Assembly (NCBI GenBank): GCA_963931165.1
Contig: OZ006985.1
Coordinates: 207,900 to 271,899 of the forward strand
Direction: 5' to 3'
DNA length: 64,000 bases
Source of the DNA: an uncultured Christensenellaceae bacterium
GTDB taxonomy: Bacteria; Bacillota; Clostridia; Christensenellales; UBA3700
Shown: one piece after another, positions 1-64,000 of the stretch
Numbering within the stretch: position 1 is the first letter of the stretch
How the letters are laid out: every line of letters starts with the position of its first letter
Position numbers and translations under genes: made by a program
The notes under the pieces: model-generated
Told to the model about the DNA's origin: nothing
The model's database searches: none
The model's input: the letters and a program-made list of their open reading frames with translations, nothing else

Positions 1-253
1 CGGGATCGGTCATCGGCAGGCACCAAAGCCCTGCGTCGCCGTCATATGCGTCGAACAGCCTGACGCAAAGCTCGGCGGTCGCCCACTCGCGCGCGTGCAT
101 CGCGCCTTGGATGAGAAGCTGCGGTCCGTCGGGCGCTCCCTTGAAGACGCCCGCGATCTCTCTGCCGAAGAGACTGTATCCGACGACGAACTTTTTCGCG
201 CCCTTTGCGGCAAGAGCGTCAAGCCCCGCCAACATGTCTTCGTATGAGTACAT
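1..253 (-). CDS. M14-family zinc carboxypeptidase (gamma-D-glutamyl-meso-DAP peptidase-like), N-terminal part; gene continues beyond window start
   Basis: Hand translation of the minus strand from ATG 251-253: MYSYEDMLAGLDALAAKGAKKFVVGYSLFGREIAGVFKG..LIQGAMHAREWATAELC, open to nt 1. HAREW is the HxxE zinc motif of M14 peptidases. Absent from the ORF track because it is cut by the window edge. Confidence 0.5.
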   Translation of the reverse strand, partial: MYSYEDMLAGLDALAAKGAKKFVVGYSLFGREIAGVFKGAPDGPQLLIQGAMHAREWATAELCVRLFDAYDGDAGLWCLPMTDP

Positions 254-290
254 ACCGCATAGTATGCGCCCAAAAGCCGAAACGTGTCGC

Positions 291-764
291 CTATTTGTGG
301 TAGGCGACGTTGTTGTTGATCGTGAACGCGCGGTAGATCTGCTCTTCGGCGACGATGCGTATCAATTGGTGGGGGAAGGTGATCTTGCCGAAAGATATCA
401 CCTCGTCCGCCCTCGCCCTGACCTCGTCCGACAGCCCGTACGAACCTCCGATCACAAAGTCGATGTGCGACGTCCTCTGCGCAGCCGCGGCGAGCGTCGC
501 CGCGATCTCTTCGCTGGTCGCCTGTCTGCCTCTGCCGTCGAGCACGACGACATATCCGCCGCCGAGCGCCGCGATCAATCTCTCGCCCTCGGCGCGCTTG
601 ACCGCCTCGATCTCCGCCGCGCTCTTTGCGTCCGAACGCTGTTCGGCGACCTCTTTGACCGAAAATTTGCAAAAGCGACTCAGCCGCTTTTCGTATTCCG
701 CGCTCGCCTCGCGAAGATAGCTCTCTTTGAGCTTGCCCACGCAGACGAGACCGACCGCGATCAT
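291..764 (-). CDS. rlmH: 23S rRNA (pseudouridine1915-N3)-methyltransferase RlmH (SPOUT)
   Basis: MIAVGLVCVGKLKESYLREASAEYEKRL..FVIGGSYGLSDEV..ISFGKITFPHQL is the typical full-length RlmH pattern. Start moved to the internal ATG at 762-764, which overlaps the upstream stop. Confidence 0.9.
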   Translation of the reverse strand: MIAVGLVCVGKLKESYLREASAEYEKRLSRFCKFSVKEVAEQRSDAKSAAEIEAVKRAEGERLIAALGGGYVVVLDGRGRQATSEEIAATLAAAAQRTSHIDFVIGGSYGLSDEVRARADEVISFGKITFPHQLIRIVAEEQIYRAFTINNNVAYHK

Positions 765-1888
765 TGCACCCCCGCGATGTTGAGGATGAACATCAATATC
801 CACAGCACGCCGGCGAAGAGGAACGCATAGATCAGCGCGCGGCGGTCGCGCAATTTGGTCTTGTTCGCGCTCTCGCGGCGCGCCTCTTTGATGACTTCCG
901 CCATCTGTTCGCTCTTAGCCTCGGCAAGCTCGGCGTCGAGCGCGTCGAGTTCCGCCTGCGCCGCGCCTCTGACCTCGGGCGATTCGTACAGCGAACGCAG
1001 CGTGCGCTCCATATCCGCCCTCTTTGCCGCGCCCGACTCGGGATCGACCTTCGCCGCGCGCGCCTTGCACAGATATATCACCGCGATCAGCAGCCCTATC
1101 GTCGCCGCGACGCCGACAACGCACATCACGACATATTGCCACGCCTCGGTGACGGCGAACGCCGACCCTCTGTTTTGAACGTAGCCGAGCACGAGCGCGA
1201 TCGCGTTGTTGAGGAAGTGCAAAATTATCGGCGGCCAGAGGCTGCGCGTCGCAAAGAACAGCACCGCGCAGACGACGCCGATCAAAAATTGATGTACGAG
1301 TTGAAGGGGGCTGCCATGCATGATCGCGAACAGCAGCGCGGACATAAACACCGCGAACACATACCCCTTGCGCGCGAATGCGCGCGCGACGCAGCCTCTG
1401 AACACATACTCTTCGGCGATCGCCGGAAGCAGCGCGACGAGGATGAGCGTCGCGGCAAGCTCGCCCGGAGTCGACGGCATGATCGACGTCGCCGCGGAAG
1501 TGTCGTATCCGATCAGCGCGACCAGCCTGACAAAGCCCTCGGCGAGCGGCTGACCCATGCAGATCAGCGCGACCGAAAGGGGTATCACGAGCAGCGTCGC
1601 CCAAAGCGAAAACCTGCCCTCGAAGCCCATGCCGCGTATCGTGTCGTAGCCCTTGATCTTGCCGTAGGCGAGCGGCGTGAGCAAAAACGCGATCTCGTTG
1701 GACGAAGTGATGATGCACGCATAGGCGATCGTCTTTGAAAAATCGGGATCGACGTCGGTGACGCCGAGCACGATCACGATGATCACCTGAAGCAGCAATT
1801 TGAGCACATAGCTGCCCAAAAAGACCGCAGAACCGTCGCTCGGTTCCCATCTGAACAGCTTTTTGCCGTTGAATTCCGTCGTCGTCAT
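761..1888 (-). CDS. CPBP-family intramembrane glutamic endopeptidase (CAAX protease-like)
   Basis: Multi-TM protein with CPBP motifs EEYVFRG, FAIMHG and HFLNN. Start set at MTTTEFNGKK (ATG 1886-1888); the upstream part of the listed ORF overlaps the next gene. Confidence 0.8.
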   Translation of the reverse strand: MTTTEFNGKKLFRWEPSDGSAVFLGSYVLKLLLQVIIVIVLGVTDVDPDFSKTIAYACIITSSNEIAFLLTPLAYGKIKGYDTIRGMGFEGRFSLWATLLVIPLSVALICMGQPLAEGFVRLVALIGYDTSAATSIMPSTPGELAATLILVALLPAIAEEYVFRGCVARAFARKGYVFAVFMSALLFAIMHGSPLQLVHQFLIGVVCAVLFFATRSLWPPIILHFLNNAIALVLGYVQNRGSAFAVTEAWQYVVMCVVGVAATIGLLIAVIYLCKARAAKVDPESGAAKRADMERTLRSLYESPEVRGAAQAELDALDAELAEAKSEQMAEVIKEARRESANKTKLRDRRALIYAFLFAGVLWILMFILNIAGVQ

Positions 1889-2676
1889 ATCGTTATTCTC
1901 CCCGACGGCTTGAACTGATCCGCAACGAACAGCAAGACGTCGTCTCCCTCTCTGACCCCGCGGCGCGCGAGCAGTTCGCGGCTCGCCTCGAACGCGAGTT
2001 CGGGTGTGTTGTTTTCCTCGCTGAGATGAGCGAGAACTATCTTTTGAGTGCCTGTGCAGGCAAGCGCCGCGACCGTTTGCGCGCAGGCGTCGTTGCTCAA
2101 ATGCCCTCTGTTGCCGGCGATGCGCGCCTTGAGCAGGCGCGGATATCTGCCGCCCTCGAGCATCAGCGGATCGTGATTGCTCTCGAGCACGACCGCCTTG
2201 CATCCCGACAGCTTCGCCAACGTCCCGTCCGACACAAAGCCGAGATCGGTCGCGATTGCGATGTCCTCTTTGCCCGTGCTGATCCTGTACCCGACCGTGT
2301 AGTGCGCGTCGTGCGGCACGCGGAAGGGCTTGACCGACAGACCCTTGACGGTGACCTCGCCGTCGTACTCGTTGGGGACGAAAAACCTCTCGTCGCCGTC
2401 CTCAGTCTTGAAGTTGCCCAGACACGCCGCAGGTATATGCACGGGCGTATCGTACGCGCGCGCGAACGCGCCCACGCCTTTGACGTGGTCGGAGTGTTCG
2501 TGCGTCACAAACAACGCGTCCGTCTGCGACAGGTCTATCCCGCGATAGTTCGCCCTCACCCTCAGCTCTTTGAGCGAAAGTCCCTGATCGATGAGGATCG
2601 CGGTGTCGCCGTATCGCACATAAGTGCAGTTGCCCTTGCTGCCGCTCGCCAGCGTGCATATCTCCAATTTGTCCAT
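1885..2676 (-). CDS. MBL-fold metallo-hydrolase (YycJ/WalJ-like)
   Basis: LASGSKGNCTYV..ILIDQG..THEHSDHVKG (HxHxDH motif), 263 aa. Confidence 0.8.
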   Translation of the reverse strand: MDKLEICTLASGSKGNCTYVRYGDTAILIDQGLSLKELRVRANYRGIDLSQTDALFVTHEHSDHVKGVGAFARAYDTPVHIPAACLGNFKTEDGDERFFVPNEYDGEVTVKGLSVKPFRVPHDAHYTVGYRISTGKEDIAIATDLGFVSDGTLAKLSGCKAVVLESNHDPLMLEGGRYPRLLKARIAGNRGHLSNDACAQTVAALACTGTQKIVLAHLSEENNTPELAFEASRELLARRGVREGDDVLLFVADQFKPSGRITI

Positions 2677-2718
2677 AGCAACGGCTTTTCGCCGCGTATA
2701 ATTGTAGCATATTTTCTG

Positions 2719-2747
2719 TTGTAAGTAAAGCGCGGATATGCTAAAAT
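2719..2747 (+). promoter_or_regulatory. sigma-A-type promoter for the fumarate hydratase genes
   Basis: TTGTAA (2719-2724), 17 nt, TGcTAAAAT (-10 at 2742-2747), about 20 nt upstream of the RBS. Confidence 0.4.
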
Positions 2748-2768
2748 AATACGCGTAAGGAGATGACT

Positions 2769-3626
2769 ATGTTTACTGTCGACACCTCGACCGTCGCCGA
2801 AGAAGTACGCAAGGCGATCGTCGAAATCAGCCGCAACATCGAACCGACCTGCCTCGCCGCGCTCGAACGAGCCCGCGACGAAGAAAAGGTCCCCGCCGCG
2901 CGCTTCGCCCTGACCAAAATGTGCGAAAACGCGCGCTTCGCCGCCCAAACGGGCTATCCCGTCTGTCAGGACACCGGGATGTGCGTCGTCTTTGTCGAGA
3001 TCGGCAAAGACGTCCTTTTGACCGGAGCTCTGCTCCAAGACGCGATCGACGGCGCCGTCCGGGAAGGCTATGCCGACCTGCGCAAATCCGTGCTCGACCC
3101 CGTCACGCGCGTCAACACCGGCACCAACGCCCCGGCGGTCGTCCACACCGACTTCGTCCCCGGCGACGAGGTCAAGGTGAGCGTCATGCTCAAGGGCTTC
3201 GGCAGCGAGAATATGTCCGCGCTATACATGCTCAACCCCGCGCAGGGGCTGGATACGGCAAAAGATCTGATCGTAGAGACGGTCGCGCGCGCGGCGTCCA
3301 ATCCCTGCCCGCCGGTCATCGTCGGCGTGGGGCTGGGCGGCACGTTCGAGCTGTGCGCAAAGATGTCCAAACAGGCGCTGTTCCGCAAGATCGGCTCCTC
3401 CAATCCCGATCCTCAATTGGACGCGATCGAGCGTGAGCTCATGGAGAGGATCAACTCTCTCGGCGTGGGCGCGCAGGGCTTCGGCGGCAAGACGACCGCG
3501 CTCGGCATATTCATTCGCAAGTACCCGACCCACATCTCGTCGCTGCCCGTCGCGGTCAACATTTTGTGCCATTGCAGCCGCGCAAAGGTAGCCGTCATCG
3601 GCAAAGAGGGGGTGCGCTATGAGTGA
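2769..3626 (+). CDS. class I (Fe-S) fumarate hydratase, alpha subunit
   Basis: GYPVCQDTGMCVVFVEIG, GFGSENMS and VGVGLGGT motifs of the FumA/TtdA N-terminal family. ATG 2769 preferred over 2763 because AAGGAG (2757-2762) abuts 2763. Confidence 0.85.
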   Translation: MFTVDTSTVAEEVRKAIVEISRNIEPTCLAALERARDEEKVPAARFALTKMCENARFAAQTGYPVCQDTGMCVVFVEIGKDVLLTGALLQDAIDGAVREGYADLRKSVLDPVTRVNTGTNAPAVVHTDFVPGDEVKVSVMLKGFGSENMSALYMLNPAQGLDTAKDLIVETVARAASNPCPPVIVGVGLGGTFELCAKMSKQALFRKIGSSNPDPQLDAIERELMERINSLGVGAQGFGGKTTALGIFIRKYPTHISSLPVAVNILCHCSRAKVAVIGKEGVRYE

Positions 3627-4146
3627 AAAGAGATTGACCATGCCGTTTGACAAAAGCGAACTCGCGACGCTCAAAGTCGGCGACGGGGTCCTCCTGTCGG
3701 GGACTATGCTCGTCTTCCGCGACGCGGGACATAAGCGGCTGTTCGAGAGCATCCAAAGCGGCAAGCCCGACTTCGACTACGCCGGCGAGACCGTCTACTT
3801 CATGGGTCCGTGTCCCGCGGTCAAAGGTCAGGTGATGGGCAGCTGCGGTCCGACAACGTCGGGCAGAATGGACAAGTACACGCCCTATATGTTCGATCAC
3901 GGGCTCGCCGCCCAGATCGGCAAGGGCAAGCGCAGCCCCGAATGCATAGAGGCGATCAAGCGCAACAGGGGCGTCTACTTCGCCGCGATAGGCGGCGCGG
4001 GCGCGCTTTACAGCGGCACGGTGACCGCCGTCGAAGAGATCTGCTACCCCGACCTCGGCACCGAGGCGGTCAGGCGGATCACCGTCAAAGACTTCCCCGC
4101 GATCGTCGCGATCGACAGCAAAGGCAACTGCATTTACGCCGATTGA
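3619..4146 (+). CDS. class I fumarate hydratase, beta subunit
   Basis: LLSGTMLVFRDAGHKRL..YFMGPCP..GPTTSGRMDKY is the FumA C-terminal/TtdB family pattern. Overlaps the alpha subunit stop by 8 nt. Confidence 0.85.
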   Translation: MSEKRLTMPFDKSELATLKVGDGVLLSGTMLVFRDAGHKRLFESIQSGKPDFDYAGETVYFMGPCPAVKGQVMGSCGPTTSGRMDKYTPYMFDHGLAAQIGKGKRSPECIEAIKRNRGVYFAAIGGAGALYSGTVTAVEEICYPDLGTEAVRRITVKDFPAIVAIDSKGNCIYAD

Positions 4147-4158
4147 CGTACACAAAAA

Positions 4159-4187
4159 GGAGCGCTTCCGGGCGCTCCTTCTTTTTT
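4159..4187. terminator. bidirectional intrinsic terminator between convergent genes
   Basis: GGAGCGC-loop-GCGCTCC hairpin flanked by an A-run upstream and a T-run downstream. Confidence 0.6.
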
Positions 4188-4222
4188 GCTTAAATACGTT
4201 TTTCAAACACGGGCACGAAAAA

Positions 4223-4669
4223 TCAATACAGTTTGCCCTCAAAGAATTCCGTCATCAATTGACTGAACTTGACATCGTTGCAGGTCTTGAGATAGACATA
4301 GTATTGCACGCCGTCATACTCAAACCTCGCGTTGTAGTGGCGGCGCGAGAACGCGCCCTTGCGGTAGGTGTAGCTCAGCTCGCAGTCGCCGACCTTGACG
4401 CGCTTTGCGTTCTCAATCGCCGCCTCGTCGAACACCGACGGGTCGAGCAGCACATACTCGGTCAACTCGTGATTGCCGAACATGATCGAGAAGAACTCTT
4501 TGAGATAGACCGGCTTGCCGTCGCCGCCATACCCCGTCTCCGACTTCATGTCCGTCACGTCGCGCATCGCGAAGATCAGATATTTGGTGCCGTGCTCGGA
4601 GTTGTAATCGGCGATCGAGCTTGACTTGCGCTCTTTTACGCCCTTTGGCTTAAACAGCTTATTTGGCAT
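4223..4669 (-). CDS. hypothetical protein (148 aa)
   Basis: Clean ORF with non-shadow amino-acid composition. It overlaps the glnS stop by 11 nt. No family recognised. Confidence 0.5.
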   Translation of the reverse strand: MPNKLFKPKGVKERKSSSIADYNSEHGTKYLIFAMRDVTDMKSETGYGGDGKPVYLKEFFSIMFGNHELTEYVLLDPSVFDEAAIENAKRVKVGDCELSYTYRKGAFSRRHYNARFEYDGVQYYVYLKTCNDVKFSQLMTEFFEGKLY

Positions 4670-6284
4670 AGCTGTCCTTGAGCCCGGTGATCATGTTGAA
4701 CGAACGATCGCCCTCGCCGTAGCTGCCCGCCGCGCTGAAATAGCCCATGCGCATGAATTGGAAGCGGTCGTACGGCTTTGCGTCCGCAAGGCACGCCTCG
4801 CCCTTTGCACCGGCGAAGATGCGGTGGCTGTCGGGGGTGAGCCTGTCGTTGAAGTCTCCCTCCCCGTCCAAAAGCAGATAGTCGTATTCGTGCAACTCGA
4901 TGTCGACGCAGTCGTCGGCGTTGACCCATTGGATGACGCCTTTGACCTTGATGCCCGCGTTGGCTCCGCCGCTCTTGCTGTCGGGGATGCGGCGGCAGAC
5001 GACGCGCGTCACGTTTCCGGCGTCGTCGCACTCGTGCGACACATATTCGACGATGTACGCGCCCTTGAGCCTCACCGTGCCGCCGGGAACGAGCCTCTTG
5101 TACTTGGGCGGCGGTACGGGCGCGAAGTCCGCCCTGTCGATGTAGATGCGCCTGCCCAAGATGACGTCGCGATAGGTGACCGTCTCGGCGTTGGGGTTGT
5201 TCTCGACGCGGCACAGCTCGCCGCCCTCCATGTCCTCGATGATCATCTCGATCGGGTCTTTGACGACCATGACTCTGTCCGCGGTGTTGTTGAGGTGATC
5301 GCGGACGAAGTGTTCGAGATAGGCGACGTCGACCTCGCTGTTGGCTTTGGTCACGCCGACCGCGGCGCAGAAGTTGCGGATCGCCTCGGGCGGATATCCC
5401 CTCTCCCTCATGCCGCTGAGCGTAGGCATGCGCGGATCGGACCAGCCCGAGACCTTGCCCTCGTCGACCAGCTTTTTGAGGAAGCGCTTGGACATGATCG
5501 TGCGCGTGATGTTGAGCCTCGCGAACTCGATCTGTTTGGGGAAATCGCCGAAGCCGCAATTGGTCTTGACCCAATCGTAGAGGGGGCGGTGATCCTCAAA
5601 TTCGAGCGTGCAAATGGAGTGAGTGATCCCCTCGAAAGCGTCTTCGAGCGGATGCGCGAAGTCGTACATCGGATAGATGACCCACTTGTCGCCGGTGCGG
5701 TGATGCGTCTCGTGCAAGATGCGGTAGATGACCGGGTCGCGCATGTTCATGTTGGGGCTCGCCATATCGATCTTGGCGCGCAGCACCTTTTCTCCGTCCG
5801 CGTAAAGCCCTCTCTTCATCTCGTCGAAGAGGCGCAGATTTTCGGACACGGTGCGCTCGCGCCACGGGCTGTTCTGCCCGGGAGCGGTCAGCGTGCCGCG
5901 CGTCGCGCGGATCTCGTCCGCCGAGTAGTCGCAGACATATGCCAGCCCTTTCATGATCAAGCCGACTGCGCACTCGTACATCCTGTCGAAATAGTCGGAC
6001 GCATAGAGTTCGCGATCCCACTTGAAGCCCAGCCACGCGATGTCGCGCTTGATGGAATCGACATATTCCTGATCCTCTTTGCAGGGATTGGTGTCGTCAT
6101 AGCGCAGATTGCACTCGCCGCCGTACTTGCTCTTCATCCCGAAGTTGATGCAAAGGCTTTTGGCGTGCCCTATGTGCAGATAGCCGTTGGGTTCGGGCGG
6201 GAAACGGGTGACGATCTTGTCGCAGCCCGCCTCGATGTCCTTGTCGATGATGTCTTCAATGAAGTTGGAAGAACCTTGCTCCAT
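4659..6284 (-). CDS. glnS: glutamine--tRNA ligase
   Basis: SNFIEDIID..TRFPPEPNGYLHIGHAKS (HIGH) and IMSKRFL (KMSKS-like). Start set at MEQGSSNF (ATG 6282-6284). Confidence 0.92.
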   Translation of the reverse strand: MEQGSSNFIEDIIDKDIEAGCDKIVTRFPPEPNGYLHIGHAKSLCINFGMKSKYGGECNLRYDDTNPCKEDQEYVDSIKRDIAWLGFKWDRELYASDYFDRMYECAVGLIMKGLAYVCDYSADEIRATRGTLTAPGQNSPWRERTVSENLRLFDEMKRGLYADGEKVLRAKIDMASPNMNMRDPVIYRILHETHHRTGDKWVIYPMYDFAHPLEDAFEGITHSICTLEFEDHRPLYDWVKTNCGFGDFPKQIEFARLNITRTIMSKRFLKKLVDEGKVSGWSDPRMPTLSGMRERGYPPEAIRNFCAAVGVTKANSEVDVAYLEHFVRDHLNNTADRVMVVKDPIEMIIEDMEGGELCRVENNPNAETVTYRDVILGRRIYIDRADFAPVPPPKYKRLVPGGTVRLKGAYIVEYVSHECDDAGNVTRVVCRRIPDSKSGGANAGIKVKGVIQWVNADDCVDIELHEYDYLLLDGEGDFNDRLTPDSHRIFAGAKGEACLADAKPYDRFQFMRMGYFSAAGSYGEGDRSFNMITGLKDSYAK

Positions 6285-6295
6285 TCTCTCCTCCG

Positions 6296-7948
6296 TCAAA
6301 ACAATCCTTTTATCTCTTGCGTATCGTCGTCGATCGTCATGTCGAGCGCGTTGGGGCGCTTGCCGAGCCCGGGCATCAGCATGATGTTGCCGCAAACGGC
6401 GACCGCAAAGCCCGCTCCGCCGCGCGGTTCGACGTCTTTGACGTGCAGCGTAAAGCCTGTCGGGCGGCCGAGTTTTGTCGCGTCATCAGAGAAAGAATAT
6501 TGCGTTTTCGCGATACATATCGGCAATTTGCCCTTACCCGACTTCTCGAGACGCGCGATGCTCTTCTCCGCCTTGGCGGCATATTCTACGCCGGCGGCGC
6601 CGTAAACTTTGGTCGCGACTTTGTATATCTTTGTCTTGATGTCGTCGTCCATGTCATAGGCAAACGTGACATCGCCGCCCTTGTCGCATGCGGCGACGAC
6701 CTGTTTTGCCAGCTCTACCGCACCTTTGCCGCCCTTCTCCCAGCACTCGCAAAGCGCAAAGTCGGCGCCCTCGCCGCGGCACGCCTGCTCGATCAGAGCG
6801 ATCTCTCCGTCCGTGTCGGTGACGAACTTGTTGATCGCGACGACGACGTTGGCGTGATAGACGTCCCTCAAATTCCGGATGTGCCCGATCAGGTTGCAAA
6901 GCCCCTTTTCGAGCGTCTTTTCGTCGGGCTTGGACGCGTCCGCCTTGGACGCTCCGCCGTTATATTTGAGAGCGCGCGCCGTCGCGACGAGCACGACCGC
7001 CTGCGGTCTGACGCCTGCGACACGGCACTTGATGTCAAGGAACTTCTCCGCGCCGAGATCCGCGCCGAATCCCGCCTCGGTGACCACATAGTCGGCAAGC
7101 GCAAGCGCGGTGCGCGTAGCGATCACGCTGTTGCAGCCGTGGGCGATGTTGGCGAACGGCCCGCCGTGCACGAGCGCGGGCGTCCCCTCGAGCGTTTGGA
7201 CAAGGTTGGGTTTGAGCGCGTCTTTGAGCACAATCGCGACCGCGTCCGCGCAGCCGAGCTGCGCGCATGTCACCGGCTCGTCGTGCCTGTCGTATGCGAC
7301 GATGATGTCGCCGATGCGTCTCTTGAGGTCTTTGAGGTCGGAGGCAAGGCACAAAATTGCCATTATCTCGGATGCGGCGGTGATGTTGAAGCCCTCTTGA
7401 CGGGGCACGCCGTCCGTGCTGCCGCCCAGCCCGCAGACGATGTTCCTCAGCGAGCGGTCGTTCATGTCGAGACACCTCTTCCAGACGACCTTGGTCGGAT
7501 CGATATGCAACTCATTGCCGTGTTGCAGATGGTTGTCGAGGATCGCGGCGATCAGATTGTTTGCGCAGGTGATCGCGTGCAGATCGCCGGTGAAATGCAG
7601 ATTGATGTCCTCCATCGGGACGATCTGGGCATGTCCGCCGCCCGTCGCTCCGCCCTTGATGCCGAACACGGGTCCCAGCGACGGCTCGCGCAGCGCAAGG
7701 CATACCTTTTTGCCGAGTTTCGCCATGCCGTCGGCAAGACCTATCGACGTGGTCGTCTTGCCCTCGCCGAGCGCGGTCGGATTGATCGCGGTGACCAAGA
7801 TGAGCTTGCCGCCCTTAGAAGAGACGACAGGGTCGATCTTTGCCTTGTACTTGCCGTACTGTTCGCAGTCGTTGACGCCGAGTTTTGCGGCGATCTCGCC
7901 TATCGGTCTGAGTTCGGCTTCGTGCGCGATTTGGATGTCGCTTTTCAT
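6296..7948 (-). CDS. fhs: formate--tetrahydrofolate ligase
   Basis: [41 protein letters not shown], full-length FTHFS pattern (550 aa). Confidence 0.95.
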
Positions 7949-7975
7949 AACGTCCTCCCAAACGAGTATAGTTCT

Positions 7976-8004
7976 ATTTTATCCCCATTGCGCCCAATAG
8001 TCAA
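7976..8004 (-). promoter_or_regulatory. promoter of the fhs-glnS operon
   Basis: Minus strand reads TTGACT (7999-8004), 17 nt, TAAAAT (7976-7981). Confidence 0.45.
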
Positions 8005-8032
8005 GCAAACTTTCGCCACGCGCGCCGATGCG

Positions 8033-8057
8033 CGCGCATATGCGCGAATATTCGCGC
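8033..8057. promoter_or_regulatory. two overlapping perfect palindromes (candidate operator)
   Basis: CGCGCATATGCGCG (8033-8046) and GCGCGAATATTCGCGC (8042-8057), between the divergent fhs and BNR-protein promoters. The first recurs at 47472-47485. Confidence 0.4.
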
Positions 8058-8086
8058 TTGCAAAACGCTTGCGGCTGTGCTATAAT
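8058..8086 (+). promoter_or_regulatory. promoter of the BNR/sialidase-fold gene (apparently leaderless mRNA)
   Basis: TTGCAA (8058-8063), 17 nt, TGcTATAAT (-10 at 8081-8086). The ATG at 8093 is only 6 nt after the -10 and has no room for an RBS. Confidence 0.5.
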
Positions 8087-8092
8087 CGAACT

Positions 8093-9463
8093 ATGGACAG
8101 CGAAAAGACAACTCGATCAAACGCAAAAATGCGCAAAACGCTCGCTGTCGCGGCGATAAGCGCGGCGATCCTGCTTGTCATCGTCGGACTCACTCTTTTG
8201 ACGGTGTGGCTCGCGACGCGCAAGGACGCGCTCGACTATGTCGGCGACATACGCGTCGTCGAACTCGACGAAAAATACACTTCCGTCATTGACAAGTCGG
8301 ACCGCTACCTCGGACATCCCGACTTCGTCGTCAACGACGAGGGCAAGCTGATCGTCGCCTACCCCGCCGGGCACGGCAAGGGAGCGATCATCATGAAGGA
8401 GAGCTCCGACTTCGGCGACACTTGGAGCGAACGCATCTCCGACCTGCCCCAAAGTTTTGAAAAATCGCAGGAAACGCCGACGCTCTACAACCTCGGCGGC
8501 GGCAGACTTCTGCTCGTGTCCGGCTGCCCGTCGTGGGCGGCGGACGACGAATATTACGCCGACGGCTTCAACTACGCGCTGTCCGCAGACGGCGGCGAGA
8601 CTTGGCCTCAATTCGAAAACGCCTACGGCATCGAGTGGGCAGACGCTCAACCCGACAAGGGCGACCCCGCCTACGACGGCGTCCCCGAAGAGCTCCTGCC
8701 CAACTTTGACGAAAACGGCAAGGCGCTGCCCTACGACGTCATCGTCGCAATGTCGTCGCTGACTCGGCTGCGCGACGAAAACGGAGAAGAAAAGTGGATG
8801 GGCACCTTCCACGACTACGACTTCTACAACTACGTCTCCTATCTGACATTTGACGAAGACGGCAACGCCGAGTGGAGCGCGCCGAAGAAGTTCTTGCACT
8901 CTCAGCGCAACGCCGAGCAGGCGGCAAACCTTTGCGAGATAGAGATCTTCCGCGCGCCCGCTCCCAACGATGACGCACTGATCTTGATCGGAAGAGGCAA
9001 TTCGCGCACTACAAATTCGTTGATCTGCGTGTCGACGGACGAGGGCGAAACGTGGAGCGAGCTCAAAGAGCTGCCCCTCTGCCTGACCGGCGACAGACAC
9101 AAGGCGGAGTACGACTTGGCGACGGGCAAGGTGCTGATCTCGTTCAGGCTGTGCCTGCCCGGCATGAGATCCAGCGCGTTCAGCACCCAAAATCTGCTGG
9201 GCGGCTATTGGGTCGGTTGGGTCGGCGATCCCGAGTCGCTGATCGACTACGCGACGGGCGACGCGGACAAGAGCGCGGCGTTCGGCGACGCATTGATCGT
9301 GCTGGGCGCGACCAACGACGGCGGCACCGATTGCGGTTACAGCGGCACCACATGCAAGGACGGGATGTTCGTGCTCTCCTCTTACGGCAAGTTCGCGGAC
9401 GGCGCGGCCAACCCGTTCATCATGCAGGCAAAATTCAACTTGGCGGACGTGCTCGGTCTCTGA
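8093..9463 (+). CDS. membrane-anchored BNR/Asp-box repeat protein (sialidase-fold glycosidase-like)
   Basis: N-terminal TM segment LAVAAISAAILLVIVGLTLLTVWL. Three Asp-boxes: SSDFGDTWS, SADGGETWP, STDEGETWS. Only the last 456 codons of listed ORF 6317-9463 are used. Confidence 0.7.
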   Translation: MDSEKTTRSNAKMRKTLAVAAISAAILLVIVGLTLLTVWLATRKDALDYVGDIRVVELDEKYTSVIDKSDRYLGHPDFVVNDEGKLIVAYPAGHGKGAIIMKESSDFGDTWSERISDLPQSFEKSQETPTLYNLGGGRLLLVSGCPSWAADDEYYADGFNYALSADGGETWPQFENAYGIEWADAQPDKGDPAYDGVPEELLPNFDENGKALPYDVIVAMSSLTRLRDENGEEKWMGTFHDYDFYNYVSYLTFDEDGNAEWSAPKKFLHSQRNAEQAANLCEIEIFRAPAPNDDALILIGRGNSRTTNSLICVSTDEGETWSELKELPLCLTGDRHKAEYDLATGKVLISFRLCLPGMRSSAFSTQNLLGGYWVGWVGDPESLIDYATGDADKSAAFGDALIVLGATNDGGTDCGYSGTTCKDGMFVLSSYGKFADGAANPFIMQAKFNLADVLGL

Positions 9464-9586
9464 ATCGAGCCGGCGGACGCCAATTACGCGAAAACGATTG
9501 CTTTTTGCGCAAAAAACCGCTAAAATATAATCGTCGGGTCATCCGACGACAGACGCGCGGCATCCGTCGCGCTCTCGGAGGGAAAG

Positions 9587-10117
9587 ATGTTCTGCAACAA
9601 ATGCGGCAAACAGATCAAAGACATTTCGAAGTTCTGCAACTATTGCGGCGCTCCGATCCCCACGCCCGACGGCGTGGTGCCGGTCATACCTCAGACCCGT
9701 CTCGACCTCGAGGCGGCGGCAAGAGGGGGCATCGCGCAAGCGTCTGCGCAAAGAGCGGCAAAGCCGATGCGTCCCAAGACCGCTCCGCCCGACGAAAAGA
9801 AGTATGAACTCGCCGTCCCTTCCGCGCCCAAAAAGCGTCAAAAGGTCGACCTGCCCGACACCGTCGGCGAGCCGATCAAAGCCAAAAAATTCAAGGGCTT
9901 CGGCGAAGATATGCCCGTGTCGGCGAGCGTGGCTCTGTCCGGCATCCCGGGATGCAAAAAGCTGGTCAAAAAGGCGACCAAACAGCACGACGAATTGTAC
10001 GGCTTGGACAAGCGCCGCAAGCGTGCAGCCGCGGACGCCGCCCGCAAGAAAAAGCAGGCGAAAGCCGATCAGCCAAAAGAGGAACAGCCCTCGCAGCAAG
10101 ACGAACAGACCGCTTGA
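9587..10117 (+). CDS. zinc-ribbon domain protein with Lys/Pro/Ala-rich tail
   Basis: MFCNKCGKQI..KFCNYCGAPI (CxxC..CxxC) followed by a low-complexity basic tail. RBS GGAGGGAAAG lies before the ATG. Confidence 0.6.
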   Translation: MFCNKCGKQIKDISKFCNYCGAPIPTPDGVVPVIPQTRLDLEAAARGGIAQASAQRAAKPMRPKTAPPDEKKYELAVPSAPKKRQKVDLPDTVGEPIKAKKFKGFGEDMPVSASVALSGIPGCKKLVKKATKQHDELYGLDKRRKRAAADAARKKKQAKADQPKEEQPSQQDEQTA

Positions 10118-10124
10118 CATCAGC

Positions 10125-10151
10125 TCCGCACCTTCGGGTGCGGATTTTTTT
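10125..10151 (+). terminator. intrinsic terminator
   Basis: TCCGCACC-ttcg-GGTGCGGA followed by T7. Confidence 0.75.
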
Positions 10152-10534
10152 GCAAAAAACGCTTTACCCGCTCTCCCGAACGACCGACTTCAACGCGGCG
10201 TGAGTTTTACCGCATACTCCCTCTTTCCCAACTTTTCTTTTGACCTCGGAGCGCACTCGCCCAAACGGCGCAAATCTTCATCTCTCACCATTTTTTCAAA
10301 CTTTTTGCATGGCATGGATACACACTCGCCCAAACGACGAACATCGAAAAAGCGCATACCTCCGCTGCGCCCTCGTCAAAAATGCAAAAAAATACGAGAG
10401 CGTTTGCTCTCGATCCATTGAAAACGAAAAGGAAGAAAGAAAACATCAAGGCAAAGGTTTTTATACTCACGGGCTTGCGCCTTCGAGTCGGGTCGCATTT
10501 GCGACCCTCTTTCGTTGTAGCTCTTGCTACTCCG

Positions 10535-12048
<1,514 letters not shown>

Positions 12049-12206
12049 ATCTCTAACTCTTTCTCTCAAATTGACTTCGTGTAGTTTTTTGTACACTTAC
12101 TCTCTGAAAAGAAACAGTTTTTGTCACGTTTGTGCCTCAACCGTTCCCTTCCTTCCTATTCGCGTTTTCAATGTTCTCGCCGCCGCCTTTCCGCGACAGC
12201 CTTGTA

Positions 12207-12235
12207 ATTGTATCACAACGATATTTTGATGTCAA
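12207..12235 (-). promoter_or_regulatory. rRNA promoter with AT-rich UP-like region
   Basis: Minus strand reads TTGACA (12230-12235), 17 nt, TACAAT (12207-12212), preceded by A/T-rich sequence at 12236-12275. Confidence 0.6.
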
Positions 12236-12297
12236 TTGTTTTTTCTTTGAAAAATAAAGAAATTTAACTTTTTCGACAGCGCCGCCTCGGCGCCCTC

Positions 12298-13380
12298 TCA
12301 CAGGTCGTACTTTGAGTCTATCTCTCCGCCTCCGAGGCACACCTCTCCTTGATAGAGGGCGACATATTGCCCCTCGACGATCGCCCTTTGAGCGCGCTCG
12401 AACGCGACCTCGACACCGCCGCCCGGCAGTAGCCTCGCCCTCGCCGCCTGCAACGGCTGGCGATGGCGTATCCTCGCCATGCATTCGAACTCCTCGCCCT
12501 CGGGCTTCAACGAAATGAAATTGAAGTTTTCGCACATCAGCGCGTTGTGAAACAGCGACTCCTGACTTTGCGAGACATACAAGACGTTCTTCGCGACATC
12601 CTTGCCGACGACGAACCACCGCCCGTCGTCCGCGCCGTCCACTCCGCCGATACCCAGCCCTCTGCGCTGACCGAGCGTGTAGTAAAACACCCCTTCGTGT
12701 TCGCCCAAAAGGGCGCCGTCATCGCCCCTGATCTCCCCCTTTTGCATGGGAAGATACTCGGACAAAAACGCGCGGAAGTTGCGCTCGCCGATGAAACATA
12801 TCCCCGTGCTGTCCTTCTTTTTCGCGGTCGGGATGCCGAAGCTCTCGGCGAGTTCGCGCACCTGAGGTTTGAGCAGATGCCCGATCGGGAACAGCACGTT
12901 GTCGAGTTGCTCGCCCTTGACTTGATTGAGGAAGTAGGTCTGATCCTTGTTCTCGTCCGCGGCGCGGAGCAGCAGATTGAGCCCGTCGTCGTGAGCGATG
13001 CGGCAATAATGCCCCGTCGCGACAAAGTCCGCCCCCATCTCTCGCGCCTTGGCGACGAACGGTTCGAACTTGATCTCGCGGTTGCACAACACATCGGGAT
13101 TGGGCGTCCTGCCTTTGGCGTATTCGTCCAAAAACTTCTTGAATACGCGGTCGTAGTACTCGTCCGCAAAATCCACGCTGAAATAGGGTATGCCGAGCCC
13201 GTCGCAGACGCGCCTCACATCATAGAAGTCCTCATCCGCGGTACAATTGCCGCCCTCGTCCGTCTCATGCCAATTGCGCATGAACAGACCGATCACGTCA
13301 TAGCCCTGTTGTTTGAGGAGCGCGGCGGCGACAGAACTGTCCACGCCTCCGCTCATCCCCACCACTACCGTCTTTGCCAT
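12298..13380 (-). CDS. mnmA: tRNA 2-thiouridine(34) synthase MnmA
   Basis: MAKTVVVGMSGGVDSSVAAALL (PP-loop SGGxDS), ..ATGHY.., C-terminal barrel. Start at ATG 13378-13380. Confidence 0.93.
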   Translation of the reverse strand: MAKTVVVGMSGGVDSSVAAALLKQQGYDVIGLFMRNWHETDEGGNCTADEDFYDVRRVCDGLGIPYFSVDFADEYYDRVFKKFLDEYAKGRTPNPDVLCNREIKFEPFVAKAREMGADFVATGHYCRIAHDDGLNLLLRAADENKDQTYFLNQVKGEQLDNVLFPIGHLLKPQVRELAESFGIPTAKKKDSTGICFIGERNFRAFLSEYLPMQKGEIRGDDGALLGEHEGVFYYTLGQRRGLGIGGVDGADDGRWFVVGKDVAKNVLYVSQSQESLFHNALMCENFNFISLKPEGEEFECMARIRHRQPLQAARARLLPGGGVEVAFERAQRAIVEGQYVALYQGEVCLGGGEIDSKYDL

Positions 13381-13451
13381 ATCCGCATTATAACATATTC
13401 CGCGCAAACGGGCAAGAAAAACCGCGATCTCGCGCCGCCGAAACCCCGATA

Positions 13452-13480
13452 TTGACGTGCGCGCGCAAATATTGTATAAT
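13452..13480 (+). promoter_or_regulatory. promoter of the large lipoprotein gene
   Basis: TTGACG (13452-13457), 17 nt, TATAAT (13475-13480). Confidence 0.5.
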
Positions 13481-13537
13481 TATACTATAAATACGCTTTC
13501 GCGCTCCCTGTCGCCGAGCGATATGATAAGGTGAGAT

Positions 13538-16500
13538 ATGAAGTTTAGGAGAGTTTTGATCGTTGCGCTCGTCGCGCTCGTCCTGTTGAGCGCGGCGGCT
13601 TGCGTGACCGACGATGAAAAAGGCAAAGTCGAACCCGCGCAAAAGACGCAGCTGACCGCCGACATGATCACCGTCGGCGGAACATACAGCTATACCGGCG
13701 AACCCGTCTGCCCCGACCAAAGCGGAACCATCTCCGTCGTCGCAGACGGCAGTCACGTCGACGCGTCGCAATTCACCTACTCCTACTCCGACAACGTCAA
13801 CGCCGGCACCGCATCCGTCACGGTCACCGCAAAGGAATCTTGCACAAAAGTGACCGGCAGTGCGACCGCGCACTTCGAGATCGCGCCCGCGACAAAGACC
13901 TCAACCGACATCTCCGCTCTGCAAAGTCTGCTTGACGACCCCAATTACGGCATGATCTATTACGGCGGCGACGACGCGCTCGCCGCAAATTCCGTCCTCG
14001 CCGTCCCCGAGGGGAAGACGCTGCAATTGAACGACGGGCTGACCGTCAACGGCAAGCTGACCGTCGACGGCACTTTGATCGTCTACAACAACGGCAAACT
14101 GTTCGGGAGCGGATCTTTGACCAACAACGGCACGCTCGAACTGAGGCGCGGCGCACGGCTGTTCGCGCCGAGCGGCACGATCTCGGGAGACGGCGACGTC
14201 GTCAACGAGGGCACCGTCTACGTCAATTCCGCAACGAATATCGACGGCAGCGTGGTCGTGCGCCGCGACCTGTCCGATGCCGAAATATTTCTCCAATACC
14301 CCGAGCTGAAATACGATAAAGACATCGCCGAGTATACGCCGGGCAGGATAACGATCTCCCATCCCGACATCACCGGTACTGCCGACGGCGGCGGCTATTC
14401 CCCCGTCTATTCCGACAACGACGGCGTGGGCACCGCAACCGTAACTTTGAGCGCGCCTATCGACGACGAACGCTTTTTCGGTACCGCTTCGGCGACCTAT
14501 CGCATCGTCCCCGGCAACGTGACCGTCACATCGGTCGAGGACGCGCTCGACGCGCTTGCCGACGCCAATTACGGCGCCGTGCGGCTGATAGGACAGCAGC
14601 GTTATGCCGCCGACATCACCGTTCCCCAAGGCAAAACTTTGACGATCGCGTCAAGTCTTGATTGCACAGGCAAATTGACGAATCTCGGCACTCTGCAAGT
14701 CGAGGGAACGTTGATGACAGACGACTTCGACGCCGATCAAAATGCGCATATCATCAACACGGGTACGATTTTTTGCAATTGCGACTTTGTCTTTGATCCG
14801 ACCCGTACCGACAACGCAAAAGGCACGATCTACTCCTATTGCGCACAATCTCCGGACCTGCCGGGCGCGATCGAAAAGCACGACATCGCCGCCCCGTCGA
14901 CGGGCTTTGTCTTCGACCGGGCAACTCTGACTTACAACGGCGCCGCTCACGACATCTTCCCCGTCACCGCATTCGGCGCGATCGGAATACGCGACATTTC
15001 GGTCGGCTACTACCGCGACGGCAAGTCGACCAAAGACCTGACGTCCGTCGGCACGATAGAGGCGCGCTATTCCGTCGTCAAGAACTCGCGAAACGCCTAT
15101 CGCGGCAGCGCTTCCCTTTCGTTCGAGATAGTCTCCGGGACCGCAAGCGTGTCAAACCGCACCGCACTTAGCTCCGCATTGAGCGACCCCGGCTATTACC
15201 TCGTCACGATGACGGACGACATCACCGACATCGGCACCGTCCAAGTCCCCGAGGGAAAGACGCTCGACACCGGCGGAAATAAGCTGGAGTGCATCGACTT
15301 GATCAACTACGGAACCGTGCTCAACCCCTATGACGGAGACCTCTCCGACCCGTCCGCCGTAGGCGCGCTGATCAAGGCGGACAAGGTGACAAACTGCGGC
15401 AAGATCGTCAACGAAGGTATCATCGCTCTGTCGCCCCTGCAAGGCGCGTCGTGGCAGCAGCAAAGCGGCTCCGAATTCGTCAACGACGGCGTAGTATTTG
15501 TCAATGAAAACACCGAGGCCGCATTACCCGGCGATGTGCGCGTCCGCATATTCATCGACAATGTCGACATCGCACTCGAATACTCGTCGACAGACTATCA
15601 CGGCGGCGAAAAATGCCCGACGGTCACAGCAACAAAGGGCGACGCCTCAATCTCTGCGGACGATATGACCGTGATCTACGCCGACAACGTCTCTGCCGGA
15701 CAAGCGACGGTGACCGTCTCCGGAAAAGGCGGACCTTTCGCCGCGCTCGTCGGCTCGAAAACGCTCACCTTTGGGATAGAACGCGGCGCGACGACCGTGA
15801 GAGACAAGGCGTCTCTGCTCGCCGCCCTCGACGACGAAAATTGGCAGACTATCACCCTCGGCGCCGACATCGATGTCGAATCGACCTCCATCGAATTGCA
15901 CGAAAACACCACCGTCGCTTGCGAAGAATATATGCTCGTCACGGACGTCGATAACATCCCGTCCGTGCCCCAAACTTCAGCGATCACCGCGACCGCAACT
16001 TCGGTCGACAGGCTGAGCGCGCTGCTGTGCTCGGCGACATATATTACGCTCGGCAACGACTTGACCGGAAACATCATCAACGTCAAAGGGACGAAAACTC
16101 CCCTCGCCGTCACGCTCGACCTCGACGGCAAGAGCCTCGGCGCGGCGCTCTATCTCGACGGCGACGGCAACACGATCGATCTGACCGTCACAAACTCTTC
16201 GGAGACGCAAAGCTATCTCGCGGGCAACGCGTCCGCAACGGCGGCGGTCGTAATATCGGGAGATTCCAACCGCGATGTTACGCATTTGACGCTCGAGTCA
16301 ATAAACATAAACGGCATCGTCGTCGACGCGCCAAACGCTTCGGTCGATCTGACGGTCACGGGCTGCATCATCACGCAGGGCGCAAACGGCAGAGCGGTCG
16401 ATTTGAGCCGTCCGCAGTCCTCGGTTCAATCGCCGTTTGCCGCGACGTTCACCGACTGCACGATCTCGGGCGAAGAGGGCGTGTACGTCAACGCTCCGTC

Positions 16501-16807
16501 CGCAACCTTCACCCGCTGCACGATCACCGCCGAAGGCGAATACAGCGCCCCGTCGTCATACTCCAATGCCGGCAAAGGCTTTGCGGCGGCGATATACTTC
16601 AACGAAGGCGTGCCGACGTCGGTAGTCTTTGAGGAGTGCGAGCTGGAATCGTCAAACGGCTATGCGCTCGTTCAAGCTCAAAGCGACGCCTACTCTACGA
16701 CTTTTCCGGCGGCAAGCTACGCTATCCTGCTCGACGGCTGCACTCTGACCGGCGGCGACGGCAAGACTACGCGTTGCGTGTCGGAAGGCAATTTGACGAT
16801 CAAATAA
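13538..16807 (+). CDS. large secreted/surface lipoprotein with repeated adhesin-like modules
   Basis: Lipobox signal peptide MKFRRVLIVALVALVLLSAAAC. Four recurring modules of the type Y.G....P...Y(S/A)DN(V)(N/S)AG(T/Q)A(S/T)VTV....G(S/T)A...F.I. T/N/G-rich beta-helix-like stretches. Confidence 0.75.
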   Translation: MKFRRVLIVALVALVLLSAAACVTDDEKGKVEPAQKTQLTADMITVGGTYSYTGEPVCPDQSGTISVVADGSHVDASQFTYSYSDNVNAGTASVTVTAKESCTKVTGSATAHFEIAPATKTSTDISALQSLLDDPNYGMIYYGGDDALAANSVLAVPEGKTLQLNDGLTVNGKLTVDGTLIVYNNGKLFGSGSLTNNGTLELRRGARLFAPSGTISGDGDVVNEGTVYVNSATNIDGSVVVRRDLSDAEIFLQYPELKYDKDIAEYTPGRITISHPDITGTADGGGYSPVYSDNDGVGTATVTLSAPIDDERFFGTASATYRIVPGNVTVTSVEDALDALADANYGAVRLIGQQRYAADITVPQGKTLTIASSLDCTGKLTNLGTLQVEGTLMTDDFDADQNAHIINTGTIFCNCDFVFDPTRTDNAKGTIYSYCAQSPDLPGAIEKHDIAAPSTGFVFDRATLTYNGAAHDIFPVTAFGAIGIRDISVGYYRDGKSTKDLTSVGTIEARYSVVKNSRNAYRGSASLSFEIVSGTASVSNRTALSSALSDPGYYLVTMTDDITDIGTVQVPEGKTLDTGGNKLECIDLINYGTVLNPYDGDLSDPSAVGALIKADKVTNCGKIVNEGIIALSPLQGASWQQQSGSEFVNDGVVFVNENTEAALPGDVRVRIFIDNVDIALEYSSTDYHGGEKCPTVTATKGDASISADDMTVIYADNVSAGQATVTVSGKGGPFAALVGSKTLTFGIERGATTVRDKASLLAALDDENWQTITLGADIDVESTSIELHENTTVACEEYMLVTDVDNIPSVPQTSAITATATSVDRLSALLCSATYITLGNDLTGNIINVKGTKTPLAVTLDLDGKSLGAALYLDGDGNTIDLTVTNSSETQSYLAGNASATAAVVISGDSNRDVTHLTLESININGIVVDAPNASVDLTVTGCIITQGANGRAVDLSRPQSSVQSPFAATFTDCTISGEEGVYVNAPSATFTRCTITAEGEYSAPSSYSNAGKGFAAAIYFNEGVPTSVVFEECELESSNGYALVQAQSDAYSTTFPAASYAILLDGCTLTGGDGKTTRCVSEGNLTIK

Positions 16808-16835
16808 AAAGTTGCGCTCAAACCCTTGACAACTT

Positions 16836-16864
16836 TCCGCGTCCCAAAAAGGCGCGGATTTTTT
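16836..16864 (+). terminator. intrinsic terminator
   Basis: TCCGCG-loop-CGCGGA followed by T6. Confidence 0.65.
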
Positions 16865-17027
16865 GTCAAGAAGTAAGTACGCTCTTTTTTTGACGTTACG
16901 AAAAATTATCGTAACGGTCCGCATTATCCGGCACTCTCCGCCATTGCCCCGAACTTTCTATCACATTGCGGTCGCCGCGGCGACACCCGTAAACTTTTGT
17001 GTTTTGCAATAAACTTTTCGACATATA

Positions 17028-17057
17028 TTGACAAAGAATGCTTTCTCGTGCTAAACT
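17028..17057 (+). promoter_or_regulatory. putative promoter of the TIR-MTase/GNAT operon
   Basis: TTGACA (17028-17033), 18 nt, TGcTAAACT (-10 at 17052-17057), 16 nt before the ATG at 17074. Confidence 0.4.
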
Positions 17058-17073
17058 GAAATCGAGGAAAGTT

Positions 17074-18450
17074 ATGAATACAGATTACAATATTTTTCTA
17101 TGCTATCGAGGCGATAAAGGCGGCTGGCTCGCCTCGAATATCTATTCCGAACTAAAGCTCTACACAAAAGACAAGCTAAAGCTGTTCTTTGCGCCCAAAT
17201 GCATTGGGAAAGGTGAAAATTTCAAAATACGATGCGAAGCGGTTGCCGGCGACGTAAGTCTTATGATATTGATTTTATCTCCCGGATTTTTTGATGCATG
17301 CGGAGATCCCGACGACATTGTAATGTGCGAATTGCGTGCCGCACTTTCTAACGACAACACGAAGTTTTTGCCGATCATAATGCCTGGGTTCGACTTCAAA
17401 GACGTCGACCTGACAGTTCATTTCACCGATATCGAGATCGACAGAATAGGACATATCAACCCCATCAAGTACACAGACGTCTATTCTTTCAGCTCAACGG
17501 AATTGTTAGCTCCCATATTGCAGGATCGACTGGATTACAATGCGATCATAAAACCCATAGAAACCAAAAAGCGTTCTCACATCACCCATTCAAGAAGAAA
17601 TAAGCTTTTCTCCCAATCAAACACGACCGAAATCAATCGCTTGAAAGAACAGCAAAAACTGTTGCTTTCCTTTGATATGCCCGCATATGAAAAACTGCTT
17701 GCAGGCAAAAGCGATCTAAATGTGCTTGATCTCGGATGCGGCAACGGGACTGCCCTTATGAGCAGACTGGGGAACCGTCCGGAGGTGGGTAAAATAATAG
17801 GCATAGAGTTTGATGCGGACGCCGTCAATTATGCAAATACAAAATACGGAAGCGATACTGTTAAATTCTATGTGGGAGATCTCGAAAGCGATGATTTTGA
17901 AAATCTTCTCGAACGGATCATGGATGAAACTGACATCGAAAAGTTCGACTTCATCAACATGCTTGCTATTGTTTCTCACCTCAAATCCCCGTCCCGCCTA
18001 TTTAAGATTATTAAACGTTTTTGCAAAAAGGGAGCCGTTTTGCTCGTCAGGAACATCGACGACGGCATGAATATCTTTTTCCCCGATGATAATGATCGCT
18101 TTCGTCACGCATTGTCGCTACTCGCCCAATGCGAAGCCACAGGTTACAGATACTCCGGCAGAGAACTTTATACGATCATGGCAAGAAGGGGCTATAAAAA
18201 TATCACACTTGAACGTTGCGGACTGTCCACTGTCGGAATGTCATACGAAGAAAGGAGCGCCTTTTTTGACGTTATTTTCAAATTCATCAAACAGGGTATC
18301 AAAGCGGAGGCGGCAAACTCAGGCGATGCGAAATTGATCGCGGAAAAAGAATGGCTGGAAGAAGAATACGATGAAATGGAAGAAGAATTTCTTTCAAACG
18401 AGTTCTTTATGTTGTTCGGCTTCATCCTGTATACCGCAACGGTGAACTGA
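17074..18450 (+). CDS. TIR domain / class I SAM-dependent methyltransferase fusion protein (copy 1)
   Basis: N-terminus YNIFLCYRGDKGG..LILSPGFF..DDIVMCELRAAL is TIR-like, with Glu86 at 17329-17331. C-terminus has VLDLGCGNG (17722-17748), IGIEFD, FINMLAIVSHL, KKGAVLLVRNIDDG. AT-rich codon usage. Start at the ATG after an AGGAAA RBS. Confidence 0.75.
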   Translation: MNTDYNIFLCYRGDKGGWLASNIYSELKLYTKDKLKLFFAPKCIGKGENFKIRCEAVAGDVSLMILILSPGFFDACGDPDDIVMCELRAALSNDNTKFLPIIMPGFDFKDVDLTVHFTDIEIDRIGHINPIKYTDVYSFSSTELLAPILQDRLDYNAIIKPIETKKRSHITHSRRNKLFSQSNTTEINRLKEQQKLLLSFDMPAYEKLLAGKSDLNVLDLGCGNGTALMSRLGNRPEVGKIIGIEFDADAVNYANTKYGSDTVKFYVGDLESDDFENLLERIMDETDIEKFDFINMLAIVSHLKSPSRLFKIIKRFCKKGAVLLVRNIDDGMNIFFPDDNDRFRHALSLLAQCEATGYRYSGRELYTIMARRGYKNITLERCGLSTVGMSYEERSAFFDVIFKFIKQGIKAEAANSGDAKLIAEKEWLEEEYDEMEEEFLSNEFFMLFGFILYTATVN

Positions 18451-18451
18451 C

Positions 18452-18970
18452 ATGCAAGACAAATTCTTGATCAAAAAACTCGATTCGACCTATATATCGG
18501 CAATGCTTGATCTTCAAGACGAAGTGATAGGCAAACTCGACAATCCCGACATATTAAGAAAAAACACGATCGACACCCTATCTCCTTGTTTCGATCCGCC
18601 GTCTCTTGTGCTCGGAGCATTCTGCGATGATCTGTTTGTTGCGTTCGGCATTCTCTATTATGCCGGCGATGATCATGAAAACCTTGCATACTCTCTTGAT
18701 AAGCACAACGACCTCTACTCATATGCCAATATTAAAGTCGTGATTGTAAAAGACGGTTATCGCGGACACGGTCTACAACAAACATTTATACGCAACTTTG
18801 AAGAATATGCCAAAACCATCGGAGTAAAAACATTGCTTTCGACCGTATCACCCGACAATATGTACAGCTGTCGCAATTTGGAACAATGCGGATACATATC
18901 GGTGAAGCGTCTGAAAAAATATGGCGGCAAAGATCGCTTGCTTTACATGAGAAACTTAGGGGAACATTGA
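18452..18970 (+). CDS. GNAT-family N-acetyltransferase
   Basis: VIVKDGYRGHGLQQTFIRNFEEYAK (R/Q-x-x-G-x-G/A acetyl-CoA loop), 172 aa. The ATG is 1 nt after the upstream TGA. Confidence 0.75.
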   Translation: MQDKFLIKKLDSTYISAMLDLQDEVIGKLDNPDILRKNTIDTLSPCFDPPSLVLGAFCDDLFVAFGILYYAGDDHENLAYSLDKHNDLYSYANIKVVIVKDGYRGHGLQQTFIRNFEEYAKTIGVKTLLSTVSPDNMYSCRNLEQCGYISVKRLKKYGGKDRLLYMRNLGEH

Positions 18971-19089
18971 TCCCCTTCTTCTCGTTCACTCTTCTTTCGG
19001 CAATGAGCAATGGTTCTCCCGTATGACCGTATACCTTGCGCAGCCGGTTTTGACGTGTTTGCCCGTATATCCGTTGCTTATTTGACAAG

Positions 19090-19842
19090 CTAAAACGAGC
19101 CTATGCCGTACGACGTCCCTTTCGGCAGCAACTGCGGCAATATCTCGCGGTATCTGCCCTCTTCGGACGGGTCGGTCAAGATCAGATCGACGTGCGGCGC
19201 GCCGTGCAATTCGCACGTCCGCGCGATACGGGACGCAACGCCATCCGCACCGTCAAAGACGGGACAGCAAAAGCGCTTTGAGATGAATTCGGCAAGATAG
19301 GAGTAGTGCGTGCACCCGATCACGACCGCGCCCAAGTCCGCGCGCGGATACGCCGACAGGATGCGCTCCGCCTCCGCCTTTGCGCGTTTGAGGTCGGGCA
19401 GCCCATACTCGACAAGATGAGCAAGGCGCGAACAATCGGGAGTGTTGACCTTTGCTCCGCTCGCTTTGAGCAATGCGGCAAAGCGCGGCTGTTTGAGCGT
19501 CAGCGGCGTCGCCATCACCGTCAACTTGTCATACCTCGCCGCCGCAGGCTTGATCGCCGGCTCGGTACCGACAAATTCTATGTCGGAAAACTCGGCGCGC
19601 AATTCGTCAATGCAGACTGCGGTCGCCGTGTTGCACGCGAGCACGATCGTCTTTGCCCCCAAGTCTTTGAGCCGCGCACAATTGGCGCGCATAACATTTT
19701 GCAGCCACAGTTCGGACAAGCGTCCGTAAGGTGCATGAGCGTTGTCGGCAAAATATAATATTTTTCCTGCCCGTGTGCGTTCAAGCAACTTTTTGACGAC
19801 GAATAGTCCGCCCATGCCCGAGTCGGTGACCGCTATATCCAT
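19090..19842 (-). CDS. murI: glutamate racemase
   Basis: IAVTDSGMGGL..VLACNTATA..VIGCTHY, with both catalytic Cys motifs. Confidence 0.92.
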   Translation of the reverse strand: MDIAVTDSGMGGLFVVKKLLERTRAGKILYFADNAHAPYGRLSELWLQNVMRANCARLKDLGAKTIVLACNTATAVCIDELRAEFSDIEFVGTEPAIKPAAARYDKLTVMATPLTLKQPRFAALLKASGAKVNTPDCSRLAHLVEYGLPDLKRAKAEAERILSAYPRADLGAVVIGCTHYSYLAEFISKRFCCPVFDGADGVASRIARTCELHGAPHVDLILTDPSEEGRYREILPQLLPKGTSYGIGSF

Positions 19843-19875
19843 ACCATAATACTATGCGCGAGCTACGGCGCGTTT

Positions 19876-20583
19876 TCATGAATACGCGGCAAAAATCGCT
19901 GCGGCGATCGTATTTGCGCACTCGCCGACAACGCTTTCGGCGTCGTAGGGAATGACGCTCCTTTGCCCCTCCGTCGTGTCGACGGCGCAGATCAGAGGCA
20001 CTCCGACCGCGAGCACTCGCGTCCCGATGTAGTCGCCGTCGATGCACTTTCCGCCCGCGCCCGTTCCGCTCCCGGGGCGGATCCCTGCCGTCGTCAATTG
20101 ATAGCACGCGCCTATCTTGCGCCAATCCGTCGTCGCGAGCGCGTCCGCGGCGATCACGAGATCGGGCTTGACGGCGCCCGCAAGAGAGGCGATCACGTCC
20201 GCGGAGTCCACTCCCGTCACCGACCTGACTTCGGGCAGCACGGTCAAAAACGCGCCGTTTCTGTCCAGCCGCCTCAAAGCATTCACAGCATCTGCGCCGA
20301 ACGCGTCGGAGACAAAAGACGAATTGCCAAGCCCCGCGACCAACACCTTTGCGCCTCGCGCAAGCCGCCTCATCGCATAGGCGAGCGCACGCGCCGCGGC
20401 GCTTCCCGTCACGGTACAATAGTCGCCCTCTCTTCGGCTCAGCGCCCTTGCCGCAGCCTCGTCGATGTGCGAAAAGCGCAACTCACAGCCGTACTTCTTC
20501 TCCAACCGCGAGATGTACCCGCCGCGCCATGCGGCGGCGTCCGAAAGCAGGTCCGAACCGTCCGATATCAAAAATTTTTCCAT
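19876..20583 (-). CDS. gpr: GPR-type spore (germination) protease-like peptidase, short form
   Basis: VLVAGLGNSSFVSDAFG..KPDLVIAADALA..QLTTAGIRPGSGTG..LAVGVPLI matches the A25 peptidase blocks. It sits next to rpsT, as gpr does in Bacillus. Shorter than the canonical ~370 aa. Confidence 0.55.
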   Translation of the reverse strand: MEKFLISDGSDLLSDAAAWRGGYISRLEKKYGCELRFSHIDEAAARALSRREGDYCTVTGSAAARALAYAMRRLARGAKVLVAGLGNSSFVSDAFGADAVNALRRLDRNGAFLTVLPEVRSVTGVDSADVIASLAGAVKPDLVIAADALATTDWRKIGACYQLTTAGIRPGSGTGAGGKCIDGDYIGTRVLAVGVPLICAVDTTEGQRSVIPYDAESVVGECANTIAAAIFAAYS

Positions 20584-20710
20584 ATCAAGAGCATTGACAC
20601 AAAGCGGCAAAACGATAGCGTTTGCGGCGCTTTTTACTCATATTTGCTCCCGCGGACGCGACTTTGGCGCTCAAAAGCGCAAAAATACTCAAAAAAGCGC
20701 GTGCATTTTA

Positions 20711-20739
20711 TTGCTTTATGGGCGCAAGTGTGCTAAAAT
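20711..20739 (+). promoter_or_regulatory. rpsT promoter
   Basis: TTGCTT (20711-20716), 17 nt, TGcTAAAAT (-10 at 20734-20739). Confidence 0.5.
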
Positions 20740-20770
20740 GTTTTAGCAAATACGAAAACGGAGGGAACCT

Positions 20771-21043
20771 ATGCCTAACATTAAGTCCCAGAAAAAGAGA
20801 GTCGGCATCTCCGCCAAAGAGAACGAGATCAACGTCGCGAAGCGCAGCAGAGTCCGCGGCGCGATAAAGAAGTTCCAGGCGGCTGTCGAGGCGAAGGATT
20901 TCGAGAATGCGGAGAAGCTTCTGCGTGAGGCGATCTCTTTGATCGACTGCGCGAAGAACGACGGCATCTACAAGGCAGAGACGGCAAGCAGGAAGATCGG
21001 CAGACTTTCCAAGCAGCTGGACAAAGCGAAGAAAGCCGAGTGA
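20771..21043 (+). CDS. rpsT: 30S ribosomal protein S20
   Basis: MPNIKSQKKRVGISAKENEINVAKRS..KAETASRKIGRLSKQL. Confidence 0.95.
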   Translation: MPNIKSQKKRVGISAKENEINVAKRSRVRGAIKKFQAAVEAKDFENAEKLLREAISLIDCAKNDGIYKAETASRKIGRLSKQLDKAKKAE

Positions 21044-21062
21044 TTTGAACGAACGAAGTTCG

Positions 21063-21085
21063 GCGCGCCGTAAGGCGCGCTTTTT
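21063..21085 (+). terminator. intrinsic terminator (first of a tandem pair)
   Basis: GCGCGCC-gtaa-GGCGCGC followed by T5. Confidence 0.7.
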
Positions 21086-21095
21086 ATTAAGTTCG

Positions 21096-21121
21096 GTGCG
21101 CCGCAAGGCGCGCTTTTTTTG
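21096..21121 (+). terminator. intrinsic terminator (second, duplicated copy)
   Basis: GTGCGCC-gcaa-GGCGCGC followed by T8. The 30-nt unit AAGTTCGG(C/T)GCGCCG(T/C)AAGGCGCGCTTTTT is directly repeated. Confidence 0.7.
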
Positions 21122-21323
21122 TCGATCTTCGCTTTGCCGGTTTGATCGGCGTTTGCGGCGTTTGCTCAAACTCCAAGCCCGCAACGCCTTCCCCGACACG
21201 CATATCTTTACATTGTGTTTCGGCTTTCAAAGCGCAGCCGTTGAAAGTGCGGCGGACGAGACAAAGATGGTCCCGTCCGCCGCGTCATTTGAAAAAAGCG
21301 GCTCCCTTTCGGAGCCGCGCATT

Positions 21324-22295
21324 TTATCTCCAAAGCACTTCGAGCGTCTTGCGGTCGAGCACTCCCCATCTGCCGTCCTCGCGGACGATCGCCCTGCCGT
21401 CCTCGAACGGCGTCGCGACGTCGAACCTGAGCGACACCGCCTCTTCGCCCTGTTTGTCGATGTAGCCCGACTTCTCGCCGACGGTGACGGACGCAAGCCC
21501 GTCGCTGAACGAAGTCGCCGAATCAAATTTGAAGTCGATGACGACGTCGCCCTTCTTGTCGATATATCCGAGTTTGCCGTCCCTCTCCACGCAGGCGAGA
21601 TCTTCGGAGAACTCAAAGGCGTCGTCGTAATCGGGCTGTATGACGACGTTGCCCTTGCGGTCGCGGTAGCCCCACTTGCCCTTGCGGTTGAACTTGACGA
21701 TCGCGTCCGGCGGCAGCGGCTCGCGTTGCGGCTTTTCGACGACGGGCGCAGGCTCGCGCTTGCCGTAAACGATCTCGTAAAGGCTCATGCCGGCATACGG
21801 GTCGCGCTCCTTGCGCTGTTGCTTGCTCTTGCCGTCGCGACGGTCGTTTTTGTCCCTGCGGTCGTCGCGGCTATCTTTGCGGTCTTTGCCGCATTCGCCG
21901 CCCTGCCTCTTTTCATCGCGCTTTGCGCCGCTCTGCGCCTGTTCGGGCTGACGGCGGTCGCGCTTGCCTTCGGGACGAGCGTCGCGGACGGGCTTTTCGC
22001 CCTGCCCCTGCGCGGGCTGCTCGTCGTCGGGACGGAAGTCAAGCCCCAGCTTGGTAAGAGCGCCCTTGACCTCAAAGCATTGTTTTTTGCCTATGTTTTG
22101 GATGCGATACATCTCGCGCATACGGCGCGCCGCAAGATCGCGCGCAGTCGCTATGCCGCCCTTTGCGAGCAATTCCGCGGTGCGTTCGGACAATCCGAGC
22201 TCCCCGAGCGGAGTCGAAAGCGCCTTTTCGTCGCCGACCGGCGTATATTCGTCGCGCTGTTTGCGCGGGCGATTGTGTTTGAAATTTTTTCCCAT
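21324..22295 (-). CDS. RpoA-CTD-like helix-hairpin-helix / basic linker / WG-repeat protein
   Basis: N-terminus LGELGLSERTAELLAKGGIATARDLA..MYRIQNIGKKQCFEVKGAL resembles the RNA polymerase alpha CTD. C-terminus has KWGYRDRKGNVVIQPDYDDA, KLGYIDKKGDVVIDFKFDSA, KSGYIDKQGEE, GRWGVLD (WG/KWG repeats). Start at MGKNFKH (22293-22295). Confidence 0.7.
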   Translation of the reverse strand: MGKNFKHNRPRKQRDEYTPVGDEKALSTPLGELGLSERTAELLAKGGIATARDLAARRMREMYRIQNIGKKQCFEVKGALTKLGLDFRPDDEQPAQGQGEKPVRDARPEGKRDRRQPEQAQSGAKRDEKRQGGECGKDRKDSRDDRRDKNDRRDGKSKQQRKERDPYAGMSLYEIVYGKREPAPVVEKPQREPLPPDAIVKFNRKGKWGYRDRKGNVVIQPDYDDAFEFSEDLACVERDGKLGYIDKKGDVVIDFKFDSATSFSDGLASVTVGEKSGYIDKQGEEAVSLRFDVATPFEDGRAIVREDGRWGVLDRKTLEVLWR

Positions 22296-22531
22296 ATCGT
22301 TATTATACCACCGAGCGGGCAAAATGGCAACCTCTCGCGCGTGTATGAGCGCTCCGAGCGAGTCGATTTGGGGCGCATGCGGCAAAGTATTGCGCGATTT
22401 TCGCGCGCGCATATAAAAATGTATATAATTTTGAAAACATATATAAAAAGTGTTTACAAATGCCGCGCGAATGCATATAATACTACACGCAAAGACCGAC
22501 ACGTCTCAGCATATGAAAAGAGGTATGAATT

Positions 22532-23044
22532 ATGGCAAAGTATAAGAGATGCCCCCGCTGCGAACTCAATTGGATCCCCGAAGAAGAGGAATATTGCGAC
22601 GTCTGCAAGGCGGAGTTGAAGATCGGCGGCGCCAGCCTCCTCGAAGACGAAGAGGAAGAATTGTGCCCCATCTGCCACGTCAACTATCTCGAACCGGGCG
22701 AAAAGATATGCTCCTATTGCGCGCAGAAAAACCCGGACAAAGCCGATGACGACGAGCACGTCTACAACATCGACGACACCGATCGCTCGGAAGAAGACCT
22801 CGAAAAGGTCTCGTTCGACGAGCTTGCCGAAGAGGAAAGCTGGGCAGACTATGACGAGCCGTTCGACGACAACGAGAACTTCGACGACGCCGACTATGCC
22901 GACGACGAAGAAGATGACGAAGATGAAGAGGAAGAACAGTTCAAAGACGACATAGAGGACGACTTCGACTATGACATCGACAGCGTCGAGGATATCGACG
23001 AGGACGAAGAAGAGGACGAAGACCCCGGCAACGACGAAGATTGA
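22532..23044 (+). CDS. double zinc-ribbon protein with strongly acidic tail
   Basis: CPRC..CDVC and CPIC..CSYC pairs, followed by about 100 aa of D/E-rich sequence. Confidence 0.6.
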   Translation: MAKYKRCPRCELNWIPEEEEYCDVCKAELKIGGASLLEDEEEELCPICHVNYLEPGEKICSYCAQKNPDKADDDEHVYNIDDTDRSEEDLEKVSFDELAEEESWADYDEPFDDNENFDDADYADDEEDDEDEEEEQFKDDIEDDFDYDIDSVEDIDEDEEEDEDPGNDED

Positions 23045-23084
23045 CATGCCGCCCTGCGTTTAGCGGGGCGATTTTTCCAAATTT

Positions 23085-23735
23085 ATGACGATAGCCGTTT
23101 GCATAAATAACGAAAACATCGCCGACCTGATCAAAGGTCTGATGAGCGCCACCCTTCCCGACGCGCAGTTCGAGAAATATGACGCTCAAACTTTGCCATA
23201 CTTTTCCGGCACGATCTCGATGGTGCTGTGCGACGCGGAGTCGCTGTTGCACATATGGCAAAACGACAAACTCCGCGCCCACTATCTGCCGAGCAATCCG
23301 ATCGCGATGATCGTCAACATCAACGGCAAACCCGAAATATTTTACAAATCGTACACAAGCCAAGGCTTGAGAACGCTTGGCATGAAGCGCATCGGCGCCG
23401 AACCGTCGCCGATGATACCGCTGTTCCACTCTCTCGCCGAGATCACCGAAGACGGCAAGTCGGACGACTATTTTCTCTATACGGGCGGAAGTTCCGGCGG
23501 CGGTCAATTCGCGGTCCGCTACGGCGACGACACCTTGATCGCGCAATATGCCGACAATGTCAAAAGCGGTTCGCGCACCATCATTTCAGTCGCCGGAGAG
23601 CGCCGCATAGGCAGACTTCGCCTGCACAAAGACGGCGTGTCGATCGAAGGAAAATTCTACTCCTATCAAGAGTGTGAGACATTGCCGCTCTACATAATCG
23701 CACGCATCCAAAAGGTACTCAAAGGGCGCAATTGA
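23085..23735 (+). CDS. hypothetical protein (216 aa)
   Basis: Clean ORF with ordinary composition. No family recognised. Confidence 0.5.
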   Translation: MTIAVCINNENIADLIKGLMSATLPDAQFEKYDAQTLPYFSGTISMVLCDAESLLHIWQNDKLRAHYLPSNPIAMIVNINGKPEIFYKSYTSQGLRTLGMKRIGAEPSPMIPLFHSLAEITEDGKSDDYFLYTGGSSGGGQFAVRYGDDTLIAQYADNVKSGSRTIISVAGERRIGRLRLHKDGVSIEGKFYSYQECETLPLYIIARIQKVLKGRN

Positions 23736-23754
23736 ACTTAAAAGCGTAAAATTG

Positions 23755-23784
23755 TTGCCCTCTCTTTGCAAGTTTTGATATAAT
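23755..23784 (+). promoter_or_regulatory. putative promoter of TIR-MTase copy 2
   Basis: TTGCCC (23755-23760), 18 nt, TATAAT (23779-23784). RBS GAGGGA lies before ATG 23812. Confidence 0.4.
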
Positions 23785-23811
23785 TATAACATTAAACGAT
23801 GAGGGAACATT

Positions 23812-25107
23812 ATGTCTTTGACCGATCATGAATACGACTTCTTTATAAGTTATTCCAATGCAGATACCGACCCGGTCTCTTCCATTGTCGAGAGTTTGGA
23901 AAATGATTACAAAGCAAAATGCTGGTTTCAAGAAAAAGATTCCAAAGCCGAATTCATTGATGAAATCATGTCAGGGATCGAAAACTCGAAAGTGTTTATT
24001 CTGTTCATAAGCGAACACTCTGCAAACTCCTATTTTGTTTTGAACGAGATCAATCATGCAACCGAATGGCGCTGCCAAAAAGAAGACTATAAAATCATAC
24101 CGATCATAATCGACAAAACAAAGCAAGATGTTGCCGATGCGGCATACAAAAGAGTACGCTTCTATTTGGGTAGATTGAACATACTGAATGCCAATACTTT
24201 TGACTCCATAGACTCTTTGATATTGAAAATATTCGAGCAAGCGGAAATCGACTTGCCTGATAGATCTTTGCATAAAAGTCTATATCATTCGAGCGAAAGT
24301 GAAAACGCACGGCTTTGCGCTCAAAACGAAATACTCCGCAACTTTTCATCGGAATTTTTTACTAAATACACTACGCCCGATTCCTACATCCTTGATATCG
24401 GATGCGCCTCGGGGGAAAATATTATCCTAAGATTGGAAGGCATAGCTTATACCGCTCTGCTTGGATTGGATATTGACGAAAAACAAGTAGAATGCGCAAC
24501 CAATCGTTTTGGCGACAATAAAAACACTTTTCTCAAATGCGACGTCATGTCCCCCGAGCTGGATGATATTTTGGAAGACTACATGGAGCGAAACGATATT
24601 ATCGGTTTTGATGTGATCCACATTTCCGCGGTTCTGTTGCACTTGGACGATCCGCTCGACTTATTGCGACGTCTCCGCAGATATTTGAAAAAAACCGGAG
24701 TCTTGTTCATACAAGATGAGGACGACGGAGCCAATATCGTATATCCAAATTCCAAATTTTTCAATCGTGCATTTGAAATATGGGCAGATTCCGAAGAAAG
24801 CGGCGACAGGTTCTGCGGAAGGAAAATACCCTCCTATTTGTCGGCTGCCGGATATAAATATTGTAATTTGGCAAAGTGCGGAGTTTCAAACACTGCGCTC
24901 TCAAAAGATCAGCATTCGGCATTGTGGGACATTTATTTCAATTATCATCTTTGGCTTGCCGTTGAAGAAAATATGTTTCGCAATCCAAACAAAACCGCTA
25001 AGCTGTTGAACGATTATATCGCCGAATACGACACTTACAAAAAAGCCTACGATAACGGCGAGATATTTATTCAATTGGGATTCATGTTTTTCCTGGCAAG
25101 AAAATAA
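23812..25107 (+). CDS. TIR domain / class I SAM-dependent methyltransferase fusion protein (copy 2)
   Basis: N-terminus YDFFISYSNADTD..CWFQEKD..SKVFILFISEHSANSYFVLNEINHA (TIR_2-like, Glu79 at 24046-24048). C-terminus has ILDIGCASGEN, LGLDID, VIHISAVLLHL, KKTGVLFIQDEDDG. AT-rich. Confidence 0.78.
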   Translation: MSLTDHEYDFFISYSNADTDPVSSIVESLENDYKAKCWFQEKDSKAEFIDEIMSGIENSKVFILFISEHSANSYFVLNEINHATEWRCQKEDYKIIPIIIDKTKQDVADAAYKRVRFYLGRLNILNANTFDSIDSLILKIFEQAEIDLPDRSLHKSLYHSSESENARLCAQNEILRNFSSEFFTKYTTPDSYILDIGCASGENIILRLEGIAYTALLGLDIDEKQVECATNRFGDNKNTFLKCDVMSPELDDILEDYMERNDIIGFDVIHISAVLLHLDDPLDLLRRLRRYLKKTGVLFIQDEDDGANIVYPNSKFFNRAFEIWADSEESGDRFCGRKIPSYLSAAGYKYCNLAKCGVSNTALSKDQHSALWDIYFNYHLWLAVEENMFRNPNKTAKLLNDYIAEYDTYKKAYDNGEIFIQLGFMFFLARK

Positions 25108-25340
25108 TGCCATTACAATACAATTTTCCTGCCCGTGTCTGTTATCGATGTCAATGTGCGCGGAGTTTGCTTCTGTTCATCTCCTGTGAGCACGCATTCC
25201 CAATTGCCGACGAGTCGCTTTGATCGTCTGCCCGCCGTATAGAACGCGGCGTCTCTCCCCCGTCGTCCAAGCAAATTTTAGCATCGCGCGGCGGCGATGT
25301 CAAATGCTTATTTTTTATGTCCCATCATACTTCGCGGGCA

Positions 25341-25365
25341 TAAAAAACGCGCCCGAAGGCGCGTC
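25341..25365 (-). terminator. gpmI intrinsic terminator
   Basis: Minus strand reads GACGCGCC-ttcg-GGCGCGT followed by T6. Confidence 0.7.
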
Positions 25366-25382
25366 CTTTGTCGTTGGTTTTG

Positions 25383-26918
25383 TCACTTCACGAGCAGCGA
25401 ATGCCCGGTCATCTCGGACGGGATCGCGAGCCCCATCGCGTCGAGCATGGTCGGGGCGATGTCGCACAGCCTGCCGCCGTCGGCAAGCGCCTTGACGCCG
25501 TCGACGCCGATCGCGATGAACGGCACGGGGTTGGTCGTGTGCGCGGTGAACGGAGTGCCGTCCGCGTCGAACATGTGATCGCAGTTTCCGTGATCGGCGG
25601 TGACGAATGCCTGTCCGCCTACGGACAAGATCGCGTCGACGACCTTTTGAACGCACTCGTCGGTGACCTCGACCGCCTTTTTCGCCGCTTCCATGACGCC
25701 GGTGTGACCGACCATGTCACAATTTGCGAAGTTGAGGATCATCACGCCGTACTTGCCGCTCTTTATCTCCTCGACAGCCCTGTCGGCGACCTCGTACGCG
25801 CTCATCTCGGGCTTCATATCGAATGTCGCGATCTTGGGGGACGGGATGAGGATGCGATCTTCGCCCTCGTTCGGCGCCTCGACGCCGCCGTTGAAGAAGA
25901 AGGTGACGTGCGCATACTTTTGCGTCTCCGCGATGCGGAATTGCTTTATGCCCTGCTTGGCAAGATATTCGCCGAGCGTGTTGGTGTAGCTCTCGGGGCG
26001 GAACGCGACGTCGAGCGCGTCGTTGAAGGTCACGTCGTATTGAGTGAACGACACGAAGTGCGGCGCGAGGAACCCCTTCGCCCTCGGGAAGGACGCGAAG
26101 TCGGGATAGATGAACGAACGGGTGATCTGACGCGCGCGGTCGGGACGGAAGTTGAAGAAGACGACGCTGTCGCCCTCGTCGACCGTCGCGACGGGCTTGC
26201 CGCCGTCCGTAAGCACGGTCGGGATCACAAACTCGTCGGTCACGCCCTTGTCATAGCTGTTTTGCATCGCCTCGATAGGGTCGCTCTCCTCTATGCCTTT
26301 GCCGTCGACGAGCGCTTCGTATGCCTTTTGGACCCTGTCCCAAATGTTGTCGCGGTCCATCGCGTAGAATCTGCCCGAGATCGTCGCGATCTTGCCGAAG
26401 CCGAGTTTGTCCAAATGCGCTTGAAGCTGTTCGATGTAGCCCTTGCCGCTCTCGGGAGGGGTGTCCCTGCCGTCCATAAAGCAGTGGATGTAGACGTTGT
26501 CCAGCCCGCGTCTTTTCGCCATCTCGACCAGCGCGAACAGGTGGGTGATGTGGCTGTGCACGCCTCCGTCGGAGACAAGCCCCATCACATGCAGCTTTTT
26601 GCCGTCCCTCTTGGCGTCGTCCATCGCCTTGACGAGCGCGGGATTGGTGAAAAAGTCGCCGTCCTCGATCGCCTTGGTGATGCGGGTGAGTTCTTGATAG
26701 ATGACCCTGCCGGCACCGATATTGAGGTGACCGACCTCGCTGTTGCCCATCTGTCCTTCGGGAAGACCGACCGCAAGCCCGCTCGCCTTGAGCCGAGTGG
26801 AGGGATATTTGTCCTGCATCGCGATCACTCGCGGAGAAGTCTCGGGCGAGATCGCGTTGTCGGGACCGTACGGAGCGATGCCGTAGCCGTCCATGATGAT
26901 AAGTCCTGTGAATTTCAT
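25383..26918 (-). CDS. gpmI: 2,3-bisphosphoglycerate-independent phosphoglycerate mutase
   Basis: LIIMDGYG..GNSEVGHLNIGAGR..VSDGGVHSH..TADHGN, 511 aa. Confidence 0.95.
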   Translation of the reverse strand: MKFTGLIIMDGYGIAPYGPDNAISPETSPRVIAMQDKYPSTRLKASGLAVGLPEGQMGNSEVGHLNIGAGRVIYQELTRITKAIEDGDFFTNPALVKAMDDAKRDGKKLHVMGLVSDGGVHSHITHLFALVEMAKRRGLDNVYIHCFMDGRDTPPESGKGYIEQLQAHLDKLGFGKIATISGRFYAMDRDNIWDRVQKAYEALVDGKGIEESDPIEAMQNSYDKGVTDEFVIPTVLTDGGKPVATVDEGDSVVFFNFRPDRARQITRSFIYPDFASFPRAKGFLAPHFVSFTQYDVTFNDALDVAFRPESYTNTLGEYLAKQGIKQFRIAETQKYAHVTFFFNGGVEAPNEGEDRILIPSPKIATFDMKPEMSAYEVADRAVEEIKSGKYGVMILNFANCDMVGHTGVMEAAKKAVEVTDECVQKVVDAILSVGGQAFVTADHGNCDHMFDADGTPFTAHTTNPVPFIAIGVDGVKALADGGRLCDIAPTMLDAMGLAIPSEMTGHSLLVK

Positions 26919-27203
26919 AAAAACCTCTTTGGCTTTCGCCTCAAAATTTTGCCTTTGCGGCTTTTTCGGCTATATTTTAGCACAACGCAAAAATATAGTC
27001 AATCTCCTGACCGCACACAAAATTGCGGACGCAGATCCTAAATTCAGGCGTCAAAAGCGTATTAACGGTCAATTGTCCGCATTTTGCCCTGTTTTTTGGT
27101 ATTGCCTAAAATGCGTGCACAACTACAAAAAGTGCAATATAATTGATATAATAATATTGTTAGACAGACGGAGATCTCCTTCCGGCTGTCACGGAGATCA
27201 GGT

Positions 27204-27416
27204 ATGACACTGCAGGAGCAAATTTCGGAAAACATCAAGGCTGAGATCCTCGCCTCCGACAAGACAAAGAGTCAGATCGCCGCGGAGATCGGCGTGTCCA
27301 AACCCACTTTGTCGCAATATCTGTCGGGAAGGATCCAACCGTCGCTGCTCACCTTTGCAAAACTTTGTAAGGCGATCGGCGCGTCTGCGGACGAGATCCT
27401 CGGCTTGACAAAATAA
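27204..27416 (+). CDS. XRE-family helix-turn-helix transcriptional regulator (70 aa)
   Basis: KSQIAAEIGVSKPTLSQYLSGRIQPSLLTFAKLCKAIGASADEILGL is a typical HTH_3 pattern. Confidence 0.75.
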   Translation: MTLQEQISENIKAEILASDKTKSQIAAEIGVSKPTLSQYLSGRIQPSLLTFAKLCKAIGASADEILGLTK

Positions 27417-27446
27417 GCCGTCGCTCACTTATCCGTTTTTCGGCAA

Positions 27447-27485
27447 CAAAAAATTGCCGCGGTCACTCCGCGGCAATTTTTTGCC
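27447..27485. terminator. bidirectional intrinsic terminator (tpiA and the XRE gene)
   Basis: AAATTGCCGCGG-tcact-CCGCGGCAATTT, flanked by A-runs and T-runs on both sides. Confidence 0.75.
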
Positions 27486-27491
27486 ATTTTT

Positions 27492-28247
27492 TCAGCCGTT
27501 GTATTTGACGACCTGCGAGAAGTCGACCGCTTTGAGCGACGCTCCTCCGATCAGTCCGCCGTCGATCTGAGGCATCGCCATCAGCTCTTTGGCGTTCTTG
27601 GGATTCATCGAGCCGCCGTATTGGATGCGAACTCTCTCCTCGGCGTTCTTCTCGCCGTAGAGCTCGCCCATAGTGCGGCGAATGATCGCGATCGTGTCGT
27701 TCGCGTCCTGAGCGGTAGCGGTCTTGCCGGTGCCGATCGCCCAAACGGGCTCGTACGCGATGACGATGTTGTCAAGGTCTGCGGCGTCGACGCCGTCGAA
27801 CGCGCCCTTGGTCTGTCTGACGAGCACTTCTTCGACCTTGCCGCCCTCTCTCTCCTCAAGGGTCTCTCCGACGCAGATGATGGGTTTGAGTCCCTTTGCA
27901 AGCGCGGTCTTGACGCGCTTGTTGACGGTCTCGTCCGTCTCGCCGAAGTATTGACGGCGCTCGCTGTGTCCGATGATGACGTACTCGACGCCCTGTTCGA
28001 GCAGCATATCGGCGCTGATCTCGCCGGTGAAAGCTCCCTTTTCAGCCCAATGCACGTTCTCCGCGCCCAGCTTGATGTTGGTGCCCTTGATCGCGTCGCC
28101 CGCAGCCCAAATGCTGGTGTACGGCACGCAGATGACGACCTCCGCCTCGGCGTCCGCGACGAGCGGGATGAGATCGTTGAGCAGCGCATAGGTCTGCGCC
28201 TTGGTGTTGTTCATCTTCCAGTTGCCTGCAATGATGGGTCTTCTCAT
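27492..28247 (-). CDS. tpiA: triose-phosphate isomerase
   Basis: IIAGNWKMN..IIGHSERR..AYEPVWAIGTG..YGGS. Confidence 0.95.
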   Translation of the reverse strand: MRRPIIAGNWKMNNTKAQTYALLNDLIPLVADAEAEVVICVPYTSIWAAGDAIKGTNIKLGAENVHWAEKGAFTGEISADMLLEQGVEYVIIGHSERRQYFGETDETVNKRVKTALAKGLKPIICVGETLEEREGGKVEEVLVRQTKGAFDGVDAADLDNIVIAYEPVWAIGTGKTATAQDANDTIAIIRRTMGELYGEKNAEERVRIQYGGSMNPKNAKELMAMPQIDGGLIGGASLKAVDFSQVVKYNG

Positions 28248-28263
28248 GATATACCTCTCAAAA

Positions 28264-29583
28264 TTACTTCTTGTCGTTGAGGCACGCGATGCCCGGGAGC
28301 ACCTTGCCTTCGAACAGCTCGAGCGACGCGCCGCCGCCCGTGGAGATGTGGGTCATCTTGTCCGCAAAGCCGAGCTGCTTGACCGCAGCCGCACTGTCGC
28401 CGCCGCCGATAATGGTCGTCGCGTCCTTTGCGTCCGCCATCGCCTGAGCGACAGCGATCGTGCCCTTCGCGAGCGTCGGGTTCTCGAACACGCCCATAGG
28501 ACCGTTCCAGATGACCGTCTTCGCGCCCTTGATGACGTCGGCGAACAGCTTCTTTGTCTTGTCGCCGATGTCGAGCCCCATCTTGTCTGCGGGGATCGCG
28601 TTCACGTCGACCGTCTCGACCGCGATCTCGGCGTCGATGGGATCGGGGAACGCCGCCGCGACGACGGTGTCGACCGGCAGATAGATGGTCTTGCCGAGCT
28701 CTTTCGCCTTGGCGAGCATGTCCTTGCAATAGTCCATCTTCTCGTTGTCGACCAGCGACTTGCCGACCTCGTAGCCCTGCGCCGCGAGGAAAGTGTAAGC
28801 CATGCCGCCGCCGATGATGAGACTGTCGCACTTGTTGAGCAGGTTGTCGATGACCTTGAGCTTGTCCGCGACCTTCGCACCGCCGAGCACCGCGACGAAC
28901 GGTCTCTCGGGCGCCTCGAGCGCGTGAGCCATGACTTTGAGCTCCTTCTCGATCAGGAAGCCGCAGACCGCGGTCTTGACAAAGCCGTATTCGACGATCG
29001 CCGCGGTCGACGCGTGCGAACGGTGCGCGGTGCCGAACGCGTCGTTGACATAGATGTCGCAATAGGAAGCGAGCTGACGGCAGAACTCTTCGCCTCTGCC
29101 CTCCTCCTCTGCGTAGAAGCGCAGATTCTCGAGCAGTACGCACTCACCGTTCTTGCATGCGGCGACCTTCGCCTTGGCGTCCTCGCCGACGACGTCCTTT
29201 GCGAACGTCACCTTGCCGCCGAGTAGCTCGTTGAGCCTGTCGGCAACCGGTTTGAGCGTGAGTTTGACGGGATCGTTTTTGAGCGCCTTGGCGATGTACG
29301 CCTCTGTCGCTGCTGCTCTCTCGTTCTCGGGAAGAGCCTCGACCGCCTTCTTCTCCTTCTTGGTCAGACCGACCTTTGCGCTGAGAATGCTGTGCGGCTT
29401 GCCCATGTGCGAGCAAAGGATGACCTTTGCGCCGTGCTGCATCAAATATTCGATCGTCGGCAACGCGCCGATGATGCGGGTATCGTCGGTGATCACGCCG
29501 TCCTTCATCGGGACGTTGAAGTCCACTCTGACGAGGCAGCGCTTGCCGTTGACGTCTACGTCTCTGATTGTCATCTTGTCCAT
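28264..29583 (-). CDS. pgk: phosphoglycerate kinase (with an internal insertion)
   Basis: [37 protein letters not shown]. At 439 aa it is longer than the usual ~395-400. Confidence 0.95.
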
Positions 29584-29636
29584 AGTTATCTCCTTGGACG
29601 GCAGCTCCGTCCGTATGATAAAATTTTCACGCTCAT

Positions 29637-29666
29637 ATTATATCATTGCGCGCAAACTTTTTACAA
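29637..29666 (-). promoter_or_regulatory. putative pgk-tpiA promoter
   Basis: Minus strand reads TTGTAA (29661-29666), 18 nt, TGaTATAAT (-10 at 29637-29642). Confidence 0.4.
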
Positions 29667-29782
29667 GTATATATGCGTAAATGTTTTGTCAAAATGACGT
29701 AAAGCGAAGCGGAGAGACCTCCGCCTCTCCGCCGAAATCCGCAGACGGACATATCGACGATATATCCGATATTTTTATTTTA

Positions 29783-29800
29783 TTCCCATTTTAGTGGGAA
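29783..29800. promoter_or_regulatory. operator-like palindrome 1
   Basis: TTCCCA-ttttag-TGGGAA. Confidence 0.5.
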
Positions 29801-29811
29801 GTCAACTAAAA

Positions 29812-29829
29812 TTCCCAATTTTGTGGGAA
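29812..29829. promoter_or_regulatory. operator-like palindrome 2
   Basis: TTCCCA-attttg-TGGGAA, 29 bp centre-to-centre from site 1 and 10 nt upstream of the XRE start codon. Confidence 0.5.
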
Positions 29830-29838
29830 GATAGTTAT

Positions 29839-30045
29839 ATGGACACAACATTCGGGGAACGATTGAGAGAATTGCGCAAAGAGGCGGGGCTTGGACAGAT
29901 CGCCCTCGCCGAAAAGCTGGGTGTGGGCAAGTCTGTGATCAGCCTTTGGGAGTTGAACAAATGTGAGCCGACTCTGTCCAACCTCGTCGCGATCGCGCGC
30001 TTTTTTGACGTGTCGCTCGACTGGCTGGCGGGGCTTGAGGACTGA
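29839..30045 (+). CDS. XRE-family helix-turn-helix transcriptional regulator (68 aa)
   Basis: FGERLRELRKEAGLGQIALAEKLGVGKSVISLWELNKCEPTLSNLVAIARFFDVSLDWL. ATG 29839 preferred over the listed GTG 29794, which lies inside the operator repeats. Confidence 0.7.
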   Translation: MDTTFGERLRELRKEAGLGQIALAEKLGVGKSVISLWELNKCEPTLSNLVAIARFFDVSLDWLAGLED

Positions 30046-30139
30046 ACGCCCGTCCGACAAACGTACGGCGCTGCGTCGCTTTTTTGCAAAAAATCGGGAC
30101 CGAAATTTTGGTCCCTTTGTCGTCTTTCGTTTTGCGCAA

Positions 30140-30655
30140 TCAAATGCGGTAGACCCAATCGCTCTTGCGCGGCTTGGGCGCGGCGATCTCGCCGTCAGGA
30201 TAGCCGAGCGCGACGTGTCCGACGCCGACATATTCGCCCTCTATGCCCAGCTTCGCGAGCAACTTTTTGCCCCACTCGCCCTCAAGCTCTTCCTTTGCGC
30301 GGTGGATCCAGCACGAACCGACTCCGAGCGACCACGCGGCGTTCATCAGGTTGGAGATCACGCATGTGCCGTCATACACGTCGGTCGGGCGCTTTTTGGC
30401 GGCGACGAGCAAGATCACCGGCGCGCCGTAAAACGGATCGCCGTCTCTGCCCGCGATCTCGGCGTTGAGTTCGGACACCTCGGCGCGCACCTCGGGGTCG
30501 GTGATCACGATGATGATCGGGCTTTGCTGCCCCATGCCGGTGGGCGCGTACATGCCCGCCGTCAAGATCTCGTCCAACACCTTTTCGGGGACGGGATCGC
30601 TCTTGAATTTGCGAACGCTGCGACGCGTCGTCAACACTTTTATAGTCTCGTTCAT
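30140..30655 (-). CDS. nitroreductase-family protein
   Basis: LTTRRSVRKFKSDPV..ILTAGMYAPTGMGQQ..SCWI, 171 aa from ATG 30653-30655. Confidence 0.85.
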   Translation of the reverse strand: MNETIKVLTTRRSVRKFKSDPVPEKVLDEILTAGMYAPTGMGQQSPIIIVITDPEVRAEVSELNAEIAGRDGDPFYGAPVILLVAAKKRPTDVYDGTCVISNLMNAAWSLGVGSCWIHRAKEELEGEWGKKLLAKLGIEGEYVGVGHVALGYPDGEIAAPKPRKSDWVYRI

Positions 30656-31221
30656 ATGTCCTCCTGGCGATGAGATCGCACGATCTTGAGAATTTTCTTT
30701 TTGAGTTTTTGCAAAGACGTATCGACTTTTTTGACCGTAACACCCAAGACTCCAGCGATCTCCTTGTAGCTTTTGCCTGCAAGATAGAGGTTGAGCAGCG
30801 CCTTTTCGTCGTCCGAAAATCCGCTGTCCAAAGCCTTGGCGAGATCGCGTCCGCTCTCGCGCGATATCGCGATCTCCTCCGCGCTCATTCCCGCGCCGAG
30901 CAACTCGTCCGCGTCGGCAAGAGGGATATACCCGTTGAGCGCCTTGTGCTTGTCGCGGTTTGCGGACTTGATGACGTCGAGCAGTCTGTTCTTGACGCAT
31001 CCGGCGGCGTATGCGGCGAACGCGCCGCTCTCGGGGCGATAGGTCTTGATCGCGCGATAGAGGGCGATCATCCCCTCTTGCGCGAGGTCTTCCGAATCTC
31101 CGCCGACGAGAAAATAGCGGCGCACATTTGCGGTCACAATGCTCTTGTAACACGCCAAAAGCGTCTCGACCGCTCCTTCGTCGCCGTCTGCCGCGAGCGC
31201 GAACAATTGCTCTTCGCTCAC
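30652..31221 (-). CDS. sigH: sigma-70 family sigma factor, SigH-like
   Basis: Region 2 DLAQEGMIALYRAIKTY and region 4 SYKEIAGVLGVTVKKVDTSLQKLKKK. GTG start 7 nt after GGAGG. Lies downstream of rlmB as in the Bacillus mrnC-rlmB-(yacP)-sigH order. Confidence 0.65.
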   Translation of the reverse strand: MSEEQLFALAADGDEGAVETLLACYKSIVTANVRRYFLVGGDSEDLAQEGMIALYRAIKTYRPESGAFAAYAAGCVKNRLLDVIKSANRDKHKALNGYIPLADADELLGAGMSAEEIAISRESGRDLAKALDSGFSDDEKALLNLYLAGKSYKEIAGVLGVTVKKVDTSLQKLKKKILKIVRSHRQEDI

Positions 31222-31943
31222 TTCATGCCTCCGCGCGCGCGGACCGCCTCGTAGCACAATATGCCGCAGGCGACGGACGCATTGAGCGAGTTGACCTTGC
31301 CGAACTGCGGGATGGACAGCGACTTGTCGCACAGCTTTGCGGTGAGGCGCGACACCCCGCTGCCCTCTCCGCCGATGACCAGCGCGATCGCGCCCGAATA
31401 GTCTGCCCCGTACATCGGCTCGCCGCTCATATCGGCGCAATAGACCTTGAAAAATTCCTCTTTGAGACGGCGTATCGCGTCGTTGACGTTGCCCACCTTT
31501 GCGACCTTGACATGCGCCGCCGCGCCGGCGGACACGCGGATCACCGTCGCGTTGACGGACGCACTGCGGCGAGACGGAATGATGACCCCGTCCACGCCCG
31601 CGCACTCGGCGACGCGCAGTATGCTGCCGAGATTGTGCGGATCCTCGACGCCGTCCAGAACGAGCAGAAAAGGCGCGGCGTCTTTGCCTCTGTTCAGCGC
31701 GGCGAGCTGTTCGAAATCGGTATATTCAAACTCCTCCCCGACCGCGATCACGCCCTGATGGCGCACCCCTTCGGACAGCCTGTCCAAAGCCTGTCTCTCT
31801 TCGAAACGCACGGGCACGCGCCTCTCGCGCGCGGCGGACACGAGTTTGTCCATGTCGTGCGCGCCCTTGGCGACGTAAAGTTGCTTGATCGCTACACCTG
31901 CCGAGAGCGCCTCGGCGACGGCGTTTTTGCCGGCTATGATCAT
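31218..31943 (-). CDS. rlmB: 23S rRNA (guanosine-2'-O)-methyltransferase RlmB/TrmH family
   Basis: GKNAV.EAL..HQGV.A..LDGV.DPHNLGSILR.A...G...VI..GGEG.G.S..SLNASVA. Start at MIIAGKN (31941-31943). Confidence 0.85.
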   Translation of the reverse strand: MIIAGKNAVAEALSAGVAIKQLYVAKGAHDMDKLVSAARERRVPVRFEERQALDRLSEGVRHQGVIAVGEEFEYTDFEQLAALNRGKDAAPFLLVLDGVEDPHNLGSILRVAECAGVDGVIIPSRRSASVNATVIRVSAGAAAHVKVAKVGNVNDAIRRLKEEFFKVYCADMSGEPMYGADYSGAIALVIGGEGSGVSRLTAKLCDKSLSIPQFGKVNSLNASVACGILCYEAVRARGGMK

Positions 31944-32671
31944 TTGAGCTCCTTTCTGCGCGCGCGGACTTCGTCGGGCTTGCCGCACGACATCTTGCCC
32001 TCCGAGCACGGACCGGACACGCAGGACGGACCGCTTGCCGAGAACAGCATCGGCGCGACTTCGCTGACGAGAGCGAGCATCTGCCATGCGACCTCGCGGA
32101 TCTCCCACTGCGCGCGGTTGCAGCAGCGCAGACGGAAAAAGTGCATCAATTCGCGCGCGTTCATCGTAACGACCATCCTGGTCTCCGCGGCGTTGGGCAG
32201 CACAAAACGCGCGTCCTCGTTGGACTTTTCGCACGCGCCGCCGAGCAGCGTCTGCCACTCCGAGTACCAGCCCTGTATCTCGTCCATCTGTGCGCGGAAC
32301 TTGGCGGCGTATTCTTCGCCGAGCGCCTCGATCGCCGGGGGGATGACATAGTTGAACGTCTCCTCTCCGCTTGCCGAGACATAGCGCTGGGACTTGACCG
32401 AAAAGCTCGCGATGCGGTGGCGTGTGATCTGCGCGAGCAGAGCGCGCGACACACCCTCGATGCCGAACGTGAACGAAGCGTGTTCGATGGGCGACAGATG
32501 GCTCATCGAGACGAGACGCTGCAAAAATTTGGACACGTCCTTGCTGTCCACGCCCTGTTTGAGATCGCCGATGTCGGCGTCGCTGTAACAGAGTTTCGCG
32601 GCGAGCGCGACCACCTTTTCGGGGTCGGGCGTATAGTCGAGCAAGACTACTTTCGGTTTGACTTGGGGCAT
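31940..32671 (-). CDS. thyX: FAD-dependent thymidylate synthase ThyX
   Basis: ITRHRIASFSVKSQRY (RHRxxSxxxxSQR motif). Cys-rich C-terminal tail. Confidence 0.9.
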   Translation of the reverse strand: MPQVKPKVVLLDYTPDPEKVVALAAKLCYSDADIGDLKQGVDSKDVSKFLQRLVSMSHLSPIEHASFTFGIEGVSRALLAQITRHRIASFSVKSQRYVSASGEETFNYVIPPAIEALGEEYAAKFRAQMDEIQGWYSEWQTLLGGACEKSNEDARFVLPNAAETRMVVTMNARELMHFFRLRCCNRAQWEIREVAWQMLALVSEVAPMLFSASGPSCVSGPCSEGKMSCGKPDEVRARRKELK

Positions 32672-32730
32672 AGTGACTCCTTTGCGCGCATGCGCATCAT
32701 TTGTATGATTCTATGATATACCGAAATCGC

Positions 32731-32755
32731 AAAAAAAGCAACCCAAACGGGTCGC
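32731..32755 (-). terminator. intrinsic terminator after mrnC
   Basis: Minus strand reads GCGACCC-gttt-GGGTTGC followed by T7, directly after the mrnC stop. Confidence 0.6.
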
Positions 32756-33181
32756 TCAATCGGAACAAACGTCAAACGCCGCATCGAGCAGCTCGTCCAG
32801 CCTGTCCGTCCTGCCTGTGAGATAGAGAAAGCCGAACACCGCCTCGAGCCCCGTCGCCGAGTGATATTCGGCGATGGACGCGTGCTTTGCCGCGCTTCCG
32901 ACATGAGAGTTGCGCGCCCTCAAAAAGATCGCTCTCTCCTCGTCGTCAAACCTCTCGTTGAGCGCGGCTGCCGCCTTCGCCTGCGAAGTCGCCCTCGCCT
33001 GCCCCGAGACGAGCGTGTGCAATTTGCCCGCCTTTGCGTGCGACGACGACGCCAGCCTTGCCCGCAGATAGAGCATCTGTACGCCGTCGCCGACATAGGC
33101 GAGCACGAGCGGATTGAGCTCGCGCGCCTCTGCGGGCGTCAACGCCTTGCCAAAGCGCGGCGAAAACCCGTCAAGCGCCAT
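32756..33181 (-). CDS. mrnC: mini-ribonuclease III
   Basis: LNPLVLAYVGDGV..RARN.....AK.A....Y..ATGLEAVFGFLYL. Start at MALDGF (33179-33181). Confidence 0.85.
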   Translation of the reverse strand: MALDGFSPRFGKALTPAEARELNPLVLAYVGDGVQMLYLRARLASSSHAKAGKLHTLVSGQARATSQAKAAAALNERFDDEERAIFLRARNSHVGSAAKHASIAEYHSATGLEAVFGFLYLTGRTDRLDELLDAAFDVCSD

Positions 33182-33827
33182 ATTTCGACTTGAAGTAGTC
33201 GAAGAGCAACTCGTCGCTGTAAGTCTTTTGACCGGTCGCTTCGAGCGTCTTTTGCTCGATGTACTGCTTGCAGCTGCGCTCCATGATACGGATGATCTCG
33301 AACGCCTCGTCCATATCCCTGCCGGCGCAGAACACGCCGTGGTTTGCCATAAAGCAGGCGTTGCGCCCCTGCATAGCGGCGACGGTGCCGTTGCGCAGCT
33401 TTTTGGTGCCGGGCAGCCCGTACGCGCCGACGCGTGCACTGCCGCCGACGAGTTTTTGCATCTCGTCGCTCATCACCGGCAGTTCGATGCGAGCGGACGC
33501 GAACACAGAGCACCACACCGGATGCGAGTGGATGGTCGCGTTGATCTCGGAACGCGCCGCCATGATCGCCGCGTGTATCTTGCGCTCGCTGGTCGGTTTT
33601 TTGCCGTCGCTCCAGACGGACGGATCGCTGATCTGCACGATCGGCATGTCCTCGGGCTGCAATGCGACATAGTCGAGCCCCGTCGGGGTGACGAGCATGT
33701 GATCGTCGTCAAGCCTGACCGCGGTGTTGCCCCAAGTGCCCTGCACGAGGTTCTCGGCAAGCAGCGCGACGCCGCTGTCCTTGATCACTTGACGCAGTCT
33801 CTTTTCTTCCTCTTTGTCCCATGCCAT
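33171..33827 (-). CDS. class II aldolase/adducin-family protein
   Basis: GTWGNTAVRLDDDHMLVTPTGLDY..IHSHP..ANHGVFCAGRDMDEAF. Confidence 0.8.
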   Translation of the reverse strand: MAWDKEEEKRLRQVIKDSGVALLAENLVQGTWGNTAVRLDDDHMLVTPTGLDYVALQPEDMPIVQISDPSVWSDGKKPTSERKIHAAIMAARSEINATIHSHPVWCSVFASARIELPVMSDEMQKLVGGSARVGAYGLPGTKKLRNGTVAAMQGRNACFMANHGVFCAGRDMDEAFEIIRIMERSCKQYIEQKTLEATGQKTYSDELLFDYFKSKYGA

Positions 33828-33828
33828 A

Positions 33829-34452
33829 TCAGTCGCCCTCCCTTTGGGAAATGTTCTCTTGGTTGGTCTTGCTGTACTTCTTCTTGTAGACGAAGCGCAT
33901 CAGCTTGGCTTCGAGCGTGTTGATGACCTTGCAACCGCCGACCACACTGCCGCAGACAAAGACGTGCGCCGCCTTGTCGAGCACGAGCGCACAGGTGTAC
34001 GCCTCGTCCATCGTGCGACCCGAAGTCAACGCGCCGCCGCCGGCTATGAGGCAGGAATTGCGCCCCTTGACCGCCTTGATCACGTCGGCGACTTCCGCGC
34101 TCTTGCTCGTCTTGCAGGTCGTGCCGACGATCTGAGCCATGTCGTCGATGACCGCCGGAATGGTCGCCTTCGCCTCTGCGACAGCGCGCACATACGCGGG
34201 GTGAGTGATCATGACCGCGTTGATGTCCTCGCGCGTCGCGAACAACTCGCCGAGCAGAGCGTTCTGTCCCGAACGGTCGTCCGCCTTGACTTCGACCAAC
34301 TTGTCCTCGGTCAGCTCCGCAAACGGCGCGGCGTTCTTTACAAAGCCGCCCTTGGAGCGCATCGCGATGACGTCGCCGTCGCCGCAAAGCCTTTCCGAAA
34401 CCGCCTTTTGCGCATAGTCGCACATGGTGGCGGCGAGCTTTTTGTCAATCAT
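33829..34452 (-). CDS. class II aldolase/adducin-family protein (second paralog)
   Basis: Same fold pattern: ITHPAY..IAGGGALTSGRTMDEAY. Confidence 0.75.
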   Translation of the reverse strand: MIDKKLAATMCDYAQKAVSERLCGDGDVIAMRSKGGFVKNAAPFAELTEDKLVEVKADDRSGQNALLGELFATREDINAVMITHPAYVRAVAEAKATIPAVIDDMAQIVGTTCKTSKSAEVADVIKAVKGRNSCLIAGGGALTSGRTMDEAYTCALVLDKAAHVFVCGSVVGGCKVINTLEAKLMRFVYKKKYSKTNQENISQREGD

Positions 34453-35986
34453 CTTCTCCTCCTCCGAACCTCAGCGCGTTCGCCTTGTAGTAGGTGCGTT
34501 TGAGGCTCTTGTAAAGTCGTTTGTAGGTGGCGAACATCTCGTCGTAGATGTAGCCGTTCGCCGGGTTGGGGCGATAGGTCTTGTTTTCTTTGACGAACTG
34601 TTTGGCGCTCTCAAAGCTCTCGAGTTCGCCAAGTCCGATCAGCGCGATGATCGCCGCGCCCAAAGCGCCGGCGTTGCGCGGATTGTCTACGACCGCAAAC
34701 TCCGCGCGCGTGATATCCGCGATGATCTGCATCCACGCGTCGTCGAGCGCGCCTCCGCCTATGATGCGGAATTGGCGGCAGTGGAAGCCGTAATCCTTCT
34801 CGAAATTCTCGAGGATCCATCTCAGATTGTAGCCGATCCCCTCGTAGACTGCGCGCATAAGATGCTCGCGGGTATGTTCGGGTCCGATGTTGAAAAGCGT
34901 CGCCCTCGTGGTCGTCGACGACACCGGACATCTCTCGCCCAACATCCACGGCGTGCACAACAGGTGGTCGGACCCGGGTGGAATGGTCTCGATGACCTTG
35001 TCCATATAGGAATAGATGCCATCGCCGAGTTCCTTTTGCTCCTGACGGAAGAATTGGTCGATCAGCCACTGTATGTTGCTGCCCGCCGCCTCGGTGATGC
35101 CGACGATGAGGTTCATGTTGATGTCCGCGCTCTGTATCGCGGACGCGCCGTGCTTGAACTGCGTCTTGTCCCTGGATGCGGCGCCTACCCACGCGGAAGT
35201 GCCGAGATAGATGTGGATGTCGCCGTCGCTGTTCATGCCCGAACCTATGCACGCGCTCTGCGTGTCGTCGCAGCCGCCGAACACCGGCGTACCGGGCTTG
35301 AGTCCCATCTCCTGCGCCGCCTGTTCGGTCAATCCCGAGCCGATCTGATCGGTGCTCTTGACGAGCGGCGGCAGCTTTTTCATGTCAAGCCCCGTCAGCG
35401 ACAGCACGGACATCCATTGCTTCTTTTTGAGGTCGAGCCCATAGCTGGACGCGCCGCTGTATTCGGCGACCATTTCGCCCGTGCACTTGAACTTGAGATA
35501 GCCGTTGACGTCGAGGAAATACTTGGTGCTGTTGTAGACGTCGGGGCGCTCTTCTTTGAGCCAGATCAGCTTGGCGACGACGTCCTTGCCCATGATCGGC
35601 GTACCGGCGACGAGAGTGAACAGCCTCTTGCCGCCGAGCTTGCGCATGATCGAACGCGCCTGTTTCTCCGCCCTGCCGTCGACCCAAGTGATGTTGTTGT
35701 GCAGCACGTTGCCCCATTGATCGATGGGGATGATGCCCATCGCCTGCGTCGAAAAGACTATGCCCTTGACCTCGTCCGGCTTGATGCCCGACTGCTCAAC
35801 GACGGCGCGCGTCGCCTTGCAGACCGCCTCCCAATATTCCGCCGGATCCTGTTCGACGAAACTCGGGCTGGGGTAATAGGTCGGATAGGGCGCGGTGTTT
35901 GTCGCGACGATCTTGCCTTCAAAGTCGACGAGGACCGCCTTGTCCGAACTTGTGCCCATGTCGTGGGCGATGATATACTTTCCCAT
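34445..35986 (-). CDS. FGGY-family carbohydrate kinase
   Basis: MGKYIIAHDMGTSSDKAVLVD..GGCDDTQSA..IGGGA, 513 aa. Confidence 0.85.
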   Translation of the reverse strand: MGKYIIAHDMGTSSDKAVLVDFEGKIVATNTAPYPTYYPSPSFVEQDPAEYWEAVCKATRAVVEQSGIKPDEVKGIVFSTQAMGIIPIDQWGNVLHNNITWVDGRAEKQARSIMRKLGGKRLFTLVAGTPIMGKDVVAKLIWLKEERPDVYNSTKYFLDVNGYLKFKCTGEMVAEYSGASSYGLDLKKKQWMSVLSLTGLDMKKLPPLVKSTDQIGSGLTEQAAQEMGLKPGTPVFGGCDDTQSACIGSGMNSDGDIHIYLGTSAWVGAASRDKTQFKHGASAIQSADINMNLIVGITEAAGSNIQWLIDQFFRQEQKELGDGIYSYMDKVIETIPPGSDHLLCTPWMLGERCPVSSTTTRATLFNIGPEHTREHLMRAVYEGIGYNLRWILENFEKDYGFHCRQFRIIGGGALDDAWMQIIADITRAEFAVVDNPRNAGALGAAIIALIGLGELESFESAKQFVKENKTYRPNPANGYIYDEMFATYKRLYKSLKRTYYKANALRFGGGEDD

Positions 35987-36075
35987 AATTCACCTTTGCG
36001 GATCCCCGCTTATAATTCGAAAAAGGGGTCGCTCGTGCGCTTTTGCACACGGGCAACCCCGGTCCCTATCTTAGA

Positions 36076-37674
36076 TTATTGATTCTTTCTCGCGGCGATC
36101 GCGGCAGCCTTTTTCGCCTCTTTCTCGGCGCGATATCTCTCGACCTGCTTCTCCATCGGCTCGGTGCGCTCCTTGACGAGAGCGAACACTTGGTCGAACT
36201 TGCCGAGCGCGTCGTCGATGACCTCGTCGGTGTCCGCCATCGAGGTATACAGTCTGCTGCCGGCGAGGGTGACGATGCCGTGCGACATATACGCCGCGCC
36301 CATGTGCTCCATCGCCTCTTTGCGGACCATGATCATGTCCTTCATCTTGAGCACGCTGAGCAGCTTGAGGATGTTCATCGACGAGAAGTCGTAGCTCATC
36401 GCGCCGGTGCATTCGAGGTGGACGATCGAGCCTTGGTTGTACGCGACATAGGGCAGCTCATACTTTTCGATCAACTTGACGAGCCCGTCGGTCAATCTGT
36501 CGCCGGCGCGTCCCGCCTTGACGCAGGCGTCGTTCTTTGCGATCTCCTTGATCGCGACATAGCCTGCCATCGCAGACAGCGGGTTAGCCGCCAAAGTACC
36601 GCCGACGTAAGCCTTCTTCGCGCCGCCGGCAACGCCCGCCGCCATCAGGTCGACGAGGTCGCGTCTGCCGCCTACGCCGCCCGCAGCGGGATAGCCGCCC
36701 GCGACGATCTTGCCGAAGATGGTCAAGTCGGGTCTCACGTCGAACAGACCCTGCGCGCCGCCGAGACCAACTCTGAATCCGGTGACGACTTCGTCGAAGA
36801 TGAAGATGCAGCCGTACTTGTCGCACAGTGCCCTGACGCCCTTGTTGTAGTCCCAATCGACGGGTCTGGTGCCCGATTCGGGTCCGACCGGCTCGACGAT
36901 GACCGCAGCGGTACCGCCGCGCAGCTTGTTGAGTTTGAGATAGTCTTCAAGCATATTGAGGTCGTTGGGTCTGACCTCGTCGACGACGGAGAAGATGACG
37001 TTGGGGATGCCGAACGACTCGAGGAACTGTCTGGTGCCGGGCACTTTGAGTCCGTAGACCATCTGATCGGACCAGCCGTGATATGCGCCGCCGATCTTGA
37101 TGACTCTCTTCTTCTTGGTCGCGCATCTCGCGATACGGATCGCAGCCATGACCGACTCGGTGCCGCTTCCGAGCATACGGAATTTCTCGACATAGGGCAT
37201 ATGCTTGTTGATCTCCTTCGCGATCAGCAGTTCCGCCTCGTGGAACAGACCGGTGACGGGTCCGCACTCCTTGATCAGCTTGATCGCCTCTTCCTGCACC
37301 GCCGGGAAGTTGCTGCCCAAAATGGTCGGGCCGCCCGCCTGCAAGAAGTCGATGTACTTGTTGCCGTCGATGTCGGTGAGGTATGCCCCCTCCGCCTTGG
37401 TCATGCACATCGGGAAGGGCTTGTTGAAGGCGAGGTTGTGCTGAACGCCGCCCGGGATATACTTTTTGGCTTCCGCGGTGATCTCCTTGGACTTGGCGCA
37501 CTTGACGTCATAATATTCGGAGCATATCTTTTTGTATTCCTCTTCGGGAATGCTGTAAATATTCTTATCGGTGAGTTCTTTGAGACTTTGATTGATCTCT
37601 TGAGCGTTTGCCCAGCGCGTGACGCCGTAATGCGCCTCCGCCTTGCCGGGAAGAGCGGTATAAGTTACCTTCAT
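36076..37674 (-). CDS. class III (GSA-aminomutase-like) PLP-dependent aminotransferase with N-terminal extension
   Basis: GGVQHN..G.YL.DIDGNKYIDF..GSGTES.M.A.R.AR..T....IIK..G.YHG..DEV.TGFR. About 70 extra N-terminal residues. Confidence 0.8.
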   Translation of the reverse strand: MKVTYTALPGKAEAHYGVTRWANAQEINQSLKELTDKNIYSIPEEEYKKICSEYYDVKCAKSKEITAEAKKYIPGGVQHNLAFNKPFPMCMTKAEGAYLTDIDGNKYIDFLQAGGPTILGSNFPAVQEEAIKLIKECGPVTGLFHEAELLIAKEINKHMPYVEKFRMLGSGTESVMAAIRIARCATKKKRVIKIGGAYHGWSDQMVYGLKVPGTRQFLESFGIPNVIFSVVDEVRPNDLNMLEDYLKLNKLRGGTAAVIVEPVGPESGTRPVDWDYNKGVRALCDKYGCIFIFDEVVTGFRVGLGGAQGLFDVRPDLTIFGKIVAGGYPAAGGVGGRRDLVDLMAAGVAGGAKKAYVGGTLAANPLSAMAGYVAIKEIAKNDACVKAGRAGDRLTDGLVKLIEKYELPYVAYNQGSIVHLECTGAMSYDFSSMNILKLLSVLKMKDMIMVRKEAMEHMGAAYMSHGIVTLAGSRLYTSMADTDEVIDDALGKFDQVFALVKERTEPMEKQVERYRAEKEAKKAAAIAARKNQ

Positions 37675-37983
37675 AATTGCCTCCTTAAAGCCAAGATTTG
37701 GTTTATACGTCTATTTTATCACAACATTTTCGCGGGTGTCAATATTTATAATTTTTTTTTACGCCCCAAATGCGCCCGATAGGTGAATTAAGCTACAAAA
37801 ACGCCCCGTTGATGCATCAATTGCGCTTTTCGTCCGCCGGGAATTTCCTCCGGGTTTTCATGCCGCCTCAAACGGCGTCTCTGCGGCAAAAAAAATTAAA
37901 AAAGCGTGAAAAAGTTTAGACAAACACGTTGTCGCGGCGCAAGCCGTATGATATAATAATGAAAAAGCTTAAGGAGCAGGAAA

Positions 37984-39255
37984 ATGAACGAGAAACAAGA
38001 GTACGGCAAGTTCGTCTACGACTTTGCCGCAAAGGTGATCGACGCCACCGGTCCCCGTCTGCCGGGATCTCCCGAGGAGGCGCAGGGCGCCGCGATGATC
38101 GCGGACGAGCTCGAACGCATATCGGGCAAGCCGTCCACCGTCGAAAAGTTCACCATGGCGCCGCGCGCGTCTATCGCCGCGATCCCGATACTCGGGCTGC
38201 TCGGCATCATCTCTTTCGTGTTGTTTTATGTCTCGCCGATCGCGAGCCTTATCTCGACCGTGTTCACGCTGATCCTCGCGATCGTACAGGTCTTCACCTA
38301 CTCGGCGAAACTCGACTTTTTGTTCAAAAAAGAGCCGTCTCAAAACGTCTACAACACCTTTGAGCCGCTCAGCGGCAACGTCAAGCGCACGATCATACTC
38401 TCCGCGCACAACGACAGCAGCTGGTGCTGGCAGCTTTCGGTCAAAAACCCCAAGACCGCGATCCCCAAAACGGTGATCGGCGTGGTCAGCGTGCTGGCGA
38501 TCTTGGTGATGAGCGTGATCGCGCTCTGCCTCGGGATGTACAGCTTCCTCTACATCGGCGAGCTGGCGACCGCCGAAGAGTTGAGCGGAGTTCAGATCTT
38601 CTCGATCGTACTCTACATCCTGCCGGTGCTCTGCCTGCCCGGGTGCTATTGGCTGTGCCAATATGTGTCGTGGGACAAGTCCAAGGCGTCGCCGGGCGCG
38701 ATGGACAACTTGACGGGCACGGGACTCTATATTGCTCTGTTCAAATACTTTTATGCCAATCCCGAAAAGGCGCCTGCCGACTGCCGCATAATCGCCGCCG
38801 GCATGGGCGCGGAAGAGGCGAGCCTCAAAGGCGCGAAGGACTTCGTCAAGCGCCACAAGGGCGACCCGTCGCTGATGGGCGAACGCACCTATTTGCTCAA
38901 CCTCGATTCCTTCCGCGACCGCCCCTACTTCTCGGTGATCATGGGCGACGCGTGGCTGGGCTCCAAATTCGATCCCGATCTTCGCGACGTCGCGCTCAAA
39001 GTCATGAACGAGATGGGTCTTGAACCCAAGATCATGCTCAATCCGGCAGGCGGATGCGACTCCACCCCGTTCATTCGCGCGGGCGTCAAGACGATCACGC
39101 TGTGCGCGCAAAACCCGACGACGACGGAATACTACCACACCTTCAACGACACCATAGACGGGCTCGACCAAACGGTGCTTGAAGACGCGTTCGAAATGGT
39201 GCTGAAGATCGTCGACGAGACCGCAAAGATGGACGAAGCGAGACATTCGGACTGA
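37984..39255 (+). CDS. M28-family metallopeptidase with internal transmembrane segments
   Basis: GPRLPGSPEE..ILSAHNDSSW..GAEEASLKGAKDFV. Four hydrophobic helices lie between the catalytic halves. Confidence 0.7.
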   Translation: MNEKQEYGKFVYDFAAKVIDATGPRLPGSPEEAQGAAMIADELERISGKPSTVEKFTMAPRASIAAIPILGLLGIISFVLFYVSPIASLISTVFTLILAIVQVFTYSAKLDFLFKKEPSQNVYNTFEPLSGNVKRTIILSAHNDSSWCWQLSVKNPKTAIPKTVIGVVSVLAILVMSVIALCLGMYSFLYIGELATAEELSGVQIFSIVLYILPVLCLPGCYWLCQYVSWDKSKASPGAMDNLTGTGLYIALFKYFYANPEKAPADCRIIAAGMGAEEASLKGAKDFVKRHKGDPSLMGERTYLLNLDSFRDRPYFSVIMGDAWLGSKFDPDLRDVALKVMNEMGLEPKIMLNPAGGCDSTPFIRAGVKTITLCAQNPTTTEYYHTFNDTIDGLDQTVLEDAFEMVLKIVDETAKMDEARHSD

Positions 39256-39278
39256 GTCGACTGCAGCGCAAAATTTGT

Positions 39279-39305
39279 CCCCGAGGCTTGTCCTCGGGGC
39301 TTTTG
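39279..39305. terminator. intrinsic terminator between convergent genes
   Basis: CCCCGAGG-cttgt-CCTCGGGG followed by CTTTT. Confidence 0.65.
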
Positions 39306-39561
39306 TTTGCAACGAACATGCCTGCAAGTGCAAAACCTCGGCAAAATGAAGATGAAATGCCTTAAACCGTTTTGATGAAATATGCGACAAGTCAACGCAG
39401 AAGCCATAACGCCTCTGCCGGCAAACGCCGCCGTCAGCGGCAATGCCGCAAACCGCAAGATTCAATTGTCGTAGGGCGCAACGCATGTGAAGAACATGAT
39501 GCGCACGGCGCGCACTCATACGATCAAAAATCGGGCGACGGCTGCCGCCGTCGCCTTCGCA

Positions 39562-41037
39562 TCAATCCTTGCCGTCTTCCTGCGTTTTGTCGGGCGGCGA
39601 GACCTCGTCGCCTGTGCCGTCTGCGGCGTCTTCGCCCTCACCTGACGCGCCGTCATCGTTCTCTGTCGGCGGCTGAGCGGGTGCGTCGTCCCCTGCCGGC
39701 AGCTGTTCGCCCGAAGCGTTTGATGCGGCGGACGTGCCGGTGTTACGATTGATCTTCGCCCATGTCGGCTTGCAGAAAAGCCCTATCGCCATCGTCACGC
39801 AATATACGATCGTGAACGCGGGGAAAAGCAACACGCCCGGGATGAGGTCGCGGCGCCTTTTTGCGCCCATCTTTTTGTACTCAAACATCACGAGCAGCAA
39901 TCCCTGCAAAATGCCGGCAAACAAAAAGAGTATGCCCACGCACAATCCGACAATGGTCAACAGTTCCCAAAACCCCGGACCGACCAACCCCGCCGCCGCG
40001 GCGTCCGCCGTATGCATGACGCCGTTCGCACCGAGATAGGAGAACGCATAGATGTAGTACGCCGGGATCCAAGTGCACAACAACAGCGCGATGATCATGA
40101 AGAAATAGGTCAAGATCTGCTCTATGAACGAAAAGCGGAATTGCTTGATCGCGTTCCACGTCAGCTTGGGCGCATATTTTGCCAACAGTCGGACGTTGCC
40201 CGAAGCGATGCGCTTGTTGCGGTTGAGCGTGTCCTTGAACGACGACGGCAGATCTTCGTAGACGACCGCGTCTTCGACGAAATGGCAGCGATAGCCGTCG
40301 ATCATCCTCTTGAAGCAAAACTCGGTGTCTTCGACGATGCTGATCGTGTCATAGCCGCCTATCTTTCGAATGATGTCAAAGTCGGTCATCGACCCGGGGC
40401 CGTTGACGTGAGCGTCGAGACGGAGCCTCTCGCGGACGCGCGAACCGAAGCGCGAATCAAAGATATAGTAGAGCCCGCACGCCATCGTGAAGTTGTTTTG
40501 CGTCATGTTGAGCGCGGATTCATAAGGGCGCGCGATCTTCACTCCCGCGCACCACGCGTCGTTCATCAACGAGAAAAAGTCGTCGTTGACATGATTGTCC
40601 GCGTCAAACCTCAGCGAAAACGCATAATCTATCCCTGTCGCCAAAATGCTTTCATATCCGAATTTCAACGCATACGAAACGATGTGCCTGCTCTCGTCGG
40701 GATCGTCCAACACAAAGACCGTCGCACCCGCCTCTCTTGCGATCTCGGCGGTGCGGTCGGTGCAATTGTGCGCGACGACATAGATGTCGAAAAGTTCTTT
40801 GGGATAGTTTTGACGGGATATCAGATCCGCGACCGTCGCGCCGATCACGTCCTCTTCGTTGTGAGCGCAGATCAAAACGCAAAGCCTGTTCTTCTTTTCC
40901 GAAACGGGAAACTTCTTCTTCGGCACCCAAAACAAAAGCATGTATATCAATTGAAGCAAAAACGGTATGCCTATTACGAACAACACCACGTTGTTGATGT
41001 GAGTCAACACGTTGTAAAGCTGCTGGTGCCACTCCAT
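39562..41037 (-). CDS. family 2 glycosyltransferase, integral membrane (processive synthase-like), with disordered C-terminal tail
   Basis: CVLICAHNEEDVIG..YVVAHNCTDRTAEIA..DADN. TM helices on both sides of the GT-A domain. P/A/D/G-rich tail. Confidence 0.8.
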   Translation of the reverse strand: MEWHQQLYNVLTHINNVVLFVIGIPFLLQLIYMLLFWVPKKKFPVSEKKNRLCVLICAHNEEDVIGATVADLISRQNYPKELFDIYVVAHNCTDRTAEIAREAGATVFVLDDPDESRHIVSYALKFGYESILATGIDYAFSLRFDADNHVNDDFFSLMNDAWCAGVKIARPYESALNMTQNNFTMACGLYYIFDSRFGSRVRERLRLDAHVNGPGSMTDFDIIRKIGGYDTISIVEDTEFCFKRMIDGYRCHFVEDAVVYEDLPSSFKDTLNRNKRIASGNVRLLAKYAPKLTWNAIKQFRFSFIEQILTYFFMIIALLLCTWIPAYYIYAFSYLGANGVMHTADAAAAGLVGPGFWELLTIVGLCVGILFLFAGILQGLLLVMFEYKKMGAKRRRDLIPGVLLFPAFTIVYCVTMAIGLFCKPTWAKINRNTGTSAASNASGEQLPAGDDAPAQPPTENDDGASGEGEDAADGTGDEVSPPDKTQEDGKD

Positions 41038-41460
41038 GGCTTCTCTCCTTCTTTGCGGCGCATTGGCTCGCGACCGCGCCGCAAACCTGCCACAGGCAAC
41101 ATCAGTCGCCTTTATGAGTATTATAATCTTTCACCGAGCGAATGTCAACGTTTTGGCAATTACGAACACGAAGTGCGGCACAATCGCTCATCCCCGAGGC
41201 GCAAACCTCGGGGATCTTTCAATCTTCAAAACATAGGATATATGCCGGCGAGACGTCCGATATCTGCACAAGTTGGCAAGGGTGTCGAGCGCGGGGATCA
41301 CTCTCTCCGAGTTTTTCGATTCGCCCTATTTTGACGGTTTGGACGATTGACGGCAAGGTCCCGCCGCTTTTCTGAGGGAAGTTCCAAGTCGTCCCGCAGC
41401 GATATCACGACAAGATCGCCGCTCCTTTCGGGGCGGCGATGTCTTGTCGTATGACCTGCC

Positions 41461-42321
41461 TTACTCTTTCTCCAGCGTCCACACTTCGACGTGTTCGGCG
41501 CTCTCTCCCTGCTCCAATGTCAGGTGCGGCGAAAGGCTCTCCACCTCGAACATCAGCTCGTTGGTATAGAGCTCGGCGTTGCATTGCATGTCGGGATAGT
41601 CCGCGCCTGCCTCGTAGCCGAACGACTTGGTGAACACCACTCCCTTTGTGCGGATGGTGATCTTGCCGTCGTCGATCAGCGCGCCGACCTTGAACGGCGG
41701 TCTGTCCTTCCATGTGAGCGTGACCTTTTTGCCGTCCGTAGCAAAGCGGTCGTCCGTCATGTCGCTGTATTGCCAGAACACGAGATTGCGGTTGGGCAGA
41801 AAGCCGGTATCCGCTTGCGACAGCTTGAACTCGCCGACCGCGCCCTTGTCCATGACGGTCAGCGCCCACAGCGCGATCTTGCCGCTGTTTTGCGTGCCCG
41901 TGTTGGTTATCCTATGTCTGATGGTGACGACACCGTCGTCGCTCATCTCGATCGCGACGCTCTTTTGCAGCTTTGTCGTCACCTCCGGCTCGGCGGTGAA
42001 GATCGCCCCGTGAGAGGTCATCTTGACGTCGACGGGCGCATTGTCGGGATAGTAGGTGTCCATATATTCGGGCGACTTCCACAACCTGTGTCCGCCGTAG
42101 ATGTGCCATATGCCCTTGCCCGGCAGATTGTCGTCAAAGAACTTGCCGCCCTTGTTGATGTCGTCGCCCTTGTCCTCGAACATGATGTTTTCGCCGCCCT
42201 TCATCCCGAAGTAGATGATGCGCGGACCGATGTCCGTGGTCACGAGCAGGCTGCGCACGCCGTCCGTGATCTCGACGCACGCGCCGTATTTGCCGTAAGT
42301 CGTCCTGCCGATGCCTACCAT
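41461..42321 (-). CDS. hypothetical beta-rich protein (possibly mutarotase-like fold)
   Basis: 286-aa ORF with ordinary composition, last gene of the carA-carB transcription unit. The fold assignment is a guess from the sequence pattern only. Confidence 0.45.
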   Translation of the reverse strand: MVGIGRTTYGKYGACVEITDGVRSLLVTTDIGPRIIYFGMKGGENIMFEDKGDDINKGGKFFDDNLPGKGIWHIYGGHRLWKSPEYMDTYYPDNAPVDVKMTSHGAIFTAEPEVTTKLQKSVAIEMSDDGVVTIRHRITNTGTQNSGKIALWALTVMDKGAVGEFKLSQADTGFLPNRNLVFWQYSDMTDDRFATDGKKVTLTWKDRPPFKVGALIDDGKITIRTKGVVFTKSFGYEAGADYPDMQCNAELYTNELMFEVESLSPHLTLEQGESAEHVEVWTLEKE

Positions 42322-42330
42322 GTTTTCACC

Positions 42331-45300
42331 TCAGATCTCGATCTCGCCGTCGAAGATCTTGACGGCTTCGCCGGTCAGATAGACCGCCTCGTCCGTATAC
42401 TTGACGACGAGGTCGCCGCCCGGGACTCTGACCGTGATGTCCTCGCCCTTGGGGCAGAGACCCGCTTCGACCGCCGCGACCGCCGCCGCGCACGCTCCGG
42501 TGCCGCAGGCGAGCGTCTCGCCGCTGCCTCTCTCCCACACTCTCATGCGCAGGGTGTGGCTGTCCATCACCTTGACGAATTCGACGTTGGTACGTTCGGG
42601 GAACATCGGGTCGACTTCGACCGCTTCGCCTATGCCGTTCACGTCGAGGCTGTCGAGGTGTTTGACAAAGATGACGCAATGGGGATTGCCCATGGACACG
42701 CAGGTGATCTCGCGCTCTTCTCCGCCGACTTTGACCTTTTCGGCGACGAGTTTCGCCTTTTTGGTCACGACGGGGACGTCCTTTGCCGCGAGGCTCGCCT
42801 TGCCCATATCGACGGTGACCGAGGTCGCCTCGCCGTTTTGGGTGTGGATCATGACGCCCCTCACGCCCGCGCCCGTCTCGATGTCAAAGCCGTGCTTGCG
42901 GACGATGTTGTTGTCGAACAGATACTTCGCGACGCAGCGGATGCCGTTGCCGCACATCTTGCCTTCGCTGCCGTCGAGGTTGAACATGCGCATGCGCGCC
43001 TCGGCGACCTTGGACGGACAGATGAGGATGACCCCGTCGCCGCCTATGCCCTTGTGCCTGTCGCACAGCGCGATCGAGAGCCTTTCGGGGCTGTCGATCG
43101 GGGACTCCATACAGTCGAAGTAGATGTAGTCGTTGCCGCAGCCGTGCATCTTGGTGAACTTGCGCAGCGTCTTGCCGGTGCGCAGTCTGTTGATGTCGAC
43201 AAGCTCGGTGTTGAACTCGGAATATCTGCTCATCAAGCTGTTTGCGACCGCGTTTGCTGTGTCGATGCTGGTCAGACAGGGGATCGCCCTCTCGACCGCC
43301 TTGCGGCGTATCTTGACGCTGTCGCGCGTCGGCAGCTTGCCCTTGGACGAGGTGGAGATGATGTAGTGGATCTTTCCGCTCTCGATCAGGGTGAGGTTGT
43401 TGTGTTCGGGGTTTTGGTGGATCTTGTCGACGACGATGACGTCAAGCCCGATGTCACGCAGCACCTTGGCAGTGCCCGCGGTCGCGTAGAGCGTGTAGCC
43501 GAGCTCCTCGAACTTTTGCGCGATCTCGCCGATCTCGCCCTTGTCTTGGTCGCGTACGGTGATGAAGATGCCGCCCTTCTTTTTCATGCGGTATCCTGCG
43601 GCGACAAGCCCCTTGAACAGCGCCTCTTCGAGCGTGCTCGCGATGCCCAAGACCTCGCCGGTCGACTTCATCTCGGGACCGAGCTGGGTGTCGACGTTGG
43701 TCAATTTCTCGAACGAGAACACCGGCACCTTGACCGCGACGTACGGCGAGTTGGGATACAGTCCCGTGCCGTAGCCCATGTCGGCGAGCTTTTCGCCGAG
43801 GATCGCCCTCGTCGCGAGGTCGACCATCGGCACGCCGGTGACCTTGCTGATGTATGGCACGGTACGGCTGCTGCGCGGATTGACCTCGATGACGTAAAGT
43901 TCGTCGTGATAGATCAGATATTGGATGTTGACGAGCCCGAGCGTATGCAGCGACAGCGCGAGCTGTTTGGAGCACTCGATGATGCGCTCGACCATCTCGT
44001 CGCTGAGGTTCCACGCCGGATAGACGGCGATGGAGTCGCCCGAGTGGATGCCCGTCCTCTCGATGTGTTCCATGATGCCGGGGATGAGGATATCTCTGCC
44101 GTCGCAGATCGCGTCGACCTCGAGCTCTTTGCCCATGAGGTACTTGTCGATGAGGACGGGGTTCTCGATCTCCTGCGACAGGATGACGTCCATATATTCG
44201 ATGACGTCGGCGTCGCCGTAGCATACGGTCATGTTCTGACCGCCGAGGACGTAAGAGGGACGCAGCAGCGTCGGATAACCTATCTCGTTTGCGACCTTGA
44301 GCGCCTCTTCCTTGGTCATGACCGTGAAGCCCTTGGGACGCTTGATCTGCAGCTTTTCGAGCAATTCGTCAAATCTCTCGCGGTCCTCCGCGGCGTCGAT
44401 GTCCTCCGCCTGAGTGCCGAGGATGCGGATGTTCTCGCGGCGCAGCATCTTGGTCAGCTTGATCGCCGTCTGTCCGCCGAATGCGACGACGACGCCGTAC
44501 GGCTTCTCGGTGTTGAGGATGCTGAGCACGTCCTCGTCCGTCAACGGCTCGAAGTACAGCCTGTCGGCGGTGTCGAAGTCGGTGGAGACGGTCTCGGGGT
44601 TGTTGTTGACGATGACCACCTCAAAGCCCTTGCGCTTGAGCGCCCAGACGCAGTGGACGGACGCATAGTCGAACTCGATGCCCTGCCCTATGCGGATGGG
44701 ACCGGAGCCGAAGACGACGACCTTCTTCTTGTCGGAAGGATGCTCTTTGAGGAACTCCTCCGCCTCGTTCTCGTCGTCGTAGGTGGAATAGAAGTACGGG
44801 GTCTCCGCCTTGAATTCCGCCGCGCAGGTGTCGACCATCTTGTAGGAAGCATAGCGCTTGTGCGCGATCTTCTTGCCGCTTATCTTCTCGATGGACTTGT
44901 CAAGATAGCCCATCTTCTTTGCCTCGAGGTAGAGCTCGTCGGTGAGCGGCTCCGCCTTGAGACGGCGCTGCATCTCGACCAGCTTGTTCAGCTTGCTCAA
45001 GAACCATCTGTCGATCTTGGTGACGTTGTAGATCTCGTCGACCGTGACGCCGCGTTTGAGCGACTCGAAGATGACGAAGATGCGTTCGTCGTCGACGTCG
45101 TGCAGCTTCTCGGCAAGCTGAGCGTCGCCGTAGGCGGCGAACTTGTCGCTGTCGAGGGTGTTGTGCGAGATCTCTGCCCCTCTGACCGCCTTCATGATCG
45201 CCTGTTCGAATGTCGTGCCGATCGCCATGACCTCGCCCGTCGCCTTCATCTGAGTGCCCAGCTTGCGGCTGGCGTAGAAGAACTTGTCGAACGGCCACTT

Positions 45301-46374
45301 GGGGAACTTGACGACGACATAGTCGATGGACGGCTCAAAGCATGCGTATGTGTTGCCCGTGACCGCGTTCTTGATCTCGTCGAGGGTGTAGCCTATCGCG
45401 ATCTTGGTCGCGACCTTTGCGATCGGATAGCCGGTCGCCTTGGATGCGAGCGCGGAAGAGCGCGACACGCGGGGGTTGACCTCGATGACCGCATACTCGA
45501 AGCTGTCCGGTTTGAGCGCGAATTGGCAATTGCAGCCGCCCTCGACTTTGAGAGCCTCGATTATGTTGAGCGCCGCGGTGCGCAGCATCTGATACTCTTT
45601 GTCCGCGAGAGTGACCGCAGGAGCGATGACGATGCTGTCGCCGGTGTGAACGCCGACGGGGTCGAAGTTCTCCATGCTGCAGATGGTGATGACGTTGCCC
45701 TTGCTGTCGCGCATCACCTCAAACTCGATCTCTTTCCAGCCGCTGATGCACTTCTCGACCAGGATCTGGTGGATCGGGGAGCTGCGCAGACCGTTCTCGG
45801 CGATCTCGAGGAAGTCTTCCTCTGTGTCGGCGATGCCTCCGCCGGTGCCGCCGAGAGTGAACGCAGGACGTACGATGACCGGATAGCCTATCTCACGGGC
45901 GACCTCGATCGCGGAATCGAGATCGTTGACGACCTTGGACGGAATGACCGGCTCGCCGATCGCGGCAAGCGTATCCTTGAACATCTGTCTGTCTTCCGCC
46001 TTGTCGATGGTGTCGGGGTCCGCGCCGAGCAGCTTGACGCCCATCTTGTCGAGGAAGCCCTCTTTGGCGAGCTGCATGGACAGCGTAAGTCCCATTTGAC
46101 CGCCCATCGTCGACATAAGGCTGTCGGGGCGTTCTTTTTCGATGATCCTCTTGACCGTGGTCAGCGTGAGCGGCTCGATGTAGATCCTGTCCGCGACCGC
46201 GTTGTCCGTCATGATCGTCGCCGGATTGGAGTTGACCAGGACCACTTCAAGTCCGTCCTCTTTGAGCGCGCGGCAAGCCTGCGTGCCCGCATAGTCGAAC
46301 TCTGCTGCCTGTCCGATCACGATGGGACCGGAACCTATGACCATTACTTTGTGAATATCTTTGTTGAGCGGCAT
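42331..46374 (-). CDS. carB: carbamoyl-phosphate synthase large subunit fused in frame to diaminopimelate epimerase
   Basis: Residues ~1-1070 are a full CarB: VMVIGSGPIVIGQAAEFDYAG, two ATP-grasp halves and an MGS-like domain ending ..NTELVDINRL. The following ~275 aa are a full DapF: KFTKMHGCGNDY (43147-43161), MCGNGIRC, SMGNPHCV, ERGSGETLACGTGACAAA. One uninterrupted ORF. Confidence 0.9.
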   Translation of the reverse strand: MPLNKDIHKVMVIGSGPIVIGQAAEFDYAGTQACRALKEDGLEVVLVNSNPATIMTDNAVADRIYIEPLTLTTVKRIIEKERPDSLMSTMGGQMGLTLSMQLAKEGFLDKMGVKLLGADPDTIDKAEDRQMFKDTLAAIGEPVIPSKVVNDLDSAIEVAREIGYPVIVRPAFTLGGTGGGIADTEEDFLEIAENGLRSSPIHQILVEKCISGWKEIEFEVMRDSKGNVITICSMENFDPVGVHTGDSIVIAPAVTLADKEYQMLRTAALNIIEALKVEGGCNCQFALKPDSFEYAVIEVNPRVSRSSALASKATGYPIAKVATKIAIGYTLDEIKNAVTGNTYACFEPSIDYVVVKFPKWPFDKFFYASRKLGTQMKATGEVMAIGTTFEQAIMKAVRGAEISHNTLDSDKFAAYGDAQLAEKLHDVDDERIFVIFESLKRGVTVDEIYNVTKIDRWFLSKLNKLVEMQRRLKAEPLTDELYLEAKKMGYLDKSIEKISGKKIAHKRYASYKMVDTCAAEFKAETPYFYSTYDDENEAEEFLKEHPSDKKKVVVFGSGPIRIGQGIEFDYASVHCVWALKRKGFEVVIVNNNPETVSTDFDTADRLYFEPLTDEDVLSILNTEKPYGVVVAFGGQTAIKLTKMLRRENIRILGTQAEDIDAAEDRERFDELLEKLQIKRPKGFTVMTKEEALKVANEIGYPTLLRPSYVLGGQNMTVCYGDADVIEYMDVILSQEIENPVLIDKYLMGKELEVDAICDGRDILIPGIMEHIERTGIHSGDSIAVYPAWNLSDEMVERIIECSKQLALSLHTLGLVNIQYLIYHDELYVIEVNPRSSRTVPYISKVTGVPMVDLATRAILGEKLADMGYGTGLYPNSPYVAVKVPVFSFEKLTNVDTQLGPEMKSTGEVLGIASTLEEALFKGLVAAGYRMKKKGGIFITVRDQDKGEIGEIAQKFEELGYTLYATAGTAKVLRDIGLDVIVVDKIHQNPEHNNLTLIESGKIHYIISTSSKGKLPTRDSVKIRRKAVERAIPCLTSIDTANAVANSLMSRYSEFNTELVDINRLRTGKTLRKFTKMHGCGNDYIYFDCMESPIDSPERLSIALCDRHKGIGGDGVILICPSKVAEARMRMFNLDGSEGKMCGNGIRCVAKYLFDNNIVRKHGFDIETGAGVRGVMIHTQNGEATSVTVDMGKASLAAKDVPVVTKKAKLVAEKVKVGGEEREITCVSMGNPHCVIFVKHLDSLDVNGIGEAVEVDPMFPERTNVEFVKVMDSHTLRMRVWERGSGETLACGTGACAAAVAAVEAGLCPKGEDITVRVPGGDLVVKYTDEAVYLTGEAVKIFDGEIEI

Positions 46375-47444
46375 TATCTCTTTCCCTCCATAGCGGCAAT
46401 GAATTTGTCGAACATGAACCTCGTGTCGAGCGGACCTCCGCACGCCTCGGGGTGGAACTGTACGGTGAAGTTGCCCCCCTCGTACTCGACGCCCTCGCAG
46501 GTGCCGTCGTTGACATTGTAAAAAGACACCTTCGCGCCCTTGGGCACCGTGTCGCTGTCAAGCGCGTACCCGTGGTTTTGGCTGGTGATGTACACCCTGC
46601 CCGTCTCCACGTCCTTGACTGGCTGGTTTTCGCCGCGGTGACCGTATTTGAGTTTGAACGACTTCATCCCGTTGGCGAGCGCGAGCAATTGATGCCCGAG
46701 ACAGATGCCGAACATCGGGATGCCGCTCTTTTGCAGCTTGACAAGCTGCTCGATCTCGAACTTGTTCTCGGCGGGGTCGCCGGGGCCGTTGGACAGCATT
46801 ATGCCGTCCGGCTTGCCTTCGAGGATCTTCTCGGCGGACGTATCGTGCGGCACGACGGTGACGTCGCAGCCTCTCGCGGCGAGCTCGCGCGCGATGTTGC
46901 GCTTGGCGCCGTAATCGATCATCGTGACCTTGAAGCGCGGCTTGCCCTGCTTGACGTGATAGGGCTCCTTGCAGCTGACGTTCGCCACCGCGTCGATCTG
47001 GCGATATGCCTTGATGCGCTCCATCAATTCCGCGGTCGGCTCGCCCTCGACGATCGCGCCGTTCATAACGCCGTACTCGCGCACGATGCGGGTCAGCTTG
47101 CGCGTGTCGACCCCGCATATGCCGGGAACTCCGTACTCCTTGAGCATGTCGTCCAGCTTGCCCTGGCTGCGGAAGTTGGACGGCGTATCGCACAGGTCGC
47201 GCACCACATATCCGCTCAAATGCGGACGGTCGCTTTCGAAGTCCTCTTTCATCACGCCGTAATCGCCGATGAGGGGAAAGGTCTGTACGACGATCTGTCC
47301 GAAAAAGCTGGGGTCGGTCAGCGTCTCGACATAGCCGGACATGCCGGTCGTGAACACGACCTCGCCGATCGTCTCCTTTTCCGCTCCGATCGCAACCCCG
47401 GGGAACTTTTCGCCGTTTTCGAGAATAAGACAAATTTTTTTCAT
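46374..47444 (-). CDS. carA: carbamoyl-phosphate synthase small (glutaminase) subunit
   Basis: ..LSNGPGDP..GICLGHQL..HGYA. Start MKKICLILENG (47442-47444). The stop overlaps the carB ATG (TAATG). Confidence 0.93.
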   Translation of the reverse strand: MKKICLILENGEKFPGVAIGAEKETIGEVVFTTGMSGYVETLTDPSFFGQIVVQTFPLIGDYGVMKEDFESDRPHLSGYVVRDLCDTPSNFRSQGKLDDMLKEYGVPGICGVDTRKLTRIVREYGVMNGAIVEGEPTAELMERIKAYRQIDAVANVSCKEPYHVKQGKPRFKVTMIDYGAKRNIARELAARGCDVTVVPHDTSAEKILEGKPDGIMLSNGPGDPAENKFEIEQLVKLQKSGIPMFGICLGHQLLALANGMKSFKLKYGHRGENQPVKDVETGRVYITSQNHGYALDSDTVPKGAKVSFYNVNDGTCEGVEYEGGNFTVQFHPEACGGPLDTRFMFDKFIAAMEGKR

Positions 47445-47471
47445 AAAACCTCTCTCGCGTAAGCCCGCGAC

Positions 47472-47485
47472 CGCGCATATGCGCA
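47472..47485. promoter_or_regulatory. second copy of the CGCGCATATGCGC(G) palindrome, in the carA leader / carA-purF divergent region
   Basis: CGCGCATATGCGCa, a 13/14 match to 8033-8046, 28 nt upstream of the carA ATG. Confidence 0.4.
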
Positions 47486-47780
47486 TATCGTGCGCGCGTT
47501 CCGCTTTCTAATTATGATACCATACGCACCGCGTCGCAAGCAAGAATTTGGGGCACATTTTCATCATTTTTTGACAACGGAAGCGCTTCACCGCGATATG
47601 TTTTTTCAACAACGCCGTTTGAGCGAAAACACCACGTTTCACACCGTCTTTCGGCTTCATTTATTTTTGCCGAACTCCGTTTCGAGACGCTTTTTTGCCC
47701 CATTTGTCCGCCACTTTTCGCCCGAGGCGGAACGTGTCGAAAAAAATTGTTTTCCGCGCGCTCAAACCCGTGCAAAACAA

Positions 47781-47809
47781 ATGACATCGACGCCTCTTTG
47801 TGCTATAAT
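47781..47809 (+). promoter_or_regulatory. purF promoter
   Basis: ATGACA (47781-47786), 17 nt, TGcTATAAT (-10 at 47804-47809). Confidence 0.5.
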
Positions 47810-47837
47810 GACTGTATTCTTTTTTCGGAGGATGACT

Positions 47838-49238
47838 ATGTCTTGCATCAAAGAAGAATGCGGCGTCTTTGGCGTCTACAACAAGGCGGGCATCAAACAG
47901 CTCGGCAACCTCGTCTATTTCGGTCTGTTCGCATTGCAGCACCGCGGTCAGGAAGCGGCGGGCATCGCGATCAACGTGGGCGGCGACGTCGAGCTCAAAA
48001 AAGATCTCGGCTTGCTCAGTGATGTGTTCAACAACTCGCCGATGATCACCAAGGACGGCGACATCGCGGTCGGACACGTCAGATATTCGACGACGGGCAG
48101 CAACACCGTCGAGAACGCCCAGCCTCTCAACGCGAGATACTACAAGGGGTCTTTGACGATCGCCCACAACGGCAACATCTGCAACGCTCCCGAACTGCGC
48201 AAAAATCTTTCCGAACAAGGCGCGATCTTCCACTCCACCAACGACAGCGAGGTCATCGCATACCTCATCGCTAAGGCACGCATCAGCACCGGTTCCATCG
48301 AAGAGGCGGTCAAAGAGGTCGTCCCGATGCTGACCGGCTCTTTCTCACTGCTCATCATGAGCCCGCGCAAGCTGATCGCGGTCCGCGACCCCCACGGCAT
48401 TCGTCCGCTGTGCATGGGCAGGATAGGCAAGACGGTCGTCTTTGCCAGCGAATCGTGCGCTCTCGACGCGGTCGGCGCCGACTTTGAGCGCGACATCAAG
48501 CCGGGCGAGATACGCGTCGTCACCCCCGACGACGAGTTCTCGATCGAGGACTACTGCGGTCAGACCCCCGCGCTGTGCATCTTCGAGCACGTCTACTTCG
48601 CCCGTCCCGACAGCGAGATCGACGGCCAGTCCGTCAACGGCGCGCGCGTCAACGCGGGCAAACTGCTCGCCAAACAGCATCCCGTCGACGCGGACGTCGT
48701 CATCGGCGTGCCGGACAGCGGTCTTGCCGGCGCGATCGGCTATTCGATCGAAAGCGGCATCCCCTACGGCGTCGGACTCATCAAGAACAGATACATCGGC
48801 AGGACTTTCATCCAGCCGTCGCAGGCTATGCGCGAACGCAGCGTCGCCCTCAAACTCAACGTGCTCAAAGCCAACGTCGAGGGCAAGCGCGTCGTGATGA
48901 TCGACGACTCCATCGTCCGCGGCACCACGACCGCCAACATCATCAAGATGCTCAAACACGCCGGCGCGACCGAAGTGCATGTGCGCATCGCCAGCCCCAA
49001 GTTCCTCTACCCCTGCTTCTTCGGCACCGACATCCCCGACCAGGATCAGCTCGCCGCAGTCAAGTACACGCACGAGGAGTTGACGCGCAAGATCGGCGCC
49101 GACTCGCTCGGCTTCCTCGATCTCGACAGCGTCGACCAAATGGCGCCCGACAGCAAGCTGTCCTTCTGCAAGGCATGCTTCACCGGCAACTATCCCTGCC
49201 CCGTGCCGTGCAAGGTCAACAAACACGAATTTGAATAA
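47838..49238 (+). CDS. purF: amidophosphoribosyltransferase
   Basis: MSCIKEECGVFGV (propeptide plus catalytic Cys), ..HRGQEAAGI..VRYSTTG..DDSIVRGTT. Start after the GGAGGA RBS. Confidence 0.93.
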   Translation: MSCIKEECGVFGVYNKAGIKQLGNLVYFGLFALQHRGQEAAGIAINVGGDVELKKDLGLLSDVFNNSPMITKDGDIAVGHVRYSTTGSNTVENAQPLNARYYKGSLTIAHNGNICNAPELRKNLSEQGAIFHSTNDSEVIAYLIAKARISTGSIEEAVKEVVPMLTGSFSLLIMSPRKLIAVRDPHGIRPLCMGRIGKTVVFASESCALDAVGADFERDIKPGEIRVVTPDDEFSIEDYCGQTPALCIFEHVYFARPDSEIDGQSVNGARVNAGKLLAKQHPVDADVVIGVPDSGLAGAIGYSIESGIPYGVGLIKNRYIGRTFIQPSQAMRERSVALKLNVLKANVEGKRVVMIDDSIVRGTTTANIIKMLKHAGATEVHVRIASPKFLYPCFFGTDIPDQDQLAAVKYTHEELTRKIGADSLGFLDLDSVDQMAPDSKLSFCKACFTGNYPCPVPCKVNKHEFE

Positions 49239-49252
49239 TCGCTTCGCTCTTT

Positions 49253-49350
49253 GAGGGGGCACCATTTCGCTTATCACTCAAATCAATATCGCTTGCAAGC
49301 AACCGCTTGCAAGCGATATTTTCATATGAGCGGCGAAATGGTTCCCCCTC
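49253..49350. repeat. 98-bp imperfect inverted repeat (long hairpin)
   Basis: Outer arms GAGGGGG(C/A)ACCATTTCGC, inner arms ATATCGCTTGCAAGC, and an apex with two copies of the palindrome GCTTGCAAGC. Confidence 0.7.
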
Positions 49351-49596
49351 AATACTCCCCTTCCCACGCGGCACGCTCGCTCACCGCTCGCGACCGCGCA
49401 AGGGGCGGCTGTCAAAGAGCGCGGTCATTTGACAGCCGCGTTATCGAGTCGCGCGAGAAGCGCGGTTTCGCGCGACGGTTGTCGTCGTTTTATCCGCTTG
49501 AACCGGGCTTTGTCTTCGACTATTTATACGGATCTTTGAGTTCCGAAAATTCGGTTCTTTACCGGCAAGGCTATGTAAAATCCTTCACTTTTAGCT

Positions 49597-49631
49597 TTAA
49601 GATCAGCGTAATTTTTGTCAAGCTAATGTGC
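49597..49631 (+). repeat. 35-nt direct repeat, copy 1
   Basis: TTAAGATCAGCGTAATTTTTGTCAAGCTAATGTGC. Confidence 0.6.
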
Positions 49632-49805
49632 TAATAATTTTTCGATTTTACAATACTTTTTGCCAAGCGCGAGTAAAAAGCTTGTAATTCGCTTCTTGGC
49701 GTCACGGGTTTTTCCTACTGTAACTTGATGTGTAGCCAACTTTGCGCGTGAAACGCGCGAGCTTTGGAAGGGGTAAACGCAATGCTCGGTTCGCTTTAAC
49801 GTGAT

Positions 49806-49840
49806 TTAAGATAAGCGTAATCTTTGTCAAGCTATTGCGC
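49806..49840 (+). repeat. 35-nt direct repeat, copy 2
   Basis: TTAAGATAAGCGTAATCTTTGTCAAGCTATTGCGC: 31/35 identical to copy 1, 209 bp downstream. Confidence 0.6.
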
Positions 49841-50177
49841 CGTATTTTTTCTTAATTTAATTGGTAATTCATTCCGCTTTATATTTTCGCTTAAAACACG
49901 CCAATGCTTCACGTTGCATCCTATGTCTATTTTATCCCCTCGCGAGCAACGCGAGCAGTGACAGTGATGGGTAACGGGACTCCCCGTTTGATGTCTGCCG
50001 AAGAAACACCAAGTTGCTCTCATCGGCGCAGGCATAGTTCTCTGCGTGCGCCTATGAACAAGCAAGGTGCTTGCGTATGCAAACACCTTGCGAAGTGAAT
50101 CGAAGCAAAGCGGAGAAGCTATGCCGAAAGCCGAAAACGTAACCTGCTCTACCTTCGGCAGACAGCATTCTCAAAAT

Positions 50178-51962
50178 TTATTTTTCGAGGATGGCTTTGA
50201 TCCTGCGGATCCCTGCCGAGGAAGACTGCTCTTTGACGATCTTGAATTTGCCGAGAAGTCCCGTGTGTTCGGCGTGCGGTCCGCCGCAGATCTCCTTGTC
50301 GACGTCGCCGATCGTATAGACCTTGACGATCTCGCCGTAGCGGCTGCCGAACACGCCGACTGCGTTTTGACGGCGCGCCTCTTCGACGGTCATCTCCTCG
50401 CAGGTCACGGGAAGATCGCGCTTGATCGCGTCGTTGACGCCGTCCTCGACCGCCTTCTTTTCCTCTTCGGTCAACGGTCTTTCGAAGTTGAAGTCAAAGC
50501 GCAATCTCTCGGGCGTGATGTTGCTGCCCTTTTGCTGTATGTCGTCCCTGCCGAGCACCTTTTTGAGCGTCGCGAGCAAAATGTGCGTCGCGGTGTGCAG
50601 ATAGGTGGTCATCTCCGAGCTGTCGGCAAGTCCGCCCTTGAACTTTTGCTCCGCTCCTGCGTGGGACTTTTGCTGATGCTCTTCGAACGCCTTTTTGTAG
50701 CCGTCCATATCGACGCCGTAGCCCTTCTCCTTGCAGATCTCGACGGTCATCTCGATCGGGAAGCCGTAGGTGTCGTAAAGTCTGAACGCCGTCTTGCCGT
50801 TGAGCGTGTTGCCTTGGACATATTTGAGCACCTTTTCGATCTCTTTGAGCCCGTTTTCGAGCGTCTTGGAGAAGCGCTCTTCCTCTTTGGCGAGCTCTTC
50901 GACGATCTTGCCGGCGTTGACGCCGAGTTCGGGATAGACCTTCTTGTATTGTTCGATATAGATCTTTGCGATGTCGACAAGGCGCGCGGGATCGCAGCCG
51001 ATCTGACGGGCGAACCTGACCGCCCTGCGAATGAGCCTTCTCAACACATAGCCCTGATCGACATTGCTCGGCACGACGCCGCGCTCGTCGCCGATCATAA
51101 AGGTCGCGGTGCGGATGTGGTCGGCGATGATGCGGATCGCCCTGGTCGTCTCCTCGTCCTCGCCGTACTTCTTGCCCGACAGCTCGCAGATCTTGGCGAT
51201 CGCGCCGGCGAACAGATCGGTCTCGTACGCGCTTGACAGCCCGTTGATCATGCAGACCGTGCGCTCCAATCCCATGCCGGTGTCGACGTTCTTTTGTTTG
51301 AGCGGCTCGAACTTGCCGTCCGCGGTGCGGTTGAACTCCATAAACACGTTGTTCCAGATCTCCACCCACTTGCCGCAGTCGTCGGCGGGCGAACAGTCGG
51401 GGCCGCAGGGCTCCTTGCCGGTGTCGATGAAGATCTCGGTATCGCTGCCGCAGGGACCGGTGGGACCGGCATACCACCAATTGTTAGCCTTGGGCAGATA
51501 GAAGATGCGCTCTTTGGCGATGCCGTGCTTTTCCCACACGCTCGCGGCGAAGGTGTCGCGCGGACAGTCCTCGTCGCCGGCGAACACGGTGACCGCGATT
51601 TTTTCGACGGGGATCTCGAGCACCTTGGTCAAGAACTCGAAGCTGAACCCGATCGACTCCTCTTTGAAGTAGTCGCCAAGCGACCAATTGCCGAGCATCT
51701 CGAAGAACGTGAGGTGAGTCGCGTCGCCGACCTCGTCGATATCGCCTGTGCGCACGCACTTCTGCACGTCGCAAAGGCGCTTGCCTGCCGGGTGCTTCTG
51801 CCCCAAAAGATAGGGCACGAGCGGATGCATGCCCGCGGTCGTGAACAGCACCGACGGGTCGTTTTCGGGAATGAGCGAAGCGGACGGAATGATCTTGTGT
51901 CCCTTGCTCTCGAAGAATTTCAAATAGCTCTCGCGGAGCTCATCCGAAGTCATCTTTTTCAT
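50178..51962 (-). CDS. alaS: alanine--tRNA ligase, short form lacking the C-Ala domain
   Basis: FFESKGH..FTTAGM..FFEMLGNWS..WNNVFM..DTGMGLER (class II core) and the editing domain HTATHIL..CGGPH. The ORF stops right after ..GIRRIKAILEK, at 594 aa. Confidence 0.85.
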   Translation of the reverse strand: MKKMTSDELRESYLKFFESKGHKIIPSASLIPENDPSVLFTTAGMHPLVPYLLGQKHPAGKRLCDVQKCVRTGDIDEVGDATHLTFFEMLGNWSLGDYFKEESIGFSFEFLTKVLEIPVEKIAVTVFAGDEDCPRDTFAASVWEKHGIAKERIFYLPKANNWWYAGPTGPCGSDTEIFIDTGKEPCGPDCSPADDCGKWVEIWNNVFMEFNRTADGKFEPLKQKNVDTGMGLERTVCMINGLSSAYETDLFAGAIAKICELSGKKYGEDEETTRAIRIIADHIRTATFMIGDERGVVPSNVDQGYVLRRLIRRAVRFARQIGCDPARLVDIAKIYIEQYKKVYPELGVNAGKIVEELAKEEERFSKTLENGLKEIEKVLKYVQGNTLNGKTAFRLYDTYGFPIEMTVEICKEKGYGVDMDGYKKAFEEHQQKSHAGAEQKFKGGLADSSEMTTYLHTATHILLATLKKVLGRDDIQQKGSNITPERLRFDFNFERPLTEEEKKAVEDGVNDAIKRDLPVTCEEMTVEEARRQNAVGVFGSRYGEIVKVYTIGDVDKEICGGPHAEHTGLLGKFKIVKEQSSSAGIRRIKAILEK

Positions 51963-51981
51963 ATTTGCCTCTGATCAAATC

Positions 51982-54102
51982 TTATTCGTAGAAAAGTATG
52001 TCCGCATAGGTCGGGAACGGCCACACGTCCTTGGGACAGATCGTCTCCAGCTTGTCCGCCGTCGCGCGCAGCTTTGCCATCGCCGGCAGCACGCGGTCGC
52101 GGAAGAGGATCGCCTGCTTGCGCGGATCCGCCGCCGAAAGAGCGCCTTCCTTTGCGGAATTCAACTTGACGATGTCCTCGTCCAACTCGTCGACGAGCAC
52201 GCTCACTTCGCCGAGCATCCTGCGCGGAGTCCCCGCGAACTTGGGATCGATGTCGCCGAGTTCGTCGACCTGTTTTGCCAGCTTGTATTGCCATTTGAGC
52301 ACCGCCGGCAAGATCTGCTTGCGCGCCATCATCAACGCCGTCTCCGCCTCGATGTTGGCGGACTTGACGTAATTGTCGATGTAGATCGCGCGGCGGCTCT
52401 CCATCTCCTTGATGGACAGGATGCCGTGCTTTTGGAACGCTTCCATGTTCTTTTTGGCGTTGAGCGCCTCGTAGGCGTCGACCGCATTGTCCGCGCTGTC
52501 GAGCCCGCGTCTCTTCGCCTCTTTGAGCCATTCGCGGCTGTAATTGTTGCCGTTGAAGATGATGCGCGAATGCTTTTGGTACAACTCCTTGACGATGGTC
52601 AAGATCTCCTTGTCGAGCTGAGACTTGGGGACATTTTCAAGTCTGTCCGAAATGCGCGACAGCATCTCTGCGGTCATGATGTTCATCACCATCGTAGGCG
52701 TGGACAGCGTCGCAGACGAGCCGACCATGCGGAACTCGAACTTGTTGCCGGTGAACGCGAACGGCGACGTGCGGTTGCGGTCGGAGGTGTCGCGCTTGGG
52801 ACGGGCGACGTAATTGACGCCCATATTGATGTATTGCTTGGTCGCGCTGGCGATCGTGTGTCCCTCGACGATGTCGTCCAAGAGGTTCTTCATGTCCTCG
52901 CCGATAAACACCGAAATGATGGACGGCGGCGCCTCGTGTCCGCCCAAGCGGCAGTCGTTGCCAAGGCTGGAACAGCTCATGCGCAGCAAGTCGTAATACT
53001 CGTCCACGCCCGCGATGACCGCAAGGAAGAAGAGCAAAAACACCTTGTTTTCGGCGGGATTGCTGCCCGGTTTGAGCAGATTGAGCCCGGTGTCCGTACC
53101 GAGCGAATAGTTGGCGTGTTTGCCGCTGCCGTTGATGCCGGCGAACGGCTTTTCGTGCAAGAGGCACGCAAGCCCGTGATTGTCCGCGACCTTTTTCATC
53201 GTCTCCATGATCAATTGATTTTGATCGGTCGCGATGTTCGCCTGGCAGAAGATCGGCGCAAGCTCGTGCTGAGCGGGCGCGACCTCGTTGTGCTGGGTCT
53301 TGGCGGGGATGCCGAGCTTCCACAACTCCTCGTTGAGATCCGCCATAAAGCTCGCGACCCTGTCGCGGATGGTCGCGTAATATTGATCGTTCTTTTCCTG
53401 CCCCTTGGGCGGCATCGCGCCGAACAGCGTGCGCCCGGTGAACTCGAGGTCGTAACGCTTGTCGTAGTCGCTCTTGTCGACGAGGAAGTACTCCTGCTCT
53501 CCGCCAACGTTGGCGATGACCTTGCGCGCGTCCACGCCCAAGATGTTGAGCAGCCTCACGCCCTGACGGCTGACCGCGTCCATGGATTTGAGCAACGGCG
53601 TCTTTTTGTCGAGCGCCTCGCCCGTATAGGAACAGAACGCCGTCGGGATGCACAGCACCGCCGAGCCGTCCTTCGACTTCTTGATGAACGCCGGAGAAGA
53701 GCAGTCCCACGCGGTGTAGCCGCGCGCCTCGAACGTCGCCCTGATGCCTCCCGACGGGAAACTGGACGCGTCCGCCTCACCCTTGCGCAGATTGCTGCCG
53801 GTAAATTCGAGCGCGATCTTGCCCTGCTTGTCGACGGAAATGAAACTGTCGTGCTTTTCGGCGGTCGTGCCCGTCAAGGGCTGGAACCAATGCGTATAGT
53901 GGGTCGCGCCCAACTCTATGCTCCACTCCTTCATCGCCTCGGCGACCTTGTTGGCAAGCTCCTTTTCAAGCACCTTGTCGCGATCGATGACCTCGCGCAG
54001 CTCGTTGTAGGCGTCCTCGGTGAGATACTTTTTCATCACCTTGTCGTTGAAGACATAGCAGCCGTAAAAGTCGGTGATCTTTTTGGTCTCGGTAATGCGC
54101 AT
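51982..54102 (-). CDS. glnN: type III glutamine synthetase
   Basis: FGCYVFNDKVMKKYL..ATHYTHWFQPLTG..HNEVAPAQHE..NGSGKH, 706 aa. Confidence 0.92.
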   Translation of the reverse strand: MRITETKKITDFYGCYVFNDKVMKKYLTEDAYNELREVIDRDKVLEKELANKVAEAMKEWSIELGATHYTHWFQPLTGTTAEKHDSFISVDKQGKIALEFTGSNLRKGEADASSFPSGGIRATFEARGYTAWDCSSPAFIKKSKDGSAVLCIPTAFCSYTGEALDKKTPLLKSMDAVSRQGVRLLNILGVDARKVIANVGGEQEYFLVDKSDYDKRYDLEFTGRTLFGAMPPKGQEKNDQYYATIRDRVASFMADLNEELWKLGIPAKTQHNEVAPAQHELAPIFCQANIATDQNQLIMETMKKVADNHGLACLLHEKPFAGINGSGKHANYSLGTDTGLNLLKPGSNPAENKVFLLFFLAVIAGVDEYYDLLRMSCSSLGNDCRLGGHEAPPSIISVFIGEDMKNLLDDIVEGHTIASATKQYINMGVNYVARPKRDTSDRNRTSPFAFTGNKFEFRMVGSSATLSTPTMVMNIMTAEMLSRISDRLENVPKSQLDKEILTIVKELYQKHSRIIFNGNNYSREWLKEAKRRGLDSADNAVDAYEALNAKKNMEAFQKHGILSIKEMESRRAIYIDNYVKSANIEAETALMMARKQILPAVLKWQYKLAKQVDELGDIDPKFAGTPRRMLGEVSVLVDELDEDIVKLNSAKEGALSAADPRKQAILFRDRVLPAMAKLRATADKLETICPKDVWPFPTYADILFYE

Positions 54103-54140
54103 ATATTCTCCTCGCTCCCCCGACGGGGAGCCTTTACATA

Positions 54141-54169
54141 ATTATATACAAGCGTTAATAAAATGGCAA
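54141..54169 (-). promoter_or_regulatory. glnN promoter
   Basis: Minus strand reads TTGCCA (54164-54169), 17 nt, TATAAT (54141-54146). The leader holds the hairpin GCTCCCC-gtc-GGGGAGC abutting the GAGGAG RBS. Confidence 0.5.
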
Positions 54170-54256
54170 ACATATTGTAATATATTTTAGCGGTCCGGCA
54201 AAATTTTTTGTCTATACTTCGTTTTTGACAACCGTTAGTGCTAAATTGCGGTTTTC

Positions 54257-54272
54257 GAGAAAAATTTTTCTC
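54257..54272. promoter_or_regulatory. 16-bp perfect palindrome upstream of the amt promoter
   Basis: GAGAAAAATTTTTCTC, 20 nt upstream of the -35 at 54292. Confidence 0.35.
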
Positions 54273-54291
54273 AAAATCGTCGTTCAATCGT

Positions 54292-54320
54292 TTGACAATC
54301 GCTTTTGCGAGGACTATACT
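54292..54320 (+). promoter_or_regulatory. amt-PII promoter
   Basis: TTGACA (54292-54297), 17 nt, TATACT (54315-54320). Confidence 0.5.
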
Positions 54321-54421
54321 CATTGCATAGACATAGGCGTCGCGGCAGCGGCGCCTTATATTTTTTCGGATCACAACGGAGTGTCCTTTGCGGCGCTCCG
54401 TAATTTTTTTGGAGGTGTGTT

Positions 54422-56230
54422 ATGGCAACGACACTTTTGGCGGCGGCACTACCCGACGTCTACGCAAACCTGACCGAAGGCGATTTTGTCTGGGTGCTTG
54501 TCGGCATCTGCCTCGTCTTCTTTATGCAGGCGGGCTTCGCGATGGTTGAAACGGGCTTCACCCGCGCAAAAAACGCAGGCAACATCATCATGAAAAACCT
54601 GCTCGACTTCTGCCTCGGTACGGTCGCGTTTCTCATCCTCGGCTACGGATTGATGCACGGCGGCGATCTGGGCGGAGTCATCGGCGATCCGAGCGGACTC
54701 GGCGCGATCTACTCGTCGTTCACGGACGGAGATATGCTCAAAGTTATGTTCCACCTCGTCTTCTGCGCAACGGCAGCGACCATCGTCTCCGGCGCGATGG
54801 CGGAACGTACGAACTTTTTGTCATATTGCGTGTACAGTTTTGTGATCTCGCTGATCGTCTACCCCGTTTCCGGCCACTGGATATGGGGCGGCGGCTGGCT
54901 CTCCGACCTCGGCTTCCACGACTTCGCCGGATCTACGGCGGTACACCTGGTCGGCGGCACCGCGGCACTCGTCGGCGCCGCGATCCTCGGTCCCCGCATC
55001 GGCAAATACGTCCCCAAACTCGGCGTCTATGACAAAAAAGGGCGTCCCGTCCTCGAAAGCAAGGCGATCCCGGGGCATTCGCTTACGTTGGGCGCGCTGG
55101 GCGTATTCATCCTCTGGTTCGGGTGGTACGGATTCAACGGCTCTTCCGCCTACGCGGTCAACGAATCGGTCGCGCGGGTGTTCATAACGACCACGGTGGC
55201 GCCGTCCGTTTCCACGATCACGGCAATGGCGATCACATGGATCAAATACGGCAAACCCGACATCTCGATGACGCTCAACGGATCTCTTGCCGGACTTGTC
55301 GCGGTCACCGCCGGATGCGACGTCGTTTCGGTGCCCGGCGCCGCGATCATCGGCGTCATCGCCGGTTTCGTAGTCGTCTACGGCATCGAATTCATAGACA
55401 AAAAACTTCATATCGACGACCCTGTCGGCGCGATCGGCGTCCATATGCTCTGCGGCGCGACAGGAACGCTGCTCGTCGGGATCTTCGATATGAACAAGGG
55501 CGTCGTCAGCGGTTTTATCTACAACGACGCATTGACCGCGGGCGAAGCGTTCTCCTACTTCGGAGTACAGATCCTCGGCGTCGCGGCTGTGGCGGCTTGG
55601 GTCGGCATCACGATGTCCGTGCTGTTCTCGGTAATGAAAAAGTACAAATTCCTTCGTGCCCGCAAAGAAGACGAGCTCGCGGGACTGGACGCTTCCGAAC
55701 ACGGACTTGCAAGCTCTTACGCCGACTTTATGCCCGTACCTTCGGTGATGCTTGCCGACAATATGTACACCGAACAGACCGCCTCTCCCGTGGCTTCCGA
55801 AACAACTCCCGCCAGCGGCGTCCCCGTCGAGCAAGCCGTACCCGTCGCCGTGACCTCGGCGCTCGGCGAACACAAATTCACCAAGATCTCGATCGTGACC
55901 CGCCCAGACAAATTCGAAGCGCTCAAAGCGGCTATGGATGCGATCGGGATCACCGGTATGACCGTCTCGCAAGTCAAGGGTTGCGGCACTCAGCGCGGTT
56001 CCGCCCAATACTACCGCGGTTCCAAGATCGACATCAAGCTCCTGCCCAAGATCAAACTCGAAACAGTCGTCACCAAGATCCCCGTCGAAACGGTCGTCGA
56101 CGCCGCCAAAAAGGCGCTTTACACCGGCAACTACGGCGACGGCAAGATCTTCGTCTACGACGTAGTCAACGTCATCCGTATCCGCACCGGAGAAGAGGGC
56201 TACTCCGCATTGCAGGACGAAGACGAGTGA
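54422..56230 (+). CDS. amt: ammonium transporter fused to a C-terminal P-II (GlnK/GlnB-like) domain
   Basis: An Amt core with about 11 TM helices (FMQAGFAMVETG, DFAGSTAVH, VHMLCGATG), a ~60-aa linker, then KISIVTRPDKFEALKAAMDAIGITGMTVSQVKGCGTQRG..GDGKIFVYDV (P-II fold motifs). Confidence 0.9.
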   Translation: MATTLLAAALPDVYANLTEGDFVWVLVGICLVFFMQAGFAMVETGFTRAKNAGNIIMKNLLDFCLGTVAFLILGYGLMHGGDLGGVIGDPSGLGAIYSSFTDGDMLKVMFHLVFCATAATIVSGAMAERTNFLSYCVYSFVISLIVYPVSGHWIWGGGWLSDLGFHDFAGSTAVHLVGGTAALVGAAILGPRIGKYVPKLGVYDKKGRPVLESKAIPGHSLTLGALGVFILWFGWYGFNGSSAYAVNESVARVFITTTVAPSVSTITAMAITWIKYGKPDISMTLNGSLAGLVAVTAGCDVVSVPGAAIIGVIAGFVVVYGIEFIDKKLHIDDPVGAIGVHMLCGATGTLLVGIFDMNKGVVSGFIYNDALTAGEAFSYFGVQILGVAAVAAWVGITMSVLFSVMKKYKFLRARKEDELAGLDASEHGLASSYADFMPVPSVMLADNMYTEQTASPVASETTPASGVPVEQAVPVAVTSALGEHKFTKISIVTRPDKFEALKAAMDAIGITGMTVSQVKGCGTQRGSAQYYRGSKIDIKLLPKIKLETVVTKIPVETVVDAAKKALYTGNYGDGKIFVYDVVNVIRIRTGEEGYSALQDEDE

Positions 56231-56565
56231 CCTTTCCGCGTAAAATACAACGGGCTCTTTCCGCAAGGAAAGGGCCCGTTTCGCTCTCGGTGAATTATAC
56301 TTTCAAGTGCAACACTTTAACGAAAAGAGTTCATACAAAAACTGCTATATAATGTAGTTAGCTCTAAATAAAAAACAGCACTTAACTTGACAATTCACTC
56401 TCTCTTTTCCCTCATTCGTATCGCCGCCCGAAGCCGTACCCGGCGCGTCTCCTCTCCGACCGCATTTTGGTCATACCGCGCCGGTCAAGTCCGCCGTTCC
56501 GCCAACTCGTCGACCGCCGCAAGCGCCGATCGACGCCACTTTTTGCAAAAACATCTCCAAAATGT

Positions 56566-56593
56566 TTGCATTTTTCTGAATTTGTGATAGAAT
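56566..56593 (+). promoter_or_regulatory. tRNA-Leu promoter
   Basis: TTGCAT (56566-56571), 16 nt, TGtGATAGAAT (-10 at 56588-56593), 14 nt before the tRNA 5' end. Confidence 0.5.
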
Positions 56594-56607
56594 AGTATCA
56601 CTGTCAT

Positions 56608-56694
56608 GCGGACATGGCGGAATTGGCAGACGCGTAAGATTCAGGTTCTTATGGTCGAAAGGCTGTGCAGGTTCAAGTCCTGTTGTCCGCACCA
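56608..56694 (+). tRNA. tRNA-Leu (anticodon CAG)
   Basis: Hand-folded cloverleaf: acceptor GCGGACA/TGTCCGC, anticodon stem TAAGA/TCTTA with loop TTCAGGT, long variable arm, T-loop GGTTCAAGTCC, encoded CCA. Confidence 0.9.
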
Positions 56695-56978
56695 TGAAAT
56701 GACGAGGTCAAATTTGACCTCGTCATTTCAGTGAAATTCGCCTTATCGGCGAGTGAAATTCCGCTGCGCGGAGTGAAATGTTTGCGCGATGCGCAAACAT
56801 GAAATGTCGCTACGCGACGATGAGGCGAATTTTATTTCACGGACGCGCACAGCGCGTCTATTTCACGACCGCAACGCGGTCATTTCACGAGCGTGAACAC
56901 CGTGAACGCTCATTTCACCAAAAGTTTCGTTGAATATCTGTGGTTTTGAGCACAATAACTTTTCTCGTGCGAAAAATA
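56695..56978 (+). repeat. 284-bp inverted repeat, left copy (ATTTCAC-punctuated hairpin array plus tail)
   Basis: Reverse complement of 58776-59059 with 8 mismatches by hand alignment. Starts directly after the tRNA-Leu CCA. Confidence 0.85.
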
Positions 56979-57007
56979 TGAGGCTGTTTCACGGCCTCAT
57001 ATTTTTT
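56976..57007 (+). terminator. intrinsic terminator
   Basis: ATATGAGGC-tgtttcac-GGCCTCATAT followed by T6. Confidence 0.65.
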
Positions 57008-57037
57008 CGCTATTTCGGCTCGCTTCCTCCCCCGCCA

Positions 57038-57231
57038 ACGCTTCGGGCTATGGCTCGAGGCGATCCCAAAAAGGGAGCTTGGCACAAGTGCCGCTCCCTA
57101 TTTTGTTTCGCACCCTGCCTCGCCCTTCGCTCCGCTACAACATCGTGCCTCGAAATGGTGACGACTCACTCCGTTCGTCTATTCCGTCCTCGCGTCGCTC
57201 GTCCTTACGAATCCCTCGCCTTCCGCCAAGC
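57038..57231 (-). repeat. ~200-bp repeat family, copy B1 (inverted relative to B2/B3)
   Basis: The reverse complement shares blocks with 59060-59257: GTAAGGACGAGC, GCGAGGACGGAATAG, GCGGAGCG.AGGGCGAGGCAGGG, an A-run/T-run flanked hairpin, and GAGCC.T.GCCCGAAGCGT. A truncated extra unit sits at about 57008-57037. Confidence 0.6.
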
Positions 57232-57333
57232 GGTACCCAACTGAACCCGTAAATAATAAGGTTTGGGTGGGTGCTTTTATTTTCGCGCGGGGATTTGTAT
57301 AGTTCCCGATTTCCGTTGCGTAATTCAAAAATT

Positions 57334-58158
57334 TTAAGTGTCAAGTTCAGTGTTAGTAAGCTGTTGCTTTGAAGTTGCGAATTCATCCCAATCATTACTT
57401 AATTCATCTAAAGTATCATTTAGGCTTTTCGCAACATGTAACAGTCTTGTTTTCCAAAACATCACAATATCAATTATTTCGATTAGCAAGTAACTGATTA
57501 ACACAAGCCAAAATACAAGATTTAGTTTCACAAAAGCGTCAATAGTAGCTAACGATACAATTCCTAGAATTATGGAAATGGCACTTAATAAAATTCCGTT
57601 AATGTTTTTTTGAGTTTTTAACAATTGTCCATTATAATAGCTGTTGAATTGATAAAAATGTGCGGGCAACCCTTTTGTTGCAAAAGCAAATTTTATATCT
57701 GATTTATAGCGACACTTGTCTTTAAGTTTTCTATTTTTTAATAATGAGTAAAAGTATTCTTTCTCATTATTATCGTATTTTTTTAAACTATCATCTTCAT
57801 CGTATTGTTCACCACAAAACGACCTTATTAAAGCTAATTTTTGTATTATTGCTTTTTTTCTCTTAGCGATACAAAATTCTTGAAATTCATATAGCGAATC
57901 CTTGTTTTTTTCAAGCAGTAAAAATATTTTGTAGTTTAACCCTCTAATTATAATATGATTTTCAATCATACTATTCTCTATTTCTATTTCTGCATAAACC
58001 AGTATTATGAAGCATATAAAAAAACAAATAACAGCGAAACAATTGGATTTCGTAATCATCCCTTCAATTATAAATTGCCATAACATTAAAGCAACAGCAA
58101 TAAAGCAAAGTATACTCGTAAAAATGGGTTCTTTTATTCTATTAGTATTAGTCATCAT
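57334..58158 (-). CDS. hypothetical 4-TM membrane protein (extremely AT-rich gene)
   Basis: Two hydrophobic helices at each end (IFTSILCFIAVALMLWQFII, CFAVICFFICFIILVY; ILLSAISIILGIVSLATI, LVFWLVLISYLLIEIIDIVMFW) around a K/N/E-rich soluble core. No family recognised. Confidence 0.6.
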   Translation of the reverse strand: MMTNTNRIKEPIFTSILCFIAVALMLWQFIIEGMITKSNCFAVICFFICFIILVYAEIEIENSMIENHIIIRGLNYKIFLLLEKNKDSLYEFQEFCIAKRKKAIIQKLALIRSFCGEQYDEDDSLKKYDNNEKEYFYSLLKNRKLKDKCRYKSDIKFAFATKGLPAHFYQFNSYYNGQLLKTQKNINGILLSAISIILGIVSLATIDAFVKLNLVFWLVLISYLLIEIIDIVMFWKTRLLHVAKSLNDTLDELSNDWDEFATSKQQLTNTELDT

Positions 58159-58399
58159 TTGCTGCTCTTGTGTTTTTAATATCGGTTTGATGCTTTTGCC
58201 ACCAAAGAGGGACTCAAATTACGAATTTGCAAGCAAGTAGCATCCTTACTATAATATAATAACACAAAATCTAAATTGTCGCAATAGCGCACAGCGCCTT
58301 TTTGAAAAAATCTTAAAATTCGATTTACGTTATACTCTCTCCGGCGGACAACAGGAGAATATTATTCGAACAAGAATATGCCGAAATGCAGTGAAAGGA

Positions 58400-58747
58400 T
58401 TAAGGATTGACCTCGGCGGTGTTTATTGAAGCTATAAGCATTCTTCTGATTTTTCCGGCAATGTTTGTCAATTCCACTGCCGTATCATTGCTTGTTAATT
58501 CGGCTTGTTTGAACAATTCAAGCCAATATTCAGATTCATAGCACTCTTTGAGAGCAATCTTTAATTTTGATATAAAGTCTATCTTGCTATGAGCATAATT
58601 TGCCTCTCTCAAATTTGCGCCTATACTCGTTGCCGATCGTTCCAATTGGTTTCTTAATGATGAATGACCCTGTATCGTTTCGCACAATCTAATGATTTTG
58701 ATGGCAAAACTCATTGATAGATCTTTAAGCTCTGTTGTTTTTGTCAT
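58400..58747 (-). CDS. four-helix-bundle protein (23S rRNA intervening-sequence protein / Avd-like family)
   Basis: FAIKIIRLCE..LRNQLERSATSIGANLREANYAHSKIDFISKLKIALKECYESEYWLEL is the family signature. AAGGAG RBS. Confidence 0.75.
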   Translation of the reverse strand: MTKTTELKDLSMSFAIKIIRLCETIQGHSSLRNQLERSATSIGANLREANYAHSKIDFISKLKIALKECYESEYWLELFKQAELTSNDTAVELTNIAGKIRRMLIASINTAEVNP

Positions 58748-58775
58748 AATTTTCTCCTTAAGTCAATTATAGCAT

Positions 58776-59059
58776 TATTTTTCGCACGAGAAAAGTTATT
58801 GTGCTCAAAACCACAGATATTCAACGAATCTTTTGGTGAAATGAGCGTTCACGATGTTCACGCTCGTGAAATGACCGCATTGCGGTCGTGAAATTGACGC
58901 GCTGTGCGCGTCCGTGAAATAAAATTCGCCTCATCGTCGCGCAGCGACATTTCATGTTTGCGCACCGCGCAAACATTTCACTCCGCGCAGCGGAATTTCA
59001 CTCGCCGATAAGGCGAATTTCACTGAGATGACGAGGTCAAATTTGACCTCGTCATCTCA
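58776..59059 (-). repeat. 284-bp inverted repeat, right copy
   Basis: See 56695-56978. On the minus strand it starts directly after a tRNA-3'-end-like ...CCGGGTGCGCCA and runs into the promoter/RBS of the four-helix-bundle gene. Confidence 0.85.
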
Positions 59060-59257
59060 TGGCGCACCCGGCGGGACTTGTAAGGACGAGCTTTGCGAGG
59101 ACGGAATAGCGGAGTGTAACGACGCGTCACGATTTCGGTGCCCGACGGGGCAGCGGAGCGCAGGGCGAGGCAGGGGCTCGGCGCAAAAAAGCGACAGGGG
59201 GAACACTTCCCTAACCTGTCGCTTTTTGCGGCACGCTTGAGCCGATGCCCGAAGCGT
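59060..59257 (+). repeat. ~200-bp repeat family, copy B2, headed by tRNA-Arg 3'-end-like sequence
   Basis: Starts TGGCGCACCCGGCGGGACTTGTAAGG (compare the tRNA-Arg gene, TGGTGCACCCGGCGGGATTTGAACCC). Contains the hairpin GCAAAAAAGCGACAGG..CCTGTCGCTTTTTGC. Confidence 0.65.
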
Positions 59258-59488
59258 TGGCGCACCCGGCGGGACTTGTAAGGAGCGAGGCATCTTGCCA
59301 AGCGACGGAATAGCGAGCGCCGTTAGGATACGGCGAGGCACCGCCGTGCCGAGCCGCGCGAGCGTCACTCGGTCGGTATCCCGCCGGGCGCACCGTGACA
59401 AAAGCGAGCAAAAACGAAGCGGGCAAAAAGAAAAGAGAAGCCGCATGACTTCTCTTTTTTGCCCGCTGCCGATAGGCGAGCGTTGTCA
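59258..59488 (+). repeat. ~200-bp repeat family, copy B3, abutting tRNA-Arg
   Basis: Starts with the same 25-mer TGGCGCACCCGGCGGGACTTGTAAGG. Shares GACGGAATAGCG. Hairpin GGGCAAAAAGAAAAGAGAAG..CTTCTCTTTTTTGCCC. An inverted partial copy TCCCGCCGGGCGCACC lies at about 59379-59394. Confidence 0.6.
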
Positions 59489-59565
59489 TGGTGCACCCGG
59501 CGGGATTTGAACCCACAGCCTTCGCCGTCGGAGGGCGACGCTCTATCCAATTGCGCTACGGATGC
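59489..59565 (-). tRNA. tRNA-Arg (anticodon CCG)
   Basis: Minus strand reads GCATCCG..TCGCC-CTCCGAC-GGCGA..GTGGGTTCAAATCCCGC-CGGGTGC-ACCA. Hand-folded cloverleaf with encoded CCA. Confidence 0.88.
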
Positions 59566-59613
59566 ATAGTAAAGCGGGGCGAGCGGCGCCCGTCCCGCAA
59601 GTCGTTTCGCGGC

Positions 59614-59841
59614 TTACTTGTGCGCCTCGATGTAGTCGGCGACGTCGCCGATGGTCCGGAAGTTGATCGCCGCTTCGTCGTCGATCGTAATACCGTAGAC
59701 TTCCTCTACCTGCATGATGAACTCCACCTTGTCGAGAGAGTCGGCGTGGATGTCGTCGGTGAGATTGGTGTCGGCGGTGAGGTCCGCCTCGTCAACGCCG
59801 AGTTTTTCGGATATGATCTTTTTGAGTTCGTCGAGAACCAT
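59614..59841 (-). CDS. acpP: acyl carrier protein
   Basis: LTDDIHADSLDKVEFIMQVEEVYGI (DSLD phosphopantetheine attachment site), 75 aa. Confidence 0.88.
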   Translation of the reverse strand: MVLDELKKIISEKLGVDEADLTADTNLTDDIHADSLDKVEFIMQVEEVYGITIDDEAAINFRTIGDVADYIEAHK

Positions 59842-59909
59842 GATTGCCTCCTTGTGCCGCGGTCGCGGCTTTGTATCGAAGATTATTGTACTACTTGCCG
59901 CGCTTTATG

Positions 59910-60338
59910 TCAACGCTTTGGCAACAATACCGTCTCGCAGTCGCGCTCTCCGCCGGCGACGGCAAGAGTATACCCGGGGAAGATGTCGAAATATCGCGCC
60001 TCTTCGCGCGGCAAGCCCTCTCTCACGTCCGAGAGTCGTATCCCCTCTCCCGTCAATTTGCGCCGCGCCTCGTAGGCGGTCCAGCTTTGGATGTCGCTCA
60101 CGCGCGAAGCGCGGTCGCTCTTTTCGAGATCTATCCCGACGGGCGTCGCCGACACGGCGATCACGATTTTGGCGCCGGTGTGCGTTATCGACACAAAATA
60201 CCCTTCACAAACCGGCGCGCCGCGCTCGTCGTAACGTATCGTGCCGATCGGTTTTTCACCGCGCTCTTTCAGCTTTTCGTCGATTGCGGAGAGCAGCTCT
60301 TCGCGCGCGATCTCGCCGTCGTAGGCGAACAATATCAT
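59910..60338 (-). CDS. small 4'-phosphopantetheinyl transferase superfamily protein
   Basis: PVGIDLEKS.. and WTAYEARRKLTGEGI (W..KEA..K motif). 142 aa from ATG 60336-60338, which overlaps the malQ stop (ATGA). Confidence 0.6.
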   Translation of the reverse strand: MILFAYDGEIAREELLSAIDEKLKERGEKPIGTIRYDERGAPVCEGYFVSITHTGAKIVIAVSATPVGIDLEKSDRASRVSDIQSWTAYEARRKLTGEGIRLSDVREGLPREEARYFDIFPGYTLAVAGGERDCETVLLPKR

Positions 60339-61831
60339 ACGCGATAGCGGCCGTACAGCCCGTTGATGTAGCTGAAATATCTCCTGTCGACGCTGCGCAT
60401 CGCGTCCTCGGTCGCGCGGAACGTCCAGTTGCCGTCGGCTACGCCGGGGGTGTTCATCCTGCAATCGGCGCCGTAGCCGCAAAGGTCTTGAAAGGGGACG
60501 ATCGCGAGGCGGCAGCAGCTGGCGATGAGCCTGCGGATGAACTGCTTTGTCGGCTTGCAGTCATACCCTCCGCCGCCCCAATATGCGCGGTCGCACTCGA
60601 TATATCTGAGCATATAATCGAGTATGTTCTCGGGCAGCGAGTACATCCAGCCGAGAGTGGTGTTGTTGTCGTGCGTGGCGGTGTAACCCACGCAATTGCG
60701 GCTGAAATTGTGCGGCAAATGGATGCTGTCGCCGTCCTCAAAGCCGAATTGCATCACGCGCATGCACGGCAGTCCGGTGTAGGCAAGCAGTTCGTTGACG
60801 TCTTCGTCGATGATGCCGAGGTCCTCGGCGATGAAGCGCTCGCGCGGATACTTTTTGAACACTTTTGGGAAGAGTTCTTTGCCGACGCCTTTGCGCCACT
60901 CCCCTTCTTTGGCGGTCTTCGCCTTTGCGTCGACAGCCCAAAACGCGCTGAATGCGCGGAAGTGGTCGATGCGCAGCACGTCGTACAGCTCCATCATCCT
61001 GTCAATGCGCGATAGCCACCATTTGAAGCCGTCCTTGCGCATATGCGAGTAGTTGTAGAGGGGGTTGCCCCACAGCTGACCGTCCGCGCTGAAATAGTCG
61101 GGCGGCACGCCGGCGACTTCGGTCGGGACGAGATCTTCGTCCAATTTGAACAGCGACGGATCGCCCCAAACGTCCGCACTGTCGAGGCTGACGTACATGG
61201 GCATATCGCCGATCACGCGCACGTTTTTGAGCGCGAGCGCATCGCGCACTTCGCGCCATTGACGATCGAAAATATATTGTTCGAATACATAGTAGCGATA
61301 CTCGCGCTCAAACTCGGAAACGAGCGCGTTGCTGCCGCCGCGCGAGGCGAACTTGAACCTGTCTTCCCATTGCCACCACGGCGCGCCGCCGTGCGCGTCC
61401 TTGATCGCCATGAACAGCGCATAGTCGGGCAGCCACGCATGCTCCTTTGCAAACTTGTCGAGCGCGGCTCCGTCGCGGAAATTGTCGAACGCCTTGCGCA
61501 AAAGCGCCCTCTTTGCGTCGCGGCAAAAGACGTAGTTGACCGCATAGGGGTCGTCATAGCGGCACTTGTCCGCGTCCTCGCGGCTGACCAAGCCGTCGCG
61601 GACGAGCCTGTCCGGATCGACATAGAGGAAATTGCCGGCAAACGCGCTCGAACCCGAATAGGGCGACCAGCCGGTGCCTATCGTCGTGACCGGCAAGATC
61701 TGCCAATAGTGAAAACCGCTCTCGAGCATGAAGTCGGCGAACCTTTCTGTCTCCTCGCCGAATCCGCCGATGCCGTACTTGGACGGCAGCGAAGAGATAT
61801 TGAGCAATATGCCGCTGCTTCTGTTAAGCAT
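60335..61831 (-). CDS. malQ: 4-alpha-glucanotransferase (GH77 amylomaltase)
   Basis: SGILLNISSLPSKYGIGGFG..YWQILP..RIDHFRAF..IAEDLG..TATHDN. Confidence 0.92.
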   Translation of the reverse strand: MLNRSSGILLNISSLPSKYGIGGFGEETERFADFMLESGFHYWQILPVTTIGTGWSPYSGSSAFAGNFLYVDPDRLVRDGLVSREDADKCRYDDPYAVNYVFCRDAKRALLRKAFDNFRDGAALDKFAKEHAWLPDYALFMAIKDAHGGAPWWQWEDRFKFASRGGSNALVSEFEREYRYYVFEQYIFDRQWREVRDALALKNVRVIGDMPMYVSLDSADVWGDPSLFKLDEDLVPTEVAGVPPDYFSADGQLWGNPLYNYSHMRKDGFKWWLSRIDRMMELYDVLRIDHFRAFSAFWAVDAKAKTAKEGEWRKGVGKELFPKVFKKYPRERFIAEDLGIIDEDVNELLAYTGLPCMRVMQFGFEDGDSIHLPHNFSRNCVGYTATHDNNTTLGWMYSLPENILDYMLRYIECDRAYWGGGGYDCKPTKQFIRRLIASCCRLAIVPFQDLCGYGADCRMNTPGVADGNWTFRATEDAMRSVDRRYFSYINGLYGRYRV

Positions 61832-62972
61832 TGTCGCCCTCCTGCGCCTTTGCGCGGCGCTCCAACGCCCTCGTAAAGAAGTCGTCGACCAAGTTCATGA
61901 ACTCCTCGTCCGTATCGAAGACGACAGCCTTGTCCGAATAGCGGTAGTGCTCGTCGACGTTGTATTGGAAGATGTTCACTCCCTTGGGATCGTAAGGTGC
62001 TTGATCCTTGCTCTTTTCGTCATAATCGCTGTTGATGCACGCCTCGGCGGCGATCGATCGCGACAGCGTGTGCCCCTTGCCGGGATAGAGCATATACTCT
62101 GCATTGCGATTGACTATCTCGTCGCGGTGGACATAGACGGAGCTCTCGATCGGCACGGTGGGATCGTCGACGCTGTGCGCGATCAAAACGGGCCCGCCGT
62201 AGGCGTTTACGCCGCTCACTCCGTCGCCCTTGGCGTCCTTGCCGTACATTATCCTTTCAAGCAATCTGCTCCACGGTTTGAGCATGACAGCGAGCGAACC
62301 GACATAGCGCGACGCGTGGTGGCGCGTGATGTCCCAAGTGGCGTTGAAGCCGCTGAGCGAGGCGACAGCGGTCAACTCGTTGTGCCCGTAGTTGAGCATG
62401 TTTGCGGCGGCGTACCCCGACCAGCTGTGTCCATAGACGAGTATCGGCATCCCTTCGAACTCCTTGCGCGTCTTGACAAATTCTATCGCGTTGTGAAGGT
62501 CGACCTTTGACTGCATGAGGCTGCGCAAGCCCTTGCCTTGACTGAGACACGTCCCCGTCATGTCAAAAGTGAACACGTCGTAGCCGTGCTCTACGAACCA
62601 CGCGGTGCGGTTGAGATAGCCGTCCATATTGCAGCCGATGCCGTGGCTGACGATGACGAGCGCCTTGCCCCTCTCGGGCTTTCCGTCCGCAGCCTTGGCG
62701 GTATAGAGACAGCCGGCGAGCATGTTCTTGCCGGACATGAAGTTCATCTTCGTTTGATCCATGACGTCCTTATAGTCGTCATAGGTCAAGGTGTTTTTGA
62801 GAGGCGTCACACGCTTGCCGAACACGGCGTCGTTGACGATCTTTGCTCCGAGCAGGGGCAAGCCGACCGTCCAGCCGAACAAGCCGAATATCGTAAAAAA
62901 TCCGACCTTCATCCCGACGGCGAGCGCGCCCTTTTTGGGTCTTTGCCTGTGTGGCGATTGAATGTTGAGCAT
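61824..62972 (-). CDS. alpha/beta hydrolase with N-terminal membrane anchor
   Basis: TM segment VGFFTIFGLFGWTVGLPLL, an HG oxyanion motif (IVSHGIG), nucleophile elbow GHSWSG, and a distal D/H (HSVDD, GKGH). Confidence 0.75.
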   Translation of the reverse strand: MLNIQSPHRQRPKKGALAVGMKVGFFTIFGLFGWTVGLPLLGAKIVNDAVFGKRVTPLKNTLTYDDYKDVMDQTKMNFMSGKNMLAGCLYTAKAADGKPERGKALVIVSHGIGCNMDGYLNRTAWFVEHGYDVFTFDMTGTCLSQGKGLRSLMQSKVDLHNAIEFVKTRKEFEGMPILVYGHSWSGYAAANMLNYGHNELTAVASLSGFNATWDITRHHASRYVGSLAVMLKPWSRLLERIMYGKDAKGDGVSGVNAYGGPVLIAHSVDDPTVPIESSVYVHRDEIVNRNAEYMLYPGKGHTLSRSIAAEACINSDYDEKSKDQAPYDPKGVNIFQYNVDEHYRYSDKAVVFDTDEEFMNLVDDFFTRALERRAKAQEGDNA

Positions 62973-62984
62973 ATCTTCCTCCGT

Positions 62985-63399
62985 TTATTTCACCGTTATG
63001 CGCACCGATGCGGACGACGAGCTTATGCTGCCCGCCTTGCGCAAATACAGTCTTATCTCATATGTTCCCTGCGCGTTGAAAACAAGCGTTATCGACACGG
63101 GTACGGGATTTTTCAGCATTTCGTCGAGTTCGGTCTCGGCGACGTATCCGTCAACAGACTTATTGTCCACTCGATACGCCGTCAACGGACATATCTCCCG
63201 ACACGCTCGCGCCGACAATGCCGCCGTCCGTCCCCTTTTCAACCGCCGCTATGACGGAATCGGTGACCTCGGCGATGTAGTCCTCCATGGGTTTGGGCTG
63301 TTTGAGTGAGGCGTCGTCCGTGCACGCGACCGCAAGCAGACACGCCGCACACATGAGCGCGACGACTACCACGACCGAAATGCGCATGCCCGTCCTCAT
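62985..63399 (-). pseudogene. small lipoprotein gene, apparently split by a frameshift (or two overlapping small ORFs)
   Basis: Frame A (63399-63160): MRTGMRISVVVVVALMCAACLLAVAC (lipobox) ..DMSVDGVSSGQ*. Frame B continues from about 63200 to 62985: ..VDNKSVDGYVAETELDEML..RITVK*. The two frames overlap around 63160-63200. Confidence 0.35.
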
Positions 63400-63400
63400 C

Positions 63401-63777
63401 TCACCGCCTCGGGAAATCGACCGTGATCTCCAGTCCCGAAGGGGCGTTCGCCCTTGCGGCGATCGTGCCGCCGAGGCTCTCGACGATCGTCTTTGCGATC
63501 GCAAGTCCCAACCCCGTGCCCTGTATCTCGCCGACATTGGACGCACGGTAGAAGCGGTCGAAGATCTTCTCTTCGTCGCCCTTGGGGACGCCTATGCCGG
63601 TGTCCGCGACGACGAGCGCGCAACCGCCTCTCGCGGTGTTTTTGAGCTTGACGTTGATGCGGTCTCCGGGGCGGGTATATTTGACCGCATTGTCCAAAAG
63701 TATGCTGATGAGCTGTTTGACCTTGTCGCGGTCAAGCGAAAGCTGCGTGCTGTCGATGCGCGCGCTCAGCGCCTCCT
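63401..63777 (-). pseudogene. 5'-truncated sensor histidine kinase (HATPase_c remnant only)
   Basis: ..LDRDKVKQLISILLDNAVKYT (N box), VADTGIGVP (G1), DRFYRA (F), GTGLGLAIAK (G2). The frame is closed by TAG at 63778-63780. No H-box, dimerisation or sensor region, and AT-rich non-coding DNA lies upstream. Confidence 0.6.
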
Positions 63778-63894
63778 AAACCTTATCGTAAAAATGATAA
63801 CACATCGCGCGCGCATTTTCAATAGGCAACGGCGATTTTTTGCAATACTTTTTTAATATTTATGAAATGGCGATTTAAGCTGCGCGTCTTAGGG

Positions 63895-63933
63895 CACAAA
63901 AAACGCGCCCCGAAGGGCGCGCCGTGTGTTTTT
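63895..63933. terminator. bidirectional intrinsic terminator
   Basis: CGCGCCC-cgaa-GGGCGCG, flanked by an A-run (63897-63903) and a T-run (63929-63933). Confidence 0.65.
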
Positions 63934-63937
63934 CAAT

Positions 63938-64000
63938 TTAGGCGATGTCCTCTCCCTCAAACAGCGTCTCTTGCAATTCGGGAGCCACGAGCCCCTTTGC
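63938..64000 (-). CDS. 3' end of an unidentified gene running off the window
   Basis: Hand translation ..AKGLVAPELQETLFEGEDIA*, stop at 63938-63940, followed by the terminator above. Product unknown. Confidence 0.3.
   Translation of the reverse strand, partial: AKGLVAPELQETLFEGEDIA

Follow-up and report, generated by a model that had tools for sequence, protein, structure and literature searches.

Is the combination of a TIR domain, a class I SAM-dependent methyltransferase and a GNAT acetyltransferase, which a sequence-only reading had described in the chromosome of a gut Clostridia genome, a real and conserved cassette, and does it serve in conflict or in ordinary metabolism? TIR domains are central immunity enzymes in bacteria, plants and animals, and they can be toxic NADases, as in SARM1 and bacterial TIR effectors. 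The cassette lies in a 64-kb stretch of DNA, the whole of which was analysed and is called the window here; positions refer to the window, and all features given lie on its forward strand.

The cassette consists of two genes, a TIR-methyltransferase fusion gene of 458 aa (17074–18450), delimited by its ORF, Pfam matches, homologues and an AF2 model, and a 172-aa GNAT gene (18452–18970). The TGA of the first gene (18448–18450) is separated by a single nucleotide from the ATG of the second at 18452. The fusion protein contains the motifs YNIFLCYRGDKGG, LMILILSPGFF and DDIVMCELRAAL in its N-terminal part, followed by VLDLGCGNG, IGIEFD, FINMLAIVSHL and KKGAVLLVRNIDDG. These motifs, the ORF, the Glu86 codon, the position of motif I and the start, length and RGHGLQQ loop of the GNAT were all found as the sequence-only reading had given them. 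An exception was the linker between the TIR domain and the methyltransferase, put at about 70 aa: the low pLDDT of residues ~153–180 in the AF2 model (mean pLDDT of the whole protein, 87.7) indicates a flexible linker of only about 25–30 aa. Homologues of the fusion protein (n=118, about 110 of them full length) share 46–97% identity, and all 16 contigs with an identical MurI carry the cassette. A cassette of TIR domain, class I SAM-methyltransferase and GNAT in gut Clostridia is thus confirmed as real.

A ribosome-binding site, GAGGAAAG (17064–17071), read directly from the sequence, ends 2 nt 5' of the ATG at 17074. The proposed sigma-70-like promoter, TTGACA-18-TAAACT (17028–17057), is present and aptly placed, matches the consensus at 10/12 positions and has a TG preceding its -10 element, but it is no more than a match to the consensus, and sites of this type are not enriched (2 found versus 4.6 expected in shuffled sequence). 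Since the motif falls inside a longer ORF starting at 17038, the ATG at 17074 is favoured as the start, and the N-termini of the homologues are consistent with it. A weak terminator-like hairpin with six pairs and a T-rich tail (18958–18976), likewise a consensus match only, overlaps the GNAT stop codon. No riboswitch or other RNA was found upstream of the cassette or within 16–26 kb.

The TIR domain occupies residues 1 to ~153 (17074–17532). The full-length fusion protein gave no TIR match in Pfam, and the N-terminus alone matched TIR_2 at 21.4–21.8 bits (E about 3e-4 (3.7e-4)), under the gathering cut-off of 28, whereas the methyltransferase families and Acetyltransf_1 that were expected along with it scored over their cut-offs. 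The TIR identity itself was upheld by other means. Of 22 orthologous N-domains, 20 had TIR_2 as their only family match (E≤0.01), and the N-domain profile retrieved only TIR chains from the PDB. Because Foldseek searches with the whole protein were dominated by methyltransferases, the N-domain was modelled separately (AF2, pLDDT 87.8, pTM 0.85); the model has the flavodoxin-like beta-alpha fold of TIR domains, and its top 50 PDB matches were all TIR domains, led by SARM1 (TM 0.7–0.8) and followed by AbTir, SPARTA TIR-APAZ, TcpB and PdTIR. The TIR domain of SARM1/TIR-1 is the best match overall (phmmer E 0.002, profile E 5e-4, Foldseek identity 26%), and both share the catalytic glutamate and an 'FxxYR' motif in the N-terminal strand. 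Glu86 (17329–17331), proposed as the catalytic residue, aligns with the catalytic glutamate of the SARM1 segment 'VHKEI' and is invariant in alignments of 35 and of 88 homologues. With a SARM1-like domain that keeps this residue, cleavage of NAD+ or a related nucleotide is the most likely activity. However, the tryptophan found four residues before the catalytic glutamate of SARM1 (DWVHKE) is isoleucine or valine in this clade (DDIVMCE), so that NADase activity is not assured. Unlike SARM1, the bacterial protein has no ARM or SAM domains, and the partner of its TIR domain is a methyltransferase.

The methyltransferase module (residues 176–458, 17599–18447) begins with an ExxRLxxQ helix and ends with a C-terminal cap. 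It matched Methyltransf_23, _31, _11, _12 and _25 above their gathering thresholds (54.2, 53.6, 35.9, 33.5 and 33.2 bits; E 1e-14 to 1e-8) and many SAM-methyltransferases in Foldseek, with E-values down to 6e-15. The best structural match, 3mgg (TM 0.74–0.77), a structural-genomics protein of the archaeon Methanosarcina mazei that belongs with Pfam Methyltransf_11/23/31, is a true homologue: the profile of the module matches it at E 4e-16 over 198 positions, and they share the ExxRL helix, a D-x-G after strand 5 and a G..GR..Y segment. Their Foldseek identity is 21–23%, and 3mgg stands alone, with neither a TIR nor a GNAT partner. The other structural neighbours (JHAMT, LahSb, TleD, RebM, BamL and PEAMT) are small-molecule or peptide methyltransferases. 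In SAM-binding motif I, VLDLGCGNG (17722–17748), L218, D219 and G221 are invariant and N224 and G225 are conserved at ≥90%; acidic residues E/D245 and D269, after strands 2 and 3, are also conserved. A family signature, RNIDDG (R326–G331, 18049–18066), has R326, D329, D330 and G331 invariant in orthologues. The module thus looks like a working enzyme and is predicted from its sequence to be catalytically intact. NCBI annotates members of the family as plain class I SAM-dependent methyltransferases.

In PADLOC, the cassette gave domain-level matches only, with no full-length model and no system call, as had been anticipated. The sole model matched by the fusion protein was Mad2 (E 1.8e-11), which serves as the methylase in the methylation-associated defence system MADS (10.1101/2023.03.30.534895) and is predicted to be an N6 DNA methylase. 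Kinship with Mad2 beyond the Rossmann core was ruled out, as only ~120 residues are matched and a direct reading of the module found no (D/N)PP(Y/F) amino-methylase motif; nor do any of the other seven mad genes form a system at the cassette. CBASS TIR-SAVED and TIR-STING, SPARTA TIR-APAZ, TIR-NLR/Avs and Thoeris ThsB are built on the same logic, a TIR enzymatic head combined with a module that binds a ligand or a partner. The cassette differs from these defence fusions in lacking a cyclase, Argonaute, ThsA, NTPase or SAVED partner and in having a methyltransferase with intact motifs and a GNAT. No ThsA, CD-NTase or pyrimidine cyclase, short Argonaute or STING was found near the cassette in the window, in agreement with the sequence-only reading; across orthologous loci, ThsA, CD-NTase, pyrimidine cyclase and short Argonaute were all missing from 117 neighbouring proteins of 36 loci. 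The cassette therefore has neither the partners of Thoeris nor those of CBASS, Pycsar or SPARTA. No TIR-methyltransferase fusion was described in the literature searched, and we regard the cassette as a new form of TIR-effector protein.

The GNAT appears to be a dedicated partner. It matched Acetyltransf_1 at 27 bits (cut-off 20.7), and in its acetyl-CoA loop, RGHGLQ, residues R104, G105 and Q109 are invariant and G107 is conserved at ≥90%. It also carries motifs of its own subfamily (LRRNT, ENLA, TVSPxN and KYGG). Its weak best matches, ArsN1, Sat3/Sat4, PAT and RimI (NCBIfam E 4e-5 to 0.07), have the GNAT fold and the acetyl-CoA loop in common with it but score far under the family cut-offs, and the best PDB match was 3pp9 (E 0.05). 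Few homologues (n=22) were recovered; they appear to sit beside TIR-methyltransferase genes, and several are on contigs equal in length to contigs that carry such a gene. The expected conservation of the arrangement was borne out: the GNAT gene lies directly downstream in 33 of the 35 assessable orthologous loci, all from Christensenellales-type gut MAGs, with a gap of mostly ≤15 nt. Three clades of TIR-methyltransferases, the paralogs and the L005 and L059 orthologues, have no GNAT. We rejected the apparent GNAT loss in strain L066 as evidence on essentiality, given that the long-read assembly lacks one base of an A-run there, so that the truncation is probably a sequencing error. The GNAT matched no toxin family in NCBIfam, which argues against a TacT/AtaT-like pairing, and its only conserved partner is the 458-aa TIR-methyltransferase gene and not a small RHH/DUF1778 antitoxin.

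Searches with the methyltransferase module revealed a family of 336 representatives at 50% identity (E≤1e-30). TIR_2 is present in 72 of the 93 fused representatives, and these TIR heads span several subtypes. In one representative the head is a cytidine-type deaminase (dCMP_cyt_deam_1, 54.8 bits; MafB19-type deaminase, 40.8 bits). In about eight others it is a helical domain with an invariant arginine and histidine in Rx4H spacing and sub-threshold matches to HEPN, HEPN_Swt1, Hypoth_Ymh and RiboL-PSP-HEPN (E 0.006–0.06); a profile of this domain found no HEPN match in the PDB, and we consider it a probable HEPN domain. Seven representatives are methyltransferase-GNAT fusions. As their GNAT domain has no BLASTP match to the GNAT of the window, the two associations look independent rather than orthologous, and methyltransferase and GNAT seem to have been linked twice, once in an operon and once by fusion. 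Of the best 148 representatives, 38 are stand-alone methyltransferases of 271–329 aa without an extra domain. Motif I is kept across all architecture classes. In every class, D330 is found in 93–100% of sequences, and both the SAM-binding residues D219, G221, G225, E/D245, D269 and D292 and the signature residues E186, R189, D330, P337, D338 and R359 are kept in ~76–100%. Intact catalytic residues and the frequency of stand-alone members make the module look more like an enzyme with a job of its own than like a sensor.

A second TIR-methyltransferase paralog of 431 aa (23812–25107) lies 4.8 kb from the cassette within the window, in an AT-rich islet of its own (GC 0.41) and without a GNAT. Its TIR domain scores far higher (TIR_2, 65.7 bits, E 7e-18), TIR, ThsB_TIR and Methyltransf families also match, and over 285 aa its methyltransferase module shares 28% identity with the one in the cassette (E 7e-30). 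It matches the PADLOC ThsB, TIR-NLR and SAVED-TIR models at domain level, whereas the fusion protein of the cassette does not match the ThsB model. Two genes upstream of the paralog, of 170 and 216 aa, were ruled out as conserved partners, being species-restricted. Other repertoires comprise two TIR-methyltransferase genes in L077, three TIR genes in L001 and an adjacent TIR gene in L016. This paralog, the large family and the methyltransferases with deaminase, HEPN-like and GNAT domains all came in addition to what the sequence-only reading had reported.

Swapping of toxin-type heads is typical of conflict systems. The interchangeability of such heads on a constant methyltransferase module is the strongest indirect argument for reading the cassette as a conflict module, whether anti-phage, abortive-infection or addiction-like. 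This is the reading we prefer, although we hold it tentatively; a defence role is plausible. Under it, the TIR head would be an effector that consumes NAD+, and the methyltransferase and the GNAT would act on one shared small ligand. Binding or turnover of this ligand by the methyltransferase module may control the assembly and activity of the TIR domain, and the GNAT could restrain either the ligand or the whole system as long as the cell is not infected.

The same conservation of all three sets of catalytic or cofactor motifs would also suit a three-enzyme small-molecule pathway, in which the TIR domain makes an NAD-derived product as an ADP-ribosyl transferase or cyclase, in the manner of ThsB, and the methyltransferase and GNAT tailor that product or its acceptor into a signal or antimetabolite instead of NAD+ simply being depleted. 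The operonic pairing and the fusions of methyltransferase and GNAT suggest a shared substrate, the structural neighbours of the methyltransferase act on small molecules or peptides, and the weak nearest matches of the GNAT (ArsN1, Sat, PAT) are N-acetyltransferases of amino-acid-like antibiotics; stable inheritance among housekeeping genes in many lineages is also in its favour. However, no receptor or effector is conserved beside the cassette, the deaminase and probable HEPN heads are hard to reconcile with the tailoring of a TIR product, and there are TIR-methyltransferase paralog clades without a GNAT, which makes this pathway rather unlikely.

It is unlikely, too, that the cassette embodies a novel type of TIR-based chemistry or sensing. 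This could take the form of a signal or antiviral metabolite derived from NAD and methylated, acetylated or both, for instance a conjugate of ADPR, or else of an active SAM-dependent enzyme serving as the infection sensor. In the sensor version, turnover of the methyl donor or ligand would be coupled to NAD+ destruction, and deaminase and HEPN heads would draw on the same sensor.

The cassette lies, as had been read from the sequence, between murI (Asp_Glu_race, E 1.6e-15) and a gene whose 1089-aa product carries a lipoprotein signal peptide. The suggestion that it forms an acquired AT-rich islet held only in part: GC is 0.41–0.44 over 16.8–19.0 kb (0.43 in the cassette) versus 0.55–0.63 (about 0.60 overall) in the flanks, but in most genomes the GC of the cassette equals that of the host, and the AT-rich appearance is particular to the genome of the window. 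Direct or inverted repeats flanking the islet, as an insertion scar, were found only as short chance-level matches, and no tRNA adjoins it; the two tRNAs of the window flank an unrelated islet at 56.6–59.5 kb. Phage, plasmid and IMG/VR collections yielded generic methyltransferase matches only and no family member. The proposed defence-island context was not recovered either: PADLOC and Pfam searches of the 117 nearest-neighbour proteins of the 36 loci detected one AbiEi/AbiEii pair and a few generic matches among otherwise mostly housekeeping proteins, with no defence-island enrichment. Synteny is kept within sub-clades (hydrogenase, cassette and SpoIVA in five loci), which suggests vertical inheritance. 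Between lineages the chromosomal site of the cassette differs, and in one strain the allele was replaced: the breakpoint falls within the GNAT gene, and the flanks are 99–100% identical.

Housekeeping neighbours, sub-clade synteny and host-matching GC in most genomes would be natural for a non-conflict physiological pair, in which the methyltransferase and GNAT perform a routine modification in metabolism or regulation and the TIR domain is an oligomerisation or regulatory domain, or a nucleotide hydrolase of normal NAD or nucleotide metabolism. The common stand-alone homologues, including archaeal 3mgg, and the methyltransferase label given by NCBI are in line with this. Yet the invariant catalytic glutamate argues for catalysis over a scaffold, and the replacement of the TIR domain by a MafB19-like deaminase or a probable HEPN domain, the presence of several diverged paralogs in single genomes, the behaviour of the cassette as a strain-level recombination hotspot (in one strain) and the lineage-dependent sites all make this account improbable. 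A toxin-antitoxin-like addiction module is less probable still. In it, the TIR-methyltransferase would be the toxin, the GNAT would neutralise it, perhaps through acetylation of the protein or of what it produces, and post-segregational killing, not defence against phage, would maintain the cassette. The capacity of TIR domains for toxic NADase action, the tight operon (1 nt here, ≤15 nt in most loci), the variable sites and the one-strain allele replacement are countered by three clades without a GNAT, by a GNAT that is downstream and enzyme-like and not a small DNA-binding antitoxin, and by the absence of the cassette from plasmid and phage collections.

For the conflict module as a whole, we also counted in its favour the paralog repertoires within genomes, the allele replacement, the varied sites and the low GC in this genome. 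Counted against it were the housekeeping neighbours, the host-like GC elsewhere, the absence from phages and plasmids, the lack of a PADLOC system model, the enzyme-like look of a methyltransferase module that often stands alone, the isoleucine or valine in place of the SARM1 tryptophan, the synteny within sub-clades and the sub-threshold scores of the HEPN-like heads.

The methyltransferase family is sizeable and uncharacterised, and its members come mainly from Christensenellales, gut Clostridia that have been little studied. To our knowledge, every new partner module of a TIR domain has to date brought to light either a new trigger or a new NAD-derived signal. An immune role of the cassette would tie methyl-donor or acetyl-CoA chemistry to NAD+ depletion and would define an uncharacterised family comprising 336 or more clusters at 50% identity, whereas a small-molecule pathway would predict new modified NAD-derived metabolites.

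The 458-aa protein that the sequence-only reading had described was recovered in the ORF list: the TIR-methyltransferase (TIR-MT) fusion gene (17074–18450, +) begins at an in-frame ATG inside a 470-aa frame opening at 17038. It is directly followed by the 172-aa GNAT ORF (18452–18970, +), with 1 base between the TGA of the fusion gene (18448–18450) and the GNAT ATG. Because a promoter-like motif, TTGACA-18-TAAACT with a TG before the -10 (17028–17057, +), falls within this longer frame, with GAGGAAAG coming after it 2 bases ahead of position 17074, this ATG is the likely start, and the N-termini of homologues agree with it. Promoter-like sites were not enriched over shuffled sequences (2 found versus 4.6 expected), so the motif is regarded as a plausible promoter of the cassette. 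The two genes lie in a segment of low GC content (0.41–0.44 at ~16.8–19.0 kb versus 0.55–0.63 outside it), flanked by murI and by a gene whose 1089-aa product has a lipoprotein signal peptide.

No TIR match was obtained when the full-length fusion protein was scanned with Pfam. Scanned alone, the N-terminal 180 aa matched TIR_2 at 21.4 bits (E 3.7e-4), under the 28-bit cut-off, and TIR_2 was the sole family matched by 20 out of 22 orthologous N-domains. A profile of the N-domain retrieved only TIR chains from the PDB, with SARM1 and Caenorhabditis elegans TIR-1 at E ~5e-4 and TcpB weakly. The AlphaFold model of this domain (pLDDT 87.8, pTM 0.85) likewise matched TIR structures only, SARM1 TIR coming first (TM 0.7–0.8, 26% identity), followed by AbTir, SPARTA TIR-APAZ, TcpB/BtpA, PdTIR and animal TIRs. 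Glu86 is invariant in alignments of 35 and of 88 homologues and aligns to the Glu of SARM1 'VHKEI', the catalytic E642. Four residues before this Glu, SARM1 has a Trp (DWVHKE), whereas the TIR-MT clade has Ile or Val (DDIVMCE), and thus the substrate or activity of this TIR may differ from that of SARM1.

For the C-terminal part, five Pfam families of class I methyltransferases exceeded their gathering cut-offs, with E from 1.8e-14 to 8.9e-8. In the full-length model (pLDDT 87.7, pTM 0.63), two confident domains are separated by a low-confidence stretch at residues ~153–180, so the linker would comprise ~25–30 aa rather than the ~70 aa proposed previously. The best structural and sequence neighbour of the MT module is 3mgg (TM 0.74–0.77, profile E 4e-16), a methyltransferase from Methanosarcina mazei whose function is unknown, followed by the small-molecule and peptide methyltransferases JHAMT, LahSb, TleD, RebM, BamL and PEAMT. 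PADLOC also matched Mad2 of the MADS system, a candidate that we rejected, given that the likeness covers only the Rossmann core of that predicted DNA methylase and the MT module lacks the N6-methylase motif. The GNAT protein matched Acetyltransf_1 at 27 bits (cut-off 20.7). Its family has a mean column identity of 57%, an acetyl-CoA loop with invariant R104, G105 and Q109 and with G107 in at least 90% of members, and the peculiar motifs LRRNT, ENLA, TVSPxN and KYGG. As a query it retrieved only 22 relatives, several of them on contigs equal in length to TIR-MT contigs. The observation made from the sequence is confirmed, and the fusion protein joins a TIR domain with a conserved catalytic Glu covalently to an intact SAM-methyltransferase.

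A protein search returned 118 relatives of the fusion protein, ~110 of them full-length fusions with 46–97% identity; those with a source name belong to Clostridia MAGs, where their sole annotation is 'class I SAM-dependent methyltransferase'. Scanning species-representative genomes yielded 51 loci, and orthologues were present in gut MAGs of Christensenellaceae, Candidatus Stercoripulliclostridium, Ornithoclostridium, Alloclostridium and similar bacteria. The GNAT is a dedicated, conserved partner, encoded immediately downstream of TIR-MT in 33 of the 35 assessable orthologous loci, mostly with a gap of no more than 15 nt and in some loci with an overlap. The chromosomal site of the cassette varies by lineage: besides adjoining murI in the window, it was found adjoining rnpA-yidD-yidC, between an Fe-hydrogenase gene and spoIVA, next to glnA/murC/spoVG, and next to genes for citrate synthase and a LacI regulator. 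To examine the neighbourhood, the two closest ORFs to either side were annotated in 36 loci, 117 proteins in total. PADLOC detected a single AbiEi/AbiEii pair besides a handful of generic matches, and Pfam detected mostly housekeeping families, with the hydrogenase/SpoIVA synteny in 5 loci. The defence-island enrichment expected around homologues was therefore not found in this survey.

In most genomes, the GC content of the cassette equals that of its flanks (host range 0.32–0.58). The dip in the window (0.43 versus ~0.60) is an exception, consistent with recent transfer into this lineage. No family members were found in the phage, plasmid and IMG/VR collections. All 16 contigs encoding an identical MurI also bear the cassette. 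One contig from a strain of the same species (L067, aligned to window positions 18177–25836) is 99–100% identical over 18.8–25.2 kb, and its identity falls to 82–93% leftwards from ~18.8 kb, inside the GNAT gene. This change marks a recombination breakpoint at which the cassette allele has been replaced, so cassette alleles are exchanged between strains of this species.

At the more distant loci of the genome scan, the match was confined to the MT part, nearly always preceded by an N-terminal TIR of another subtype. When the MT module served as the profile for an exhaustive search, 336 representatives passed E<=1e-30 and 708 passed E<=1e-10; the best 148 were classified by architecture. Most of these were TIR-MT proteins (TIR_2 matched in 72 of the 93 proteins of at least 380 aa), while 38 had 271–329 aa and no additional domain. 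Seven were MT-GNAT fusions of 469–534 aa (P0228, P0235, P0243, P0249, P0250, P0270 and P0282), with Acetyltransf_1 above cut-off in both that were scanned singly; their GNAT belongs to a different subfamily from that of the window and ends in a zinc-ribbon-like motif, CPxCxGRCxCDA. P0144 is a fusion with a cytidine/dCMP-type deaminase (dCMP_cyt_deam_1, 54.8 bits; MafB19-type deaminase, 40.8 bits). About eight others (P0171, P0180, P0196, P0242, P0256, P0257, P0271 and P0280) have a helical head of 160 aa in which Rx4H is invariant; Pfam gave it sub-threshold HEPN-clan matches only, and it is probably a HEPN domain. The MT module is thus a constant unit carrying interchangeable heads. Its SAM-binding residues (D219, G221, G225, E/D245, D269 and D292) and signature residues (E186, R189, D330, P337, D338 and R359) are retained at ~76–100% in each architecture class, so the module should be an enzyme in every class, or bind SAM at the very least, and is no decayed scaffold. 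A further TIR-MT member, with 41% identity in the MT module, lies at 2100–3482 of a contig (L043) assigned to a Candidatus Methanomethylophilaceae archaeon, a gut methanogen, and could reflect inter-domain transfer or a binning artefact.

The window encodes a second TIR-MT paralog of 431 aa (23812–25107, +), which occupies a separate AT-rich islet (GC 0.41) and lies 4.8 kb away from the cassette. Its TIR is canonical (TIR_2 at 65.7 bits, ThsB_TIR at 27 bits, TIR also matched), its MT module shares 28% identity over 285 aa with that of the cassette (E 7e-30), and it lacks a GNAT. Upstream lie two genes, one (22532–23044, +) for a 170-aa protein that combines a double zinc ribbon (DZR, E 5.7e-5) with a very acidic tail, the other (23085–23735, +) for a 216-aa protein matching no family; both were discarded as conserved TIR-MT partners, being confined to this species among the fetched loci. 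A 392-aa ORF (21324–22502, −) has a long, highly charged middle region rich in Arg, Asp and Lys, and the identical gene of another contig (L063) gave matches to the RNA polymerase alpha CTD family and to WG_beta_rep. A third AT-rich islet (~56600–59570, GC 0.37), bordered by tRNA-Leu (56608–56694) and tRNA-Arg (59489–59565) and containing a membrane-like 274-aa ORF (57334–58158, −) and a 115-aa ORF (58400–58747, −), looks like a separate integration hotspot not connected to TIR. Of 32 loci inspected, 4 had additional TIR genes at no more than 10 kb from the cassette. TIR proteins lacking the MT module are encoded within a few kb of it in other genomes (L001, 3162–4538, − and 13977–15278, +; L016, 11924–14947, +); in one of them the TIR is fused to a NagB/Pgl-like domain ('ILPTGRSA') and another, of ~1000 aa, is encoded directly 3' of the GNAT gene. 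Fusions of TIR with enzyme-like domains seem to recur in these Clostridia.

TIR, MafB19-like deaminase and HEPN domains are typical effector heads of prokaryotic conflict systems. Given such heads, and given that genomes carry sets of paralogs, that the insertion site varies and that one strain shows replacement of its cassette allele, a role in conflict or immunity is the best single reading of the cassette, and we infer it tentatively. The TIR head would be an NAD+-consuming effector whose assembly would depend on the MT module binding or turning over a ligand. MT and GNAT would work on one shared small ligand, as is suggested by their being linked twice and independently, once through fusion and once through an operon, a Rosetta-stone type of evidence. 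However, the housekeeping neighbourhoods, the host-matched GC content in most genomes, the lack of the family in the mobile-element collections searched, the many MTs that stand alone and the fully catalytic appearance of the MT all speak against a conflict role and keep three rivals alive. A three-enzyme pathway producing a tailored NAD-derived molecule is the foremost of these, if rather unlikely, and a non-conflict enzyme pair is less likely still. A toxin-antitoxin-like module appears improbable. The earlier interpretation as an undescribed defence or NAD-signalling module is supported in part.

The TIR-effector fusions of CBASS, SPARTA, Avs and Thoeris are the nearest in way of working, but the locus belongs to none of these systems. 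No PADLOC model spans the fusion protein, and no ThsA, cyclase, Argonaute, SAVED or NTPase partner was detected in the window neighbourhood or among the 117 neighbour proteins. No TIR-methyltransferase architecture was found in the literature searched, which mostly excluded subscription journals, so that an earlier mention in a comparative-genomics supplement is possible. TIR domains fused to new domains are not surprising per se. What appears to be new are TIR-effector proteins with an enzymatically intact partner module plus a GNAT, built on an MT family that is sizeable, undescribed and directly testable.

Follow-up and report, generated by a model that had tools for sequence, protein, structure and literature searches.

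The reading frame at 23812..25107 (+ strand, 431 aa; here called copy 2) encodes an N-terminal TIR domain fused to a C-terminal class I SAM methyltransferase module, and the segment that carries it appears to be a horizontally acquired, strain-variable cassette holding this single gene. Positions refer to the window, the whole 64,000-nucleotide stretch of Christensenellaceae DNA that was analysed. Our leading reading, held tentatively and at somewhat less than an even chance, is that copy 2 is a one-protein immune NADase under the control of its methyltransferase-like module. Across bacteria, plants and animals, TIR NADases have a central place in immunity as effectors, and the systems that use them differ in how they are switched on; in the family described here the TIR is paired with a small-molecule-type methyltransferase, for which no such role had been described. 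Our literature search found nothing describing a TIR-methyltransferase architecture, and no PADLOC model covers copy 2, the matches being partial only (to mad2 within the methyltransferase core, and to PDC-S66 and ThsB within the TIR).

The reading frame is as the first-pass annotation had described it, with each quoted motif present in the translation, and its assignment of a TIR domain followed by a class I methyltransferase is borne out by HMM, profile-versus-PDB and AlphaFold/Foldseek searches, which agree with each other. The AF2 model of the whole protein has a mean pLDDT of 92.4. The TIR domain occupies aa about 8-145 (23833..24246, + strand) according to Pfam, PDB profile matches and the model. 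Both TIR_2 (PF13676; 6.9e-18, aa 10-107) and TIR (1.2e-8) exceed the curated Pfam cut-offs, and the match to ThsB_TIR is far weaker than that to TIR_2 (5.5e-6). Searching the PDB with a profile of the copy-2 family retrieved many solved TIRs, including Cat1 (1e-16) and TIR-STING and SARM1/tir-1 (~1e-11), and the TIR part of the model shows the flavodoxin-like alternation of strands and helices, with pLDDT above 89 over most of the domain. Glu79, the putative catalytic glutamate, is encoded by GAG at 24046..24048 (+ strand), the codon to which it had been assigned; it lies within SYFVLNEI, corresponds to the conserved glutamate on the helix after strand C that marks the TIR class, and is kept in 50/50 aligned homologues. 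Glu79 is set in an S-x-x-F/W-V-x-x-E context, which is usual in NAD-cleaving TIRs. The copy-2 TIR looks genuine and catalytic, and would probably act as an NADase.

The methyltransferase module (aa 155-431; 24274..25104, + strand), delimited by Pfam, PDB profile and Foldseek matches, consists of an N-terminal cap helix, the methyltransferase fold and a C-terminal extension. Five Pfam Methyltransf models score above their curated cut-offs, with Methyltransf_12, 23, 31 and 11 at 5e-13 to 6e-10 over aa 182-304. The best match in the PDB profile search was 3mgg, a Methanosarcina mazei methyltransferase (4.6e-23), which was also the best Foldseek match for both copies (E 5e-15; TM-score 0.72-0.78, target-normalised). 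All of the listed top 50 Foldseek matches are methyltransferase-fold proteins, headed by 3mgg, JHAMT, BC_2162, PMT, RebM and BioC; the structural neighbours, which include phosphoethanolamine N-methyltransferases and TleD, are all small-molecule or natural-product enzymes. Like copy 2, 3mgg has a Y..E.E..RL..Q cap helix and a G-R pocket, but it has no TIR, and it reads IEGDHG where the TIR-methyltransferase family has I-Q-D-E-D-D-G. The class I signature (motif I, a strand-2 acidic residue and a motif III aspartate) is present, motif I reading LDIGCASG; as ILDIGCASGEN it forms the SAM-binding loop at 24388..24420 (+ strand), and the window protein has alanine for its middle glycine. Conservation of the SAM site across 50 homologues is high (D195 in 50, G197 in 48, G201 in 43, D/E220 in 48, D244 in 45). 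The most conserved family-specific feature is the IQDEDDG motif after strand 5 (24709..24729, + strand) together with G331, R333 and R337; D304 and D305 are found in 49/50 homologues, as are the glycine and the two arginines. These residues form a putative ligand or substrate pocket, whose acidic DEDDG part suggests a cationic substrate.

The cassette spans 23738..25123 (1,386 bp, GC 0.40). In blastn comparisons with L013 and L021, identity is 98-98.7% over the flanks (22001-23737 and 25124-27000), the interior being unrelated, and other strains of the same species carry a 922-bp DUF3737 cassette in place of the copy-2 cassette. Composition is consistent with a foreign origin: GC is 0.37-0.43 over 23500-25250 versus about 0.6 in the flanks, and GC3 is 0.46 in copy 2 versus 0.69-0.86 in the neighbouring genes. 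The AT-rich patch that had been pointed out is thus real, but its siting needs amending, as a DUF3737 gene was replaced and the islet was not inserted into empty intergenic DNA. Copy 2 lies between a gene for a 216-aa hypothetical protein and gpmI, with no GNAT gene adjoining it, and the sole terminator-like site downstream is the previously noted gpmI terminator, identified by terminator scan and direct reading as a GC-rich hairpin with U-tracts on both sides (25347..25364). The promoter ascribed to the gene is retained as a prediction only: it corresponds to a consensus match inside the cassette (TTGCCC-18 nt-TATAAT with TG before it, 23755..23784, + strand; 10/12 consensus positions), followed by a predicted Shine-Dalgarno-like GAGGGA (23801..23806, + strand; direct reading) with the ATG 5 nt downstream. 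A strong promoter-like site on the opposite strand (TTGACA-17 nt-TAAAAT, 25275..25303, - strand; consensus scan, 11/12) lies in the conserved flank and is directed into the cassette, antisense to copy 2; in strains with the DUF3737 cassette, the DUF3737 gene is on the minus strand and would be downstream of this site.

We found no tRNA near either this islet or that of copy 1, no direct or inverted repeats worth noting at the flanks, and no element in an Rfam scan of 16000-27500. Because the DUF3737 alternative, the 1089-aa protein and the 216-aa protein had no PADLOC matches, a defence hotspot cannot be demonstrated at this slot. Comparison of the junctions in related genomes, a check suggested in the first-pass annotation, revealed that the two islets were gained or lost independently among near-identical strains, indicating that these are accessory and not core genes; every combination of copy 1 and copy 2 was found except the absence of both. 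This natural polymorphism in near-identical genomes (TIR-methyltransferase versus DUF3737, and copy 1 present or absent) offers ready-made comparisons in metagenomes and isolates.

The copy-1 islet (16985..19123, 2,139 bp), defined by blastn against L003, L001 and L016 and by gene tables, is represented by about 55 bp in strains that do not have it. Copy 1 itself (17038..18450, + strand, 470 aa) was said to have the same two-domain order. This holds for the methyltransferase, which Pfam detects in the single sequence, and for the full-length hhalign alignment with the copy-2 family (E 1.5e-63, residues 13-470, with VLNEI opposite VMCEL); the TIR of this diverged copy is detectable with profiles only. 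A profile of the copy-1 clade matches the TIRs of tir-1 (2.6e-6) and SARM1 (about 2e-4), the AF2 model has a mean pLDDT of 82.3, and E98, NIDDG and G-Y-R...GR are retained. BLASTP aligns the two copies over the methyltransferase and C-terminal part only (30% identity, aa 154-378, E 5e-35), and a clade phylogeny placed them in deeply separate clades of one family, in agreement with the earlier view that this is not a recent duplication. Downstream of copy 1 is a GNAT acetyltransferase gene (18452..18970, + strand; Pfam Acetyltransf_1 5.7e-6), a conserved partner of the copy-1 clade, of which a homologue (45-48% identity) is found directly 3' of copy-1-type genes in four other loci (L085-L088). 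It had also been proposed that the two copies might act together. Such joint action cannot be obligatory because either copy occurs alone, although nearby diverged paralogue pairs do recur in other lineages.

We defined membership of the TIR-methyltransferase family by a length of 420-470 aa, an N-terminal TIR that carries the glutamate, a cap helix of the form E-x-x-R-L-x-x-Q, motif I, D-x-D-D-G and G-x-R...R; copy 2 has every one of these features, and copy 1 aligns with the family over its full length. The searches recovered over 100 homologues that are full-length (425-435 aa), down to about 30% identity, and motif conservation is strong across homologues at 25-66% identity. Given these homologues with both signatures conserved, and 11 intact alleles within the species, the fusion is not an assembly artefact, as had been argued. 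Full-length copies occur patchily, in about 45 GTDB species representatives from Clostridia, Bacteroidaceae, Treponema and Bacillales; the family is concentrated in gut Clostridia, hardly occurs outside gut and rumen anaerobes, and in other species occupies unrelated loci. No relatives were detected among IMG/VR contigs, INPHARED phages or PLSDB plasmids, indicating that the family does not travel on the usual carriers of defence genes represented in those collections.

The gene neighborhoods of family members are mostly made up of housekeeping genes. We clustered the reading frames within three genes on either side of family members in about 48 loci, and no cluster that could represent a conserved partner of copy-2-type genes recurred in more than 3 syntenic loci, suggesting that the protein is self-contained. 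Among 136 neighbours, PADLOC identified no family in more than 3, and the commonest Pfam families (GNAT, TIR_2 and HTH_3, 4 each) were not dominant. TIR or defence-type genes do recur near family members, including a TIR-LRR gene (L010), TIR-HD and GmrSD genes (L085-L087), and an Eco47II restriction-modification pair (L008).

The methyltransferase module is also found alone, with a cytidine deaminase (P0147), or with a GNAT domain (P0214, P0221, P0224); the deaminase fusion is adjoined by a PLD-helicase and a YhcG nuclease (L091). Such exchange of N-terminal domains, with the methyltransferase module kept, is what a conserved sensor with interchangeable effectors would look like. Some TIR fusions (L047, L067, P0176) have lost the SAM loop and kept the DDG motif, the GxR pocket and the TIR glutamate, which suggests that methyl transfer is dispensable in some lineages and the pocket is not. 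The L067 locus has three adjacent genes, encoding a TIR, a methyltransferase alone and a TIR/pseudo-methyltransferase.

From these features we infer a role for copy 2 in defence, as a self-contained protein of the abortive-infection type directed against phages or other invaders. The N-terminal TIR would be the effector, using Glu79 to cleave NAD+. The C-terminal module would bind SAM and a small ligand at the pocket formed by D302/D304/D305/G306 and G331/R333/R337, and would probably serve as the sensing or regulatory part, in that an infection-linked change in the bound or converted molecule would alter self-association of the protein. Self-association would then gather the TIRs into active NADase assemblies, leading to NAD+ depletion and growth arrest. 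If this is correct, copy 2 represents a compact single-gene system from the poorly studied gut Clostridia, and could reveal SAM- or methylation-linked sensing of infection, or a new NAD-derived product.

In weighing the immune reading, we counted in its favor that among the closest solved TIR relatives are NAD-cleaving ones that share a chain with a ligand-sensing domain, together with the accessory behavior of the gene, its precise swap with DUF3737, its family's proximity to TIR or defence-type genes, and a pN/pS of 0.15-0.38 among same-species alleles (eight comparisons having synonymous differences). We counted against it that the neighbours are mostly housekeeping genes, enrichment in defence islands not being demonstrated, and that the phage, viral-contig and plasmid collections searched hold no relatives. 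Also counted against it was the conservation, in most members, of the SAM and pocket residues as in a working enzyme, which a bifunctional enzyme would fit equally well.

A more specific form of the immune proposal, which we consider improbable, is that the methyltransferase module is a catalytic sensor linking SAM chemistry to TIR immunity. In one version, the molecule monitored could be SAM, SAH or a nucleotide that is derived from SAM or can be methylated, and a shift on infection (caused, for example, by a phage SAM lyase) could gate assembly of the TIR NADase. In the other, the TIR product or released nicotinamide could be methylated, giving NAD-derived, methylated messengers of a new class or an unsalvageable NAD+ sink. 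In either version, the GNAT partners and those relatives whose SAM loop is degenerate would be regulatory or tailoring subunits. Our literature search found no defence triggered by SAM depletion or SAM lyase, and a catalytic sensor would give TIR immunity a sensing logic not described before.

Comparison with known systems places copy 2 near several of them. Cat1 (CARF-TIR, type III CRISPR), TIR-STING and TIR-SAVED (CBASS) likewise combine a TIR with a Rossmann-like or nucleotide-binding ligand domain in one chain; however, their partner domains are CARF, STING and SAVED, respectively, whereas in copy 2 the TIR is N-terminal and what follows it is a class I SAM methyltransferase, an enzyme that looks catalytic. 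Of the solved TIRs, Cat1 is the best match, and PADLOC adds a SAVED_TIR match at 3.9e-5. We rejected the identification of copy 2 as a CBASS or type III CRISPR effector, as it has no SAVED, STING or CARF domain and the neighborhoods examined contain no CD-NTase or Cas10. Thoeris ThsB is also a bacterial TIR with a conserved glutamate, and copy 2 matches the PADLOC ThsB models weakly (2.4e-5), but Thoeris too was rejected, as there is no ThsA (SIR2-SLOG or Macro-TM) in the window or in the same-species contigs, nor a conserved neighbour across the roughly 48 loci. The PADLOC match to PDC-S66 (8.8e-8) was set aside because it spans only positions 145-253 of the 282 in the model, that is, the TIR part. 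SARM1/tir-1 has the TIR catalytic-glutamate architecture in common with both copies, and control by an attached metabolite-binding regulatory domain provides a working analogy; its ARM and SAM (sterile alpha motif) domains are absent from the bacterial copy 2, which has a methyltransferase fold instead. The replacement of the TIR by a cytidine deaminase on the same methyltransferase module in P0147 recalls dCTP-deaminase defence, as an analogy only.

The strongest competitor to an immune NADase, which we nevertheless judge rather unlikely, is a bifunctional small-molecule enzyme, in which NAD+ (or another nucleotide) is cleaved or cyclised by the TIR and the methyltransferase then adds a methyl group to the product or to the base set free (nicotinamide or the ADP-ribose moiety, for example), yielding either a nucleotide signal in modified form or a sink that consumes NAD+ irreversibly, with a further step added by the GNAT of copy 1. 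The conservation of both active sites together, the exclusively small-molecule and natural-product enzymes among the structural neighbours, the association of the module with two further small-molecule-modifying types (GNAT and cytidine deaminase), and the side-by-side genes of L067 are all consistent with this. There is also a precedent in Kongming, in which a base-modified nucleotide, dITP, is the signal and SAM-dependent methyltransferases are linked to the NADase effector module KomBC (bioRxiv 10.1101/2024.12.20.629578). The neighborhoods examined contain no KomB or KomC homologues and copy 2 has no kinase-like domain; Kongming serves as an analogy only. Moreover, a signal requires a receptor or effector, yet copy-2-type genes have no conserved partner; the TIR glutamate persists in relatives whose SAM loop is lost; and no substrate can be deduced.

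To a non-immune accessory function in gut bacteria we assign a low probability. Copy 2 could be an NAD-metabolising TIR that feeds the metabolite pool or takes part in host interaction, or a detoxification or resistance enzyme that methylates a cationic small molecule, with or without acetylation, and in which the TIR is a nucleosidase or binding domain. The near-confinement of the family to gut and rumen anaerobes and its housekeeping surroundings agree with this, and gut bacterial TIRs are known NADases that produce cADPR variants in vivo (PMC9092222). The cationic substrate suggested by the acidic pocket would fit as well, as would the P0224 methyltransferase-GNAT fusion adjoining a MatE efflux pump. 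The GNAT of copy 1 also matches the resistance models ArsN1 (4e-5) and Sat4 (2e-4), but these and all other resistance-family matches are far below cut-offs, and the family shows no consistent linkage to genes for biosynthesis or transport. Strain-level presence and absence, several diverged paralogues per genome, and the deaminase swap are more typical of conflict systems.

Very improbable is the idea that the methyltransferase marks host DNA or RNA and the TIR fires on unmarked invaders. It draws on the PADLOC matches of copy 2 (3.5e-11) and copy 1 (1.9e-11) to mad2, the N6-adenine DNA methyltransferase of MADS, an eight-gene operon in which MAD6-8 are mandatory (bioRxiv 10.1101/2023.03.30.534895). 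These matches are confined to the generic Rossmann, SAM-binding core (positions 251-397 of 492), none of MAD6-8 is present, and MADS was rejected as an identification on these grounds and for want of an amino-methyltransferase motif IV; at strand 4, copy 2 has FDVIHIS and not (D/N)PP(Y/F). Copy 2 also contains no target-recognition or nucleic-acid-binding domain; a DNA methyltransferase was rejected on the missing motif IV and the small-molecule structural neighbours, and copy 2 is not a restriction-modification system. We give next to no credence to a decaying or neutral hitch-hiking gene without current function, which would account for the foreign composition and housekeeping surroundings, but is contradicted by the intactness of 11/11 same-species alleles with the pN/pS given above, by the strong conservation of motifs among homologues, by the predicted promoter-like and ribosome-binding sites, and by the occupation of the slot by the copy-2 type in 8/10 places listed among the sampled same-species contigs.

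The gene at 23812-25107 on the plus strand (copy 2) encodes a 431-aa protein carrying every motif quoted in the first-pass annotation, and the codon of its putative catalytic Glu79 (24046-24048) reads GAG. The proposed combination of a TIR domain with a methyltransferase domain was borne out by Pfam models, profiles and Foldseek: TIR_2 (6.9e-18, aa 10-107), TIR (1.2e-8) and five class I methyltransferase models (5e-13 to 1e-7, aa 182-304) all scored above curated cut-offs in Pfam. The AlphaFold model is confident, with a mean pLDDT of 92.4 and a pTM of 0.72. In the profile search, the nearest relatives of the TIR part were Cat1, TIR-STING, SARM1/tir-1 and AbTIR. For the methyltransferase part, sequence profile and Foldseek agree on 3mgg, a Methanosarcina mazei methyltransferase that is itself uncharacterised, as the nearest match; behind it come methyltransferases of small molecules (JHAMT, BC_2162, phosphoethanolamine N-methyltransferases, RebM, BioC and TleD), and the top 50 matches listed include none that acts on DNA or RNA. 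The gene does lie in an AT-rich patch, with a GC of 0.37-0.43 across it compared to ~0.6 in the surroundings, and its GC3 is 0.46 versus 0.69-0.86 for adjoining genes. The claimed promoter is present as a predicted site, TTGCCC-18 nt-TATAAT preceded by TG (23755-23784, plus strand), but it is a consensus match only, as is the putative ribosome-binding site GAGGGA located 5 nt 5' of the ATG.

Over 100 homologues match copy 2 at full length (421-449 aa, identity down to ~32%); the few that have a source name are listed simply as "TIR domain-containing protein". Among 1.84 billion cluster representatives searched, 61 matched at E ≤ 1e-30 and 368 did so at E ≤ 1e-10. Full-length copies occur in ~45 GTDB species representatives, mostly Clostridia of the gut or rumen, plus some Bacteroidaceae and Bacillales and a single Treponema; the best match is in Candidatus Alloclostridium intestinigallinarum (66% identity). 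The homologues in GTDB genomes occupy unrelated loci, for example beside greA, prfB or a DEAD helicase gene, and no relatives were found in viral-contig, phage and plasmid collections. In a 50-sequence alignment, the residues that are invariant or nearly so comprise F11, S13, W38 and E79 in the TIR, E164, R167 and Q171 in the cap helix, D195, G197, D/E220 and D244 in the SAM site, and D302, D304, D305, G306, G331, R333 and R337 in a family-specific pocket. This is thus a real family with good support; its architecture is unusual, and alleles with and without the gene exist naturally.

The same two-domain order had been proposed for copy 1 (17038-18450, 470 aa). This is correct, and for copy 1 it can be demonstrated only with profiles. 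With BLASTP the two proteins are 30% identical across their methyltransferase and C-terminal regions (E 5e-35); their TIR parts gave no alignment, and the TIR of copy 1 had no Pfam match from the single sequence. Using hhalign, the copy-2 family aligned with copy 1 over residues 13-470 (E 1.5e-63), placing VLNEI opposite VMCEL, and a copy-1-clade profile matched the tir-1 TIR at 2.6e-6 and SARM1 TIRs at ~2e-4. The methyltransferase part of copy 1 gave the same outcome as that of copy 2 in the comparisons with known folds. The copies are not a recent duplication, as the first-pass annotation held: they fall in distinct, deeply separated clades in a neighbour-joining tree of the methyltransferase module, which is a quick distance tree and not a maximum-likelihood one. 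The 95 matches in the copy-1 clade measure ~460-470 aa and carry the annotation "class I SAM-dependent methyltransferase". Together with its GNAT gene (18452-18970), copy 1 forms a two-gene module, because a GNAT gene is kept directly downstream in clade members at 52-55% identity; copy 2 is a single-gene module. The downstream GNATs of clade members are 45-48% identical to the window's GNAT, and one remoter member (39% identity) is without GNAT.

Comparison with many same-species metagenome contigs, whose flanks are 95-99% identical to the window, revealed that the slot between a conserved 216-aa gene and gpmI is occupied either by the plus-strand TIR-methyltransferase gene or, in L013 and L021, by a minus-strand DUF3737 gene. 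The blastn junctions are 23737/23738 and 25123/25124; the 1,386-bp cassette (GC 0.40) stands where the other allele has one of 922 bp (GC 0.53). Neither flanking repeats nor a nearby tRNA were found, and one cassette probably replaced the other through homologous recombination within the conserved flanks. Near-native GC, together with a strong minus-strand promoter-like site (25303 to 25275) upstream of it in the conserved flank, suggests that DUF3737 was the older occupant. That site, TTGACA-17 nt-TAAAAT preceded by TG, matches the consensus at 11/12 positions; in the window it is aimed at the 3' end of copy 2 and could drive antisense transcription across the gene. The copy-1 islet (16985-19123, copy 1 plus GNAT) is likewise present in some strains and replaced by ~55 bp in others. 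Both copies occur in L014, L015, L018 and L022, copy 1 only in L013 and L021, and copy 2 only in L016, L017, L019, L020, L001 and L003, so that each islet comes and goes independently and the two are independent accessory cassettes. The suggestion that the pair acts together fails as an obligate partnership, since both single-copy states occur as well as the two-copy state; nearby paralogue pairs do recur elsewhere. At the murI 3' end (19090-19123), alleles that have copy 1 and alleles that lack it become homologous only from 19124 onwards; the last ~11 murI codons differ with the islet state, and murI is called as 241, 250 or 251 aa depending on the strain. Just upstream of the islet, a repeat-rich 1089-aa protein (13538-16807), without Pfam or PADLOC match, is also strain-variable; in L001 it is missing and mnmA is followed almost directly by murI.

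The methyltransferase module (aa ~155-431) occurs alone (~285-300 aa; P0138, P0145, P0151, P0154), with TIR as in both copies, with a cytidine-deaminase domain (P0147), or with a C-terminal GNAT (P0214, P0221, P0224). In the module tree, methyltransferase-only forms nest within TIR-fused clades and the GNAT fusions form a separate clade. In the P0147 gene (L091 4256-5680) the deaminase replaces the TIR (dCMP_cyt_deam_1 9.6e-15, MafB19-like 2.6e-10), with a YhcG/DUF1016 nuclease-like gene and the gene of a PLD-SNF2 helicase of 1120 aa nearby. Copy-2-type genes had no conserved neighbour across ~48 loci; among 136 flanking proteins the commonest Pfam families were GNAT, TIR_2 and HTH_3, with 4 proteins each. 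Other lineages also have diverged paralogues close together (L045, L046, L047, L067), and in L045 and L046 a copy-2-like and a copy-1-like gene lie ~2 kb apart. In L047 the order is a copy-2-like gene, a rubrerythrin gene, a TIR with methyltransferase-like domain (8359-9669, minus strand) that has lost the SAM loop (CLDVNVLSTRGS), and GNAT. In L067 three genes stand in a row, encoding a TIR protein, a methyltransferase alone and a TIR with degenerate methyltransferase (8868-10190, plus strand), the SAM-loop region of the last reading VFNPAVYEVSS. P0176 is also a TIR protein whose methyltransferase-like domain lacks the SAM-binding loop and keeps DDG and GxR. These degenerate forms still have the glutamate of the TIR, E and R of the cap helix, DD(G/N) and G-x-R, and the presence of an intact family methyltransferase encoded beside or near them suggests an active/pseudo-enzyme pair. 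Among copy-1-type loci, L085-L087 have the gene and GNAT followed by a ~990-aa protein with TIR_2 and HD_3, and in L086 the copy-1-type gene is preceded by genes for a GmrSD_N protein and a PnuC-like NMN transporter, the latter an NAD-related neighbour. In L051, an unrelated rabbit-gut Clostridia MAG, a gene (7303-7635) 42% identical to the window's 170-aa double-zinc-ribbon, acidic-tail protein (22532-23044) lies immediately 5' of the TIR-methyltransferase gene, which may be coincidence or remnant synteny.

Tests of copy 2 for membership of Thoeris, MADS, CBASS or type III CRISPR effectors, and PDC-S66 failed. Uncharacterised candidate defence genes are numerous; no paper in the open-access literature searched was found to describe a fusion of TIR and class I methyltransferase, and by that measure copy 2 is a TIR effector protein with a partner domain not described before. 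It joins a catalytic-looking TIR to a small-molecule-type methyltransferase apparently able to bind SAM, whose acidic and arginine pocket is strongly conserved. It has no partner gene, is of foreign origin and varies among strains, and N-terminal domains swap on the family module. Its function and trigger are wholly inferred, and we tentatively favor a self-contained immune protein, in which the TIR domain would be an effector depleting NAD+ and the methyltransferase-like module the sensing and regulatory part, by analogy with Cat1, TIR-STING, TIR-SAVED and SARM1, where a ligand-binding domain on the same chain controls TIR assembly. We lean this way because the methyltransferase module stays constant as its partner changes between TIR, deaminase and GNAT, and because some lineages lost SAM binding and kept both the pocket and the glutamate of the TIR. 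The chief alternative, rather unlikely in our estimation, is a truly bifunctional enzyme whose methyltransferase modifies what the TIR produces or the base that is released; in its favor, the two active sites are equally conserved and the methyltransferase has a small-molecule-type fold, and against its signalling version stands the lack of any receptor or effector gene. A non-immune accessory role for this variably present gene is improbable. Self-marking by DNA methylation is very improbable, given that the PADLOC mad2 match covers only the Rossmann core and that MADS needs MAD6-8 (bioRxiv 10.1101/2023.03.30.534895). Copy 2 occurs as 11 distinct alleles, all intact, with a pN/pS of 0.15-0.38 from few substitutions; that it is a neutral remnant is scarcely credible.

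Elsewhere in the window, a third AT-rich islet (56700-59450, GC ~0.37) lies between tRNA-Leu (56608-56694, plus strand) and tRNA-Arg (59489-59565, minus strand), and contains, both on the minus strand, genes for a 274-aa predicted membrane protein without Pfam match (57334-58158) and a 23S_rRNA_IVP four-helix bundle (58400-58747, 4.1e-22). Two small Xre-type HTH genes (27204-27416 and 29794-30045) are interspersed with the glycolytic genes gpmI, tpiA and pgk and are conserved in all strains examined; the former has weak PADLOC matches to the HTH components PDC-M69A (2e-6) and RmrA.

What the first reader, a model, noticed from the sequence alone, without database searches (positions are those of the whole stretch)
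56695..59059. AT-rich cassette between tRNA-Leu and tRNA-Arg bracketed by 284-bp, ~97%-identical inverted repeats that each begin right after a (pseudo)tRNA CCA end
Positions 56695-56978 and 58776-59059 are reverse complements differing at 8 of 284 positions by my hand alignment. The left copy starts immediately after the tRNA-Leu CCA (..GTCCGCACCA|TGAAATGACGAGG). The right copy, read on the minus strand, starts immediately after a tRNA-Arg-3'-end-like sequence (..CCGGGTGCGCCA|TGAGATGACGAGG). Between the copies lie a GC-rich repeat (B1), then an extremely AT-rich two-gene cassette: a 4-TM protein (57334-58158) and a four-helix-bundle protein (58400-58747). No integrase, transposase or invertase is present in the window. 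The order of modules is circularly permuted: array-tail-B on the left versus B-array-tail on the right when read from each tRNA. That pattern is what one would expect from a circular or tandem intermediate, or from recombination between copies. Long near-identical inverted repeats should also allow flip-flop inversion of the 1.8-kb interior. The repeat could be a mobile or recombinogenic element targeting tRNA 3' ends, an insulator around foreign DNA, or part of a structured RNA co-transcribed with tRNAs.
Basis: seen in the sequence. Interest (0 to 1): 0.62.

Follow-up and report, generated by a model that had tools for sequence, protein, structure and literature searches.

The report
tRNA-trailer hairpin module (Gut-1) pair
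The two 284-bp inverted repeats are copies of a known but unexplained hairpin-array motif (Rfam Gut-1); across gut bacteria it sits directly behind tRNA genes and usually leads into a small four-helix-bundle protein gene, and these two links do not appear in the papers I could search.

Summary
56695-56978 and 58776-59059 are reverse complements with 8 differences in 284. Each starts right after a tRNA CCA end: a real tRNA-Leu on the left and a 3' fragment of tRNA-Arg on the right.

Each arm is an extended form of the Rfam family Gut-1 (RF01706; 62.5 bits against a cut-off of 50). It consists of a long hairpin, about four GTGAAAT-plus-hairpin units, a centre, then about four hairpin-plus-ATTTCAC units.

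In about 145 related loci this module follows tRNA genes of at least 20 anticodons, always in the same polarity. In one PF05635 subfamily it is followed by a promoter and the four-helix-bundle (4HB) gene.

The window therefore holds two convergent tRNA genes, each with a module. The right copy is the complete element. A sister strain has an intact tRNA-Arg joined directly to it. The left copy is a solo copy cut off 6 nt before the -10 box, and a related strain lacks it.

The interior is a mosaic: the 4HB gene, an unrelated 4-TM cassette carrying a tRNA-Ser 3' fragment, and small att-like 'B' units. No transposase or integrase was found. No inverted form was seen in six contigs.

Whether the array acts as RNA or as single-stranded DNA is unresolved. 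My leading guess is that it is a binding platform for the 4HB oligomer.

The parts
56608..56694 (+). tRNA-Leu(CAG); the left module starts at the base after its CCA
   Evidence: ARAGORN; Rfam tRNA 53.7 bits; promoter-like site 56565-56593
56695..56730 (+). H0: perfect 16-bp hairpin (TGAAATGACGAGGTC-loop-GACCTCGTCATTTCA). It occupies the place of the A-tract/T-tract terminator hairpin found after the tRNA in other loci.
   Evidence: (D2). The two window copies differ by a compensatory A-T to G-C change in this stem (columns 25 and 54). Junction table.
56729..56810 (+). tRNA-proximal half of the left module: GTGAAAT + hairpin units. Rfam Gut-1 hit above the gathering score.
   Evidence: RF01706, 62.5 bits against 50, E 6e-11
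56811..56922 (+). Centre (GAGGCGAATTTTATTTCAC, a second partner for GAAAT + the 5' strand of hairpin 1), then the distal half: hairpin + ATTTCAC units. The distal half is Gut-1-like on the minus strand, 39 bits.
56923..56978 (+). Tail shared only by the two window copies. It is the upstream part of the 4HB promoter region and stops 6 nt before the -10 box. A third module copy in the same genome diverges at 56922.
   Evidence: L330; X1 record 4
56972..57008 (+). Native tRNA-Leu terminator-like hairpin (AAAAATATGAGGC..GCCTCATATTTTT). It is present in the empty-site allele too.
   Evidence: Read from the sequence. Joint 56694->56969 with a 23-nt filler in runs X29 and X30. The filler is absent from the window.
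57038..57201 (+). B-like unit, an inverted relative of B1 (75% identity). It ends in the arm ..CGTCCTTA.
   Evidence: I2, I3
57202..57228 (+). 3' fragment of a tRNA-Ser-like gene (TCCTTA|CGAATCCCTCGCCTTCCGCCA), joined at the T-loop to the B arm
   Evidence: In L337 the homologous position is a real tRNA-Ser(GCT).
57229..58343 (-). Imported 4-TM cassette: own promoter (58256-58284), orphan ORF 57334-58158 (274 aa), terminator-like region
   Evidence: 93% identical over 1138 nt to L337 from another species. Promoter scan. Only 5 protein clusters are known. No relative occurs in 200 module/4HB loci.
58400..58747 (-). Four-helix-bundle protein gene (PF05635 / TIGR02436), the recurrent partner of the module
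   Evidence: PDB 2RLD, E 9e-30. Foldseek. Metatranscriptome contigs cover 58381-58626.
58766..58771 (-). -10 box (TGcTATAAT, extended -10) of the 4HB promoter, just outside the repeat
   Evidence: Read from the sequence. An equivalent TATAAT lies 20-35 nt before the start codon in related loci.
58776..59059 (-). Right module (complete element). Gut-1 hit 58944-59025 (-), 62.5 bits. Distal half 58812-58899 is Gut-1-like on the + strand, 36 bits.
   Evidence: In sister strain L203 it follows an intact tRNA-Arg directly.
59060..59086 (-). tRNA-Arg 3' fragment no. 1 (att-like: TCCTTA|CAAGTCC|CGCCGGGTGCGCCA)
   Evidence: D1
59087..59488 (-). B1 (59087-59257), tRNA-Arg 3' fragment no. 2 (59258-59284) and B2 (59285-59488). 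This is a strain-specific 429-bp insertion between direct repeats of the tRNA-Arg 3' end.
   Evidence: Absent in L203. Back-joint 59492->59064.
59489..59565 (-). tRNA-Arg(CCG), the original anchor of the right module

Best explanation
What it is. Each 284-bp arm is a 'tRNA-trailer module', an extended, double form of the Rfam Gut-1 motif. It is a family of multi-copy repeats in gut Firmicutes and some Akkermansia. It sits immediately after the CCA and terminator hairpin of a tRNA gene, always in one polarity. From the tRNA outward the order is:
- a long hairpin;
- NGAAAT + hairpin 1;
- three GTGAAAT + hairpin units;
- a centre that can pair with GAAAT + the 5' strand of hairpin 1;
- three or four hairpin + ATTTCAC units.
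In its complete form the last ATTTCAC abuts the -35 of a TGnTATAAT promoter that drives a small AT-rich PF05635 four-helix-bundle (4HB) gene.

How the window's layout arose. Two convergent tRNA genes each carry a module.
- The right copy is the complete element, originally joined directly to tRNA-Arg(CCG). It was later pushed away by a 429-bp insertion at the tRNA 3' end.
- The left copy is a recent partial copy of the right one, module plus 56-nt tail. It was installed behind tRNA-Leu, probably by recombination through the similar tRNA 3' ends on one side and an 11-nt microhomology (TGCGAAAAATA) on the other.
- The inverted-repeat geometry is therefore a by-product, not the ends of a transposon or an invertible switch.

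How it works (inferred). The array folds as a single strand, either RNA from read-through or single-stranded DNA. It presents 7-nt single-stranded motifs between C-G-closed GNA/GNNA hairpins as a multivalent binding platform. The most likely ligand is the oligomeric 4HB protein encoded next to it; its relatives 2RLD and DGR Avd are pentamers. Binding would control the adjacent promoter. Solo copies would be acted on in trans.

How it spreads (inferred). By recombination at tRNA 3' ends.

Sub-confidences: identity and family context 0.9; by-product origin of the inverted repeat 0.8; 4HB as the ligand 0.35; RNA versus single-stranded DNA undecided.
For: Family membership:
- Gut-1 hits above gathering in both arms and in all 19 related loci tested, always on the tRNA-sense strand just after the tRNA.

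Structure under selection:
- 364 distinct array hairpins have 2099 of 2151 Watson-Crick pairs.
- In 20 sequences, five hairpin-1 pairs show 2 to 11 double changes each and none is broken.
- None of the 8 differences between the two window copies breaks a stem, and two of them form a compensatory pair.
- The centre pairing covaries in 6 sequence classes: 67 of 92 modules, control 0 of 89.
- The 7-mer variant is the same in both halves of a module.

tRNA link:
- 20/50 against 1/149, p = 6e-13.
- A junction table with more than 20 anticodons.

4HB link:
- It is the top recurring gene family near arrays, 7 of 64 loci; no other family recurred in a fixed position and orientation relative to the array.
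- In the reverse direction, 62 of 67 loci of the 4HB subfamily have the two-halved 7-mer array upstream.
- The -35 abuts the last unit.

History of this locus:
- L203 has tRNA-Arg joined directly to the module.
- An empty-site allele exists at tRNA-Leu.
- A third genomic copy shares the module only up to the last ATTTCAC.

Ligand:
- 4HB relatives are oligomers that bind nucleic acid. 2RLD has 5 chains. Foldseek also reaches Avd in the DGR ribonucleoprotein, though weakly, E 0.3-1.4.
Against: - No binding, expression or strand data exist.
- About 55 of 65 module loci from the genome scan have no 4HB gene within 3.5 kb, so the ligand may be a host factor.
- In most loci the array lies between a terminator-like hairpin and a promoter. 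That argues against strong transcription in the tRNA direction.
- G-T pairs (9) are no more frequent than A-C (20), which is unusual for a functional RNA.
- The spacing of the 7-mers varies (11-22 nt spacers), which argues against a simple double-stranded DNA operator.
- The microhomology route for the left copy rests on one empty-site allele seen only in metatranscriptome contigs of a related strain.
- The AlphaFold model of the 4HB protein is of low confidence (pLDDT 65).
Confidence: 0.45

Rival explanations
1. Gut-1 is a free-standing or tRNA-co-transcribed structured non-coding RNA, as Rfam files it. It would work as RNA, for example as a sponge or regulator for a host RNA-binding protein that reads GUGAAAU between hairpins, or as a switch using the alternative hairpin-1 / centre pairing. 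The 4HB gene would merely ride on the same site.
For: - Weinberg et al. 2010 rated it 'Y' for RNA on covariation (PMC2864571).
- Covariation is strong.
- The mutually exclusive pairing covaries in 6 classes.
- Polarity relative to the tRNA is fixed.
- In the window, H0 has no T-tract, so read-through is plausible.
- A metatranscriptome contig covers 58858-59035 while the neighbouring genes have depth zero.
- Solo modules are followed by a second terminator.
Against: - A canonical A-tract/T-tract terminator-like hairpin separates the tRNA from the array in about 40 loci.
- No promoter was found for the array.
- G-U pairs are about 0.4% of pairs and rarer than A-C.
- On the Rfam strand the loops are UNC/UNNC. 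The stable GNA/GNNA loops are on the opposite strand.
- The distal half is the reverse complement of the motif, so one transcript cannot present the same 7-mer in both halves.
Confidence: 0.3
2. The module is the arm of an attachment site. The repeated 7-mers would be arm-type binding sites for a tyrosine integrase or excisionase that recombines at tRNA 3' ends, and the modules would mark the ends of integrated elements.
For: - The locus is full of att-like junctions: tRNA-Arg fragments twice, a tRNA-Ser fragment, and a tRNA-Leu fragment in a variant strain. All are fused at the T-loop to the same arm ..CGTCCTTA.
- The 429-bp block is present or absent exactly at the 17-nt repeats.
- Small insertions between a tRNA and a tRNA-fragment-plus-module recur in L054, L155, L156, L185 and L191.
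- Integrase ORFs lie just after modules in L069 and L110.
Against: - An integrase is near only 4 of about 145 loci, and those are 25-30% identical to each other. None is in the window.
- A distal direct repeat of the tRNA 3' end occurs in only 2 of 93 cases.
- Palindromic, covarying spacers are not a feature of arm-type sites.
- The B units recombine without any module inside them.
Confidence: 0.1
3. It is a REP/BIME-like repeat: hairpins with a conserved single-stranded flank, recognised on single-stranded DNA by a domesticated HUH (RAYT/IS200-type) enzyme encoded elsewhere, which multiplies them.
For: - The design is a conserved flank plus a variable palindrome.
- Clusters occur in alternating orientation.
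- The repeats are extragenic and multi-copy, and contigs break at them.
- Pairing is near-perfect Watson-Crick and symmetric between strands.
- C-G-closed GNA triloops are very stable in DNA (my own knowledge, not tested here).
Against: - No HUH gene was seen near any module.
- Stems differ from unit to unit inside one array, unlike REP families.
- The fixed position behind tRNAs and the fixed polarity are not REP properties.
Confidence: 0.08
4. It is a transposon or invertible cassette: the 284-bp copies would be terminal inverted repeats, or recombination sites that flip the 1.8-kb interior.
For: - The geometry alone: long, near-identical inverted repeats around foreign, AT-rich genes.
- RecA could in principle invert the segment.
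Against: - There is no transposase or invertase and no target-site duplication. The flanks are two different tRNA ends.
- The same module occurs singly behind tRNAs in dozens of genomes.
- The interior is a mosaic of independent pieces.
- Six contigs crossing an arm all show one orientation.
Confidence: 0.04

Closest known systems
Gut-1 RNA motif (Rfam RF01706; Weinberg et al. 2010, Genome Biol 11:R31)
   Same: Both arms score above the family's gathering cut-off. The architecture is the same: hairpins separated by GUGAAAU, with covarying stems. The habitat is gut metagenomes.
   Different: - The published model covers only the tRNA-proximal half (77 nt).
- Here the unit is double, with a second inverted array, a covarying centre pairing, a leading long hairpin, and often a promoter and gene.
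[quoted passage not shown]
- Here it is in chicken, ruminant and human gut genomes, and it is tied to tRNA genes and to PF05635.
23S rRNA intervening sequences that carry a PF05635 ORF (Leptospira-type IVS); PF05635 / TIGR02436 'four helix bundle protein'
   Same: The same protein family (E 4e-22 and 4e-26). Like an IVS, this is a small AT-rich gene attached to a stable-RNA gene through a strongly hairpinned segment, with no mobility gene of its own. Presence is sporadic and strain-variable.
   Different: It sits after a tRNA gene, not inside 23S rRNA. It has its own promoter. The hairpin array with 7-mers is not known from IVSs; that is my recollection and was not tested here.
tRNA-gene integrative elements (att core = tRNA 3' end from the T-loop to CCA)
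   Same: Direct repeats of the tRNA 3' end flank the 429-bp B block. Junctions lie at the T-loop. Presence or absence falls exactly at the repeats.
   Different: This applies to the B units and the 4-TM cassette, not to the module itself. The units are tiny (about 200 bp) and gene-less, and no integrase is in the window.
REP/BIME elements and their RAYT transposases
   Same: Extragenic multi-copy palindromes with a conserved short flank, clustered in both orientations.
   Different: The stems vary within an array. The position behind tRNAs is fixed. No RAYT gene was seen.
DGR accessory protein Avd (PDB 4DWL; RT-Avd-RNA complex 8UB7)
   Same: Related four-helix-bundle fold. Avd is a pentamer that contacts structured RNA in a ribonucleoprotein.
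   Different: Only a weak structural match (Foldseek E 0.3-1.4, 10-14% identity). There is no reverse transcriptase and no template or variable repeats here.

Membership tests
Rfam Gut-1 (RF01706) | Covariance-model score at or above the curated gathering score (50 bits) | tested here: met
   62.5 bits at 56729-56810(+) and at 58944-59025(-)
Rfam Gut-1 (RF01706) | Three hairpins with covarying stems, separated by conserved GUGAAAU | tested here: met
Rfam Gut-1 (RF01706) | Expressed as a non-coding RNA | tested here: inconclusive
   One low-depth metatranscriptome contig covers the right module. A terminator-like hairpin lies upstream in most loci. G-U pairs are nearly absent. No stranded data were available.
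PF05635 / TIGR02436 four-helix-bundle protein | HMM score above the curated cut-off | tested here: met
   78.8 bits against 33.8 (Pfam); 91.5 against 24 (NCBIfam). The RxxxSxxxNxxE motif reported for the family is present in the ORF translation as R37-S41-N45-E48, all invariant in the alignment.
PF05635 / TIGR02436 four-helix-bundle protein | Four-helix-bundle fold, related to solved family members | tested here: met
   PDB 2RLD, E 9e-30 by sequence. The model is all-helical with a top Foldseek hit to 2RLD, but pLDDT is only 65.
23S rRNA intervening sequence | Located inside a 23S rRNA gene helix and excised from the rRNA | tested here: not met
   The gene lies between tRNA-Arg and tRNA-Leu. 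The only rRNA in the window is the 16S at 10538-12047.
DNA transposon with terminal inverted repeats | Transposase gene, and a target-site duplication flanking the inverted repeats | tested here: not met
   No such ORF lies between or beside the repeats. The flanks are ..GCACCA and TGGCGCAC.., two different tRNA ends, not a duplication.
Invertible DNA segment | Both orientations present in a population; a site-specific invertase | tested here: inconclusive
   There is one orientation in all six contigs that cross an arm, and no invertase was found. Read-level data were not available; Logan contigs break at the repeats.
Integron cassette array / attC | IntI integrase; attC sites of 57-141 nt with R''/L''/L'/R' boxes (GTTRRRY core) | tested here: not met
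   No integrase. The hairpins are 11-20 nt with a GTGAAAT flank and no GTTRRRY cores.
tRNA-targeting integrative element (applies to the B units) | Direct repeats of the tRNA 3' end at both ends; presence/absence polymorphism at those repeats | tested here: met
   59060-59086, 59258-59284 and 59489-59515 (D1). L203 lacks the block.
tRNA-targeting integrative element (applies to the B units) | Integrase encoded by the element | tested here: not met
   The B units are about 200 bp with no ORF, and the window has no integrase homologue.
REP/BIME | A genome-wide family of near-identical palindromes, plus a RAYT gene | tested here: inconclusive
   The repeats are multi-copy and break contigs. However, stems differ between units, and no HUH gene lies near the modules. 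Whole genomes were not available.

The most novel reading that the evidence does not exclude
The Gut-1 double array plus the PF05635 gene is a previously unrecognised class of small selfish element of stable-RNA genes, a tRNA-trailer counterpart of the 23S rRNA intervening sequences. In it an Avd-like pentamer binds a comb of hairpins and 7-mers made from its own flanking DNA or RNA. This complex would both regulate the gene and promote copying of the element behind other tRNA genes. That would give the first function for an orphan Rfam motif and for the large PF05635 family outside DGRs.
Probability: 0.2. Interest if true: 0.8.

Novelty: new variant of a known kind. Interest (0 to 1): 0.6.

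Why it matters
Gut-1 has been in Rfam since 2010 with no context and no function. PF05635 'four helix bundle / 23S rRNA IVS' proteins are very widespread. Outside the DGR protein Avd, I found no function described for them in the literature I could search.

This locus and its relatives tie the two together and tie both to tRNA 3' ends:
- the position is fixed;
- the polarity is fixed;
- a promoter abuts the array;
- the 7-mers covary between the two halves.

That turns two orphan features into one testable system: does the 4HB oligomer bind the array, and as RNA or as DNA?

The locus also documents a hotspot of recombination at tRNA 3' ends. Tiny gene-less att-bearing units and imported cassettes accumulate there, which bears on how accessory genes enter the small genomes of gut Firmicutes.

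Practically, the module is a repeat that breaks metagenome assemblies next to tRNA genes.

Tried and rejected
1. Inversion. Logan contigs break at the repeats. Six contigs crossing an arm show one orientation only. No raw-read runs were available.

2. RNA evidence. Four run searches were made. The metatranscriptome contigs are unstranded and of low depth. The runs for the human-gut locus behaved like DNA.

3. A constant recombinase partner. Clustering all ORFs within 3.5 kb of 64 module loci gave tyrosine recombinases in only a few loci and none in the window.

4. Ladder model, in which GUGAAAU pairs with AUUUCAC to give stacked four-way junctions. Deviant 7-mers inside L025 and L168 are not compensated in their predicted partners (read). 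I rejected it as the main fold, although RNAfold uses some such pairs.

5. CCA-specific targeting. 52 of 52 module-linked tRNAs encode CCA, but so do 35 of 36 other tRNAs in the same loci. The test is uninformative.

6. Terminator hairpin as part of the element. Ordinary tRNAs in these genomes have the same A-tract/T-tract hairpin, so this is only partly diagnostic.

7. Phage origin. Only 4 of 119 pattern hits in viral contigs are true arrays.

8. 4-TM protein as a conserved partner of 4HB. It has no relative in 200 loci. Its homologues sit beside a tRNA-Ser or inside a restriction-modification/defence operon.

9. Distal att repeats that would bound a module-bearing island. Found in 2 of 93 cases.

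10. Defence and phage family libraries for both proteins. Nothing significant.


Full report
**1. Observation**

The inverted repeat is real. The repeat finder reports arms 56674-56978 and 58776-59080, 305 nt, 95% complementary. Aligning the 284-nt core gives exactly 8 differences.

- tRNA-Leu(CAG) is at 56608-56694 (+) and tRNA-Arg(CCG) at 59489-59565 (-).
- The left arm starts at the base after the tRNA-Leu CCA.
- The right arm, read on the minus strand, starts after a 17-nt copy of the tRNA-Arg 3' end.
- That fragment occurs twice (59060-59086 and 59258-59284) as direct repeats of the real tRNA end (D1).
- The interior is AT-rich, GC 0.25-0.37 against 0.55-0.65 in the flanks.
- It holds the two ORFs described.

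The structure recurs in independent assemblies. A 1.8-Mb contig is 100% identical and appears to be the window's own genome. The interior has the same depth as the flanks in four DNA runs. It is not a misassembly.

**2. What the repeat is**

A scan against Rfam places both arms in the family Gut-1 (RF01706). The hits are 62.5 bits against a gathering score of 50, at 56729-56810(+) and 58944-59025(-). The distal half of each arm gives weaker Gut-1-like hits on the opposite strand.

Gut-1 was described in 2010 from 43 human-gut metagenome sequences. No context or function was given (PMC2864571). I found no later paper about it.

Read from the tRNA outward, each arm contains:
- a perfect 16-bp hairpin (H0);
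- GTGAAAT-plus-hairpin units;
- a centre;
- hairpin-plus-ATTTCAC units;
- a 56-nt tail.

**3. The family in other genomes**

About 65 of them hold true arrays whose spacers are hairpins. They are mostly gut Clostridia MAGs (Oscillospiraceae, Acutalibacteraceae, Ruminococcaceae, Christensenellaceae), with a few Akkermansia and one Bacteroidaceae. Many lie at contig ends, which is expected of multi-copy repeats.

The hairpins are under selection:
- 364 distinct hairpin sequences give 2099 of 2151 Watson-Crick pairs.
- In an RNAalifold alignment of 20 loci, five pairs of hairpin 1 show 2 to 11 double changes each, and none is broken.
- Within the window, none of the 8 differences between the two copies breaks a stem. 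Two form a compensatory A-T to G-C pair in H0, four are in loops, one is at the outermost stem position and one is in the tail.

Two features go beyond the Rfam model.
- The centre carries an exact 9-nt second partner for 'AAAT + the 5' strand of hairpin 1'. This holds in 67 of 92 modules, in six different sequence classes. The same test on hairpin 2 gives 0 of 89. This is a conserved alternative or long-range pairing.
- The 7-mer variant is always the same in both halves of a module: GTGAAAT/ATTTCAC, ATGAAAT/ATTTCAT, TGAAATC/GATTTCA, GTGAAGT/ACTTCAC, GTGATAT/ATATCAC.

**4. Link to tRNA genes**

Among arrays that can be evaluated, 20 of 50 true arrays have a tRNA 3' end facing them within 150 nt. 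For chance matches to the same pattern the figure is 1 of 149 (Fisher p = 6e-13).

Polarity is fixed: the GTGAAAT half is always next to the tRNA. Rfam-level Gut-1 hits are on the tRNA-sense strand in all 19 loci tested.

The junction has the same form in about 40 distinct loci with more than 20 anticodons. After the tRNA's CCA come:
- 0-2 nt;
- an A-tract, a stem-loop and a T-tract;
- C-A-A/G-C/T-G/T-AAAT;
- hairpin 1.

Two cautions apply. Ordinary tRNAs in these genomes have the same kind of terminator hairpin after CCA. Nearly all of them also encode CCA. Neither feature is diagnostic on its own.

Several modules that lack an intact tRNA are preceded by a tRNA 3' fragment: the window's right copy, L039, L054 and the second copy in L062.

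**5. Link to the four-helix-bundle gene**

I clustered all ORFs within 3.5 kb of arrays in 64 loci. The top recurring family, in 7 loci, was the PF05635/TIGR02436 protein. It is 60-69% identical to the window's ORF 58400-58747(-). A few other families recurred in 3-5 loci, but none in a fixed position and orientation relative to the array.

In six independent loci plus the window the order is the same and all in one direction: tRNA (or its 3' fragment), module, TGnTATAAT promoter, ribosome-binding site, 4HB gene.

The reverse test used a metagenome scan with an alignment of these proteins.
- It returned 398 or more relatives, of which I kept the best 80.
- Of 66 loci with enough upstream sequence, 42 have a same-strand tRNA 194-592 nt upstream of the start codon, mostly about 250.
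- 62 of 67 loci have the two-halved 7-mer array between the tRNA and the gene.
- The -35 of the promoter abuts the last ATTTCAC.

The gene is AT-rich relative to hosts of 38-56% GC. It is covered by contigs in two metatranscriptomes in which the neighbouring 4-TM gene is not.

Its closest solved relative is 2RLD, BT_0352, with five chains (E 9e-30). Foldseek also reaches Xcc0516 and, weakly, DGR Avd; the model itself is of low confidence (pLDDT 65).

The searchable literature gives no function for the family beyond Avd. It notes the family's scattered presence in rRNA IVSs and cas loci.

**6. History of this locus**

Sister-strain contig L203 has an intact tRNA-Arg joined directly to the module (..GGGTGCACCA|TGAGATGACGAGG..). 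After it come 4HB, 4-TM, the B-like unit, the left module, tRNA-Leu and amtB.

- So the canonical layout applies, and the 429-bp block 59064-59492 (B2, tRNA-Arg fragment, B1, tRNA-Arg fragment) is a later insertion between 17-nt direct repeats.
- Metatranscriptome contigs also show a back-joint 59492->59064. That fits a tandem copy or a circle.

At tRNA-Leu, contigs from two chicken-gut runs join 56694 to 56969 through a 23-nt filler. This is an allele without the module. The filler is absent from the window.

- That allele shares TGCGAAAAATA with the promoter region of the right copy.
- The two tRNA 3' ends agree at 13 of 21 positions.
- A third module copy in the same genome shares sequence only up to the last ATTTCAC at 56922.
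- So the extra 56-nt tail common to the left and right copies marks them as a recent pairwise duplicate.
- The left copy stops 6 nt before the -10 box and has no gene.

**7. The interior is a mosaic**

Window 58343->57208 is 93% identical over 1138 nt to a locus of another species, GCA_900761265.1. It comprises its own promoter, the orphan 4-TM ORF, a terminator-like region and the first bases of a tRNA end. In that species the cassette lies convergent to a real tRNA-Ser(GCT).

Hence 57202-57228 is a tRNA-Ser 3' fragment. It is fused at the T-loop to the same arm (..CGTCCTTA) that precedes both tRNA-Arg fragments. In a variant strain that arm precedes a tRNA-Leu fragment.

This pattern indicates site-specific recombination at tRNA T-loops and 3' ends by an enzyme not encoded in the window.

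A 53%-identical homologue of the 4-TM protein lies inside a methyltransferase/TIR/ResIII/Mrr operon. The protein is not a regular partner of 4HB.

**8. Mechanism**

Shown:
- family membership;
- selection on the hairpins;
- the fixed position and polarity behind tRNAs;
- the linkage to the 4HB promoter and gene;
- strain polymorphism;
- the separate origins of the interior pieces.

Inferred: the array folds as a single strand and is read by a protein that recognises the 7-mer together with the C-G-closed loops.
- 58% of loops are T..C on the GTGAAAT strand. On the ATTTCAC strand that is G..A, i.e. GNA/GNNA.
- The 7-mer changes in step in both halves of a module and differs between lineages. 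That points to a lineage-specific, element-encoded ligand more than to a universal host factor. The oligomeric 4HB protein is the obvious candidate.

Against this: most modules from the genome scan have no 4HB gene nearby.

RNA versus single-stranded DNA is unresolved.
- For RNA: the expert Rfam call, the alternative pairing, and one low-depth transcript contig.
- Against RNA: the upstream terminator-like hairpin, the lack of a promoter, G-U pairs no commoner than A-C (9 against 20), and the inverted second half.

Simple double-stranded operator models fit poorly, because the spacing varies and the spacers are palindromes.

**9. Verdict**

- The idea of a recombinogenic unit tied to tRNA 3' ends is supported.
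- The ideas of a bracketed, invertible or circularly permuted cassette are not supported.
- The repeat belongs to a known orphan motif.
- Its double architecture, its anchoring to tRNA genes and its partnership with PF05635 genes appear to be unreported.

Noticed in passing
window 59060-59488 and 57038-57228: These are small gene-less 'B' units of about 170-200 bp. Each ends in ..CGTCCTTA fused at the T-loop to a tRNA 3' fragment (tRNA-Arg twice, tRNA-Ser once; tRNA-Leu in a variant strain). The 429-bp B2+B1 block is absent in sister strain L203. A back-joint 59492->59064 appears in metatranscriptome contigs, which fits a tandem copy or a circle. They look like miniature att-bearing integrative units or scars, mobilised by a recombinase encoded elsewhere.
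   Followed up: partly
window 57208-58343: The 4-TM cassette is 93% identical in DNA to a locus beside a real tRNA-Ser(GCT) in a different species of lower GC (GCA_900761265.1, L337). That implies recent horizontal transfer. A 53%-identical homologue sits inside an N6-methyltransferase/TIR/ResIII/Mrr defence-type operon (L333-L335). The protein is an orphan with 5 clusters and no Pfam family.
   Followed up: partly
window 59036-59263: The B1 region has contig depth 30-51 in metatranscriptome run X30. That is higher than tRNA-Arg (12.6) and acpP (11.6) in the same run. It could be an abundant small RNA, or several similar loci collapsed together.
   Followed up: no
window 54171-56536: Strain contig L201 lacks the amtB-glnK fusion gene. 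This stretch is replaced by 176 nt, so glutamine synthetase III lies next to tRNA-Leu.
   Followed up: no
L330 3187-3417; X1 contig (record 4): A third module copy in the same genome, at genome depth, diverges from the window copies right after the last ATTTCAC. It is followed by a promoter and a roughly 37-aa ORF. Contig L330 joins it to tRNA-Leu, so L330 is either a chimeric assembly across the repeat or a real recombinant.
   Followed up: partly
L031 205-400 and 2944-3125; L062 4262-4470 and 4975-5185; L158: These are direct duplicates of the whole module, including the leading terminator hairpin. They bracket 4 genes, 1 gene, or nothing (tandem). This module-genes-module layout suggests that cargo is inserted by recombination between module copies.
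   Followed up: partly
module centre, e.g. window 56811-56833; L031 283-300: There is a conserved alternative pairing that the Rfam model lacks. The centre repeats the 3' strand of hairpin 1 plus ATTT in 67 of 92 modules, in six covarying sequence classes.
   Followed up: yes
L004, L008, L061, L079 (Akkermansia); L002 (Bacteroidaceae): Gut-1-type arrays also occur outside Firmicutes, mostly as single-direction arrays. In L008 the array starts 7 nt after a XerC/D-like recombinase gene.
   Followed up: no
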